Source of the DNA: an uncultured Desulfobacterales bacterium
GTDB lineage: Bacteria > Desulfobacterota > Desulfobacteria > Desulfobacterales > SURF-7
Length of the DNA: 48,704 nucleotides
Assembly (NCBI GenBank): GCA_964617785.1
Contig: CAZTYY010000002.1
Location: 1 to 48,704 of the forward strand
Direction: 5' to 3'
Shown here: positions 1-48,704 of the stretch, in pieces
How positions within the stretch are numbered: the stretch's first letter is position 1
Layout: every line of letters begins with the position of its first letter
Notes under the pieces: generated by a model
Databases searched by the model: none
What the model was told of the DNA's origin: nothing
The model's input: the letters and a program-made list of their open reading frames with translations, nothing else
Program-made: the position numbers and the translations under genes

Positions 1-137
1 CTGCAACATACTGAAAATGTAATTATTAAAAAATATTTCAAGTGATCTGGATAGAATTTCATACAATCTTTCCGATTGTTCTATTTTGAAAAAGCGAGAT
101 AGGATAAATGCATTTTTTGTGACCGGGAGAACGCTGA

Positions 138-2090
138 ATGGTTAAAAAAACGACTTACAATAAAATGGAAAAAAAGATTGAAAAAAGCAAAGGTCTGTTT
201 AAAACCTTTGCTGACAGCAGCAAATCAGCCATATTTATTATTCAGGATGAATATTTTATTTATACAAACCAGGCAATGCAGGATATTACAGGCTATTCGG
301 GAACGGAGCTCCTGTCCATGAAATTCTGGGACACTGTTCACCCGGACATAAAAGAAATTGTAAAAGAAAGGGGATTTACGCAGAAAAAAGAGGAAAACCC
401 GATTGCACGGTATGATATCCATTTACGCCATAAATCAGGAGAAAGCAGGTGGGTTGACTACACCGGAGAAGACTTTGTTTTTGACGGAAAAATGTCCATA
501 TTCGGGACGGCATTTGAGATAACCGAAAAAAAAATAGCGCAGGACGCCTTGATCGAAAGTGAGGCGAGATATCATGACATCATTGAAAACATGGAAGACG
601 GCTACTACGAGATTGACCTGGCCGGGAATTTTACTTTTTTTAATAATGCCATGACCAGGATATTCGGATACACTAATCAGGAACTGTTTGGAATGAATAA
701 CAGGGATTATACAACCCCTGAAACAGCTAAACGGATGCTTCATGTCTTCAACATGGTTTATAAAACAGGCAAATCCTCACGTATTTTTGATTATGAAATT
801 ATTATAAAAGACAACACTGCAAGAAGCCTTGAAGTATCAGCATCCCTTATAAAAGACATGAAGGGAATGCCGACCGGGTTCCGCGGAATTGCCCGTGACA
901 AAACAGATATCACCAAAGCTGAAAAGGAAAAAAAAGAGCTTGAAAAACAACTAAACCAGGTTCTTAGAATGGAGGCGATCGGAACACTTGCAGGGGGTAT
1001 TGCACATGACTTTAACAATATCCTGACCGGGATACATGGATATATATCGATACTGAAACTTAAAACAGAACTTGAAAAGGAGCACCCGAACTACAAGAAA
1101 CTATTGCGAATTGATGAACTTGTTCAGAGCGGTGCAGATCTCACCCGACAGCTTCTGGGCTTTGCCATGGGTGGAAAATATCAGGTTAGACCGGCTAATA
1201 TTAACAACATCATCGCTAAAAGCCTTAATATGATAAGCCGGACGAATAAAAAAATTAGAGTTAACAAACAGTTACAGGAAGACACCTGGACAATAGAAGC
1301 CGACGCGAGCCAGATCGAACAGGTAATGCTTAATCTTTATCTTAATGCTGCCCATGCCATGCCCGAAGGCGGGGATCTCTCCATCGAGACTGAGAATGCA
1401 TTTGTAGATTCGAATTCAGCCGTACATCTTGATCTGACTCCGGGCAAGTATGTTAGGGTTTTGGTTTCGGACACCGGTATTGGCATGGATCAAAAGATCC
1501 TGGATAAAATTTTTGAGCCCTTTTTTACCACAAAGGAAATGGGAAGGGGCACCGGTCTCGGCCTTGCCTCAGCTTACGGTATCATAAAGAATCACAATGG
1601 GAAAATTAGCGCTGAAAGCACTGAGGACAAAGGCACGGCATTCACAATCTATCTTCCGGCATCAAATAAAAAAATTGCTGTCATCAAAGAACAAGATGAA
1701 ACCAGCCTGATGACAGGGTCTGAAACAATCCTTTTAGTCGATGATGAAAAAACCGTCAGGCAGGTTGAAGAAGAAATTATCAGTGCAATCGGATACAAGG
1801 TGATCGCAGCTTCAAGCGGAAAAGAAGCTGTTGATATTTACAAGGTGCAAAAGGATGAAATCGATATTGTGGTGCTGGACATGATCATGCCTGAAATGGG
1901 GGGCGAAAAAACGTTTCAAGCCCTGAAGCGAATAAACCCGGATGTCAATGTTCTTATCGTCAGCGGTTACAGTGTAACGGATCAGGCCACCAGAATTCTT
2001 GAGCAGGGAATCGGGGAGTATATTCAAAAACCGTTCGGCATGAAAAGTCTGTCACAAAAACTGAGGGAAGTACTTGATAAAAGGATATAG
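138..2090 (+). CDS. Hybrid sensor histidine kinase (PAS-PAS-HisKA-HATPase_c-receiver)
   Basis: 650-aa ORF. Two PAS-like segments in the N-terminal half. H-box GGIAHDFNNILTGIHGY. ATPase motifs LNLYLNAAHAM, DTGIGMD, GRGTGLGLA. C-terminal receiver ILLVDDE...VVLDMIMPEMGG...IQKPF. GGGAGA RBS-like element just upstream of the ATG. Confidence 0.9.
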   Translation: MVKKTTYNKMEKKIEKSKGLFKTFADSSKSAIFIIQDEYFIYTNQAMQDITGYSGTELLSMKFWDTVHPDIKEIVKERGFTQKKEENPIARYDIHLRHKSGESRWVDYTGEDFVFDGKMSIFGTAFEITEKKIAQDALIESEARYHDIIENMEDGYYEIDLAGNFTFFNNAMTRIFGYTNQELFGMNNRDYTTPETAKRMLHVFNMVYKTGKSSRIFDYEIIIKDNTARSLEVSASLIKDMKGMPTGFRGIARDKTDITKAEKEKKELEKQLNQVLRMEAIGTLAGGIAHDFNNILTGIHGYISILKLKTELEKEHPNYKKLLRIDELVQSGADLTRQLLGFAMGGKYQVRPANINNIIAKSLNMISRTNKKIRVNKQLQEDTWTIEADASQIEQVMLNLYLNAAHAMPEGGDLSIETENAFVDSNSAVHLDLTPGKYVRVLVSDTGIGMDQKILDKIFEPFFTTKEMGRGTGLGLASAYGIIKNHNGKISAESTEDKGTAFTIYLPASNKKIAVIKEQDETSLMTGSETILLVDDEKTVRQVEEEIISAIGYKVIAASSGKEAVDIYKVQKDEIDIVVLDMIMPEMGGEKTFQALKRINPDVNVLIVSGYSVTDQATRILEQGIGEYIQKPFGMKSLSQKLREVLDKRI

Positions 2091-2127
2091 AGATTAATCA
2101 AGTCTACCGGGAACTTGAACCGCGACT

Positions 2128-3405
2128 CTATTTAATTCCAAAGTAATCCACCAACCCCAGGCTCAACTCCGGTACATACGTAATAATCATGAGACCTGCA
2201 AACAGGATAATCAAAAACGGTATTGAAGCCCTGTAAAGAGTGGTGACCGGTTTTTTAAACCTGAAGCAGGATATAAAAAGGTTCATTCCTACGGGCGGCG
2301 TTGAATACCCTATTTCAAGGTTGGTCAGGAAAATAATACCGAGATGAACCGGATTCACATTATAACTTATGGCGATCGGCAAAATCAGGGGAACCACAAC
2401 CAGCAAGGCTGAATATATATCCAGAACACATCCGACGATTAGGAGAAAAATATTGAGAATGATCAGAAATACAAATCGTGAAGAAATATGTTTCTCCATA
2501 ACATCGAGAATTACCATCGGAACCCGTGCATCTATAATATAGTTCGTCAGGCCATATGCCGAACCGAGAATTACAAGAATCCCTCCAACCAGTATCATGC
2601 TTCTTGTCATGATGTCTGGAATCTCAGTTATCCTTATATCCCTGTAAATAACAACTTCTATAAAAAGGGCATATACGATGGTGATGGTTGCCACTTCACC
2701 CAGGGTAACAAACCCGCCGTAAATACCGATGATGATGATAAAGGGAATGAGCAGCTCCCACTTGGTATCATAAGTGGCTCTCAGGACTTCTTTGAAGGAG
2801 AATTTGCTTTTGACGGCTTTTTCTTTTTTCGCCGTCAATATACTGTAACCCGCGAGAAGTAAAATCAACAGAATCCCGGGTATCAGTCCTGCTGCAAAAA
2901 GCTGATTGATACTGGTTTCCGAAACAACCCCGTAAAGAATAATCGGCAGGCTCGGCGGGAATAAGAGTCCGAGACTTCCCGAAGATGTTAAAAGGCCCAG
3001 AGAAAATTTCTCCGGGTATTTTTCTTTTATAAGGGCCGGATAGAGTAATCCGCCAAGGGCGATGATAGTAACGCCGGAGGCCCCCGTAAATGCAGTAAAA
3101 AAAGCGCATACTGCAAGCGACACAATAGCAAGTCCTCCGGGAAGCCAACCGAGAACAGCCCGTGAAAAATTGACGATGCGTACGGATGTTTTGCTTTCCG
3201 CAAGGATATAACCCGCAAATGTAAAAAGAGGAATTGTGTATAGAAGCGGTGTGTTTGAAAATTTATTGTATATATCAACAATGATAACGGCTATAGGTAT
3301 ATCAGCCAGATAAAAGCCGAGCATTGCAAAGGATGATATAACGAGAAAAACCGGGGCTCCGAGAACCGCCATAAGGGTGATGACCGCAACGACAAATAGA
3401 GTCAA
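2128..3405 (-). CDS. TRAP transporter large permease subunit (DctM family)
   Basis: 425-aa polytopic membrane ORF with typical DctM-like sequence. It starts 3 nt after the DctQ-like ORF stop, as in TRAP operons. Confidence 0.88.
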   Translation of the reverse strand: MTLFVVAVITLMAVLGAPVFLVISSFAMLGFYLADIPIAVIIVDIYNKFSNTPLLYTIPLFTFAGYILAESKTSVRIVNFSRAVLGWLPGGLAIVSLAVCAFFTAFTGASGVTIIALGGLLYPALIKEKYPEKFSLGLLTSSGSLGLLFPPSLPIILYGVVSETSINQLFAAGLIPGILLILLLAGYSILTAKKEKAVKSKFSFKEVLRATYDTKWELLIPFIIIIGIYGGFVTLGEVATITIVYALFIEVVIYRDIRITEIPDIMTRSMILVGGILVILGSAYGLTNYIIDARVPMVILDVMEKHISSRFVFLIILNIFLLIVGCVLDIYSALLVVVPLILPIAISYNVNPVHLGIIFLTNLEIGYSTPPVGMNLFISCFRFKKPVTTLYRASIPFLIILFAGLMIITYVPELSLGLVDYFGIK

Positions 3406-3408
3406 CTG

Positions 3409-3933
3409 TCAGCTTCCTTTCACAAGTGTAGAAATATTCAACAACAACTGCAGCGTAAACCTGAACGCAATGATGAGAAAACCGACTGGAATGATAAGCT
3501 CCATAACCCATACGGGAATCTGTAAAAACGGAATCACCTCCCCTGTTTCATATTCGATGGAAACAAATGAGTAAGCGGCGTATACAAGACCTGAACATAC
3601 GGCGACCGAAAATATATCGACCAAAATCTGTGCAATCGATTTTATTTTGTCCGGAAGTATCTTTGATGCAATATCAATCCGGATATGACTTTTTTCCTTT
3701 GTGGCCAGACCCGCACCGAGAAACCCAACCCATAAGACGAGATGTTTAACAAGTGAATCGCTGCCAACAATTCCACTGTTATAAAAATTGCGCAAAACAA
3801 TCTGGATAAAAACGAGTGTTACCATTCCGCCCAGACATGTGGACACAAAAAACTTTTCGATCCCTGTCAGCACACCGGATATCTTATTCCACCACCCTTT
3901 TGAACAATTCATATCGTTCATATTATCCATCAT
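3409..3933 (-). CDS. TRAP transporter small permease subunit (DctQ family)
   Basis: 174-aa ORF with about 4 hydrophobic helices, immediately upstream of the DctM-like gene and downstream of the TatT-like gene. Confidence 0.78.
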   Translation of the reverse strand: MMDNMNDMNCSKGWWNKISGVLTGIEKFFVSTCLGGMVTLVFIQIVLRNFYNSGIVGSDSLVKHLVLWVGFLGAGLATKEKSHIRIDIASKILPDKIKSIAQILVDIFSVAVCSGLVYAAYSFVSIEYETGEVIPFLQIPVWVMELIIPVGFLIIAFRFTLQLLLNISTLVKGS

Positions 3934-3951
3934 TTTTACCGATGCCTTTGC

Positions 3952-4836
3952 CTAAAAATATTCATCCGCCTGTGCTAACAATTCTTTGGCCTTCTTTCGT
4001 GTAATTTCATTTGCAAGATTTTTTTCAGGAAGAAGATTGGGTGGTGCTGAAATCACCTTGTTTAGTATTTCAACAAAAAGTGCCCTATCCTGAATCTGGA
4101 CCGCATAGTATCTTGCATACAAAAGGAAGAATGGAAGATATTTCGATTCTGATATCTCAAACGCCTTGTCAAAATGGTATTTTGCCTTTACCGGCTTTCC
4201 TCCAAGCGTTACGGACCTTGCCGCATTGTAAGCCCCGAATCCGGCGTGAATACTGCCGTACATGAAAGTTTCATCAAGCTCCAGGGCTCTTTCCATCATA
4301 GCTTCTACTTTCGGCAAATCCATGAGCGCTTCAGGATCACTCAAGCTTAGGCCGATCCATTGTATCCAGGCACTTGAAGCAAAAAAAAGGGCCGGGACAT
4401 CCTCTTTTTCAAAACTTTTAAGCGATCCGATAAAATCATCCAAAGACTTGTCAAACGCCTCCCTGAACGTGTCATTCCGTTTCAGCGCCCGGACAGAATA
4501 ATCCCTGGCCTTTTGAAAAAACATCCTTTTTCGTTTTTTATCCTTCACAAATGCAAATGCATATCCGGCATTTGCTTCCGCAGCCCTTAATAATAGGTCG
4601 GGGTTGTCCGGCGATATTTCAATAAAACCGTCAAGCTGGACAAGGCTTGCGGGCATGGCATCTCTCAGTAATTCAATGTCCGTATTTTTGTTGGCGGCAA
4701 TTTTCATCTTGTCCATCATCGGTTTCATACCATCCACCATCATTTTTGTTCTTGTGGCGGCAGTACAACCCCAGATAAAAAAGACTGGAAGGAATACAAC
4801 AAGCAACCTGAATTTGACACTACGGAACATGCCCAT
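3952..4836 (-). CDS. TRAP-transporter-associated TatT-family TPR-like lipoprotein
   Basis: Signal peptide with a Cys (VFFIWGC). Helical-repeat body with TatT-family-like stretches (LLRDAMPASLVQLDGFIE..., LPKVEAMMERALELDETF..., ARYYAVQIQDRALFVEIL). Start placed at the ATG preceded by AAGGAG (MGMFRSV...); the track ORF extends to 4863. Confidence 0.75.
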   Translation of the reverse strand: MGMFRSVKFRLLVVFLPVFFIWGCTAATRTKMMVDGMKPMMDKMKIAANKNTDIELLRDAMPASLVQLDGFIEISPDNPDLLLRAAEANAGYAFAFVKDKKRKRMFFQKARDYSVRALKRNDTFREAFDKSLDDFIGSLKSFEKEDVPALFFASSAWIQWIGLSLSDPEALMDLPKVEAMMERALELDETFMYGSIHAGFGAYNAARSVTLGGKPVKAKYHFDKAFEISESKYLPFFLLYARYYAVQIQDRALFVEILNKVISAPPNLLPEKNLANEITRKKAKELLAQADEYF

Positions 4837-4947
4837 AGAATTTTCTCCTTTTTTATAAGTCAAGTCACAGCAAGATGCTTAACATCGATCATTATCAAAA
4901 ATATTTATTTCAAAACAGCTGTTATGTAACAACGAGTTCACCCTTCG

Positions 4948-6831
4948 TCAAGTGCCTTCTTTCAATCGGGTAGTATTAAAAGTGTTAAAATGACCCCACA
5001 AAGAATCAAACAGCCCAGATGCCCGTTCAATTTTTCCTGCAACCCCTTGTTTGAAGATATTATCATCAGACAGGATTTCAACTTCCGACTTTGCCCGTGT
5101 TATTCCAGTATAAATCAATTCTCTTGTCAGTATGGGTGAAACTCTATCCGGAAGGATAACCAGGATACGGTCATATTCGGATCCCTGGCTTTTATGGGCT
5201 GTCAGGGCATAGGCGGTTTCACAACCTGAAAGTCGATGCGGATGAATTTTTCTAAGGCCATCGCCATCCTTAAAAAATACATATAAGGAACCATTGCTGT
5301 CCTGATCTGATAGGGCAATCCCTGTATCCCCGTTAAACAGGCCCAAATTATAATCATTTACGGTCATCATGACAGGTCTTCCCGGATACCATGCATCTTT
5401 CGTCTGCATAAGGCCTTTTCTTTCAAGGATGGACTCTATAGCATGGTTTAAGGCGGCAACACCGTACGGCCCTTCCCGCAATACACAAAGTACTCTGAAT
5501 TCATCAAATTTATTAATTGCATCCATTGGATTTTTGGCATTAATAAAACCTTCATAGCCCTGGATAACGGTATCTGAAATGGCAGCTTCCAACTCACGAA
5601 CACTTGGGAGGCCTTTTAAGCAAATGTCTTCATATTTCACATCGTTTATCAGCGACAAAGACAGAAGACCATCTCCCTTTTTGACGGCCTTACTCACCGC
5701 CTCAATGCCGCTGCCTTCCTTAAACCTGAAACTTTGTTCCAGTTGTACAACAGAATCACTGATGCCATAAGGAAAATCACTGTCTTCCCCATAATTCAAT
5801 CCGCACCCTGTTGTTTCATTCAGTATAGCTTTGAATTTATCTGAAAACTTGTTTGTATCAAATGCTCCGCAAATATCGGCAAAAACAGATCCTGCCTCCA
5901 CTGAAGCCAATTGGTGGCGGTCGCCAATCAAAACTAGCTTTGCATCATCTCGTAGCGCCTCGAGCAATTTAGCCATTAAGGCAATATCAATCATTGATGC
6001 CTCGTCAATAATCACGACATCGGCATCAAGCCGGTTATTTTTATTATACTTGAAAAAAGGCGCGTTCGCTGTAGTGCCGAGCATTCTGTGAATAGTAAAG
6101 GCTTTTTCGGGGATCAAAACTTTTACAAAATCAGGGGCGTCAATCTTTTCCCCTGCTTTCTTTACTGATTCCCTGAGTCTTGCGGCAGACTTCCCGGTAG
6201 GCGCTGCAAGTATAATGTTAAGCCCTTCCCTTCCGGCCTGCTCCAGCAAAAGAGCAATGATGCCGGTAACGGTTGTGGTTTTCCCTGTTCCAGGCCCGCC
6301 TGAAATAACACACAATTGTTTATAAGCCGAAACAATTGCCGCTACCCTTTGCAAGTCCACACTACCGTCTTTTAACGACGATGGAAACAGCCTGTCCAGC
6401 CCTTTTACAAGAAGTATTCTGTCGGGGATCGGAACTTGTTGTTTTGCAATATGCTTTATATATTGTGCTATACTTTCCTGGTATCCGTAATATCGGTTAA
6501 GGTAAAGCCGTGAAGAAAAATCCAGAATAAGGGGCTTGAAGTCACCGGGCTTACCAACCACCGGACTTTTTCTCAAAATCTCCATCCACTCTTCATTTTC
6601 CGGAAAAGACTCACCAGCATACTCTTCCATTTCAGAAAGGTATGTCTTCTTTAATTCTCTGAAATCAAGGCAGACATGGCCCTTGTGCTTATAACTGCTG
6701 ACAAGGGCGGCGGCAAAAAACACAGCCTGATTATTCCGGTCGTCAAGAGATTGCATCAGGTTTGCAAAATGGATATCGAGTTCACTGAAAATCCCTTTTT
6801 CAATTAAATTGTCTTTTATACTCTTATTCAT
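4948..6831 (-). CDS. recD: Exodeoxyribonuclease V alpha subunit (RecD helicase)
   Basis: 627 aa. Walker A GGPGTGKTTT, Walker B VVIIDEASMID, C-terminal AYALTAHKSQGSEYD. Starts 5 nt after the recB stop. Confidence 0.92.
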   Translation of the reverse strand: MNKSIKDNLIEKGIFSELDIHFANLMQSLDDRNNQAVFFAAALVSSYKHKGHVCLDFRELKKTYLSEMEEYAGESFPENEEWMEILRKSPVVGKPGDFKPLILDFSSRLYLNRYYGYQESIAQYIKHIAKQQVPIPDRILLVKGLDRLFPSSLKDGSVDLQRVAAIVSAYKQLCVISGGPGTGKTTTVTGIIALLLEQAGREGLNIILAAPTGKSAARLRESVKKAGEKIDAPDFVKVLIPEKAFTIHRMLGTTANAPFFKYNKNNRLDADVVIIDEASMIDIALMAKLLEALRDDAKLVLIGDRHQLASVEAGSVFADICGAFDTNKFSDKFKAILNETTGCGLNYGEDSDFPYGISDSVVQLEQSFRFKEGSGIEAVSKAVKKGDGLLSLSLINDVKYEDICLKGLPSVRELEAAISDTVIQGYEGFINAKNPMDAINKFDEFRVLCVLREGPYGVAALNHAIESILERKGLMQTKDAWYPGRPVMMTVNDYNLGLFNGDTGIALSDQDSNGSLYVFFKDGDGLRKIHPHRLSGCETAYALTAHKSQGSEYDRILVILPDRVSPILTRELIYTGITRAKSEVEILSDDNIFKQGVAGKIERASGLFDSLWGHFNTFNTTRLKEGT

Positions 6832-6836
6832 AACTT

Positions 6837-9800
6837 CTAATTTTCAAATACGCGGCATAATCTGTTAATCAGTATTTCGTCCGGCCTGTCATGATATATT
6901 CCGAAATCGTCATCGCCTTTTCCTGAAATACCGCGCAGGAAAATATAGTAGACCCCTCCAAAATTCTTTTCATAGCTGTATTCCGGTATTCTTGTTTTTA
7001 AATACTTATGAAGTGCCACCGCATAAATATGATACTGCAAAACATATAACCGGTGCTCCATCTCTTTCGAGAGAGCAGATACGCTATAATCATTGCGACT
7101 GTATCCAAGAAAGTTTGATTTCCAGTCAACAATATAAAACTTACCCTTGTAATGGAATACAAGATCGACAAACCCTTTCATATAGCCTGATACAGCTGAT
7201 GAGTCGAGCATATCGAGTTGATGAAAAAATTGGTTTGAGAAGACGGTTTTTGAACTATTCTCCGAAAAAACCTTTTTCAACTTACGGGGTGACATGGTAT
7301 TCAGAGGATAATAAAATTCAAGCTCATTCAGCCGATCTTTACCGCTGATGCACGTTAGCTTCAAGTCTTTATTATCTTTATCAAGCGGCACTGAAAGAAC
7401 ATTTTCAATCATCCTGCATACAGTATTTTTCCATTCGGCTTTGAAACCATATTCGTTCAGCTTCTGTTCCACAACTTGGACTGTATTCATTGATGACGGT
7501 TCCGTGAATTCTATGTTTTCGAATATCTCATGAAGGCATGTCCCGGCTTTTGCCCCTTTTGGAAAAAGAAATACATGGTCGATCTCTTTATGATCCTGTG
7601 AATTCCACTCTACATTATCAAACATTCCTGAATCTTTTCCGCTAAACAATCCATCATGGTCTGCTGCATCATCACCATGTCGGCGATGCGCTATGGAAGA
7701 AAAGCTCGAAACACGCCAGCTTCGTTCTGTTTTTCCGTTAAACTCTCTGGCAAGAAGCTTTTCTGTCTTATGACGGATTGGTTTATAGGGTTTGCCATTT
7801 TTTAGTGGAAGCTCAGTTATGCTGATTGAGCCGGCTGAATTTGCTGAAAGTCTGAAAAGATCTTTTGATAATGCGTTTTCATCAAAAGACAGGTAGCGAT
7901 CTTTAACCCTTTGCGCCATATCTCCTTCATTGGGTTTTGGTTGATGAAAAAGATATGCGGGCGCTGATGTCTCAGCTTTATTCAACTTCCCCCATACCAT
8001 ATAACACCGGTTTTTGGCCCGGGTTAAGGCAACATAAACAAGCCGTAGATTTTCAGCAAGCAATTCCCTCTCAGCAAGAAAACGACTTGTGTCAAGCTGT
8101 TTTGAACCGACATCGAGAGTCAGTTTCATCTGGTCATTCATATCGTGAAACAGAACCGGGTTGTTTTTCCTTAAGCTCGATTTGCCCCAAAGAAACGGGC
8201 AAAAAACGACTGGAAATTCAAGGCCCTTGCTTTTATGTATGGTAATAATCTTTACCGCATTTTCATCACTTTCAAGGCGAAGCTGTTCTTCCCGCAGTCT
8301 GATCTGCATGGGGTCCAACTGTCTTTGGAACCATTTCAACAGGTCTTCTGTATCGATTTTGGCTTCCGCACTTTTCCTTTGAAGAATTTCGGCAAGATGC
8401 AGTATATTGGTTATCCTTCGTTCCCCATCGGTGAAAGCGATGAGTCTTGTCATGATTTTTTCCAGACGCAACAACTTTCTGAACATCTTCATGAATCCCT
8501 GCATTTGCCACAGATCCCGACAGTTCAGGAATATCTCTCTATGTTCCTCAATCGCTTCATACTTCTCAGTATCATGAAAAAGATCTTTGTCGGAAACGCC
8601 TATCATTTCAGTTGCGAGTGCGGCTTTTAAAACAGCATCTTTATCTGCACGAATAATTCCAGCCAGCACTCTTTCCAGTTCCTTTGCTTCTCTTGATTCT
8701 AAAACATTCCCGCTGCCGTATACCACTCCAGGAATATTCAATTGGTTTAAAGATTCCTTGACAATTTCCGCCTCGGCATTTGTTCTGACAAGAACCGCCG
8801 CATCTCCTGATGTAAAAGATCTATCTCCGATAGATACGTTTCCTTTGTCTGACAAATATAGCAGTCTGGATATCTCTCCTGCGACAGCATCTGCTATGAC
8901 CCGGTCGCCCTCACGGTCTATTGATTGTCGCCTAATTTCTCCTTTAGCATAGTTATTGTTTTCTGCATTGAACTGCCACACAATAAACGGTTTTTTATCT
9001 TCACCTGATATGGAAAGCTCTTCAGGGTTTATCTTAATTTCAGGGGGACTGACCGTCTCAAACCTTATGCCTTCAAACAGGAAAGGGTTTGAAGCATTAT
9101 TAAAAAGTGTGTTTACCGCAGTTATAAATAAAGATTCAGATCTATAGTTCTCTTTCAGTGTATAACGCTTTTGCACCATTTTTGCAGCCTGCATATACGT
9201 GAAGATATCAGCTCCTCTGAATCCGTATATGGCCTGTTTTGGATCACCGATGAGAAAAAGAATACTATTTCCTTCACCAAAAACCTTATGAAATATAGCG
9301 TACTGTATTGGATCGGTATCTTGAAACTCGTCTATCAGGGCTGCGCCGTAAGCTCTCCTGATTGCTTCTGACAGCAAATTACCCTTTTCCCCAAGAAGCG
9401 CTTCATGAACATCGGTGAGAAGGTCATTAAACGACCTGACATTTTCCGCTTGTTTCCGTCTTGTCATTTCACTCTTGATAAAATCGATTAAATCCTTTTT
9501 CAATCCAACCAGCATATTGTCATAAACCGCTTCAAGTGCTTCGCTGTTGCTCTTCAATGCTTCACACATATCGAAAAAATTATGTTGGGGTGCGATACAG
9601 TCTTTTTTAATTGAATTAGCAATCTTGCTTTTCGTAAATTTTTCAAAACCATCAAAAAGTGTGGGGTCTATTGCTGATGAAGACATTATTGCATCCATTT
9701 CCACAATAAGCTTTTGGATGGTTTTAACCCGGTATTGGCTTCGATTTATATTGCTGTCGTTTAAAAGAATGTGCGTGATCTCTTTCTTTGAGGAACGCCA

Positions 9801-10475
9801 TTCTATAGCTACAGCATTGAAGGTATCGCGATATCTGTTTTCAGCAAGCCCGGCATCGGTAATCTCCTGATCAGGTATGATCTTCAAGTCAGGGTGAGAT
9901 CTGCTGGTTCCAATGGAGGATAAAAGCGTGTCAGAATAAATTTTTTTCTCTATCAGATAATTAATTAGAAACCCTGGGGCCTTATACAAACGTTTTCTCC
10001 AGAAGTCTTCAGCTGTCTCTGTTTCCAGCTCGTCCTGGTTTTCTATCAAATCAGTATCAAACAGACTGCCGCTTTCAAAGGCGTTTTCATAAAGGGTACG
10101 CATGCAAAACCCGTGAATTGTGAATATGGACGCCTGATCAAAGCATCTTATCGCATCGTTGATACGATTAAGGGCATCATTGATATCCTCATTTTTTTTA
10201 ACAAGACTGTTAATAAATTCGTCATTGCTTGTGCCTGTTAAAAAAGCATCTCTTGTGGCAAGAAGCCGGCTCCTTATCCTTTCTTTAAGCTCCGCAGTTG
10301 CCGCTTCGGTATAGGTGACCACCAGTATCCTGTCCACCGTAAAATCTTTTTCAAGAATCAGCCGCAGAAACAGTCCGGTAATCGCATAAGTCTTTCCAGT
10401 ACCGGCACTTGCCTCAATCAGGTTTGCCCCTTTTAGAGGTGTATTCAGGAGATCAAATTTTTTCATTTCTGCCAT
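6837..10475 (-). CDS. recB: Exodeoxyribonuclease V beta subunit (RecB helicase-nuclease)
   Basis: About 1210 aa. UvrD-type motifs IEASAGTGKTY and LIDEFQDTD. C-terminal PD-(D/E)XK nuclease GFVDLVFHYKGKFYIVDWKSN and QYHIY. The track start at 10496 is a TTG inside recC; the first ATG (MAEMKKF) lies just after the recC stop. Confidence 0.92.
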   Translation of the reverse strand: MAEMKKFDLLNTPLKGANLIEASAGTGKTYAITGLFLRLILEKDFTVDRILVVTYTEAATAELKERIRSRLLATRDAFLTGTSNDEFINSLVKKNEDINDALNRINDAIRCFDQASIFTIHGFCMRTLYENAFESGSLFDTDLIENQDELETETAEDFWRKRLYKAPGFLINYLIEKKIYSDTLLSSIGTSRSHPDLKIIPDQEITDAGLAENRYRDTFNAVAIEWRSSKKEITHILLNDSNINRSQYRVKTIQKLIVEMDAIMSSSAIDPTLFDGFEKFTKSKIANSIKKDCIAPQHNFFDMCEALKSNSEALEAVYDNMLVGLKKDLIDFIKSEMTRRKQAENVRSFNDLLTDVHEALLGEKGNLLSEAIRRAYGAALIDEFQDTDPIQYAIFHKVFGEGNSILFLIGDPKQAIYGFRGADIFTYMQAAKMVQKRYTLKENYRSESLFITAVNTLFNNASNPFLFEGIRFETVSPPEIKINPEELSISGEDKKPFIVWQFNAENNNYAKGEIRRQSIDREGDRVIADAVAGEISRLLYLSDKGNVSIGDRSFTSGDAAVLVRTNAEAEIVKESLNQLNIPGVVYGSGNVLESREAKELERVLAGIIRADKDAVLKAALATEMIGVSDKDLFHDTEKYEAIEEHREIFLNCRDLWQMQGFMKMFRKLLRLEKIMTRLIAFTDGERRITNILHLAEILQRKSAEAKIDTEDLLKWFQRQLDPMQIRLREEQLRLESDENAVKIITIHKSKGLEFPVVFCPFLWGKSSLRKNNPVLFHDMNDQMKLTLDVGSKQLDTSRFLAERELLAENLRLVYVALTRAKNRCYMVWGKLNKAETSAPAYLFHQPKPNEGDMAQRVKDRYLSFDENALSKDLFRLSANSAGSISITELPLKNGKPYKPIRHKTEKLLAREFNGKTERSWRVSSFSSIAHRRHGDDAADHDGLFSGKDSGMFDNVEWNSQDHKEIDHVFLFPKGAKAGTCLHEIFENIEFTEPSSMNTVQVVEQKLNEYGFKAEWKNTVCRMIENVLSVPLDKDNKDLKLTCISGKDRLNELEFYYPLNTMSPRKLKKVFSENSSKTVFSNQFFHQLDMLDSSAVSGYMKGFVDLVFHYKGKFYIVDWKSNFLGYSRNDYSVSALSKEMEHRLYVLQYHIYAVALHKYLKTRIPEYSYEKNFGGVYYIFLRGISGKGDDDFGIYHDRPDEILINRLCRVFEN

Positions 10476-10480
10476 GGTTT

Positions 10481-13400
10481 TCACAAGTACAAACAAAGCG
10501 TGCGTTTATTTGTCAATATCGGCTTAAAAATATCTATTGCTGTTTTTTCAAATTCTTTATTAAGAGGCTCCTTTCCTCTAAAGCAAAGTTCATAATATGA
10601 ATTCACTGACTCTCCGGGACTAAAATTGCTTCCTTCCCATTTTTTTCTCGCTGCCCTTAGTGCGTCTTCCGTTGTTTTATTCTTTTTATCAATCTGTTTC
10701 GCATAGGAAAGCGAAGTCTCCGGGAAAAAGTGCATGGGCGTCGCTAATCCTTGCCAATAATGTTCAAGAAGCTGTACCAAAAGATCGCAACTGTCTTCAA
10801 CTAAAGGAAACTCCATGACAGTCGTTTCTCTTTTATCATTTTTTCCTACAAAAACTGAAGTGTCAGGATATTTATTTTTATCCGTGCAGTTCAAAGCGAT
10901 ATGGCTATTCAAAGCAAGATGATATATCCAGGCGCCTAACAGATCTTTTGCTTTTATTACCGCATTTCTATACATGACAATCCGGTCTGAATAAACCCTG
11001 TCAACCTTCCCTGTCAGATGGAAGCCGGATATGTTAAGGTCTACCAAAACAGGATCAAGCAATTCCCCTTGTGAAAAGGACAAAACTTTTTCTGCAAAAT
11101 CTTGAGCATCTTTGCACATTTTGGTAAAAACGATTTCACCGGCATTGCCATGTGGAAGTCGCCCCGCCGCCTTGAAAGCGCCCATCAGGTCTCTATGATC
11201 TCGTTCATTATCGAGTGCCGCCCCTACCAGTTCCTGTTCAAGAAGATGTCTGTCAAGAGGGCCTATTCTGAACACTTCCTTTTCCTCCATTGCTGCAATT
11301 GGTTTTTCAAAATAGATTCCAATGCGGGTTTTGACAAAAATTTCTGAAGGATTTGAATAAAAACGAACCAACTCGTCGAGATCAATTGTTTTGAGGGTAT
11401 CAGCTGGTTTCACAGGGCATGATGTGATAAAAGGTTCAATGACACCTGTGTCTTTCAGCATATCCTCTGAAACCATGCAGTTTTCTTCCGAATAACTGAA
11501 AAGCTCTTTGGTTTGATTAAAGTAATCAGGATTAAACGCCTGAAGCCGGTGTGTTGTGACCACGTGCCTTTTCATGGTGATGCCGTCAACTTCAAAGTTG
11601 TCATCGACATATTCCAGAAGCCCGCTGATTGGCACAGCAGGAAGAATCGGAGTGTTATCTATCCGGCTCTGCCCCACGTAACTGATATACAAAATCTGTC
11701 TTGCTGATAAAATTGATTCCAGAAAAAGGTACTGGTCATCATTCCTGCGGGACCGGTCTCCCTTTCTGGGAGTTTTTGCAATCAAATCGAATCCAGGTGA
11801 CCTTGTCTGCCGTGGATATGCATCGCTGTTCATACCGATAAGACAGATGACTTTAAACGGGATACTCCTCATGGGAACCATGGCACAAAAAGTCACTCCC
11901 CCTTCAAGGAAACCAAAACCAAATCCCTGCTTTTCAAAGAGACCGGTCAGGTGCTGTCGGATAACATCCAATCCAATAGCCTCATCAAACCCGGCTGCTT
12001 CTGTTACTTCTTTTAGTCCCTCGGCAGCTCTTCTCACAGCCTGGAAATCTCTTTGCGTATCATTATCAGGCACAAAGAAGTCATCAAGGATCATTTGAAG
12101 AATGCCGGACCATTCCGCCGGGGTCCTCGAAATTTCAAGCGTTGAAATTGTCTTAAATAATTTTTGAGCAAAATTCACAAACCGGCCCATTACAATGGCT
12201 TTCTCCCCTTCCACCCCATCATAGGGAAGTATGCCATGAAACACTTTTTCCTGATTTGGGCTCATAGCATAACCCAGGATAAGCTGTTTCAGTCCGGCAC
12301 TCCACGTATTTTCCTCGAATTCCGGCAGATCCATTTTTCTGCGGTGTCCGGCATCTATTCCCCACCTTATTCCGGTATCACTTACCCATTTTCCGATCAG
12401 CCTGAGATCGTTTTTACTGAAACCAAACTTCTCCCTTACAGGAACCGCTTCAAGAAAAGATAACACCTTTGACACACCGAATCTCGATCCGCATAAGCCG
12501 AGAAGTAGATTAAACGCCCTGATAATACTGCTTTCATTTAGAACTGTCCGGTCGGCAATACTGTATGGGATACTCTTGCCTTCATTCACAGGCACATCGA
12601 AAACTGCCTGAATATATGGCGCGTAGGTTTCAATATCCGGAGTCATGACCAGAATATCGCCAGGCCTTAATGAAGGATCCTCATCAAACATGTTAAGCAG
12701 GTTGTCATAAAGCGTTTCAACCTCCCTCACCGGGCTATGGCATGAATTGACCATCACGGAGTGATCAGTCTTATGAATAATCTTCTTCCCTTCTTTGCCC
12801 GAACGATGAACAAGGTTTAAAATGTCTGACTGAATGCAGGAAAGCAGGCTTTTCTCTCCGGGTTCCTCAAAATATTCTTCTACCTCACAGTCAATTTCCT
12901 GAATCAGATCAAAGAAATCACGACCGAGGATCCCGAGGTCGGACAGTATCCTGTTTCCCTGTTCCAAATACAGCAGGCTGCGTGATACACCCTGTGTACC
13001 GGTTTTACCGTAAGCTTTTTTTACTTCTCTATCAGATAGAATATCTCCCCAGAATTCCCGGCAGGGATTGATCAGGAACAGATTTACTTCTGAAATTCGG
13101 GATATCGCTTCAAGAACATTCATATGAAACTGAGGAAGAGCGGATATGCCGAACACCGTAATTCTTTCCGGAAATTCTATCCGGTCCGGTATCCCGGCAT
13201 TGAGGTTTTCAAGAAATATTTTTAAAAGAGCTGCCCGGTGAGGTGTCTTGTTCTCACTGATAAGCTTACGCCACAGAACGGACTGCCAGACATCTTCTTC
13301 TCCGTCTTCCCATTTAAAAATCATCTCGGGTCTGAATAAAAGATACTGGTCAAAGATGTCTGCAATTTTTGCTGCGAGCTGATATGTTTTTCGGTCCGAC

Positions 13401-13759
13401 CGGCTGCTTCCCAGGTAATACCGTATTTCTTCAAATGCCGCCTCTTCAATACAAATCGGAAGCAGCTTCATGATCTGCCAGGTCATAACATCGGGGTTAA
13501 AACCAGGCCTGTCAACTTCCAGGGACACGACCCTGTTCATCATCTCATAAATAAAAGTGTTTGGATAAAGAAACCGGTTGTTTGCACTTACACCTATATA
13601 TCGTGCAATTTCCATGGATATCCAGCGTTCCATGCCGCTACTCTGAACAACAAAAATCTCCGGCTCTAGAGGTGACGTTAAAGGTGTTTTCAGAATACCT
13701 GCAAGAACCTCGGACAGTGCCTCGAGTCTGTTTCCCGTAAAGAGCCTGAAACGTGACAT
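10481..13759 (-). CDS. recC: Exodeoxyribonuclease V gamma subunit (RecC)
   Basis: The N-terminus MSRFRLFTGNRLEAL...EPEIFVVQSSGMERW aligns by eye with the E. coli RecC N-terminus (YHSNRLDVL...EPEMILVQSTGMAQW). About 1090 aa, positioned upstream of recB-recD. GAGGAG RBS before this ATG; the track ORF extends to 13801. Confidence 0.88.
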   Translation of the reverse strand: MSRFRLFTGNRLEALSEVLAGILKTPLTSPLEPEIFVVQSSGMERWISMEIARYIGVSANNRFLYPNTFIYEMMNRVVSLEVDRPGFNPDVMTWQIMKLLPICIEEAAFEEIRYYLGSSRSDRKTYQLAAKIADIFDQYLLFRPEMIFKWEDGEEDVWQSVLWRKLISENKTPHRAALLKIFLENLNAGIPDRIEFPERITVFGISALPQFHMNVLEAISRISEVNLFLINPCREFWGDILSDREVKKAYGKTGTQGVSRSLLYLEQGNRILSDLGILGRDFFDLIQEIDCEVEEYFEEPGEKSLLSCIQSDILNLVHRSGKEGKKIIHKTDHSVMVNSCHSPVREVETLYDNLLNMFDEDPSLRPGDILVMTPDIETYAPYIQAVFDVPVNEGKSIPYSIADRTVLNESSIIRAFNLLLGLCGSRFGVSKVLSFLEAVPVREKFGFSKNDLRLIGKWVSDTGIRWGIDAGHRRKMDLPEFEENTWSAGLKQLILGYAMSPNQEKVFHGILPYDGVEGEKAIVMGRFVNFAQKLFKTISTLEISRTPAEWSGILQMILDDFFVPDNDTQRDFQAVRRAAEGLKEVTEAAGFDEAIGLDVIRQHLTGLFEKQGFGFGFLEGGVTFCAMVPMRSIPFKVICLIGMNSDAYPRQTRSPGFDLIAKTPRKGDRSRRNDDQYLFLESILSARQILYISYVGQSRIDNTPILPAVPISGLLEYVDDNFEVDGITMKRHVVTTHRLQAFNPDYFNQTKELFSYSEENCMVSEDMLKDTGVIEPFITSCPVKPADTLKTIDLDELVRFYSNPSEIFVKTRIGIYFEKPIAAMEEKEVFRIGPLDRHLLEQELVGAALDNERDHRDLMGAFKAAGRLPHGNAGEIVFTKMCKDAQDFAEKVLSFSQGELLDPVLVDLNISGFHLTGKVDRVYSDRIVMYRNAVIKAKDLLGAWIYHLALNSHIALNCTDKNKYPDTSVFVGKNDKRETTVMEFPLVEDSCDLLVQLLEHYWQGLATPMHFFPETSLSYAKQIDKKNKTTEDALRAARKKWEGSNFSPGESVNSYYELCFRGKEPLNKEFEKTAIDIFKPILTNKRTLCLYL

Positions 13760-13769
13760 TTTCTCCTCT

Positions 13770-15035
13770 TTAGCAAGGCATGGCGCATATCTTAAAAACA
13801 AGTCGCTCCAGCACTACCTTAGCATCCTGGCCTGTTGTTTTCAGCAGTATGTCTGCATCACCCAGGTTTTTCATGGCATCAATAAGTTCCTGCATTGAAA
13901 AATTTCCGGCTGAAAGAAATGTCTGAAAGACAGGATAAGGGTTGTTTGGATTCTTTGCCATGACAAGATCTGTCTTCACCCCTTTTTTTCCAGATGTTTC
14001 TGTTGTATCATCCTCTCCTGCCGTCATATTTTCCTGTTCTTCGATGTTCTGTTTAAGTGTACTGTCAGATGAAATAATGGCAGGCATAATGTTGGTTTTA
14101 AAAAAATCGTACGAAATTCCGGCTTGACCGGCTTCACCATAAGCATTTTCCGTAAAATCTCTGATCAGGAGAAGTTTTCTTATATGGTTGACAATTCCCG
14201 ACAGAATCTGAAGCGGGTAAAGACCGTCCTCCAAAAGTGACTTAATAAGAAAAAGTGCCTGCTCAGCGTTTTTATTTGATATGGCTCCCGTCAGTTCAAA
14301 AATAGGATCTTTTTTCGTTCTCTTCACCAGGGATATCACATCCTTACTTGTAATCATTTCACTGTCACCGACATAGCTGACAAGCTTTTCCAGGCTGTTT
14401 GCAAATGTGGACAAATCAAATCCCGTTGTTTCCATTAAGGTAGCGAAAGCCTTTCTGTCCATGGTCTTGCCGTTTTCTGACACGATCATTTTCATACTTT
14501 CATACAATACAGCCTCCTGGGCTTTTTTATCCGCCATCCGGTTTCCCTGGGGAATTGAGCAGTCGATAATCATGCCGGCTTTCTTCACAGCCTTGTAAAG
14601 CGTCCTCCGTTTATCCACCTTTCCTGTTGTCATGACAAGCAGGTTTTGATCCGGGAATCCTTTTTCAATTGCCTCCTGCAAAAGAGCGGCATCTGCTTTA
14701 CCCGAATCCACATCATTTTCTTCCGACACATCAGCATCCGTTGCCTGATGGGCTGTTGAAAACAGCCCATCAATAGCCACTGCGATGACTTTAGTATCTG
14801 AAAGAAATGAATACGTACTAATGCTCTCAACAGCCTTTGCCACGCTATTGTTTTCACCGTCTATCTTTTCATAGTTGAATTCCCTGTCGGATTCAGGGAT
14901 CAGGATGTCAAGGATATCCGATAATACTTTATTGACCAGGAATTCTTCCCCAAAAATGAGATGTGCCTTTGCGGGATCTTCCTTTTTCAGTTTTAATAAA
15001 TAATTTTTAAAGTCTTTGTAATGGATTTCAGACAT
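13770..15035 (-). CDS. holA: DNA polymerase III delta subunit (HolA), long form with acidic insertions
   Basis: 421 aa with a HolA-like pattern: HLIFGEEFLV near the N-terminus, KVDKRRTLYKAVKK, EKLVSYVG...ITSKDV, PIFELTGAI, LQILSGIVNHIRKL. Overlaps the lgt stop by 8 nt. Family call is from pattern recognition only. Confidence 0.6.
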   Translation of the reverse strand: MSEIHYKDFKNYLLKLKKEDPAKAHLIFGEEFLVNKVLSDILDILIPESDREFNYEKIDGENNSVAKAVESISTYSFLSDTKVIAVAIDGLFSTAHQATDADVSEENDVDSGKADAALLQEAIEKGFPDQNLLVMTTGKVDKRRTLYKAVKKAGMIIDCSIPQGNRMADKKAQEAVLYESMKMIVSENGKTMDRKAFATLMETTGFDLSTFANSLEKLVSYVGDSEMITSKDVISLVKRTKKDPIFELTGAISNKNAEQALFLIKSLLEDGLYPLQILSGIVNHIRKLLLIRDFTENAYGEAGQAGISYDFFKTNIMPAIISSDSTLKQNIEEQENMTAGEDDTTETSGKKGVKTDLVMAKNPNNPYPVFQTFLSAGNFSMQELIDAMKNLGDADILLKTTGQDAKVVLERLVFKICAMPC

Positions 15036-15813
15036 TTTTTTCAGATGCCGATGTGGCCCTTCTTGAAAGAATAATCAGCATGACCACTGCAAGGGATGCC
15101 ATGGACCATCCGATGATCTGAGAAACGGAAAACATCTGAAAGACAACTTCACCGCGGAAATCAGCCCTGAACATCTCGTTTACTGATCGGATGATGCCGT
15201 AAAGCATAACATAGATCCAGAACAACTGGCCGTCGAATTTCATTCGACGTCTGATGAAAATCAGTATAAGAAAAATGACCAGGTTGCTTCCCGCAGCATA
15301 CAACTGGGTAGGATGAAGCGCAACGCCAATTGGCCTTGCCAAAGTCTGGGGATGGATAAAGGTAACCGCCCATGGAAGATCACAAACTTTTCCATAGCAG
15401 CATCCTGCAAAAAAACATCCGAGCCGTCCAAAGACATGGAGGATGGCGCCACTAGGCGCGACAATATCAGCGGTTTTCCATAATGGCAATTTGGTTTTTA
15501 TTATGTATATACCACCGGCTAAAAAACCACCGATAAAGGCCCCATAAAAAACGAGCCCGCCGTTCCATATACGGAATACCTCAAAAAAATCATCGGCAAA
15601 TATCTCCGGAGTCGTGATTATATAAAAAACTCTTGAACCGATCACGCCCGAGATGACCAAATAGAAACAAAGATCTGTTAATTTGTCAGGGTCCAGGCCG
15701 ACCCTTTTCCCTTCCTTTCTTGCAATTAAAAGACAGATCATAATGCCCATTGCAATTAAAAAACCATACGTATAAATAGTAAAACTGCCGATTTTCAATA
15801 GTATTGGATGCAT
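15028..15813 (-). CDS. lgt: Prolipoprotein diacylglyceryl transferase
   Basis: 261-aa membrane ORF with Lgt hallmarks: IYTYGFLIAMG, IWNGGLVFYGAFIGG, GRLGCFFAGCCYGK, HPTQLY. Confidence 0.9.
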   Translation of the reverse strand: MHPILLKIGSFTIYTYGFLIAMGIMICLLIARKEGKRVGLDPDKLTDLCFYLVISGVIGSRVFYIITTPEIFADDFFEVFRIWNGGLVFYGAFIGGFLAGGIYIIKTKLPLWKTADIVAPSGAILHVFGRLGCFFAGCCYGKVCDLPWAVTFIHPQTLARPIGVALHPTQLYAAGSNLVIFLILIFIRRRMKFDGQLFWIYVMLYGIIRSVNEMFRADFRGEVVFQMFSVSQIIGWSMASLAVVMLIILSRRATSASEKNV

Positions 15814-15816
15814 GTC

Positions 15817-16311
15817 TTAATTCTCTAAAGGCATTTTTTTAAAAATCAGGTGAAACAAAAAAATTGCCATGCCGATGGATATGGCGCTGTCGGCAATATT
15901 AAACGCCGGCCAGTGAATGTCCTTGATGTAAAAATCGAGAAAATCGACCACTGTGCCAAGTCGAATCCGGTCGATCATATTACCGATAGCGCCGCCGAAA
16001 ATCAGCGCAAATCCTGAGGCAAGGATTGGATGCGTTTTGGGAGTATTTTTATAAAAATAAAAAATAAATCCCATGGCTATGGTAGACACAACCAGAAACA
16101 AGATCGTACGTACCAAGAGGCTCTGGCCGGACATGAACCCGAACGCCCCACCCGGGTTGTAAATATGTGTAATATTGAAAACCCCCGGAATAACAACTAT
16201 CGAACTATACGGTGTGATCAGCTTTACGATAATCACCTTGGACACCTGATCAAATAAAACAATCAAAAACGAAACAACAATTAGAATTTTATACTTTCCC
16301 ATATTGATCAT
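15817..16311 (-). CDS. lspA: Lipoprotein signal peptidase (signal peptidase II)
   Basis: 164 aa, four TM segments. Motifs NPGGAFG, GGAIGNMIDR, FNIADSAISIG. Classical position downstream of ileS. Confidence 0.9.
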   Translation of the reverse strand: MINMGKYKILIVVSFLIVLFDQVSKVIIVKLITPYSSIVVIPGVFNITHIYNPGGAFGFMSGQSLLVRTILFLVVSTIAMGFIFYFYKNTPKTHPILASGFALIFGGAIGNMIDRIRLGTVVDFLDFYIKDIHWPAFNIADSAISIGMAIFLFHLIFKKMPLEN

Positions 16312-16344
16312 TAATCTGTTAAAACCATTTATATCATCCGTTTT

Positions 16345-19146
16345 TTATCCGATTTCAACAAGGGCGGTTCTACACCGCTCACATACTGTCGGCTTTTCAG
16401 CATCTTCGCCAACCGTCTGGTCATATATCCAGCACCGCTCACATTTTTCACCCGGTGCACTACCCACTAGGATTGACAGCCCTTCTATTTCTTCACTTTT
16501 ATAGTGTTCGCCTGTGTCAGGCAATTCATCTTTCAGCAGTGTTTTTGAAACAATAAAAATATGTCTCAATTCCTGTTCATATCCGCTGAGAAACGACAAA
16601 AGATCTTTGTCGGCACTGATAATCACTTCTGCGTCAAGCGGATGGCCGATGAGTTTCTTTGCCCTTGCAAGCTCCAGTGCCTTTGTCACTTCTCCACGGA
16701 TTTTGATGAGCTTTTCCCATTTTTCAGCAAGCGCATTGTCTTGCCATGCAGCGCCCGGTTCGACAAAACTCGCAAGATGGATACTCTCTTCCTTTGATTC
16801 TGCTGTTGGCATAAATTTCCATATTTCCTCTGAAGTAAAAGGAAGTATGGGCGCCATAATTCTGGCCACAGAGTCCAGAAGAATATGCATGACAGTCTGT
16901 GCGCTTCTTCGAGCTTGTGATGCCGGTGGCGATGTGTACAGCCTGTCTTTCAGTATGTCGAGATAAAACGAGGAAAGATCTACGGTGCAGTAGTTATAAA
17001 GCGAATGATATATGGTATGGAACTCATACCTGTCATAAGCGCCTTTTATCTTTTCTATCAACTCGCAGAGTTTGTGCAAAGCGAACCTGTCGATTTCGCT
17101 CATGGATTCCAGGGCAACCGAATCCTTGCCCGGATCAAAATCACTGATGTTTCCGAGCATGAACCGGCAGGTATTTCGGATTCTCCGGTATGTGTCGCTC
17201 AACTGCTTTAATATACTGTCCGAAATCCGAATGTCATCCCTGTAATCAGAAGCGGAAACCCATAGCCGTAAAATTTCTGCGCCAAACTGCTTGATCACCT
17301 TTTCAGGGGCAATCACGTTACCGACTGATTTAGACATTTTTTTCCCGTGAGCGTCCACCACAAATCCATGCGTCAATACAGCCTTATACGGCGCCTTATC
17401 CCTTGTTCCTACAGAATGAAGCAATGTGCTGTGAAACCATCCCCGATGCTGGTCACTTCCTTCAAGATAAAGATCGGCCGGCCATTCAAGATAATCACGC
17501 GCTTCCAATACTCCGGCATGGCTTACACCCGAATCAAACCATACGTCTAAAATATCATCCTCTTTGACCAGGTTTTTTGATCCGCATTTCCGACATTCAG
17601 TCCCATTGGGCAGAAAATCTTCAATTCCCTTTTCAAACCAGACGTCGGCTCCGTGTTCATCGAACATGGAGAAAATCTTTTCATCAACTTCCGGGTCTGA
17701 AACAACGGTTTGGCAATCTTCGCAATAAAAAACCGTAATCGGAACTCCCCAGGACCGCTGTCTTGACACACACCAGTCCGGCCTGTTCTCAATCATGCTG
17801 AAAATTCTATCCCTTCCCCATGACGGAATCCACTGTACTTTATCAATTTCAGCCAAAGACTTTTGTCTAAGGCCGGTATTGTCCATGGAGATAAACCACT
17901 GGGGTGTGGCCCGGAAAATAACCGGTTTTTTGCATCTCCAACAGTGGGGATACGAATGCGTGATCGTTTCCTCGGCAACCAGTGTATTGGTTTCCTTCAG
18001 TTTTTCGGTGATTTCCGAATTGGCCTTAAATACAAACGTGTTGCCAAAAAATTCCACGTCATCAGAAAAACATCCGTTATCCTCAACCGGTGAATATGCG
18101 TCCAATTCGTATTCAAGCCCTATTTCGAAATCCTCCCTTCCATGGCCGGGAGCAGTATGAACGCAGCCGGTACCGGCCTCAAGGGTTACATGTCGACCGA
18201 GTATGATAAGAGATTCCCGGTCATACAAGGGATGACGACATTTTTTTCTTTCGAGAGATCCGGCCTCAATATCCGCAAGAACCGAGTATTCTTCTTTTCC
18301 AAACGTTTTCATGCAGCCTTCCACAAGATCCTTTGCAACAATCACAACTTCGTCATTTCCGATATCAACAGCAGCATAGATAAAGTCAGGGTGAAGCGCC
18401 ACGGCGAGGTTGGCGGGCAGGGTCCACGGCGTGGTTGTCCATATCACCAAGAAAACCGATTTCCCTGAAAGTGCAGGGATATCGTCACCAAGGTTATCAA
18501 CCATCGGAAACCGGACGGAAATAGATGGTGACGACTCATCATGGTATTCGATTTCAGCCTCGGCAAGCGCGGTCTGGCAGCTGCAACACCAGTATATAGG
18601 CTTTTTACTTCTGAACAAAGCTCCGTTTTCAGCAAATTTCCTGCATTCTTTTGCAATGATTGCCTCATAGCGGTTTGTCATGGTCAGGTAAGGGTTGTCC
18701 CATTCACCTGACACGCCGAGACGCTTGAACTCTTCCCTCTGGATGTCGATAAATTTTTCAGCATATGTCCGGCATTCCTGCCTGACCTGTACCAGTGTCA
18801 TATCCTTCTTTTTCGAACCCAGCTTTTTATCTACGTTATGCTCAATCGGAAGACCGTGGCAGTCCCATCCCGGCACATATGGCGCGTCAAAACCAGCCAT
18901 TTGTCGGGACCTGATGATAATATCCTTTAATATTTTATTCAGGGCAGTGCCGATATGGATATGCCCGTTTGCATACGGTGGTCCGTCATGCAGAATAAAC
19001 CGCTTCCGGCTTTTTGATGCAGCCCTGATCTTCTCATACAGGTTGGCTTTATCCCATTCCTTAAGTTGCTCCGGTTCACGGTTGGCAAGGTTTGCTTTCA
19101 TGGGAAAGCCGGTATTCGGAAGGTTAAGTGTTTTTTTGTAATCCAT
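16345..19146 (-). CDS. ileS: Isoleucine--tRNA ligase
   Basis: 933 aa. HIGH motif [17 protein letters not shown] motif [11 protein letters not shown]1 editing region, C-terminal Zn-finger cysteines (CERCW...CERC). GGAG RBS upstream. Confidence 0.97.
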
Positions 19147-19190
19147 TTTTGCTCCGTTGATTATGCTTATTAACCATTAAAAATCTACGG

Positions 19191-19220
19191 ATTTTAAGTC
19201 AGGGAAGGTACGTGTGTCAA
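19191..19220 (-). promoter_or_regulatory. Candidate sigma70 promoter for ileS
   Basis: On the minus strand, TTGACA (19220-19215), an 18-nt spacer, then TAAAAT (19196-19191), about 45 nt upstream of the ileS ATG. Sequence match only. Confidence 0.4.
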
Positions 19221-19282
19221 GGATTAAAACAGAACTTTGTGAATACAGCATGTTGACTTGCTTCGATCAGGCAGAATGCTTA

Positions 19283-22200
19283 TTAGCCTTGCTTCATCCT
19301 GTGATGCAATCTTTCAGCCCTTAAGCAAAAGGCTTCAAGCTTAGCATGAATCAATTGTGGGAATGGAGATCCGTCACTTTCAATTGCCAGAAAAGGAAGT
19401 TCTTCAACATCTTCAAGAATAGACTTAAGTCGCTTGTCTTTCGGAGCAGTGGCAAGTTTGTCTTCCCTGTTCATGGTATCGTTCAATATCGCCTCGGACA
19501 TACGATTTGGCATGCAGCCAAAAGGTCCTATTGCAATAACACCGCATGCATGGTTTGCGATTTCGGTAATGGCGCTTCCAATGGTAAGGACTGCTTCACC
19601 CGCCAATTTGGGTGATATATAAGTCTTGGCATTATCAATCATGGTATCAATATCCACTAACTCGGCTTGAACAAGGCCTGATTTCCTCAGTAATGCCTTC
19701 AAATGTTTTTCATGTTTTGCCATGATTTTCTTTCTCAACATGAAACCCAATTTTTCCATGATCGTCATGGACATATAAACCATCTTTTTATCAACCAGGT
19801 AGTCCGAATAGATCAGCCATTCGGCAATCGGTGCACAGGTTACAGCAAAACCTCTTTTTGCGAGAAGCTCGGTCAAATACCTACGGGAAAGTCCGTCACG
19901 CCTCACAAATATTTCTCCTGCAAGATAGATCACCGGCACATCTTCAAGCGACAGCTTCATGGGAATCCCCCCGAGAATCCGGCTTGTTTCTTTAAGCCTC
20001 TTTTTCAGTCCCGCAAAATCTTCTGTTTCAAGGGTTTCCATTATCTTGGCCCATTCTTTTTCAAATATGCCTGTCCCTTTGTTAACATCCACGGCATTTG
20101 CGAGAATCATGGACCGGATGTCCTCCATTACGTCGGCCACAACAACCGCCCACCAGGTTTTAATATGCAAATCACCTCCAAGACCCGCGTAACTGTTTTC
20201 AGATGAAAGGGAAAGAAGCGCCACATCCGGAATCTCCAATCTCTTGATCAGATCCTCCATAAAAACAAAATACTGGCCAAACCGGCACGGCCCCGAGCCC
20301 GTGGGCATAAAATAGACGAGTATTTCTCCGTCTTTTTTGTAATTCCGAATATAATTCAGCAAAAATCCGGTGGTCAGCAAAAGCGGCAGGCACTCTTTGC
20401 AGCTCGTGTTGGCCCTGCCGAGCTTAAGAATCGCCTCATCTGCAGGCTGATGAACAATCGCGTTAAGCCCCTGGGATCTGAAAACGCTCCCGATGGCTTC
20501 CGTTGTCAAACGACCCATTGACGGAAAAAGCAATGTGACTTTCGGATCCCTCAGGGGAGCAGTTTTACCGGATGATGTGGTCACCACCGGGACACCGTTT
20601 TCAAGAGAGGTCTCGGCAGCCCTGAATCGGGTTATTTTTTCCGGGGTCTTCTCTATCCCCTCAAGCTGCCTGAATGTAGCCACAATATCAAGATAAGCCT
20701 CTATCCTTGTTTCAAGCCCTGCATCAGCCGTATGGCTGTCAAGTTCAAGGGTCAGGGAGGGCTTTTTGCCCATGATGCTTCTAAAATAGCCGATGAGAAA
20801 TGAATCCGGTCCACAAGAAAAATTGGTTATAAATGTACTGAAAAGCTGGGGGTGTTTTTTTACCAGCCTGGACGCCTTCATAATCTGCTGCCCCGCACCC
20901 CAGTACATGTGTTTTTTATCCCTTTCATCCTCAAGATTGAGAAAGTCGACGGGAATGACCTGGACGCCTCTTGACGCCAGTTTATGAGGAATCCCCATAT
21001 TGGCTTCCCCGACGTACCCGTTGTAAGGTCTGGCAAATATCACCATCGCAGTTCTGTCTGGATCTGATTCCAGTTCAGCCATAACCTTTTTGCCGATATC
21101 CTTCATCTCTCTGAAGCAGGCGTTCTGCGTATCTACTGCTTTTTTAAATGCGTTTACGGCCTTTTTCTTTCCTTCACCCATTTTTGCCGCGGTCTCAACA
21201 AACTGATCTATTGCTGTTTCAAGTCCTGTCCTTAGATCCAGAAGCGGCGCCAGTATTTGTTCGCTCTTTACTTTTAATTTTTCAATCTGTTCTCTGAATG
21301 TGGTCCGCAGATAGAATGTTTCGCCCTGAACAAACGGGCATACTTGTGAGCTTTCATTTCCGTTGCTGCTGGGTATGGATTTAAAATGAGGAAGAAATAT
21401 AAAATCAGGCTTGCCGCCCTTCTCAAGCCCGCCCTTCTCGATCATTGAATAGAAGAACCCGTGGGCCAGTTCTGCAGGATAGCAGAAAGCCGCCGACCGC
21501 CTATCGATCCCTTCCTTGGACGGCTCGTCCGGCAAGATGATTTCATATCCAAGTTCAGTAAAAAAAGTTGAATAAAGCGGATAAAAGGTATTCACCAGAA
21601 AACTTCGGTTGATCCAGACACGACCCTTCGGCGTTACCCCCTCTGACAATGAATCAGCATATTTATCAAAAATAAGCTCCTGCCTGAGCTTTATCAGGTC
21701 AAGTGTTTTAACGTCATAATCAATGTTGTGTCTTAAATTGTAATATCGGTTACAGGCACCGCCAAAAGGATACTTTTTCCCCACCAGCTCAATCATTGCA
21801 ATATTACATTGTCTGTCACATTTTTCTTTTCCGCCGCCGCATATAAATGATTTCCCATAGTTTACATCGCGAGCCGCAAGGGATTTAAGGTCAAACAGTC
21901 CGTCCTCAAGGAGGTTGTTTTCAATTCGTTTTTTTACCTCAAGAGCCACACCAAAGGCACCCATCAGCCCGGGTTCCGGCGGGACAATAATCGGTTTGCC
22001 CACAAGGGAGGCCATGGCCAATGGAATAGCATGGTTATAGCAAACACCGCCCTGCATGAAGATTTTCTCTCCAACCTGCCGGTTGCCTTTGACTCGGTTT
22101 GAATAGTTCATGCAGATGGAATAGACCAGCCCTGCAACAATATCCTCATGCGCCACACCTTCGTGAATCGCATTCTTAATATCCGACGAAATAAATGCAG

Positions 22201-23704
22201 CACACTGATCGTTAAAATTCGGAGGCTTCTTCCCCTTCATCGCAATATCTGCAATATCCTCCATTGCAACATTCAACGACTCAAGAGCCGACTCTTCAAG
22301 AAATGATCCCGTCCCTGCCGAGCACGCCTCGTTCATCGCATAATCAGAAGATACACCGTTGGTAATATACGTATATTTTGCGTCCTGCCCGCCTATTTCA
22401 AAGATCGTATCCACTTTATCATCAAAATGTACAGCCGCGGCAGCATGTGCAATGATCTCGTTTATGACGCCGTCTGTCAGGGCGTGAAGTCCTGCAATTT
22501 GGCGGCCTGAGCCGGTGACGCCAAGGCCTGTAATAGTGATACTGTCGGGGTCGACACTCGATTCCACCTGCTGAAGTATCGATTCGTAACACTTCCGAGA
22601 TGCGCCCACCGGATCTCCGCTGGTCCTTAGATAGATGGTGGCGAGCATGGCATTGTCGTCTATTCGTAAGAGCACTGCCTTTGTGGTTGTAGACCCCACG
22701 TCAAGGCCCAGAATGCAGTGATCCCCTTCCCTCACCTTGTCTGTTTTAATGGTTTTAAATTCCACCTGATCCTTAAAATCTGATAAGGGAGGTAAAGATT
22801 CAAAAGGTTCAATCTCAGTCCTGAAAAGCGACTCTTTTCCGGGAAACGGGTCGGTCTGGTTGTCCAGTGCCCACAACGCCGTACCCAGGGCCTCAAAATA
22901 CGGGGCTTCTTCAGGAACGATCAATCCCGGTATTTCAGCTTTAAGATTGTCGATCATCATCCGGTTCAATGCTGTCCCACCGGTCATCATGATGTTTTGA
23001 CGGCCCACTTTTTTCAAAAGCTCAAGCACCTTGTTCGACATCATGACACAGAGTCCGGCCGTTACTTTTGATTTTGGAATTCCCTTGTTGGTAGCGTGGG
23101 TACAGTCTGATTTACAAAACACTGAGCAACGCCCTGACACATGGTGAGGATCTTCATTATCGGTCCAGTCTTCTATATCCTCAAGAGATATATCCATTCT
23201 TCTCAACTGCTGGAGAAAAAATTCCCCGGTGCCCGAGGCGCACTTGTTGCCTGTCAGCACGTTTGATATCTTACCTTTGCTGTTCAGCACATAGGTCATG
23301 AAGGTTTCACCGCCAGCGGAAACCACAGCGGGACAGGAAACATCTTTTGGTTTTACAAACCTGAACGCATATTCAACTGCTTCCGGTTCTGAAATGGAGG
23401 ACAGGTTAACGAACTTGTGAAATTTTCTTCCGGTTACCGCGATTTTGTCAAAAATATCAAAATCGAGGTTTTCCACAACAGACATCATGGTCTGCTTTGG
23501 ATCGCCGCCATGGTAGTGAACCGAAGCGTCGACGATACGTGCACCATTGTCAACCCCTGTCCCGTCACTTTGGTTTTCGTTGCTGTTGGCCTCCACCTGT
23601 ACTACAGATATGGTTGAAGCGCCCAGGCAAATGCCGAGGCTCATTCTTTTTCCATTGGAATGACTGTTATCAGTCATCTCTATATTTGATATTCCTTCTT
23701 TCAT
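19283..23704 (-). CDS. Giant fusion protein: two BcrA/BadF/HgdC-type activator ATPase domains plus 2-hydroxyacyl-CoA-dehydratase-like (activase-related) C-terminal domains
   Basis: 1473 aa. Two ASKHA ATPase modules each carry the activator cluster-ligand pattern (NKCASGTGEFF / GRCSVFCKSD and NEACSAGTGSFL / DQCAAFISSD). A long C-terminal region resembles the CoA-enzyme-activase-associated domains found in very large activase proteins. Confidence 0.8.
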   Translation of the reverse strand: MKEGISNIEMTDNSHSNGKRMSLGICLGASTISVVQVEANSNENQSDGTGVDNGARIVDASVHYHGGDPKQTMMSVVENLDFDIFDKIAVTGRKFHKFVNLSSISEPEAVEYAFRFVKPKDVSCPAVVSAGGETFMTYVLNSKGKISNVLTGNKCASGTGEFFLQQLRRMDISLEDIEDWTDNEDPHHVSGRCSVFCKSDCTHATNKGIPKSKVTAGLCVMMSNKVLELLKKVGRQNIMMTGGTALNRMMIDNLKAEIPGLIVPEEAPYFEALGTALWALDNQTDPFPGKESLFRTEIEPFESLPPLSDFKDQVEFKTIKTDKVREGDHCILGLDVGSTTTKAVLLRIDDNAMLATIYLRTSGDPVGASRKCYESILQQVESSVDPDSITITGLGVTGSGRQIAGLHALTDGVINEIIAHAAAAVHFDDKVDTIFEIGGQDAKYTYITNGVSSDYAMNEACSAGTGSFLEESALESLNVAMEDIADIAMKGKKPPNFNDQCAAFISSDIKNAIHEGVAHEDIVAGLVYSICMNYSNRVKGNRQVGEKIFMQGGVCYNHAIPLAMASLVGKPIIVPPEPGLMGAFGVALEVKKRIENNLLEDGLFDLKSLAARDVNYGKSFICGGGKEKCDRQCNIAMIELVGKKYPFGGACNRYYNLRHNIDYDVKTLDLIKLRQELIFDKYADSLSEGVTPKGRVWINRSFLVNTFYPLYSTFFTELGYEIILPDEPSKEGIDRRSAAFCYPAELAHGFFYSMIEKGGLEKGGKPDFIFLPHFKSIPSSNGNESSQVCPFVQGETFYLRTTFREQIEKLKVKSEQILAPLLDLRTGLETAIDQFVETAAKMGEGKKKAVNAFKKAVDTQNACFREMKDIGKKVMAELESDPDRTAMVIFARPYNGYVGEANMGIPHKLASRGVQVIPVDFLNLEDERDKKHMYWGAGQQIMKASRLVKKHPQLFSTFITNFSCGPDSFLIGYFRSIMGKKPSLTLELDSHTADAGLETRIEAYLDIVATFRQLEGIEKTPEKITRFRAAETSLENGVPVVTTSSGKTAPLRDPKVTLLFPSMGRLTTEAIGSVFRSQGLNAIVHQPADEAILKLGRANTSCKECLPLLLTTGFLLNYIRNYKKDGEILVYFMPTGSGPCRFGQYFVFMEDLIKRLEIPDVALLSLSSENSYAGLGGDLHIKTWWAVVVADVMEDIRSMILANAVDVNKGTGIFEKEWAKIMETLETEDFAGLKKRLKETSRILGGIPMKLSLEDVPVIYLAGEIFVRRDGLSRRYLTELLAKRGFAVTCAPIAEWLIYSDYLVDKKMVYMSMTIMEKLGFMLRKKIMAKHEKHLKALLRKSGLVQAELVDIDTMIDNAKTYISPKLAGEAVLTIGSAITEIANHACGVIAIGPFGCMPNRMSEAILNDTMNREDKLATAPKDKRLKSILEDVEELPFLAIESDGSPFPQLIHAKLEAFCLRAERLHHRMKQG

Positions 23705-23974
23705 CAGTTTTGCTGCTCCAGTGAGATCCGTGTGTCATTAAATCAATAAAATAAAATGTCATGTAATGTGAATATGATAAGCATGTTTGTCAATAAGGAG
23801 ATCGAATATAACGATTCATTAAAAAAATCAATGGTGCATTTAATTGTTTTTTCTTTAAATCATAATTGTATCTGTCGCCCTGTTATGATATTGCCGGTAT
23901 TTCAAATGGAACTATGTATTATTATGGAATCATTTCCATTTTTAATGTTAGCTTAAAGATCGCGAAATGCAAAA

Positions 23975-24670
23975 ATGCTGGGAACCATCGTAAACACAGT
24001 TGCAATCATTATCGGAGGACTGGCCGGCCTTCTGTTCAGGGGCGGCATTCCCGAGAAATATAATGAAACCATCATGCATGCCATCGGCCTTGCGGTGATC
24101 CTGGTGGGCCTCACAGGCGCGTTAAAAGTCGAAAAAATACTGGTCGTTATCTTCAGCATGGCATTGGGCACCCTGATCGGAGAACTTTTAAGAATTGAAG
24201 ACCGCCTTGAGAAACTGGGCAAATGGCTTGAAGACCGATTTTCAAGTTCAGGAGACGGCAAAATATCAAAGGCATTTGTCACCACCAGCCTGATATACTG
24301 TGTGGGTTCAATGGCCATCATCGGATCAATGGAAAGCGGCATTTCCGGCAACCATCAGACGCTCTTTGCAAAATCAGCCCTTGACGGCATCGCTTCGATT
24401 GTTTTCGCCTCAACCCTTGGCGCCGGTGTTCTATTATCCTCAATATCGGTTTTCGTATACCAGGGCTTCATCACCGTTGCCGCATCTTTCATGAAGCAGT
24501 TCCTCACACCGGAAGTGGTCAACCAGATGTCGGTCACCGGAGGCCTCTTAATCATGGCCATCGGATTCAACCTCCTTGAAATAATAAAAATAAAGATCGG
24601 CAACATGCTCCCGGCCATCTTCATCCCCCTTATTTATTTTATGATCCGGCAGCTTGTCGCATGGATATAG
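23975..24670 (+). CDS. DUF554-family (YqgA/YdfK-like) membrane protein
   Basis: 231-aa hydrophobic ORF. N-terminus MLGTIVNTVAIIIGGLAG and overall pattern typical of DUF554. Confidence 0.72.
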   Translation: MLGTIVNTVAIIIGGLAGLLFRGGIPEKYNETIMHAIGLAVILVGLTGALKVEKILVVIFSMALGTLIGELLRIEDRLEKLGKWLEDRFSSSGDGKISKAFVTTSLIYCVGSMAIIGSMESGISGNHQTLFAKSALDGIASIVFASTLGAGVLLSSISVFVYQGFITVAASFMKQFLTPEVVNQMSVTGGLLIMAIGFNLLEIIKIKIGNMLPAIFIPLIYFMIRQLVAWI

Positions 24671-24747
24671 AAGAAAAACTATTAAAGAGAGTTTGGAAAG
24701 ATGACAATCTCGTAAAAAGTCAATTACGGATATTTAAGGAGGCAAAA

Positions 24748-25098
24748 ATGTTCCAAAAACACCTGGACATCGGATACACCCCCGCCATTCCGGGAATTGA
24801 AATGAAGACGCTGGTCCACGGCGAAAATACTTTGATGACGAAATTCCTGCTGAAAAAAGGCAGTCTGCTGCCCCGGCATTCCCATCCCCATGAGCAAACC
24901 GGCTACCTTGTAAAAGGCCGGATTCGCCTGTCAATCGGCACTGAATCATTCGAAGTAATACCCGGTGACAGCTGGTGCATTCCAGGTGATGTCGAACACA
25001 AAGCTGACATCATCGAAGACTCGATAGCTATCGAGGTATTTTCGCCTGTAAGAGAGGATTATTTGCCGAAAAATAATGAGCCCGGAGGGGCAAAATGA
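24748..25098 (+). CDS. Small cupin-domain protein (1 of 3)
   Basis: Cupin motifs PRHSHPHEQTGYLVKG and GDSWCIPGDVEH. Start set at the ATG preceded by TAAGGAGG; the track ORF begins at 24661. Confidence 0.75.
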   Translation: MFQKHLDIGYTPAIPGIEMKTLVHGENTLMTKFLLKKGSLLPRHSHPHEQTGYLVKGRIRLSIGTESFEVIPGDSWCIPGDVEHKADIIEDSIAIEVFSPVREDYLPKNNEPGGAK

Positions 25099-25505
25099 AT
25101 CAGAATACAATTGTTAATAACCTTTATGAAATCATCGAATCCGCGCCACTTGATGAGGCCGTGGGAATAAGACTGGCCCATCTGACCGGCAGCGCTGAAT
25201 TTTCATTATTTGCCGCGGAGATAGGCCCTCAAAAAAAAGTGGGGGCGCATTATCATAAATCCGGCATTGAAACCTACCAGATTGTCGAAGGTGAAGGAAT
25301 AATGCACCTGGGCAAGCCTGACAGCAATAACACGGTTCAATGGACGGATTCATTTAACGTCAAAACAGGCGATTGCTTCACGGTGAACGAAGGAGAAGTG
25401 CACCAGTTGGTGAATATCCTTGATAGCAAATTGATTATAGTGGCTGGCTGCTCCAAAGCGCACGTAACCACTGACAGGATAACCGTCAAGGGATACGAGG
25501 CATAA
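25095..25505 (+). CDS. Small cupin-domain protein (2 of 3)
   Basis: 136 aa. GAHYHKSGIETYQIVEGEG and FTVNEGEVHQL. ATGA start/stop overlap with the preceding cupin. GGAGGGG RBS. Confidence 0.68.
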   Translation: MNQNTIVNNLYEIIESAPLDEAVGIRLAHLTGSAEFSLFAAEIGPQKKVGAHYHKSGIETYQIVEGEGIMHLGKPDSNNTVQWTDSFNVKTGDCFTVNEGEVHQLVNILDSKLIIVAGCSKAHVTTDRITVKGYEA

Positions 25506-25559
25506 GGTAAAACAATATTACGGATAAGGCCGCGTTGATCATGGGTCGAACATGTGGTA

Positions 25560-26015
25560 ATGATCGGCATGTTCGAATTCATAACTAGTAATGGCTACCT
25601 GTATCTTTTTCTACTGAGTTTTATTGCATCCACTATTATCCCATTAGGATCTGAATGGCTTCTTGTGGCCTTGCTGATCAAATCCTTAGATCCTGCTCTT
25701 TTGCTTTTTTCCGCCACTGCAGGCAATTTTCTCGGGGCCTGCACAACTTACATCATTGCCATTTACTGCACTCCATTTCTTGCAGAAAAAGTTCTAAGAA
25801 TCGATTCCAGGTCCCGTAACCGTGCGGCATCTCTTTACAAAAAATACGGTTCATGGTCTCTGCTGCTGTCATGGCTTCCGTTCATCGGTGATCCTTTATG
25901 TTTTATCGGCGGTGTATTCAAAATTCCGTTTATCAAATTTGCTTTGCTGGTTTTTACCGGAAAACTGGCAAGATATGCGTTTGTCACAGCCGTAACCCTG
26001 TCAGCATGCAATTGA
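25560..26015 (+). CDS. YqaA/DedA-like (SNARE-associated domain) membrane protein
   Basis: About 150-aa hydrophobic ORF. IIPLGSEWLLVAL and WLPFIGDPLCFIGG resemble the YqaA family. Start uncertain (GTG 25554, ATG 25560 or 25569). Confidence 0.6.
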   Translation: MIGMFEFITSNGYLYLFLLSFIASTIIPLGSEWLLVALLIKSLDPALLLFSATAGNFLGACTTYIIAIYCTPFLAEKVLRIDSRSRNRAASLYKKYGSWSLLLSWLPFIGDPLCFIGGVFKIPFIKFALLVFTGKLARYAFVTAVTLSACN

Positions 26016-26133
26016 TCATACTTTTACGGTTAACTGAAAAGTGTCGAGTCTTGTTTGAGTCTGGTCTTGACTCTTTTGAAGCTCTTGCATAAAGTTCTTC
26101 ATATCCAGTCTGTTAAAAAACAAGGGAGAAATT

Positions 26134-26469
26134 ATGAAAAATGTATTTCCGGAACCAATTACCGGTTTGCCTGAGGCTGATATACCGATTGATGGTATTA
26201 AAGCAAACCTTTCTCAATCCAAAGATCACCAGATTATTTTTATGCAGTTTGAAAAAGACGTGGATTTACCGGAACATTCCCATGCAGCGCAGGTAGGATT
26301 CGTGCTTGAGGGCAGGATTGACCTTGTGATTGACAGCAACCATAAATCATATGAAAAAGGAGACCGTTATTATATTCCGTCCAATGTTAAACATTCAGGG
26401 AAAATATATGCCGGATATGCCGACATCACTTTTTTTGATGAGCCAAATCGTTATTCAAAAAGAGGTTAA
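26134..26469 (+). CDS. Small cupin-domain protein (3 of 3)
   Basis: 111 aa. LPEHSHAAQVGFVLEGR and GDRYYIPSNVKHSG. GGGAGA RBS. Confidence 0.75.
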   Translation: MKNVFPEPITGLPEADIPIDGIKANLSQSKDHQIIFMQFEKDVDLPEHSHAAQVGFVLEGRIDLVIDSNHKSYEKGDRYYIPSNVKHSGKIYAGYADITFFDEPNRYSKRG

Positions 26470-26478
26470 TCCAGCCAT

Positions 26479-27180
26479 ATGATCAGTCAACCCTTTTCAA
26501 AAACCCTTGCTTCAATAAAAAAGGCAAACCTTTTCATCCTGATGCTTGCCTGTGCGGTTCTTGGCATTCTGTTTGTGGTCACTGCAGTGGGTATAATCAC
26601 ATGGTCTTCCGTCCATCTGATCCATATCGAAACAGGTTGGCTGGATACACTTGTGACCTGGATTATTGGATGTGTAACCGGTATCGGCGGATGGTTCATG
26701 CTGCCTGCATTTATTGTGCTGATTGCCGGTCTGTTCCAGGAAACAGCTATTCACAGGGTGGAAACCGTCTTTTATCCAGATGCGGTTCGCAGTGGAGGGC
26801 CCCGAATATGGCCTGAAGTGATACATGACATAAAGTTTACTATACGGGCGATTTTACTAAATATATTGATTCTGCCATTCTATCTGATAAGTATCGGTTT
26901 TGCGATGTCTATTATAGTCAACACCTATCTTCTTGGACGGGAGTTCTTTGAAAGCGCTGTTGGTTACCATATCGGAAAACCCGCGGCAAAACAGCTGGGC
27001 AGAAAAAATCGGATTGTTGTTTACAGCGGCGGTCTTGTTATCACCCTGATGACCCTCGTACCATTGCTAAATCTTTTTGTCCCGATTTTGGCAACAGTCT
27101 GGATGGTACATGCTTATCACGGAATAAAAAACAAGCAGGGCGTCGTCATTGGAAAAAATGGGAAAAATTCGAATTCGTGA
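26479..27180 (+). CDS. EI24/CysZ-like integral membrane protein
   Basis: 233 aa with several TM helices. Overall resemblance to the EI24/CysZ family (LFQETAIHRVE..., NTYLLGREFFE..., LLNLFVPILATVWMVHAY). Family assignment is tentative. Confidence 0.5.
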   Translation: MISQPFSKTLASIKKANLFILMLACAVLGILFVVTAVGIITWSSVHLIHIETGWLDTLVTWIIGCVTGIGGWFMLPAFIVLIAGLFQETAIHRVETVFYPDAVRSGGPRIWPEVIHDIKFTIRAILLNILILPFYLISIGFAMSIIVNTYLLGREFFESAVGYHIGKPAAKQLGRKNRIVVYSGGLVITLMTLVPLLNLFVPILATVWMVHAYHGIKNKQGVVIGKNGKNSNS

Positions 27181-27211
27181 CACTTTGGCAACCAACAAGG
27201 AGATTTTAATA

Positions 27212-27688
27212 ATGGTAACGCTTCCCGTGTTTGAAAGCGATACAAGCTATGATGTATCACCTACAAAAATTATAGCACTTGGTCTAAATTACCGGGACCA
27301 CATTGCTGAAAGCCATTCCGTTAAAGTACGCGGTTTTACCGATGACATACCCGAAGAACCAATCCTGTTCCCTAAAACACCTAATGTGCTCATCGGCCAT
27401 GAAGAGGCTATTGTCATACCGAAGTTTCTTAAAAAATATAATTTCGAAGAGTTGAGAGTCGACTTGGTTCAGGATTCCAATACATGCCATATGATTTTCA
27501 GCATTCCGGACATTATTTCCTTTGTTTCAACCAACTTCACCTTGATGCCCGGTGATATTATTTTAACCGGCACTCCGAGCGGTGTCGGCCCTCTTGCCCA
27601 CGGAGATTTGGTGGAAGTTGAAATCGAAAATATTGGTGTTTTAAAGAACCATGTTGTTAATGAAGTTGAAAATATAATTTTTTTCTGA
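27212..27688 (+). CDS. Fumarylacetoacetate-hydrolase (FAH) family protein with a large in-frame internal deletion (probably non-functional)
   Basis: FAH N-terminal block KIIALGLNYRDH...EEPILFPKTPN and C-terminal block QDSNTCHMIFSIPDIISFVS...PGDIILTGTPSGVGPL...VEVEIENIGVL are present. They are joined at ...YNFEEL|RVDLVQDSNT, so the central catalytic core of roughly 70 residues expected in this family is missing. AAGGAG RBS before ATG 27212. Confidence 0.6.
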   Translation: MVTLPVFESDTSYDVSPTKIIALGLNYRDHIAESHSVKVRGFTDDIPEEPILFPKTPNVLIGHEEAIVIPKFLKKYNFEELRVDLVQDSNTCHMIFSIPDIISFVSTNFTLMPGDIILTGTPSGVGPLAHGDLVEVEIENIGVLKNHVVNEVENIIFF

Positions 27689-27733
27689 TATTGTGCTTTT
27701 TTTTTTCAAACCAGCAGGTACGATGGTGATTGA

Positions 27734-28015
27734 ATGGAAAGCACGATATCCAGAATAGAAGAATTGTTTAACCCCCGGTCAGTGGCGATTGTCGGTGTAC
27801 CCAGGGGGCTCAAATTCGGAAAACTTTTTTTAATGGCCCTTATTGACCAGGGATTTCAGGGTTCGATCTACCCGGTAAATCCCAATGCAGAAGAAATCGA
27901 CGGCCTAAAAACGTATCCCGACCTGCACTCAATACCCGGCGCAGAACGCGCCATGAAAAGTTATGCCCGGGTTTATCAATACCAAAGCCGGAGCAATACT
28001 CAGCGGAGGAAATAA
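27734..28015 (+). pseudogene. Remnant of an ADP-forming acyl-CoA synthetase alpha-subunit paralogue (N-terminal about 69 aa fused in frame to the C-terminal about 22 aa)
   Basis: The 93-aa ORF has N-terminus EELFNPRSVAIVGVPRG...GSIYPVNPNAEEIDGLKTYPDLHSIPG. This parallels the N-terminus of the 490-aa alpha subunit downstream (KMFNPRGLAVFGGVSK...GKLYPISPKGGEVAGLKVYKSLDEI). The tail AERAMKSYARVY parallels the alpha C-terminus CAERALRGIRNA. The TAATG overlap with the next gene is retained. Confidence 0.6.
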
Positions 28016-28692
28016 TGAAAATCGAAACAGCCATTAAAAACGGTCGAGCTAATCTTTCGGAATATGAGTCCAAACTTTTTCTATCATCTTATGGGATTCC
28101 CGTTACAAAAGAGGTCCTGATTAAAGACCAGGAAGAGATTGTTTCGGCAGCCAAGGAAATCGGATATCCGCTTGTCCTTAAAGGATGCGGCCATGATATT
28201 TTGCATAAAACCGAGAAAGATCTGGTAAAGACCGATATCAGAAACGATGATGAAGCAAAAGCCGCATTTCATGCAATTACCTCAAACATGGAAGGAACAG
28301 AAAAAAATATTCTGGTTCAGGAAATGATTCAAGGAAGGCGGGAGCTTGTGGCCGGAATGACCCGCGACCCGCAATTCGGCCCTTGCGTCATGTTTGGTAT
28401 CGGAGGAATTTTTACCGAAATTCTTGAAGATGTGTGTTTCAGAGTTGCTCCGCTAACTCGTGAAGATGCTTTTGCCCTGATGCAGGGCATTCGGGGCAAA
28501 AAAATTCTGGGTGCTGTTCGAGGTATGCCTGCCGTTGATATGGAAGCACTCGCCGATATATTGATAGCAGTCGGACAAATAGGAATAGATCATGATCAGG
28601 TGAAAGAAATCGACCTTAACCCTATTAAGGTTGCAAAAGGTTCGCCTGTCGCAGTTGATGCGTTAATAGTTTTGAATAATACCAAGAGTTGA
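28015..28692 (+). CDS. ADP-forming acetyl/acyl-CoA synthetase beta subunit (ATP-grasp domain)
   Basis: 225 aa. LSEYESKLFLSSYGIPV, YPLVLKG, LVQEMI, FGIGGIFTEILEDV, EIDLNPI typical of ATP-grasp_5/ACD beta. GGAGGA RBS. Confidence 0.85.
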   Translation: MKIETAIKNGRANLSEYESKLFLSSYGIPVTKEVLIKDQEEIVSAAKEIGYPLVLKGCGHDILHKTEKDLVKTDIRNDDEAKAAFHAITSNMEGTEKNILVQEMIQGRRELVAGMTRDPQFGPCVMFGIGGIFTEILEDVCFRVAPLTREDAFALMQGIRGKKILGAVRGMPAVDMEALADILIAVGQIGIDHDQVKEIDLNPIKVAKGSPVAVDALIVLNNTKS

Positions 28693-28697
28693 AACCG

Positions 28698-30161
28698 ATG
28701 AATTCCGACACAAAAGAAAAATTAGACAAAATGTTTAACCCCAGAGGCCTTGCTGTTTTTGGCGGTGTGTCAAAACTCGGGTCATTTGGAAATTCCATTG
28801 TAATGAGTCTTTTAAAATATGGCTATAAGGGAAAACTCTACCCGATATCACCAAAAGGCGGAGAAGTTGCGGGACTCAAAGTGTATAAAAGTCTTGATGA
28901 AATTAAGGAACCAATCGATCTTGCATCGATATCCGTGCCTGCTAAAGCCGTGCCGGAAGTTCTTGAGGATTGTCTAGAGCATGGTGTTGCAGGAGCCGAA
29001 ATACATACCTCAGGCTTCGCGGAGACAGGAGAAGCAGCTGATATCAAACTGCAGGAAAAAATCACGGAAATATCTTCAAGGGGGCTCAGAATCGTCGGTC
29101 CTAACTGCTTCGGTCTCCACTCTCCCACAGGAGGCATAACACTGCTGCCTGGATTTGACTTTTCAAAAGAGCCCGGCAATGTGGCAATGATCTCCCAAAG
29201 CGGCGGTATTGCCAACGACTTCGGTCATGAAGCCATTGCAGCCGGCCTAAAGATAAGTAAAATCATTTCTTTTGGAAACGGATGCGACTTGGACGCTTCA
29301 GCACTTCTTGAGTATCTCGGCGAAGACAAAGACACAGCATATATTGCCGCATATATTGAAGGTGTTCAGGACGGCAGGAAGTTTCTTGACACTGTTAAAT
29401 CTGTATCGAATAAAAAACCGGTTCTCATATGGAAAGGCGGGCTTACACCTTTAGGCGCAAGAGCAACACTCAGCCACACCGGATCACTTGGCGGCGTATC
29501 AAAAATATGGGAAGGGGCGATCACCCAAACCGGCGCCCTGTCGGTTAAAGGTCTGGATGAAATAGTAGATACACTGTCAGTCCTCACGCATTTAAAAACC
29601 AGGGGAAAAAAAATCGCCATTGTCGGCGGTGGGGGCGCAATAGGTGTCTTCAGTTCAGACCTCGCCCATGAATGGGGCCTTAAAATCCCTCCATTCAGTC
29701 AGGGCACGCAAAAGCGACTCCGGGAATTTTTTCCAACCCCCGGAAACAGCGTTGTGAATCCCCTTGACACAGGCACTCCCATGTTTCCGCTGGAATGGCT
29801 GAGCGGCATGATCCGGGAAATATTAATAAGGGAGCCTATTGATGTTATGGTGCTAATTATGCTGCTCCACCCCCTTGAAGTTGTGGCGCCTGCTTTTATG
29901 GAGATGGCAGGTATTAAGCCGACTTCCCCTGGCGGAGAATATCTTGACGGCCTATTAACGTCTGTCTCAAAACTCAAAAAAGAGACTGGAAAAGATATCG
30001 CTTTAGTCCTTGAAAATAGAACATACAGACCGGAAGACCTTGATGTTGAATCTGTGAGAAGAAGAGTTGTCAATGAATACCAGAAACAAGGCATACCAGT
30101 ATTTCCTTGTGCTGAAAGGGCTCTCAGGGGAATCCGAAATGCCGCAGCATTGAATTCTTAA
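28698..30161 (+). CDS. ADP-forming acetyl/acyl-CoA synthetase alpha subunit (CoA-binding plus succinyl-CoA-synthetase-like flavodoxin domains)
   Basis: About 487 aa. CoA-binding N-terminus, RIVGPNCFG, MISQSGG, and phosphohistidine-loop-like LSHTGSLGG. The track start at 28689 is a TTG; the first ATG is at 28698. Confidence 0.85.
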   Translation: MNSDTKEKLDKMFNPRGLAVFGGVSKLGSFGNSIVMSLLKYGYKGKLYPISPKGGEVAGLKVYKSLDEIKEPIDLASISVPAKAVPEVLEDCLEHGVAGAEIHTSGFAETGEAADIKLQEKITEISSRGLRIVGPNCFGLHSPTGGITLLPGFDFSKEPGNVAMISQSGGIANDFGHEAIAAGLKISKIISFGNGCDLDASALLEYLGEDKDTAYIAAYIEGVQDGRKFLDTVKSVSNKKPVLIWKGGLTPLGARATLSHTGSLGGVSKIWEGAITQTGALSVKGLDEIVDTLSVLTHLKTRGKKIAIVGGGGAIGVFSSDLAHEWGLKIPPFSQGTQKRLREFFPTPGNSVVNPLDTGTPMFPLEWLSGMIREILIREPIDVMVLIMLLHPLEVVAPAFMEMAGIKPTSPGGEYLDGLLTSVSKLKKETGKDIALVLENRTYRPEDLDVESVRRRVVNEYQKQGIPVFPCAERALRGIRNAAALNS

Positions 30162-30247
30162 TGCCGCCGGATTGGCAAATATTTCATCTTTTGATTTTTT
30201 CACACGTTCTTATAAAAGCTGCTTTTTGACTCTCAGCCATAAACATC

Positions 30248-31627
30248 TCATTTACTTTTTTTGCTTATTACCACATCATCACGCCATGGTTTTTTACCTT
30301 TATAACGAGCCAGATGATCCTTTCCTTTTGAAAGCGCTTTTTTCAAGCCAGCCCTCTTAAACAGGACATTCGCTTTTTTCTGAGTCGAAATCGCCTCGTC
30401 AAACTTGCCTATTTCAGCATAAGAAGCTGCCAGTGTATCGAGTTTAAACGCATCGGGTTTTAGGATAACCGCTTTTAATGCAAAGCTAAGCGCTTTTTTA
30501 CCGTCACGACTCTTATCCAAAGGGCATGTGGCAAGAATCCACGCAAGGCTGTTATGAGCGTCGGCATTTTTCGGATTTAGTTCCAAAGCCTTTGTGTAGT
30601 CTTTAACTGCACTCTCGAACTGTCCTTTATTTTTCCATGCAATGCCACGGTTGGTATACGCATTAACATATTCGGGCGATATTTCAATCGCTTTTGTAAA
30701 ATCTTCAATGGCTTTATCAAACTCTTTACCGACAAAATATGCAATTCCCCGACTGTTATATGCTTTTATAATTCGGGGGTTTGCAATAATCGCTTTTGTA
30801 AAATCTTCTATTGCTTGCCCCCGATCTCCTTTTTTATACCACACAATTCCACGACTGTTGTAGGTTTCAGCATCACTCGGATCAATTTCAAGTGATTTTG
30901 AAAAGTCGGTAATTGCCTTATTGTAGTTTGCCAGACGATAGTGGATTATTCCGCGTCCGGTGTATGCCCGCGCAAAAGAAGGATTAATCTTGATGGCTGT
31001 GGTGAAATCAGCAATCGCCTTTTCGTATTCACCCATGTCCCCGTTTGCAAGTCCACGACTGTTATAGACCGTTGCATTATAGGGATTCATTCTAATGGCT
31101 ATGCTGTAATCAGAAATTGCCCTGTTGTAATCACCGCTGTGTTTCCACCCAATGCCGCGGCTGTGAAATGAAGAGGAAAGAATCGGATTTGCAATTTTGA
31201 TGATTGCATTAAAATCAGCAATTGCGCTATTAAAATCCCCTGCCATAAAACTTGTAATTCCATGATTGTTCAATGCGTCAATATCCCTTGGGTTAATTTC
31301 AATGGCTTTTAAAAAGTCGGTAATGGCAAGTACAAATTCACCTTTACTTTTCCATGCAATGCCGCGGCTGTTATATGCATCGGCAAAATGCGGCTCTATT
31401 TCAATAGCCTTGGTAAACGCCTCTATGGCCTTATCATAAACCTTTGATTCAAGGAAGGCTTGCCCCCGGTCATACCAATCGCCCGCATTTAAAGTAATTT
31501 CCTTTTTATCTTCGTTATCTTCTGAAACAGGCTGTTTTTCAACGCCTGTGCTGCAGGCAAAAAATCCGCAAAAAATGCTTGTCAAATAAACAATCGAAAT
31601 CAGTGAAACAATGCGATTTTTTTTCAT
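30248..31627 (-). CDS. Secreted/lipoprotein TPR-repeat protein (about 11 TPR units)
   Basis: 459 aa. Signal peptide ending FFAC. Repeated 34-aa units with the recurring A(Y)NSRG(I/L)A(W/Y)...G(D/E)...A(I)xD(F/Y)xKAIEI(N/D)P. Confidence 0.85.
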   Translation of the reverse strand: MKKNRIVSLISIVYLTSIFCGFFACSTGVEKQPVSEDNEDKKEITLNAGDWYDRGQAFLESKVYDKAIEAFTKAIEIEPHFADAYNSRGIAWKSKGEFVLAITDFLKAIEINPRDIDALNNHGITSFMAGDFNSAIADFNAIIKIANPILSSSFHSRGIGWKHSGDYNRAISDYSIAIRMNPYNATVYNSRGLANGDMGEYEKAIADFTTAIKINPSFARAYTGRGIIHYRLANYNKAITDFSKSLEIDPSDAETYNSRGIVWYKKGDRGQAIEDFTKAIIANPRIIKAYNSRGIAYFVGKEFDKAIEDFTKAIEISPEYVNAYTNRGIAWKNKGQFESAVKDYTKALELNPKNADAHNSLAWILATCPLDKSRDGKKALSFALKAVILKPDAFKLDTLAASYAEIGKFDEAISTQKKANVLFKRAGLKKALSKGKDHLARYKGKKPWRDDVVISKKSK

Positions 31628-31851
31628 TTCACACCTTCCATTACTTTAACACGTCTTTCATACCCCGTTTTTTGTATATTGTAACATATAGAATAGACTT
31701 GCAAAATTAAAAGTTCAAGCCTTTTCTTCCAATGGAGTCGGCTCAAAGACTTTATTAGGTATATTGCATACTCATTCCATACCTAATAATTCATGGTTGA
31801 ATTTTTTCTGGAATGCTTTACAGTATCAATATCGATGGAGCTTATTAATAC

Positions 31852-32841
31852 ATGAATGCAAAAAAACCAACATACGACGAACTGATACAGAGAGTCAAAG
31901 ACCATGAAAAAGCGTCATCCTCTCACAGGAAAACAAAAAACGCTCTTTTCGAAAGCGAAGAGAAATACCGCAATATACTTGAAAACATTCAGGATGGATA
32001 CTGCGAGTTGAATCTAAGAGGCCATTTTATTTTTGTTAATGATTACATGTTCAATATTTTGGGTTACTCCACGGATGTACTTTTAACTATGCGGGCATGG
32101 GATGTCATGGACGAAGAGAACTCTAACAAAGTATATAAATCTTTCAATGAGGTATTCGGAACCGGCATTCCATCAAAAGGTTTTGACTATGAAATCAATA
32201 GAAAGAACGGGGAGAAAAGACAAATTGAAGTTTCCGCTTCACTGATCATAGATGATGACGAAAAACCCATCGGGTTTAGAAGTATTGTCCGTGATATCAC
32301 AGAACGAAAAAATGTTGAAAAAGCGCTCCGGAAAGCCCGGGATGAACTTGAACTACGCGTCAAAGAAAGAACATTTGAACTGGATGAAATAAATAAAAAA
32401 CTTGAAGTTAAAACAATTAATCTGGAAGAGACGAATACAGCATTGCGCGTTTTGCTGAAAAGAAAGGAAGAGACAAAAAAAGAACTCGAGGAAAAGGTTT
32501 TGCTAAATATTAAGGATCTGGTTATCCCGGTCCTTCTAAAGCTCAAAGCTGCTGCTGGTCTTGACCAAAAACAGGATGCATATATTACGGTTATGAAAAA
32601 CACATTGAATGATATCATTTCCGGATTTACGCGAAGCCTGTCTTCCAGGCAATACTGTCTCACTCCCACCGAATTACAGATTGCTTCCCTGATTCGACAG
32701 GGTAGACCTACAAAAGATATTGCCGCTTTTATGAATCTGTCGGGAAAAACAATTGAAACTCACAGAAGAAATATTAGAGGCAAAATAGGCATAAAAAACC
32801 AAAAAATTAATTTAAGAACGCATTTAATTACAATGAATTAA
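31852..32841 (+). CDS. PAS-domain / coiled-coil / LuxR-type HTH transcriptional regulator
   Basis: 329 aa. PAS block (YRNILENIQDGYCELNLRGHFIFVND...ITERK), a heptad-rich linker, and a C-terminal GerE/LuxR HTH (LTPTELQIASLIRQGRPTKDIAAFMNLSGKTIETHRRNIRGKIG). Confidence 0.85.
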   Translation: MNAKKPTYDELIQRVKDHEKASSSHRKTKNALFESEEKYRNILENIQDGYCELNLRGHFIFVNDYMFNILGYSTDVLLTMRAWDVMDEENSNKVYKSFNEVFGTGIPSKGFDYEINRKNGEKRQIEVSASLIIDDDEKPIGFRSIVRDITERKNVEKALRKARDELELRVKERTFELDEINKKLEVKTINLEETNTALRVLLKRKEETKKELEEKVLLNIKDLVIPVLLKLKAAAGLDQKQDAYITVMKNTLNDIISGFTRSLSSRQYCLTPTELQIASLIRQGRPTKDIAAFMNLSGKTIETHRRNIRGKIGIKNQKINLRTHLITMN

Positions 32842-32854
32842 AAAGGAGTATATT

Positions 32855-34552
32855 ATGACCATCCTCAATCCCAAAAAAAACAAATATGAACACCTTGATG
32901 AAAAATCAAGGGAGATCATGCTCAAAACGATAAATTTCTTTGAAACAAAAGGGAAGCAAAAACTGAAGGAAGATTATGAAAACAGGGTATGGTACACCGA
33001 TTTTATCGAGTTTATAAAAAAAGAAAGAATATTCTCAACATTATTGACCCCTTCTGAATACGGAGACGAAGATACCCGATGGGACACCTTTAGAAACTGT
33101 GATTTTAATGAAATCCTCGGTTTTTACGGATTACCGTACTGGTATACATGGCAGGTTTCCATACTGGGACTCGGTCCAATCTGGATGGGCAAAAATGAAG
33201 AAGTTAAAAAGAAAACAGCTCAACTCCTTAAGGATGGTGGTATCTTTGCCTTTGGCCTTTCCGAAAAAGAACATGGTGCAGACCTTTATTCGAGTGATAT
33301 GGCGTTGACACCACTCGGGGACGGCAAATACGTCGCCGACGGCGGCAAATACTATATCGGAAATGCAAATGAGGCTGCCCTTGTATCAACTTTTGCAAAA
33401 GATACTGAAACCGATGAATATGTCTTCTTTGCCGTAGATTCAAAGCATGAAAATTTTGAATGCGTTAAAAATATTTGTAACTCCCAGAACTATGTCGCTG
33501 AATACGCACTCCACAGTTACCCGATTACAGAAGCAGACATACTGACAAAAGGAAGTGAAGCATGGGACTCGGCACTTAACACCATAAATGTCGGCAAATA
33601 TAACCTTGGCTGGGCATCCATCGGCATCTGTTCACACGCATTTTACGAAGCCATAACACATGCTGCAAGCCGCAAACTGTTTAACCATTATGTTACTGAT
33701 TTTCCACATATCAGGCAGTTGTTCACCGATTCATTTGCACGCATCTGCGCAATGAAATTATTTGCTTTAAGAAATTCCGACTATATGAAATCCGCATCTT
33801 CGGAAGACAGGCGATATCTTCTTTATAATCCCATAACAAAAATGAAGGTAACAACGCAGGGTGAAGAAGTGGTAGACCTTCTCTGGGATGTTATTGCCGC
33901 CAAAGGGTTTGAAAAGGATATGTATTTTGAAATGGCTGCCATGGAAATCAGGGCGCTTCCAAAGCTTGAAGGAACCGTACATGTGAACATGGCCCTGATT
34001 GTGAAGTTTATGGCAAACTTTTTTTTCAACCCCGGAGAATTCCCTGAAATACCAAAAAGAGATGACCCGTCCAACGATGACTTTCTCTTTAAACAGGGCC
34101 CGACAAAAGGTCTTGGCAAAATTCAGTTCCACGACCCCTCAATAGCATACAACAGTGTCGATCTTCCGAATATCAATATCTTCAAAGAACAGATAGAAGT
34201 GTTCAAGGAACTTCTAATGCAGGCCCCGCCTGACAAAGAACAGATAAAGGATATTGATTTTCTTTTAATCATGGGAGAGCTTTTCACCCTAGTTCCTTAC
34301 GGGCAATTGATTATCGAAAATTCTAAAATCCTGGATATCGAAGATGATCTTCTCGATCAAATTTTTGATTTTATTATCAGGGATTTTTCAAAGTTTGCAC
34401 TCCAGCTTTATTCCAAAACAAGCAGCACGGATAAGCAAATGGAAATCTGTATGAAGATAATCAGAAAACCTGCGATCAATAAAGAAAGATTTAACAGGGT
34501 TTGGGAAAAATACGTCTATTCGCTGAACAAAGCATACGAAATGTCAGCTTAG
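32855..34552 (+). CDS. Long-form acyl-CoA dehydrogenase family protein
   Basis: 565 aa. ACAD-like middle and C-terminal domains (FAFGLSEKEHGADL, GGKYYIGNA, NVGKYNLGWASIG, catalytic-base context LPKLEGTVHVN). Starts 13 nt after the regulator with an AAGGAG RBS. Confidence 0.78.
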   Translation: MTILNPKKNKYEHLDEKSREIMLKTINFFETKGKQKLKEDYENRVWYTDFIEFIKKERIFSTLLTPSEYGDEDTRWDTFRNCDFNEILGFYGLPYWYTWQVSILGLGPIWMGKNEEVKKKTAQLLKDGGIFAFGLSEKEHGADLYSSDMALTPLGDGKYVADGGKYYIGNANEAALVSTFAKDTETDEYVFFAVDSKHENFECVKNICNSQNYVAEYALHSYPITEADILTKGSEAWDSALNTINVGKYNLGWASIGICSHAFYEAITHAASRKLFNHYVTDFPHIRQLFTDSFARICAMKLFALRNSDYMKSASSEDRRYLLYNPITKMKVTTQGEEVVDLLWDVIAAKGFEKDMYFEMAAMEIRALPKLEGTVHVNMALIVKFMANFFFNPGEFPEIPKRDDPSNDDFLFKQGPTKGLGKIQFHDPSIAYNSVDLPNINIFKEQIEVFKELLMQAPPDKEQIKDIDFLLIMGELFTLVPYGQLIIENSKILDIEDDLLDQIFDFIIRDFSKFALQLYSKTSSTDKQMEICMKIIRKPAINKERFNRVWEKYVYSLNKAYEMSA

Positions 34553-34577
34553 GGTTCGCGAAAAAATAAATTTGCAT

Positions 34578-34607
34578 TGTAGAGACGTTGCATGCAACGT
34601 CTCTACA
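34578..34607. terminator. Perfect 30-nt palindrome between convergent genes (candidate bidirectional terminator hairpin)
   Basis: TGTAGAGACGTTGCA|TGCAACGTCTCTACA, fully self-complementary. It sits between the ACAD stop (34552) and the Fe-S gene stop (34618). An A-run on the left gives a U-tract for the minus-strand transcript. Confidence 0.5.
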
Positions 34608-34617
34608 CAAACACCGG

Positions 34618-35613
34618 TTAGCCGGGAATAAAATCAGGCGTTCTGACTTCAATCATTGTTATGGCTTCTTCGGGGCATCCAATGGCACACTGTCCACAAC
34701 CAAGGCATTTTTCAGCATCAACTTCAGCAATATCATTGTCACCTACTTTAATTGTATCAAACCAGCATCGGTCTTCACATGTTCCGCAGGCCAAGCAGAG
34801 CTCAACATCTATTTCCGGTTTATAACGGCTTGGATCACACAGATTGACACCGTCTGAAATCAAAAGTGAAAAAGCCTGGCAGCAGCATCCGCAGCAGTTG
34901 CATATAAAATGACCGGCATCGGTCTTGTTCATGGTCACATGAATAAGTCCTGCCTCCTGAACTTTTTCGATTACTTCCAGGGCTTCGTCTTTTGTCAGTT
35001 CGCGGCCCGACCCTCTGTCTATGGTATAGTCCGCGCCCCTGTTGATCTGAAGACAGACTTCAATGGGCGCATCACACTTTTTCATGGATAGTCTGCATGT
35101 ACACTTTGCGACAGCAATCCGGTCCGCACCCTTAATAAGCTCTTTGATGCTGTCCGGGGCAAGCACCTGTGCCTTGCCGGCGTCAATCGATTTGTTGACA
35201 GGAAGCACCCGTGTAAACGGTCTTGGTAAAAACTGCGTAAGCTGGGGGGCGAGAAGAGGCCATTCTTTTTCCATATACTGCCGCCACAAATCGATGAACT
35301 CGTCTGTTGCTTCCGGCCACACCAGTGTTGCATCATGGAACTGGATCAGATGAGCCGGTGCGCGCCAAATCGTATCGCCGTCCTTTTCCTTCTTGAATGT
35401 AAGTCCCATCCTGAACATTCTCTTCAGATCGGCATCTACCGCTGTCTCATCTCTACTCATCTTTTCAGCCATCTGTGATGCAGTTCCCGGCAGCGACACC
35501 AACAAATCGGCCTGCTCGTCAGTAATGATCGACTTAAGTATCTTGGGAATAAATTCCGAGTCCTTATCCAGCATCATTTCAGCAAACTTTGTATATGCAT
35601 TCGTTTCTGTCAT
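34618..35613 (-). CDS. Cys-rich Fe-S protein: helical N-domain, CxCR...C...C and CxCCxCCC motifs, plus C-terminal 2x[4Fe-4S] ferredoxin domain
   Basis: 331 aa. KCTCRLSMKKCDAPIEVC, ICNCCGCCCQ, CLACGTCEDRC, CLGCGQCAIGCP. Confidence 0.75.
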   Translation of the reverse strand: MTETNAYTKFAEMMLDKDSEFIPKILKSIITDEQADLLVSLPGTASQMAEKMSRDETAVDADLKRMFRMGLTFKKEKDGDTIWRAPAHLIQFHDATLVWPEATDEFIDLWRQYMEKEWPLLAPQLTQFLPRPFTRVLPVNKSIDAGKAQVLAPDSIKELIKGADRIAVAKCTCRLSMKKCDAPIEVCLQINRGADYTIDRGSGRELTKDEALEVIEKVQEAGLIHVTMNKTDAGHFICNCCGCCCQAFSLLISDGVNLCDPSRYKPEIDVELCLACGTCEDRCWFDTIKVGDNDIAEVDAEKCLGCGQCAIGCPEEAITMIEVRTPDFIPG

Positions 35614-35705
35614 CAGGTTCCTCCTTTTTATCAGGTTTTCGAATAAACTGTAAAAGAATCAAATAGCCGTGTCAATCTGATTCAAATCCGATTCAAATTA
35701 AAGAT

Positions 35706-35735
35706 CTATATTAAAGTTCTATATTAAAGTTCTAA
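35706..35735. repeat. 13-bp tandem duplication spanning the stop codon of the 287-aa Fe-S gene
   Basis: TCTATATTAAAGT occurs twice (35706-35718, 35719-35731), followed by a partial TCTA. An adjacent GATTCAAAT x2 direct repeat lies at about 35673-35697. Confidence 0.6.
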
Positions 35736-36587
35736 GGAAAAATCTTCAAAATAATCCTTAATATCATTTTTTATATTACCCTCAGGTATTATTTCCACTG
35801 CTGATACCGGACAATGAATAGAACATAATCCACACCCGAGGCATTTGTCCGACACACTCGGCACTTCCCCATCCAGGGATATGGCGTTTATCGAACATAC
35901 ATCAAGGCAAATGCCGCAACTGTTGCATTGATTGTTAATAGTTGCCTTCCAGCCAACCGACCGCAGGCGACGCTGGATATCACTGGGAGCCTGTTTAAAA
36001 TATCGCAGCGAAGCACAACAACATGGACAGCAGAAACATATTTCAAGAAAACGATGTAGATTCTCTTTTTTAAAACCCCAGACAAACTCTTCGGCCTCAA
36101 TCCAGATACACTGACCGATTAATCCAAGGCTTGCAGCTTTATTTATATGTTCAATGGCCTCCTCAACATTCGCTTCTCTTGCGATCCCCCTTTCTTCAAC
36201 AACCCGCGAGCCTTCTCCGATAAATATACATCCAATTGTCGTCGGATAGTCGGAACATTTTGCTCCGTCACGGCAAATACATTTGTGCATGATGGCTCGA
36301 TATGTTGACTCTTTAACAGCTTTTCGCATGATATCAATAGGGAGAACTACATTTTGTGCTTTTGGGGCCAGGTTTTTATTAATATTTAAAATATACCCCT
36401 GGGTAAAATTTTTATCCGGCCTGTCCATTTTCGAAATTCTTTTTAACAGGCCGCCTATCACCGGATAGTGATAGAATTTTCCGGATTTTGCAGCCAGTTG
36501 AAAAATTCTCGCAAATATGTCCCAGTTCTTTTCGTTGATCGCATATTTTTTTTTGAGCCAGGTATTTAAGTCTAATTTTAACGGCAT
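35724..36587 (-). CDS. Cys-rich Fe-S protein, paralogue of the 34618-35613 product
   Basis: 287 aa with the same cysteine architecture: KCICRDGAKCSDYPTTIGC, ICFCCPCCCAS, CNSCGICLDVC, CLGCGLCSIHCP. Confidence 0.75.
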   Translation of the reverse strand: MPLKLDLNTWLKKKYAINEKNWDIFARIFQLAAKSGKFYHYPVIGGLLKRISKMDRPDKNFTQGYILNINKNLAPKAQNVVLPIDIMRKAVKESTYRAIMHKCICRDGAKCSDYPTTIGCIFIGEGSRVVEERGIAREANVEEAIEHINKAASLGLIGQCIWIEAEEFVWGFKKENLHRFLEICFCCPCCCASLRYFKQAPSDIQRRLRSVGWKATINNQCNSCGICLDVCSINAISLDGEVPSVSDKCLGCGLCSIHCPVSAVEIIPEGNIKNDIKDYFEDFSLEL

Positions 36588-36756
36588 CCCTTTTCCTCTT
36601 TTAATCCAGCAGATTTGATAAAATTCAAGTTATTTTTTTTAACTTACATTAATTTTAATAAAGTCATATCCAATTTACAACAAACTTTAAAAAACCATTG
36701 GTGATTTTTCAGCCGCTCCTGTTTTCCCATGGTCTTTTCTCCGAATAAGTCCTGCT

Positions 36757-36918
36757 TTACAGGATTTCGCTCTCTTTCTGACTCGCCAAGCGCCGAATCG
36801 TTTGTCCAAGATATTTACGTAATTGACCAAATATTGCTTTCTTTCGATACTTTGGTATCCATATGATATGGTACTTGCATTCCCACCTTGTATGATTTAA
36901 ACTGTTTTTTACTTTCAT
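36757..36918 (-). mobile_element. tnpA: Truncated IS200/IS605-family tnpA (Y1/HuH transposase) remnant
   Basis: Manual minus-strand translation: MKVKNSLNHTRWECKYHIIWIPKYRKKAIFGQLRKYLGQTIRRLASQKESEIL*. It matches the conserved IS200 TnpA N-terminus (HTRWxCKYHIxxxPKYRxxxxYG). It stops before the HuH motif and no continuation is seen in any frame. It is below the ORF-track length cutoff. Confidence 0.7.
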
Positions 36919-37008
36919 AAAACTTCTTCTCTTGTGTGCTTTGAGCGATTCACTTTTGGAGAAGCTTTATTATATTCCCGTAAATGTCAATATGAAGAAT
37001 CGGAACAA

Positions 37009-37488
37009 ATGGTTAAGGTGTTGGAAAAGAAATCCAAAAGACATCTTGAAGGTAGAGCAGAAAAAACGTTGAAGGAAAGCGTAAAATTAAATGAACTTCC
37101 TTTTGGCACAGAAACGATCCTTCTTGTTGATGATGAAATATCCCTCTTGGATGTAATAAGACTGATGTTGGAGCGACTTGGGTATAATGTTGAAACTAAA
37201 ATGGACCCAACAGAAGCGCTGGAACTGTTTCAAACAAAGCCTGATCATTTTGATATAGTAATAACCGACGTGACAATGCCACAAATGACCGGTATTAAGT
37301 TGTCCGAAAAGCTAATGGAGATTCGCCCTGATATTCCGATAATTGTCTGCACAGGACACAGTCATTTGGTCAATGAAGAAAAAACCAAAGAGGTAGAAAT
37401 AGCCGCTTTTATAAAAAAGCCAATTGCTTTTAAGAATCTAGCAAAAACTGTTCGCAAGGTGTTGGACGCCAAGCCAATTGAGCGATAG
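37009..37488 (+). CDS. Orphan single-domain response-regulator receiver protein
   Basis: Receiver motifs ILLVDDE, DIVITDVTMPQMTG, IIVCTGH, IKKPI; no output domain. Start uncertain (GTG 36934 in the track; ATG 37009 used here). About 30-55 aa of non-receiver leader precede the domain. Confidence 0.75.
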   Translation: MVKVLEKKSKRHLEGRAEKTLKESVKLNELPFGTETILLVDDEISLLDVIRLMLERLGYNVETKMDPTEALELFQTKPDHFDIVITDVTMPQMTGIKLSEKLMEIRPDIPIIVCTGHSHLVNEEKTKEVEIAAFIKKPIAFKNLAKTVRKVLDAKPIER

Positions 37489-37495
37489 CGGTTTC

Positions 37496-37524
37496 TTGAC
37501 ACCTGATATTCTTTTTTTTATATT
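37496..37524 (+). promoter_or_regulatory. Near-consensus sigma70 promoter for the hydrolase-GRE-activase operon
   Basis: TTGACA (37496-37501), a 17-nt T-rich spacer, then TATATT (37519-37524). It lies about 40 nt upstream of the ATG at 37564, which has an AAAGGAG RBS. Confidence 0.55.
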
Positions 37525-37563
37525 CCAAACAGACACACAATTTGTTATTAAAGGAGAAGCCCC

Positions 37564-38352
37564 ATGGCCAATTACTCAGCACTAGATTGCCCGGAAATTC
37601 TTTCCTTCCTTTTTCACCCAAGGCCGGACACCGGCTTTTCAGGAAATGACTCAAATTTTCAAGATTTCTTTATTCAAGTCGAAGACAATATCGACGTTCA
37701 CGCCAGACTTTACCCGGCTGACGTAAACGCTCCCACCATACTCTTTTTTCACGGAAACGGTGAGATTGTTGCTGACTATGAAGACATGGCACCATTATAT
37801 ACAAAAATGGGCATTAATTTTTTTCCAGCAGACTATCGCGGATACGGACGCTCCACAGGTATGCCGACGGTTACCGCTATGATGGAAGACGCCCACAAAA
37901 TTTTTCATTTTGCAAAAAATACGCTGACGGAAAATGGCTATACCGGTCCAGTCATTATCATGGGCAGGTCTCTTGGCAGCGCGCCTGCGCTTGAGCTGGC
38001 CTCCAATTATCAGGACGACATATCTGCCCTGGTTATTGAAAGCGGATTTGCATATGCTCTGCCCCTTCTTAGACTTCTCGGTATTGATGTGGACTCACTG
38101 GGCATTAGCGAAGAAAACGGGCTTCAGAATATCGACAGGGTAAAAAACTTTGAAAAGCCGGCTCTTTTTATTCATGCGGAATTTGATCATATCATCCCTT
38201 TCACCGATGCACTGGCCCTGTATCATGCATGCCCTGCCGAGGATAAAAACCTTTTAAAAATACCAAGGGCCAATCATAACACAATTTTTTCTTATGGAAT
38301 GGACGATTACATGAAAGCTGTTAAAGAGATTTGTTTTAAAAAAGACGAATGA
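37564..38352 (+). CDS. Alpha/beta-fold serine hydrolase (esterase/lipase/peptidase-like)
   Basis: 262 aa. Oxyanion-region HGNGE, nucleophile elbow GRSLGS, acid AEFDHIIP, His in RANHNT. Confidence 0.85.
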   Translation: MANYSALDCPEILSFLFHPRPDTGFSGNDSNFQDFFIQVEDNIDVHARLYPADVNAPTILFFHGNGEIVADYEDMAPLYTKMGINFFPADYRGYGRSTGMPTVTAMMEDAHKIFHFAKNTLTENGYTGPVIIMGRSLGSAPALELASNYQDDISALVIESGFAYALPLLRLLGIDVDSLGISEENGLQNIDRVKNFEKPALFIHAEFDHIIPFTDALALYHACPAEDKNLLKIPRANHNTIFSYGMDDYMKAVKEICFKKDE

Positions 38353-38375
38353 CCGAATAGAAGAAAGGAATAAAA

Positions 38376-40835
38376 ATGGAAGCAACTGTCAGTGAAAGTT
38401 TTACGGAATCGGTCAACCCTGATACAAAGTCTTTACCTAAAGCGACTTCCCGGATAAATAAAATCAGGGCAGACATTCTTGCCACAAAAAATTCCATCTG
38501 TCTTGAACGCCCCCTTCTCATGCAAGAATTCGGAAAATCACCTGAAGGGCGGAGGGCAAAAAAAGAACACCCTCTTGTAAAAAGAGCCCTTGAACTTTCC
38601 CATATTCTGTCCAAAAGATCATCGAAAATTTATGACCAGGAACTGATCATCGGAAACATGACGTCCAAACGTATTGCCGCCAACTATTATCCTGAAGGAG
38701 GATCCATAAATATCCTTGAGGATATCTTCAGGCTTGAAAAAAGAAGAATCCCTATTGTGCTAAGCGCACGGGAAAAAAGACAGCTTGTGGGCATAGGTCT
38801 TTCCACCTTAATGAGCAGCATTGGAGGCAAAGCCCTGTTAAAACCCGGCAGATTTTCCCATTTCCTGGATTTCTTCCGTGCAAAACGTTATTTTATTACA
38901 GAAGAAGCCGGCATAGGGCACCAGGTTGGAGGATACAGACAGGTCGTTCACAAGGGATTAAAAGAGGCGGATATTGCTGCAGGCCGCTGCCTGGATAACG
39001 GCACTCTGGATAACGGCTCCAGCCTTACAAAAGACCAGATCGCCTTTTTTAAGTCTGTCAGAATTGTAATCAAAGGTATCAGGCAGATGACTGCGAATCT
39101 GGCAGAGAAAGCCGAACAGATTGCAAACCAATCCGGCATCACAGCTGAGCGGCGGGATGAACTCATAAAGTCGTCGGAAGCCTGCCGCCATGTTCCCTAT
39201 GAACCGGCACGTTCATTTATTGAGGGCCTTCAGGCCTGCTGGCTTGTCCATGTGGCCATGAATCTTGAGGATTTTGAACAGGGAATGTCCTTTGGTAGAC
39301 TTGATCAGATCCTTTTTCCGCTTTACATAAAAGATATTGAGTCCGAAGCCCTGACATATGATCAGGCAGTTGAAATCATGGCAAGCTTTCAGTTAAAAAC
39401 CTGTGAAACAATTCCCATATACTCTGAAAGGATAGACCATTATTTCAGCGGAGGCGGTGTAGCCCAGGGTATTACTACCGGCGGGACCGACGATGAGGGA
39501 GCAGATGTAACAAATCAGCTTTCAGGCCTGATTCTTGATGCGTATGCGTGTATTCGGACACGTGAACCAGCACTTCATGTCAGGGTTCATTCTGAAACAC
39601 CCGCCTGGTTTCTTAAAAAATCTGCTGCTGTGGTTCAGCTGGGTTGCGGTAAGCCGTCCTTTTTTGGAGATGAACAGGTGGTGCACGCCCTCGAAGGCAT
39701 CGGCATGAGTAAAGCTCATGCACGTGATTATGCCGTCATCGGATGCGTTGAAATGGCAAGCCAGGGTCGGACGTACAACTCATCCGATGCGGCTCTGTTC
39801 AATCTTCCCATATGCCTTGAACTCGCACTCAACCAGGGGCGCAGCTTCATGGGATGGAATCTTCCCGGGTTTCGTATGGGGGCGTCGACTCCACCTGTTT
39901 CACACATGCACACCTTCGACGATGTGCTTTCCGCCTTCAATGTCCAGGTGAAAAATTCAATGGATGAAATAGTGAAAGTGATAACATGGCTGGAAAAGAC
40001 ATACCGGATATGGCGCCCTACCCCAATCAACTCCATTGTTACAAAGGGTTGCCTGGAAAGCGGGCGGGATGTAACATGGGGCGGCGGTTTTTACGACATG
40101 ACATCGATTCAGGCAGCAGGGCTTGCTGACACCGGAGATTCTTTCTATGCATTAAAAAAGCTTGTTTTTGACGAAAAACGGTTTTCATTGAAAGAATTTG
40201 TCAGCATACTTAAGGATGATTTTAAAGGACATGATGCACTGCGCCGGGAAATTTCCACAAAGTTCCTAAGGTATGGGAATGGTGATAAAAATGCGGACAG
40301 CATGACACAGCTGGCAGCAGACATCTATTCCGATGCGGTAAAGTCCTATAAAAACAGCAGAGGAGGACAATACGTTCCCGGGATTTACTCCATGACCTGC
40401 CATATCGGTTTTGGACGATATACAGGCGCATTGCCGGATGGACGCCGACAAGGCGCACGTCTTTCAAACGGGTTGTCACCCATTGACGGTTCAGACCGCA
40501 ACGGACCGACAGCTCTTCTCCGCTCTGCTGCTTCTCTTGACAGCAGCAAATGGGCAAACTGTTGTGCGCTGAATATCAAGTTCGACAAAAAAGCAGTTCA
40601 GGGAAAAGCAGGTTTAAACGCGCTTCACAGCCTGTTTAAAACATATTTTGAACAGGGCGGAATGCAGGTTCAGGCGAACGTGCTGGATTCAGAGATGCTC
40701 ATGGAAGCAAAGCGCGACCCCTCCCTCTGGCCTGGGCTTGTTGTTAGAGTAGCCGGATACTGCGCCTATTTCAATGATCTTCAGCCGGAAGTTCAGGATG
40801 AGATTATTGAAAGGACGGTCTGTGGAATCGGATAA
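38376..40835 (+). CDS. Glycyl-radical enzyme, PFL2/glycerol-dehydratase-like family (Cys-x-Glu active site), substrate unknown
   Basis: 819 aa. C-terminal glycyl radical motif VVRVAGYCAYFNDL (Gly794, nt 40755-40757). Thiyl loop VIGCVEMASQG (Cys457, Glu459, nt 39744-39752). TTGGTDDEGADVTNQLS and LPDGRR...GLSPIDGSDRNGPTALL blocks typical of the family. Confidence 0.95.
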   Translation: MEATVSESFTESVNPDTKSLPKATSRINKIRADILATKNSICLERPLLMQEFGKSPEGRRAKKEHPLVKRALELSHILSKRSSKIYDQELIIGNMTSKRIAANYYPEGGSINILEDIFRLEKRRIPIVLSAREKRQLVGIGLSTLMSSIGGKALLKPGRFSHFLDFFRAKRYFITEEAGIGHQVGGYRQVVHKGLKEADIAAGRCLDNGTLDNGSSLTKDQIAFFKSVRIVIKGIRQMTANLAEKAEQIANQSGITAERRDELIKSSEACRHVPYEPARSFIEGLQACWLVHVAMNLEDFEQGMSFGRLDQILFPLYIKDIESEALTYDQAVEIMASFQLKTCETIPIYSERIDHYFSGGGVAQGITTGGTDDEGADVTNQLSGLILDAYACIRTREPALHVRVHSETPAWFLKKSAAVVQLGCGKPSFFGDEQVVHALEGIGMSKAHARDYAVIGCVEMASQGRTYNSSDAALFNLPICLELALNQGRSFMGWNLPGFRMGASTPPVSHMHTFDDVLSAFNVQVKNSMDEIVKVITWLEKTYRIWRPTPINSIVTKGCLESGRDVTWGGGFYDMTSIQAAGLADTGDSFYALKKLVFDEKRFSLKEFVSILKDDFKGHDALRREISTKFLRYGNGDKNADSMTQLAADIYSDAVKSYKNSRGGQYVPGIYSMTCHIGFGRYTGALPDGRRQGARLSNGLSPIDGSDRNGPTALLRSAASLDSSKWANCCALNIKFDKKAVQGKAGLNALHSLFKTYFEQGGMQVQANVLDSEMLMEAKRDPSLWPGLVVRVAGYCAYFNDLQPEVQDEIIERTVCGIG

Positions 40836-41820
40836 TGTCGAAATAAAGGAAACATCGGTTTTTTCAATCCAGCACTTCTGTCTTCAGGACGGCCCCGGTA
40901 TCAGAAGCATTGTTTTTTTCAAAGGGTGCCCACTGCGTTGCGCCTGGTGCCAGAATCCCGAATCATGGAATAAAAAACCGGAACTGGCCTTTAAAGCACA
41001 TTTATGTATAGGTTGTGAAACATGTTTAGATGCCTGCCCTCAAAACGCGGTTCTGTCTCCTGGGAATCGTGATAGGAACTTGTGCCGCCTTTGCTTCACC
41101 TGCGTGGACAAATGTCCTTCATCAGCGTTGACCCGCTTTGGCGTTTATCGTTCTGTTGATGACATAGTGAAAGAGCTCAGGTCTGAATATGCTTTTTACA
41201 AAAATTCAAGAGGAGGTGTCACCTTTTCAGGGGGAGAACCAACCCTTTTTCCGGATTTCGCAACCAGACTTGCACTGGCCCTGAGAAAAGACGGCATTCA
41301 TGTGGCAATTGAGACTTGCGGCATGTTTCAATCACATGGAATGAAAGATGTAACGGACCCACCGGATCCAACTGGTCCAACAGGCGCACCACAGGACAAA
41401 GTATGGGATTTTCTTTCATTGATTGACCTTATCATTTTTGATGTTAAATTGTTCGATAATGAAGTACACAAACAATATTGCGACACTGGAAATGCCTCAA
41501 TAAAATATAACCTGAAGCGCCTTTCAGAACTCAAACAAAGCGGACAGGGCCCTGATGTCCGGCTACGTATGCCGGTTATCCCGGGGATTACGGATACGGC
41601 CGACAACCTTTCCGGCTGGGCCGGTTTTCTTGCCGAAAACAACTTTTCAGCCATTACACTGGTGCCGTACCATAATATGGGTGAATCAAAGCGGTCATGG
41701 ATAGGTCTTGCGCCGGGCCCTGACCTCCCCTCTTTGACAGATACGGCCATGAATGCTGTCCGGGAGTTTTTTGCTGCCAGAAGCTTCGCCTGTTATAATC
41801 CTGGAGAAGAACAAACGTAA
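40822..41820 (+). CDS. Glycyl-radical-enzyme activating enzyme (radical SAM, with two auxiliary ferredoxin-like clusters)
   Basis: DGPGIRSIVFFKGCPLRCAWCQNPES (CX3CX2C), CIGCETCLDACP and CRLCFTCVDKCP, GGVTFSGGEPTL. Start proposed at GTG 40822 (GAAAGGA RBS, 14-nt overlap with the GRE); the track ORF starts at ATG 40774 deep inside the GRE. Confidence 0.9.
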   Translation: MESDNVEIKETSVFSIQHFCLQDGPGIRSIVFFKGCPLRCAWCQNPESWNKKPELAFKAHLCIGCETCLDACPQNAVLSPGNRDRNLCRLCFTCVDKCPSSALTRFGVYRSVDDIVKELRSEYAFYKNSRGGVTFSGGEPTLFPDFATRLALALRKDGIHVAIETCGMFQSHGMKDVTDPPDPTGPTGAPQDKVWDFLSLIDLIIFDVKLFDNEVHKQYCDTGNASIKYNLKRLSELKQSGQGPDVRLRMPVIPGITDTADNLSGWAGFLAENNFSAITLVPYHNMGESKRSWIGLAPGPDLPSLTDTAMNAVREFFAARSFACYNPGEEQT

Positions 41821-41830
41821 AGAGTAAAGC

Positions 41831-42535
41831 CTATTTCTTGCGAATAAATTTCATCCTGACCGATCCGATTTGAATTGTGTCAAATTCTTCAAGCTTGACA
41901 GGTTCATTCTTTACCGGCACATTGTTGACCTTTGGTTTTATGACACCCTCAACACGACTGATGTAATAATCGGCATCCCTTTTACTGATCATTGCCGCAT
42001 AGTTACCCACAAGAAAACCGCTGACCACAATATCAAAAGAAGGATTTTTACCGATCTTGGTAATTTTTTTGTTCAGTACGATATCCTCTCCACCGCCTGA
42101 TATAAAAGACAAAACCCCAAGCATACCGTCATCTTCTGCGTAATCTTCCTGTCCGGATGCCATACCTGTCATCATCGCACGATGCCTTTCCGTGTCCATC
42201 ATCATGGTTTTATCTATATCACCCGGATCAGGCCTTTTTTCCCCTTCAATGTATTCAAAAACAAGCGAGTGTTTTCCTATGTTGATAACATCTCCATGGC
42301 TTAAATAATGGGACAACACAAGCTGTTCATTTACAAAAGAACCGTTTTTGCTCTTAAGGTCTGTAAACAGGTGTCCATTTCCCACTGAATCAATTTTAGC
42401 GTGATGGCCGGAAACAGCCAGGTTTTCAATAACAATATCGTTTGTATTTCTTCTACCGATGTCAAGAGAGCTGTTTTTTCCAAGATTATATTCTTCAACA
42501 ACATTTTCATTGAATTTCAGTATGATTTTCGGCAT
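41831..42535 (-). CDS. FHA-domain protein (canonical N-terminal FHA plus divergent C-terminal FHA-like domain)
   Basis: 234 aa. N-terminal LDIGRRNTNDIVIENLAVSGHHAKI...DLKSKNGSFVNEQ...GDVINIG. The C-terminal half has an FHA-like fold pattern (KIGKNPSFDIVV...IQIGSVRMKF) but lacks the conserved Ser/His. Confidence 0.8.
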   Translation of the reverse strand: MPKIILKFNENVVEEYNLGKNSSLDIGRRNTNDIVIENLAVSGHHAKIDSVGNGHLFTDLKSKNGSFVNEQLVLSHYLSHGDVINIGKHSLVFEYIEGEKRPDPGDIDKTMMMDTERHRAMMTGMASGQEDYAEDDGMLGVLSFISGGGEDIVLNKKITKIGKNPSFDIVVSGFLVGNYAAMISKRDADYYISRVEGVIKPKVNNVPVKNEPVKLEEFDTIQIGSVRMKFIRKK

Positions 42536-42574
42536 CTTTTTCTCCTTTTAAGGAATTGTTCAAATTTATAGTTT

Positions 42575-43414
42575 TTATCCTTTATTTTTAAAAATATAAT
42601 CCCTGATAAATTCAATTATCCAGAATAGGCTTTTTCTCGCTGATGCTACTTTTGCGACAATAACAGTGATATTGTCCTCTCCTCCCCGTTCATTTGCAAG
42701 ATGAATGAACTGCCTGCATGCACCTTCAGGAACATTTTTTTTAGCCACGTCCCTGATCTCCTCCAAAGACAATTTATCACTTAACCCGTCTGAACAGATG
42801 ATAAATATATCATCTGTTAAAAACTGCATTTCAGTAATATCCGGTTTGACTCTACCCGGAACACCCATGGCACGTGTCAGAACATGCTTGAAATCAGGTC
42901 GCAGTTTATCTTTTCCGTCAGGATTAAGGGCCTCATGTTCCGCAAGCACTGTATGAATTTTGGAAATAAGCTCAATCGTTTCATTGCGAACCAGGTAGAC
43001 CGGACTGTCGCCAACATTTATTACAATACATGTATATTCAGTGAAGTAGAGTGCAGATGCTGTTGAACCCATGCCTTTTAAATCTTTATTGCCTGACGCG
43101 GCTTGATGAACGGTTCTGCTGGCCAGGTTTATTCCGGAAAGAATTCGGTTTGCCTCAGGCGAAAGTGTTTCATCAATTTCTTCTTTATCTTTATTATATT
43201 TTTTTTTGGTTTCATCGTCTTTTTTATTGGCTGTTCTCAGATAATCGTAAACCGTCTCAACAACCATCTTGCTTGCGACTTCTCCTGCCTTGTGTCCACC
43301 CATGCCATCGGCAACAATATAAAAGCCAAGAGAATCGTCAATTAAAAATTCGTCTTCATTATTATCTCTTCTTTGGCCGACATCGGTAAGGCCTGCGGAT
43401 TCAATCGAAAACAT
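42575..43414 (-). CDS. PP2C-family Ser/Thr protein phosphatase
   Basis: 279 aa. LTDVGQRRDNNEDEF, VADGMGGHKAGEVAS, ICSDGLSD, GGEDNITVIV. Confidence 0.9.
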   Translation of the reverse strand: MFSIESAGLTDVGQRRDNNEDEFLIDDSLGFYIVADGMGGHKAGEVASKMVVETVYDYLRTANKKDDETKKKYNKDKEEIDETLSPEANRILSGINLASRTVHQAASGNKDLKGMGSTASALYFTEYTCIVINVGDSPVYLVRNETIELISKIHTVLAEHEALNPDGKDKLRPDFKHVLTRAMGVPGRVKPDITEMQFLTDDIFIICSDGLSDKLSLEEIRDVAKKNVPEGACRQFIHLANERGGEDNITVIVAKVASARKSLFWIIEFIRDYIFKNKG

Positions 43415-43504
43415 ATAGGATGCCTGGTTTTTTTCATTTCAATTTTTGAGATAGCTTCTAATGCCTGAAATGCTGGAAATGGAAAATTTAGAAGAAAAAT
43501 AGCA

Positions 43505-43702
43505 TCAAGGCATAACCTCTTTTGCTCTTTTTTTTAATAGGTCGGCGGCTTTTTCAGCGTCCTTTGCCGCATCCTTTGCCATATCAATCATTTCAATCTT
43601 GCCTACCTCGTTTCCACCCGATTTAGATTCCATATCTTTCATTACCAGAAAGGCAACAATCAGCATGGCAATCAGTATGACAACAAAAAACACTCCGCGC
43701 AT
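43505..43702 (-). CDS. Small single-pass membrane protein with a Lys/Ala/Asp-rich tail (function unknown)
   Basis: 65-aa ORF. Strong RBS GAGGAGGA 8 nt before the ATG. N-terminal TM helix VFFVVILIAMLIVAFLV. No family recognised. Confidence 0.5.
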   Translation of the reverse strand: MRGVFFVVILIAMLIVAFLVMKDMESKSGGNEVGKIEMIDMAKDAAKDAEKAADLLKKRAKEVMP

Positions 43703-43710
43703 GGAGATAA

Positions 43711-43760
43711 TCCTCCTCAGTGATCCTTAGTTATCCTTAGTTATCCTCAGTTATCCTTAC
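43711..43760 (-). repeat. Five 10-nt-periodic GGA-containing repeats in the leader of the small ORF
   Basis: Minus strand reads GTAAGGATAA CTGAGGATAA CTAAGGATAA CTAAGGATCA CTGAGGAGGA ttatctccATG. Confidence 0.85.
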
Positions 43761-43808
43761 CCCTCTCAATCTTTTTGAGAAGTTACGAAAAATTGTCCTA
43801 AACTCTTA

Positions 43809-44276
43809 TTATTCTTTGGGGTGACACTCTTTACATCCAACCGGGCCGGTTTCAGGCAGCTCTTTCGGCTCGTCGTAAGACATCACTATATCTGTTTTTT
43901 TGGTCTTTAATTCAACATGGCAGGTTCTGCAGTTGTTGTGATAGGCATATTTATAATACTTCATTGATTCATCTGTATATTTACCTTTTCTTAAAGGCTT
44001 TTTTGAATAGGTTGTCAGATCATGACATCCGGAAGTCATACAGCCCTTGATCTCCCCTTTATTGTCCCACTTGTGGTGGCATTTTTTACAATTGTAGTTA
44101 AAATGGAGTGAATGAGGGAATTCAACGGAAGCCCTCTCCTGTTTAACATCGGCAGGAGGTTCCAGCAACAGCGTACCCGTGGGGATACACATCTCTTCTT
44201 CACCTGCGGTCACACCGTTAACAACAAAAACAGCTATGATCATCATACTTAACATCGCTATATTCACTCTGCGCAT
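43809..44276 (-). CDS. Tetraheme cytochrome c3-family protein (periplasmic)
   Basis: Four heme sites: CKKCH, CMTSGCH (CX4CH), CRTCH, CKECH, plus extra His ligands. Signal peptide MRRVNIAMLSMMIIAVFVVNGVTA. Start set at the ATG preceded by AAGGGGGA; the track ORF extends to 44411. Confidence 0.85.
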   Translation of the reverse strand: MRRVNIAMLSMMIIAVFVVNGVTAGEEEMCIPTGTLLLEPPADVKQERASVEFPHSLHFNYNCKKCHHKWDNKGEIKGCMTSGCHDLTTYSKKPLRKGKYTDESMKYYKYAYHNNCRTCHVELKTKKTDIVMSYDEPKELPETGPVGCKECHPKE

Positions 44277-44352
44277 TTCGATCCCCCTTAATCGATTTTT
44301 TATCAGATATTTCTTAAAAAAAGGATACATATCCCTTTTTGTAAAACTTTTC

Positions 44353-44407
44353 AACCATTTTCTGAACCATTTTTGAACCATTATCAGAGCCATTATCAGA
44401 ATAATGG
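44353..44407. repeat. Four (A/G)(A/C)CCATT units at 11-12-bp spacing plus a 7-bp hairpin, upstream of the cytochrome c3 gene
   Basis: tcAACCATTTTCTGAACCATTTTTGAACCATTATCAGAGCCATTATCAGAATAATGG. CCATTAT / ATAATGG is an inverted repeat with loop CAGA. Confidence 0.6.
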
Positions 44408-44638
44408 GCACAACAACAAAGGGCTAACGCGAGGTACGCCTCTGCAATATGTCAGGTTTAATATATAAAAATTTACTGAAATTACTTTTTTATATCGCAA
44501 TTTTTAATATTTTCTGATATAGTAAGACAATATTTCAAAGCACACATTCCAAAATATATATAATCCGTATAAGGATCTTTTCAAAATTCGGACTATTTAT
44601 GACACTGTTGGCAAATAGTTTAATTTCATAAATTCTAT

Positions 44639-44677
44639 ATTACGCCGAATATCGTTAGATTACGCCGAATATCGTTA
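44639..44677. repeat. Perfect 19-bp direct repeat (20-bp period) upstream of the SH3-domain gene
   Basis: ATTACGCCGAATATCGTTA g ATTACGCCGAATATCGTTA, ending about 30 nt before the ATG at 44708. Confidence 0.85.
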
Positions 44678-44707
44678 ATTTTAAAAGTTTCAATGGGAGA
44701 AAAATTT

Positions 44708-45370
44708 ATGATATTACGACTTTTTTTAATTCTGCTGTTTGAAATTTGTTTTTTTACAAAGGTTTCTATGGCTTCGAAAGCATATGTTACTGATTCATTC
44801 AGAATAAGTCTGCGACGCGGGCCAAGTATCGAAAATAAGATACTTGAATTTCTTCCTTCAGGGATGCTGGTCGATATTCTTGAAGAAAATGAAGGATGGA
44901 GCCGTGTCAATATTCTTGAACAGGGATACGGAAATTTTCAAGGGTGGGTGTTAAGCCGTTATCTCATAAACAGGTTGCCATGGGAAGATCAGACTGCACT
45001 CCTTAAAAAAGAGAATGCTCAAATAAAGATAAATCTGGATGCTTGCAAAATTAATCTTGAGGAGACAATGGACAAAGAACATAACCTGTCGCAATTACAG
45101 ATTAAATTTATTAAAACAATTGATACTCTCCAGAAAGACTATAAAACTCTAAAAAAAGAATCGGCTGATTATTTAAAGTTTAAAGCTGAATATGAATTAA
45201 GTAAGGAACAAGTTAATAAGCTAAAAAAAGAAAATGACAGACTAAAGGCTTCAGACAGAAAAATTTTTTTTGGTATGGGCGCCTTAGTTCTTTTGTCAGG
45301 CCTTGCTATCGGTATCATAATCGGAAAAAAAAATCGAAACAGAAACTCATTATCTCATAGAATTTTATAA
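44708..45370 (+). CDS. SH3-domain / coiled-coil / C-terminal TM protein (YgiM/TIGR04211-like)
   Basis: Signal peptide MILRLFLILLFEICFFTKVSMA. Bacterial SH3 block YVTDSFRISLRRGPS...GWSRV...GWVLSRYL, a long coiled coil, and a C-terminal TM FFGMGALVLLSGLAIGIIIG. GGGAGA RBS before 44708; the track ORF starts at 44693. Confidence 0.75.
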   Translation: MILRLFLILLFEICFFTKVSMASKAYVTDSFRISLRRGPSIENKILEFLPSGMLVDILEENEGWSRVNILEQGYGNFQGWVLSRYLINRLPWEDQTALLKKENAQIKINLDACKINLEETMDKEHNLSQLQIKFIKTIDTLQKDYKTLKKESADYLKFKAEYELSKEQVNKLKKENDRLKASDRKIFFGMGALVLLSGLAIGIIIGKKNRNRNSLSHRIL

Positions 45371-45384
45371 AAGATGTATTCGGA

Positions 45385-45840
45385 TCAACCTCTTATTCCG
45401 CACATGAAATCAGATAAAAAAATCTCTGTTAAAGACTCACCATTCCTGTATCTAAAATAATCGTTAATAATTCTTGCGTGATCAAAGGCAAGAGGTTCGG
45501 GAAGATTGTCTTTTGTAAACACGCCGGTATTTTTTGCGTCATCAGCAGCTTTTGGCACGCCTTCTGCCGAGGCAATGAAAACAGTCGATACGGTATGGAA
45601 GCGGTCATCCCTTGTTGGATCAGAATAAGAATGGAATTGTTCTTCAAGTTTCACATCAAGTGTTATCTCCTCTTTTGCTTCCCTGACAGCCGACGTTTCA
45701 AGTGACTCTCCGTAATCGACAAATCCGCCGGGAAGCGCCCATCCGTATGGAGGGTTTTTACGTTCAATTAAAACAATACCTTCTTTTAACTCGACAATGA
45801 TATCGACCGTCGGTAAAGGGTTTCTACGTTCTTTATTCAT
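45385..45840 (-). CDS. NUDIX hydrolase
   Basis: Nudix box [24 protein letters not shown]. Start set at the ATG that overlaps the upstream TPR gene stop by 8 nt (ATGAATAA); the track ORF extends to 45924. Confidence 0.85.
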
Positions 45841-46555
45841 TCGCCCTCTTCTTTTTAGGCTCTTGACAATAGCCTTTCTGTTTCGCAAGTTCAAAATTAC
45901 GGCAACCGCCCAGTTCGCAGGCACGCTGAAGATCAGGGCAACCCATTCTCCTGTCCTGCAACTTCACTATGTATACGAAGCCTCTATTGTTGTAAGCATC
46001 GGCTTCTTCAGGTCGTAGTTGGATAGCTCTGGTATAGTCCTGAATGGCCAGTCCATAATCCTCTTTTTCACTATAAATATTCCCACGACTGTTGTAAGCG
46101 CTAACATAATTCGGGTTTATATCAATTGCTTTGCTGTAATCTTTAATAGCATAGTCATAATGTTTTTTTTTGCTGTAAGCATATCCGCGGCTATTGTAGA
46201 TTTTAGCACACTTCATATTAATAAAGATGGCTAAGGTGAACTCGGTAATGGCATCATCTATCATATTTTTATTGATGAAGTCGGTTCCCCTGAAAAAGTG
46301 AATGGCTGTATCACTTTTAATTTTTTTTTCAACAACATCTTCAATAATTGAGAGACAATTTTTTGCAGCTGAAACTAACCGAGGATTTTTCGCGGCTTTT
46401 TCGAATGCCTCTTCCGCCTTTATAAACTTTCCACTGATAGCATATTCAACACCTTTATAATAACTATCCTGGGCTGCATTAGGGTCGGAAGACGCAGTAA
46501 CTGATATCTGTAATACAATTAAAAGTGATAATCCTAATCGTGTTAAAATTTTCAT
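45833..46555 (-). CDS. Secreted TPR-repeat protein with a Cys-rich C-terminal tail
   Basis: 240 aa. Signal peptide [24 protein letters not shown] units with the same AYNSRG motif as the 30248-31627 product. C-terminal [26 protein letters not shown]. Confidence 0.75.
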
Positions 46556-46570
46556 AGCAATTAATTTATT

Positions 46571-47488
46571 TCATACGTCAATCGATGCTTTTTTAAATAT
46601 ACTCTTACATTCATTCAACTTGTCCTGACTCATCCATTCCGACATGGTTTTGTCATTGACGGCTGGATCTTCCATTCCTATTTTCAGATTCTTTTCCTGC
46701 CATAGCGGGTGATATGGCATCAGCTCTGCTTTTTTAACGTTGAATTCTTTAAGAAAGGATGCAATGGCATTTATGTTTTCCTCTGCGTCCGTCATACCGG
46801 GTATGACAGGTATTCTCGGCAGAATTTCAACGCCTCCTTTAAGATAAAGTGAGTAGAGGGATGTGAGATTTTCAAGAATAACGTTATTACCGACACCGCA
46901 CAACCGCCGATGCTCGTTATTCTCAAATATTTTTATATCGAAATAGATCAAGTCAAGATGCGGGTATACAAGATCCATAAATTTTTTCAGGCTAAACTGT
47001 CCGCATGTCTCGAGAAGTATATGAATGCCTTCAGCCTTACAAGCAATAATGAGCCGGGACAAAAAAGTCATAGACAGGGTCGGCTCTCCTCCAGAAAACG
47101 TAACCCCCCCGCCCGAGTTATCAAAGAACGGTTTATCCTTGATTACCTGTGCAACGATTTCTTCTACAGTCATTTCTATTCCAACCTTTGAAAGTGCGCC
47201 GGAAGGGCAACTTTCCGTACACTCAAAGCACAGACTACATTTTTCCCTGTCCACAAAAAACCGGCTGGATCTTGAAAGTGCGCCGTCATTGCAGGTTTCA
47301 ATGCATGTGTCACATCCGATGCACTCGGAAGAGTCAAAGGATATTTCATATCCCGGCACCTTACTTTCAGGGTTATGACACCATACACATGACAGCGGAC
47401 ATCCTTTCATGAACACAACCGTCCGTATTCCAGGCCCGTCATCAAGCGAGTTGCCCTTTATTTCCAGTGTCAGAGGTTCTTTGCTCAA
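46571..47488 (-). CDS. Second glycyl-radical-enzyme activating enzyme-like radical SAM protein (no adjacent GRE)
   Basis: 305 aa. DDGPGIRTVVFMKGCPLSCVWCHNPES (CX3CX2C), CIGCDTCIETC and CSLCFECTESCP, GGVTFSGGEPTL. Confidence 0.85.
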   Translation of the reverse strand: MSKEPLTLEIKGNSLDDGPGIRTVVFMKGCPLSCVWCHNPESKVPGYEISFDSSECIGCDTCIETCNDGALSRSSRFFVDREKCSLCFECTESCPSGALSKVGIEMTVEEIVAQVIKDKPFFDNSGGGVTFSGGEPTLSMTFLSRLIIACKAEGIHILLETCGQFSLKKFMDLVYPHLDLIYFDIKIFENNEHRRLCGVGNNVILENLTSLYSLYLKGGVEILPRIPVIPGMTDAEENINAIASFLKEFNVKKAELMPYHPLWQEKNLKIGMEDPAVNDKTMSEWMSQDKLNECKSIFKKASIDV

Positions 47489-47532
47489 TTGTCCCTGCCC
47501 TGCCTTTCATGGATTTTTATCGCATACAGCTG

Positions 47533-48291
47533 CTATAAACCTCTTTCTTTTTTCACCATTTCATATGCTTCCTGAATTTCCCGGAACTTGTCATTTGCAA
47601 ATTTCGTAAACTCTTCTGGAAGTCCTTTTGACGCGATGGTATCAGGGTGATATTCTCGGACAAGTTTCCTGTACTGCTGCTTTATCATATCATCTGCGGC
47701 ATTCGAATCAGTTCCAAGAACAGAATAATACTTATCGTTGTCATCTAAATATTTTGATTTCAGTTTTTGATAGGCATTCTCGTTGAAATTAAATATTCGA
47801 ACAGCTTCTTGGATTAACCTTTCTTCACTTTTACTCATCCTTCCGTCTGCAACAGAAACACGTATGAGTATATCGATCATCATCTCAAGAATCTGCAATC
47901 TGTAAGAAAATAGATTGTAGAACTGTGATGCAAAATTTCCAAACGACTCAGGCGACCGGGTTGCTGCCTGGAAAATTTCTCCTGCAACCCGCCTGCTTTC
48001 AGGGTCAAGGTTGAGATCATGAACCATAAACTGCTCAATCGACTTGATTTCTTCATCAGAAATTCGGCCGTCTGCTTTTGCAAGTTTCGCCAGCATTGAA
48101 AACGTTGCCACAAAAAATGTGAGCTGTTCCTCTTCACCTTCGGAAAGAGGCATTTTCACGCCTGGAGATGATAGATACTCTTGTTCATTTTTATCAAATG
48201 CGTGCCCGAATGTTGCACCGGCAACTGCCCCAAGAGGTCCTCCCAGTGCAAATCCAATTGTTCCGCCTACTACTTTACCAAGCCATCCCAT
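47533..48291 (-). CDS. djlA: DjlA-like co-chaperone (Gly-rich N-terminal membrane segment, TerB-like domain, C-terminal J domain)
   Basis: 252 aa. GWLGKVVGGTIGFALGGPLGAVAG. A TerB-like middle with two DG(R)xSxxE repeats. J domain YYSVLGTDSNAADDMIKQQYRKLVREYHPD. Confidence 0.78.
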   Translation of the reverse strand: MGWLGKVVGGTIGFALGGPLGAVAGATFGHAFDKNEQEYLSSPGVKMPLSEGEEEQLTFFVATFSMLAKLAKADGRISDEEIKSIEQFMVHDLNLDPESRRVAGEIFQAATRSPESFGNFASQFYNLFSYRLQILEMMIDILIRVSVADGRMSKSEERLIQEAVRIFNFNENAYQKLKSKYLDDNDKYYSVLGTDSNAADDMIKQQYRKLVREYHPDTIASKGLPEEFTKFANDKFREIQEAYEMVKKERGL

Positions 48292-48577
48292 TCTTTCCTC
48301 TTCTCTTTCAATATGTTCCTATTTTAATTCAATATTAAAATAAGGATTTGTTATTTAAAGACATCGCGCAAGTTAGAAATTTATCATAATTATGAATGCC
48401 TGATGCGTCAAGATAAAAAAGGGTCCAGAACATTCCCCAAAAACATGGCTCAAGCACTTGCAAACAGATTAAATTCTGGCGTTGAGCCGGACCATCAAAT
48501 GGGAAGGTCATTTTTTGATAAATTTTTGGGAAATTTTCAAAATATTTTTGCAAGACGATAAAATGGATGTTGGGTGG

Positions 48578-48599
48578 TACTGGCAACTCGTTGCCAGTA
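48578..48599. repeat. 10-bp perfect inverted repeat with a 2-nt spacer
   Basis: TACTGGCAAC tc GTTGCCAGTA in the non-coding-looking region upstream of djlA. Confidence 0.7.
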
Positions 48600-48704
48600 T
48601 CTGAAGGACAAGAAGCTGTCCAAAAAAATGGCCGTGCCCATATATTCACTTTCTCTACTTAAAACCAACCTGTATTCAATATGATTTTTGTTGCTTTGAA
48701 AATG

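Follow-up and report, generated by a model that had tools for sequence, protein, structure and literature searches.

What does a glycyl-radical enzyme (GRE) act on when it is encoded directly behind an alpha/beta-hydrolase gene and the genes around it give no hint of its substrate? We analysed such a locus in a 48,704-nt stretch of DNA (the window). A sequence-only reading had described a hydrolase, an uncharacterised GRE and its activase as one operon, in which the hydrolase would feed the GRE. The three-gene operon of an esterase-like hydrolase, a GRE and an activase is real, and the features of the region are as follows.

37496..37524, plus strand: putative sigma-70-like promoter TTGACA-17-TATATT (-35 TTGACA, 37496-37501; 17-nt spacer; -10 TATATT, 37519-37524), 40 nt 5' of the hydrolase start codon
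37564..38352, plus strand: alpha/beta-hydrolase of 262 aa (PF12146/PF00561), triad Ser136-Asp208-His238
38353..38375, plus strand: intergenic gap of 23 nt between the hydrolase and GRE genes, with a GAAAGGA ribosome-binding site for the GRE
38376..40835, plus strand: GRE of 819 aa (PF02901 and PF01228), with Gly794, thiyl Cys457, Glu459, His182 and Asp471
40774..41820, plus strand: radical-SAM GRE activase with CX3CX2C and two ferredoxin-like CX2CX2CX3C motifs, overlapping the GRE 3' end
46571..47488, minus strand: second GRE-activase paralogue of 305 aa

The promoter, the 23-nt gap, the Ser hydrolase, the GRE with its Gly794 motif and single Cys457-x-Glu459, and the overlapping activase with its three cysteine clusters had all been named in the sequence-only reading, and each was recovered. 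The promoter agreed with the consensus at 11 of 12 positions and was the top sigma-70-like match in the region (36.5-42.7 kb). Since 18 sigma-70-like sites were observed in the region versus 10.5 +/- 3.1 in shuffles, only this near-consensus TTGACA-17-TATATT was considered notable. No terminator was found between the hydrolase and GRE genes. The operon activase scored 279 bits with TIGR02494 (cut-off, 174). Its start codon is ambiguous (candidates: ATG 40774, ATG 40798, and GTG 40822 with an AAAGGA site upstream), so that the overlap with the GRE gene could be anywhere from 14 to 62 nt; comparable overlaps were found at other loci of the family, and an activase adjoins the GRE at 55 of the 80 family loci. 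The second activase paralogue (TIGR02494, 299 bits) is 41% identical to the operon activase and is conserved in the sister locus L001. No second GRE to match it was found in the window, and it may be related to the GRE system.

In the hydrolase, the GRS136LGS elbow, Asp208 and His238 were invariant among 18 homologues, and the fold, the Ser-Asp-His triad and the GxSxG elbow are those of alpha/beta-hydrolase esterases and lipases. The AF2 model (pLDDT, 92) was matched by Foldseek to 7q4h/9h0z, 6eic, 2wtm and 7wwh at the top (TM, about 0.7; 15-23% identity); no close solved relative was found by sequence. The modelled fold resembles those of monoacylglycerol lipases and feruloyl esterases, and the protein is by fold probably an esterase or lipase.

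The GRE was assigned to the PFL-like superfamily by the PFL-like barrel together with the C-terminal glycine-radical domain of the RVxG[FWY] type (PF02901, E = 1.7e-139; PF01228, E = 6.3e-26). It contains VVRVAG794YCAYF and IGC457VE459M, and the family signatures are ITEEAGIGH and LEDFEQGMSFGR. The Cys-Cys pair is absent. The C457-V-E459 motif, invariant in 17 family members, places the enzyme in the CXE class; the Cys-x-Glu motif of GRE eliminases and isomerases was defined in PMC13450708. Pyruvate/2-ketobutyrate formate-lyase was rejected, as IGCVEM has a single Cys and TIGR01255 gave 112 bits (cut-off, 994). Every other NCBIfam equivalog cut-off was missed too (score/cut-off: HypD, 437/1100; HpfG, 435/1000; HpsG, 374/1000; choline TMA-lyase CutC, 398/1050; IAD, 339/1100; HPAD, 259/1150), and these identities were likewise discarded. 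The earlier claim of an uncharacterised Cys-x-Glu GRE thus held: identity to any solved or characterised GRE was at most 32%. In Foldseek searches, the GRE matched all PFL-like GREs with TM of 0.75-0.82, with glycerol dehydratase (GDH), Archaeoglobus fulgidus PFL2 (AfPFL2) and propanediol dehydratase (PD) at the top; the AF2 model was least confident (pLDDT < 50) in the active-site loops 160-184, 348-362, 454-474 and 673-697.

The Cys-x-Glu motif is also found in arylacetate decarboxylases. A decarboxylase of this type would be in line with the CXE motif and with an activase that has two auxiliary clusters, like the HPAD and IAD activases. However, IAD and HPAD were the weakest of the CXE matches (339 and 259 bits), identity to 2y8n was 20%, the small-subunit gene is absent, and the GRE retains the GDH-type His182 and Asp471; we consider a decarboxylase very unlikely.

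The alignment with GDH bears directly on the chemistry. His182, Cys457, Glu459 and Asp471 of the window GRE align with GDH His164, Cys433, Glu435 and Asp447. GDH His281, Ser282 and Tyr339, which we take to be pocket residues of glycerol dehydratase, are replaced by Gln302, Gly303 and Ala363, and a 3-residue EEA insertion relative to GDH precedes His182; because of these changes, the chemistry could differ from a simple dehydration. Catalytic roles of GDH His164, Cys433 and Glu435 are given in PMC13450708, where His164 is proposed to protonate the hydroxyl as it leaves. The conserved His, Cys, Glu and Asp equivalents, the position of GDH and PD as top structural neighbours and the monoacylglycerol lipases among the nearest folds of the hydrolase would be consistent with a B12-independent glycerol or 1,2-diol dehydratase, to which a lipase-like hydrolase supplies glycerol from monoacylglycerol. 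We regard this as improbable, since identity to GDH is only 31%, TIGR01774 gave 591 bits (cut-off, 678), the three pocket residues are changed to Gln, Gly and Ala beside the 3-residue insertion, and neither a 1,3-propanediol dehydrogenase nor an aldehyde dehydrogenase nor a microcompartment gene was found here or in 66 related loci. As the GDH catalytic set is matched and other pocket residues are different, the GRE is, by analogy, most likely a 1,2-eliminase or isomerase with a hydroxylated substrate.

The GRE belongs to a tight, widespread clade of 80 genome loci from Desulfobacterota, Chloroflexi, Bacillota, Actinomycetota, Spirochaetota and Gammaproteobacteria. Scores within the clade were 1147-1730 bits (52-91% identity), and the best solved structure reached 429 bits (32% identity). 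When 17 diverse members were aligned, the mean column identity was 73% and the predicted active-site residues were invariant across the phyla sampled. Judged by sequence, the clade is genuine and uncharacterised, distinct from known enzymes; nothing relevant was found in the literature on a hydrolase-GRE gene cluster, on a GRE with a cysteine desulfhydrase and a permease, or on this clade in Desulfatibacillum. Cultured hosts are Desulfatibacillum alkenivorans DSM 16219 and Fluviicoccus keumensis DSM 105135. Members of the clade are anaerobes from sediment, groundwater and the subsurface, with sulfate reducers and syntrophs among them, and represent at least six phyla. The pocket of the clade enzyme is unlike that of every characterised enzyme; a new radical elimination or isomerisation is therefore likely, as is a new anaerobic carbon (or sulfur/nitrogen) substrate.

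The clade is present in Desulfatibacillum, Desulfosudis oleivorans and Smithella, and of the solved structures AfPFL2 was the closest in sequence; both would fit an X-succinate synthase that activates hydrocarbons, a role that has been put forward for A. fulgidus PFL2/PflD. This is the least probable of the readings weighed here: identity is 32% to AfPFL2 and 21-22% to BSS (4pkf) and MASS (9o8u), the GRE carries the CXE motif and the GDH-type His, no small-subunit ORF lies between or after the GRE and activase genes, and the clade occurs also in many lineages without known hydrocarbon degradation (Fluviicoccus, Leptospirales and Actinomycetota, for example).

How far the hydrolase belongs to the GRE was assessed by a linkage survey. 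The adjacency is not unique to this genome: in one narrow sub-clade (GRE at least 78% and hydrolase at least 75% identical), the pair is kept in five of six lineages with differing flanks, and in L081 the two genes overlap stop-to-start. The pairing with this hydrolase was absent from the other 78 of the 80 genome loci, and in L092 a hydrolase orthologue (85% identical) has no GRE downstream. Alpha/beta-hydrolases were not enriched beside the family GREs; they occurred at background frequency, and the copies were not mutually orthologous. The hydrolase family itself has more than 7000 members, and homologues at 58-67% identity stand in contexts unrelated to a GRE.

The survey lent little support to the earlier proposal of a two-step route. 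This route would make the three genes an obligate unit, in which de-esterification or de-acylation of a conjugate by the esterase yields the alcohol that the GRE then uses as substrate. The single near-consensus promoter before the hydrolase gene, the short gap with its ribosome-binding site and the lack of a terminator are consistent with it, as are the overlap in L081, the retention of the pair despite different flanks, and the similarity of the fold to enzymes that free alcohols or polyols; moreover, a 'releasing' enzyme resembling a PLP beta-lyase occupies the upstream slot in four other lineages. Nevertheless, the active-site residues are invariant in the 17 members aligned although the link is missing at 78 of 80 loci, and the large hydrolase family with its unrelated contexts, the L092 locus and the background frequency of non-orthologous hydrolases also speak against it. 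An obligate route is thus possible, and we think it doubtful. The hydrolase appears as a lineage-specific add-on, drawn from a large family otherwise occurring alone, and the GRE is generally independent of it; within this lineage, the hydrolase may free the GRE substrate from an ester. Being limited to one narrow lineage, the partnership tells little of the function of the clade. We consider it probable that the locus is a promoter-driven operon whose core is the GRE with its own activase, from an uncharacterised Cys-x-Glu clade, and to which the hydrolase was added in this lineage.

The neighbouring genes were then compared across the family. That genes revealing the substrate are missing had been pointed out before, and this extends beyond the locus: no microcompartment shell, aldehyde/alcohol dehydrogenase or sulfite reductase gene was found within about 9 kb of the operon, and none of the usual substrate-revealing genes (1,3-propanediol dehydrogenase, aldehyde dehydrogenase and microcompartment genes included) was found among 227 neighbours at 66 loci. 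In contrast, the suggestion that the surrounding ACAD, ADP-forming CoA ligase, Fe-S pair and PAS-LuxR genes complete a catabolic pathway was not borne out; by tblastn over the 80 loci, none of these, nor the FHA and PP2C genes of the window, was conserved with the GRE beyond the sister locus L001. Two recurrent clusters, of SDR genes (c2, 11 loci) and of a second alpha/beta-hydrolase (c6, 6 loci), were rejected as generic background rather than orthologues, since their members were only 0-34% identical; HGD-D (2-hydroxyacyl-CoA dehydratase-like), HpaB/4-hydroxybutyryl-CoA-dehydratase-like and thiolase genes were set aside as restricted to one or two related lineages.

Beyond the activase, one partner alone accompanies the GRE across phyla: a PLP enzyme resembling D-cysteine desulfhydrase, together with an APC amino-acid permease, present beside the family GRE in about 10 lineages scattered over the tree. 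The PLP partner is a member of the D-cysteine desulfhydrase/ACC deaminase family rather than a threonine dehydratase; in the four lineages mentioned above, its gene is directly upstream of the GRE gene and co-directional. This module is absent from the window. In addition, a divergent GntR/FCD regulator was found at seven Desulfobacterota GRE loci, mostly of Desulfobacterales. The clue to the substrate is thus the PLP lyase with the permease and the GntR/FCD regulator, rather than the hydrolase or the acyl-CoA genes.

Glycerol, propanediol, choline and hydroxyproline are improbable as substrates, as is any known sulfonate, and the setting of the GRE across the family suggests a small carboxylate or a compound derived from an amino acid. 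Tentatively, and with rather low confidence, we suggest that the clade substrate lies outside the known GRE list and is cut from a conjugate, by a PLP beta-lyase after APC uptake in many phyla and by an esterase in this lineage. Speculative examples would be a hydroxylated thiol or diol freed from an S- or O-substituted amino acid, such as thioglycerol from lipoprotein-derived S-glycerylcysteine, which might be cleaved in the way HpsG/HpfG cleave dihydroxypropanesulfonate. By analogy with glycerol dehydratase and other CXE enzymes, the activase with SAM would generate the radical on Gly794, from which it would pass to Cys457; the Cys457 thiyl radical would take a hydrogen from the carbinol carbon of a small hydroxylated substrate, Glu459 would deprotonate the substrate hydroxyl, and His182, aided by Asp471, would protonate or position the vicinal leaving group. 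Whether by 1,2-elimination or by ring-opening isomerisation, a carbonyl product would result.

Among known systems, the E. coli tdc operon consists of the PLP dehydratase TdcB, the permease TdcC and the GRE TdcE. The presence of a PLP-dependent (PALP) enzyme and an amino-acid permease beside the family GRE resembles this arrangement, whereas the window GRE is without the formate-lyase Cys-Cys pair. With the CXE eliminases and isomerases it shares the CXE Cys loop, the glycyl-radical motif and a dedicated activase; however, identity is 23-28% (CutC, HypD, HpyG, HpzG, HpfG, HpsG, IslA/IseG, HplG, YbiW and PflD), and its scores are less than half of every NCBIfam equivalog cut-off of this group. 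CXE enzymes probably share a general mechanism in which a hydrogen is abstracted first and elimination then proceeds with the help of Glu (PMC13450708). In IslA, IseG and HpsG (23-26% identity), the sulfonate-binding residues are two Arg and a Gln (PMC13450708; PMC6453916); at the corresponding Arg/Gln spacing (-279 and -275 from the catalytic Cys), the window GRE would have Ala178 and His182, as read from spacing rather than from an alignment. The glycerol dehydratase of C. butyricum (1R8W) and the propanediol dehydratases (5I2A, 9RCO) have the same fold (TM, 0.80-0.83), with Cys, Glu, His and Asp at the catalytic positions and an activase of the type with two ferredoxin clusters; they differ by an identity of 25-31% and by the downstream dehydrogenases and microcompartment genes that the window GRE does not have. 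9RCO was considered as a possible new function and dropped, as it is a GRM3 propanediol dehydratase. The closest solved structure by sequence is that of A. fulgidus PFL2 (PDB 2F3O; E = 2.7e-127; TM, 0.81-0.86), the function of which is debated (GD versus MASS; PMC13450708). At 32% identity, the window GRE is no nearer to AfPFL2 than AfPFL2 is to GDH (36%), and the NJ tree places AfPFL2 outside the family clade; the two nonetheless have in common the GCVE Cys loop, the catalytic His and an equal loop length before this His (LTEIAGISH in AfPFL2, ITEEAGIGH in the window GRE).

Every feature that the sequence-only reading had listed for the operon, namely the promoter, the hydrolase gene, the 23-nt gap, the glycyl-radical enzyme (GRE) gene and the overlapping activase gene, was present in the sequence. 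The features considered are as follows.

Features of the window (positions, strand where relevant, description)
4948-23704, minus strand: run of very large ORFs (627, 1219, 1106, 421, 261, 164, 933 and 1473 aa)
36934-37488, plus strand: receiver-domain-only response regulator, ending 8 nt before the promoter
37496-37501 and 37519-37524: predicted sigma-70-like promoter (TTGACA and TATATT, 17-nt spacing; 11 of 12 positions), the top such match across 36.5-42.7 kb
37564-38352: alpha/beta-hydrolase, 262 aa (PF12146/PF00561)
between hydrolase and GRE: 23-nt intergenic gap carrying a GAAAGGA ribosome-binding site
38376-40835: GRE, 819 aa (PF02901 and PF01228)
40774-41820: GRE activase (TIGR02494, 279 bits; cut-off 174)
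41831-43414, minus strand: FHA-domain protein and PP2C Ser/Thr phosphatase (Stp1-like, 190 bits)
46571-47488, minus strand: second GRE-activating enzyme, 305 aa (TIGR02494, 299 bits)

No convincing terminator was found between the hydrolase, GRE and activase genes. The GRE contains the motif VVRVAG794Y; its thiyl Cys, in IGC457VE459M, stands alone, without the second Cys of a Cys-Cys pair. The activase has one CX3CX2C and two CX2CX2CX3C motifs; because its start is ambiguous (ATG 40774, ATG 40798 or GTG 40822, the last behind an AAAGGA site), its overlap with the GRE gene is given as 14-62 nt. The FHA and PP2C genes converge on it, the two stop codons being only 10 nt apart. The second activase is 41% identical to that of the operon and is conserved in the locus of the sister MAG (L001); no second GRE was found within the window, and this enzyme may serve the GRE in relatives without an adjacent activase (e.g., L081, see below). 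Relative to this paralogue, the operon activase has a Pro/Gly-rich insertion of ~19 residues, DPPDPTGPTGAPQDKVWDF, at residues of about 194-212 (window 41377-41433). The receiver-domain-only regulator is absent from L001, in which an Fe-S gene directly precedes the hydrolase gene.

Among the NCBIfam models, the GRE approached only the broad PFL2/glycerol-dehydratase subfamily, below the cut-off (591 vs. 678), and scored less than half of the cut-off with all equivalog models (score/cut-off: HypD, 437/1100; HpfG, 435/1000; CutC, 398/1050; HpsG, 374/1000; IAD, 339/1100; HPAD, 259/1150; PFL, 112/994). The top matches among all PDB sequences were A. fulgidus PFL2 (AfPFL2; 2F3O, 429 bits), glycerol dehydratase (398), CutC (382) and PflD (364). 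The AlphaFold model had the GRE fold (pTM 0.82) and resembled every PFL-like GRE structure (TM 0.75-0.82), with structure-based identities of 20-31%. In a June 2026 review, the characterised eliminases are GD (glycerol dehydratase), PD (propanediol dehydratase), HpfG, HypD, HpyG, HpzG, CutC, IslA/IseG and HpsG, and the characterised isomerases are HplG, YbiW and PflD; the function of AfPFL2 is still debated, and entire GRE clades are without validation (PMC13450708). High identity to a characterised GRE had been named as the result that would speak against an uncharacterised enzyme; no such identity was found, and the window GRE is none of the known enzymes.

The window GRE is a member of a genuinely uncharacterised, widespread clade. 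At E <= 1e-50, the protein database yielded 378 relatives, with identities of 63-91% for the best 120 of them, and a scan of species-representative genomes gave 80 loci (identity, 52-91%). The hosts were Desulfobacterales (including Desulfatibacillum alkenivorans DSM 16219 and Desulfosudis oleivorans MAGs), Smithella and Syntrophales, Chloroflexi, Bacillota and Syntrophomonadaceae, Actinomycetota, Spirochaetota and Leptospirales, and Fluviicoccus. The mean column identity in the alignment of 17 diverse members was 73%. In the neighbor-joining tree, the family formed one long-stemmed clade, apart from AfPFL2, B12-independent glycerol dehydratase (GDH) and divergent paralogues from two of the loci. 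These two loci (L008, from about 13055 onward, and L040, about 2619-5000) contain, besides the family GRE and within a few kb of it, a second, far more divergent GRE, and the paralogues branched near AfPFL2, outside the family.

The hydrolase is a predicted carboxylesterase, because the structures closest to its model (pLDDT 92) are monoacylglycerol lipases and feruloyl or cinnamoyl esterases (TM about 0.7, 15-23% identity). Ser136 (in GRSLGS), Asp208 and His238 did not vary across 18 aligned homologues. Hydrolase homologues numbered more than 7000 at E < 1e-20, and the matches listed outside the GRE-linked sub-clade were about 57-67% identical. By tblastn over the 80 loci, the hydrolase gene was found upstream of the GRE gene only in the 91%-identical sister MAG; one other match (26%) was unrelated and located elsewhere. 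A search from the hydrolase side added four lineages or contig sets in which the GRE gene comes after the hydrolase gene, as follows.

Hydrolase-GRE pairs found from the hydrolase side
L081 (7001-10248): hydrolase 76%, GRE 79%; hydrolase stop overlaps GRE start; RND efflux genes upstream
L082-L084: hydrolase 75%, GRE about 78%; PqqD-like genes upstream
L093/L094: hydrolase 84%, GRE 80-81%

At L092, the hydrolase is 85% identical, yet the next gene lies on the opposite strand and no GRE follows; no GRE was near the homologues at 58-67% identity (P0126, P0131, P0139, P0208 and P0219). The pair was thus kept in five of the six lineages of one narrow sub-clade although its flanks were rearranged, which speaks against a single chance event; outside this sub-clade, the pair was absent from the 80 loci and the loci found from the hydrolase side. 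The linkage is therefore not unique to this genome but is confined to one small lineage. At L081, no activase lies downstream of the GRE, and the next recognisable gene is for cytochrome c3, as at window 43809-44411; it therefore seems that lineages differ by the insertion or deletion of a block made up of the activase, FHA and PP2C genes. None of the predicted active-site residues of the GRE varies among the 17 aligned members, so that in most hosts the enzyme evidently works without the hydrolase. Functional coupling of the GRE to the hydrolase, as in the proposed two-step route, is regarded as tentative and somewhat doubtful. The ACAD-like gene, the ADP-forming CoA ligase, the Fe-S pair and the PAS-LuxR gene, which had been suggested to complete a pathway, were not conserved with the GRE across the 80 loci, nor were the FHA and PP2C genes.

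To find partners of the GRE, the ORFs of the 80 loci were clustered de novo. The sole general partner was the activase: tblastn matched it in 55 of the 80 loci, and its gene almost always came right after that of the GRE. A Pfam census of two genes on each side of the GRE (66 loci, 227 proteins) gave PALP (7), GntR/FCD (6), SDR (6), receiver domains (6), amino-acid permease (5) and alpha/beta-hydrolase (about 3). In neither half of the census did the 25 commonest families include shell proteins, aldehyde dehydrogenases or sulfite reductase, the families that usually reveal the substrate of a GRE. Members of the SDR group, and likewise those of the alpha/beta-hydrolase group, were not orthologous (pairwise identity, 0-34%), and both groups were rejected as background. 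Two neighbour groups were judged genuine, as follows.

Recurrent neighbours of the family GRE
PLP enzyme (D-cysteine desulfhydrase/ACC deaminase family) and APC amino-acid permease: L020, L035, L037, L045, L046, L061, L062, L065 and L073; also L011 and L016
GntR/FCD regulator, divergent: L005, L006, L007, L015, L019, L035 and L042 (seven Desulfobacterota loci, mostly Desulfobacterales)

The PLP/permease module, absent from the window, occurred in about 10 lineages scattered across the whole tree and phyla, and offers the best clue to what the substrate is. The PLP gene is directly upstream of and co-directional with the GRE gene at L020, L046, L062 and L065; its best PDB match was 7ysk (3e-40), and its NCBIfam CuyA score was 191 (cut-off, 450). 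An M28/M20-type peptidase accompanies the group in three loci (L044, L045 and L073). The GntR/FCD regulators (39-70% identity among the seven loci) lie immediately upstream of the GRE, except at L042 (within 7 kb), and the closest outgroups of the sub-clade to which the window belongs are among their loci. In that sub-clade, the hydrolase occupies the position of the regulator. Together, the PLP/permease and GntR/FCD partners point to a substrate that would be amino-acid-derived or a carboxylate. Most likely, the GRE and activase form a predicted self-sufficient module of eliminase or isomerase type, which in the window's lineage gained an esterase gene, or came to lie next to one, and is co-transcribed with it.

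The window GRE was 32% identical to AfPFL2 and 31% to GDH, which are 36% identical to each other (BLASTP). In the HMMER alignment, His164, Cys433, Glu435 and Asp447 of GDH corresponded to His182, Cys457, Glu459 and Asp471; in GDH, hydrogen abstraction is assigned to Cys433, deprotonation of the C1 hydroxyl to Glu435 and protonation of the leaving hydroxyl to His164 (PMC13450708). These four residues, Gln302, Gly303, Ala363, the 176-178 insertion and Arg171 were invariant in the 17 members. The AlphaFold model was based on 17 sequences, and its pLDDT was below 50 at residues 160-184, 348-362, 454-474 and 673-697, although these stretches, which comprise the Cys loop and the substrate-contacting loops, are the most conserved in sequence. 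From the aligned residues, we infer a Cys-x-Glu eliminase or isomerase whose pocket would be larger and more polar or charged than that of GDH, so that glycerol or propanediol would be an unlikely substrate. His281, Ser282 and Tyr339 of GDH are replaced by Gln302, Gly303 and Ala363, and the three-residue insertion ahead of His182 (Glu176-Glu177-Ala178) is absent from GDH, whereas AfPFL2 has an insertion of the same length.
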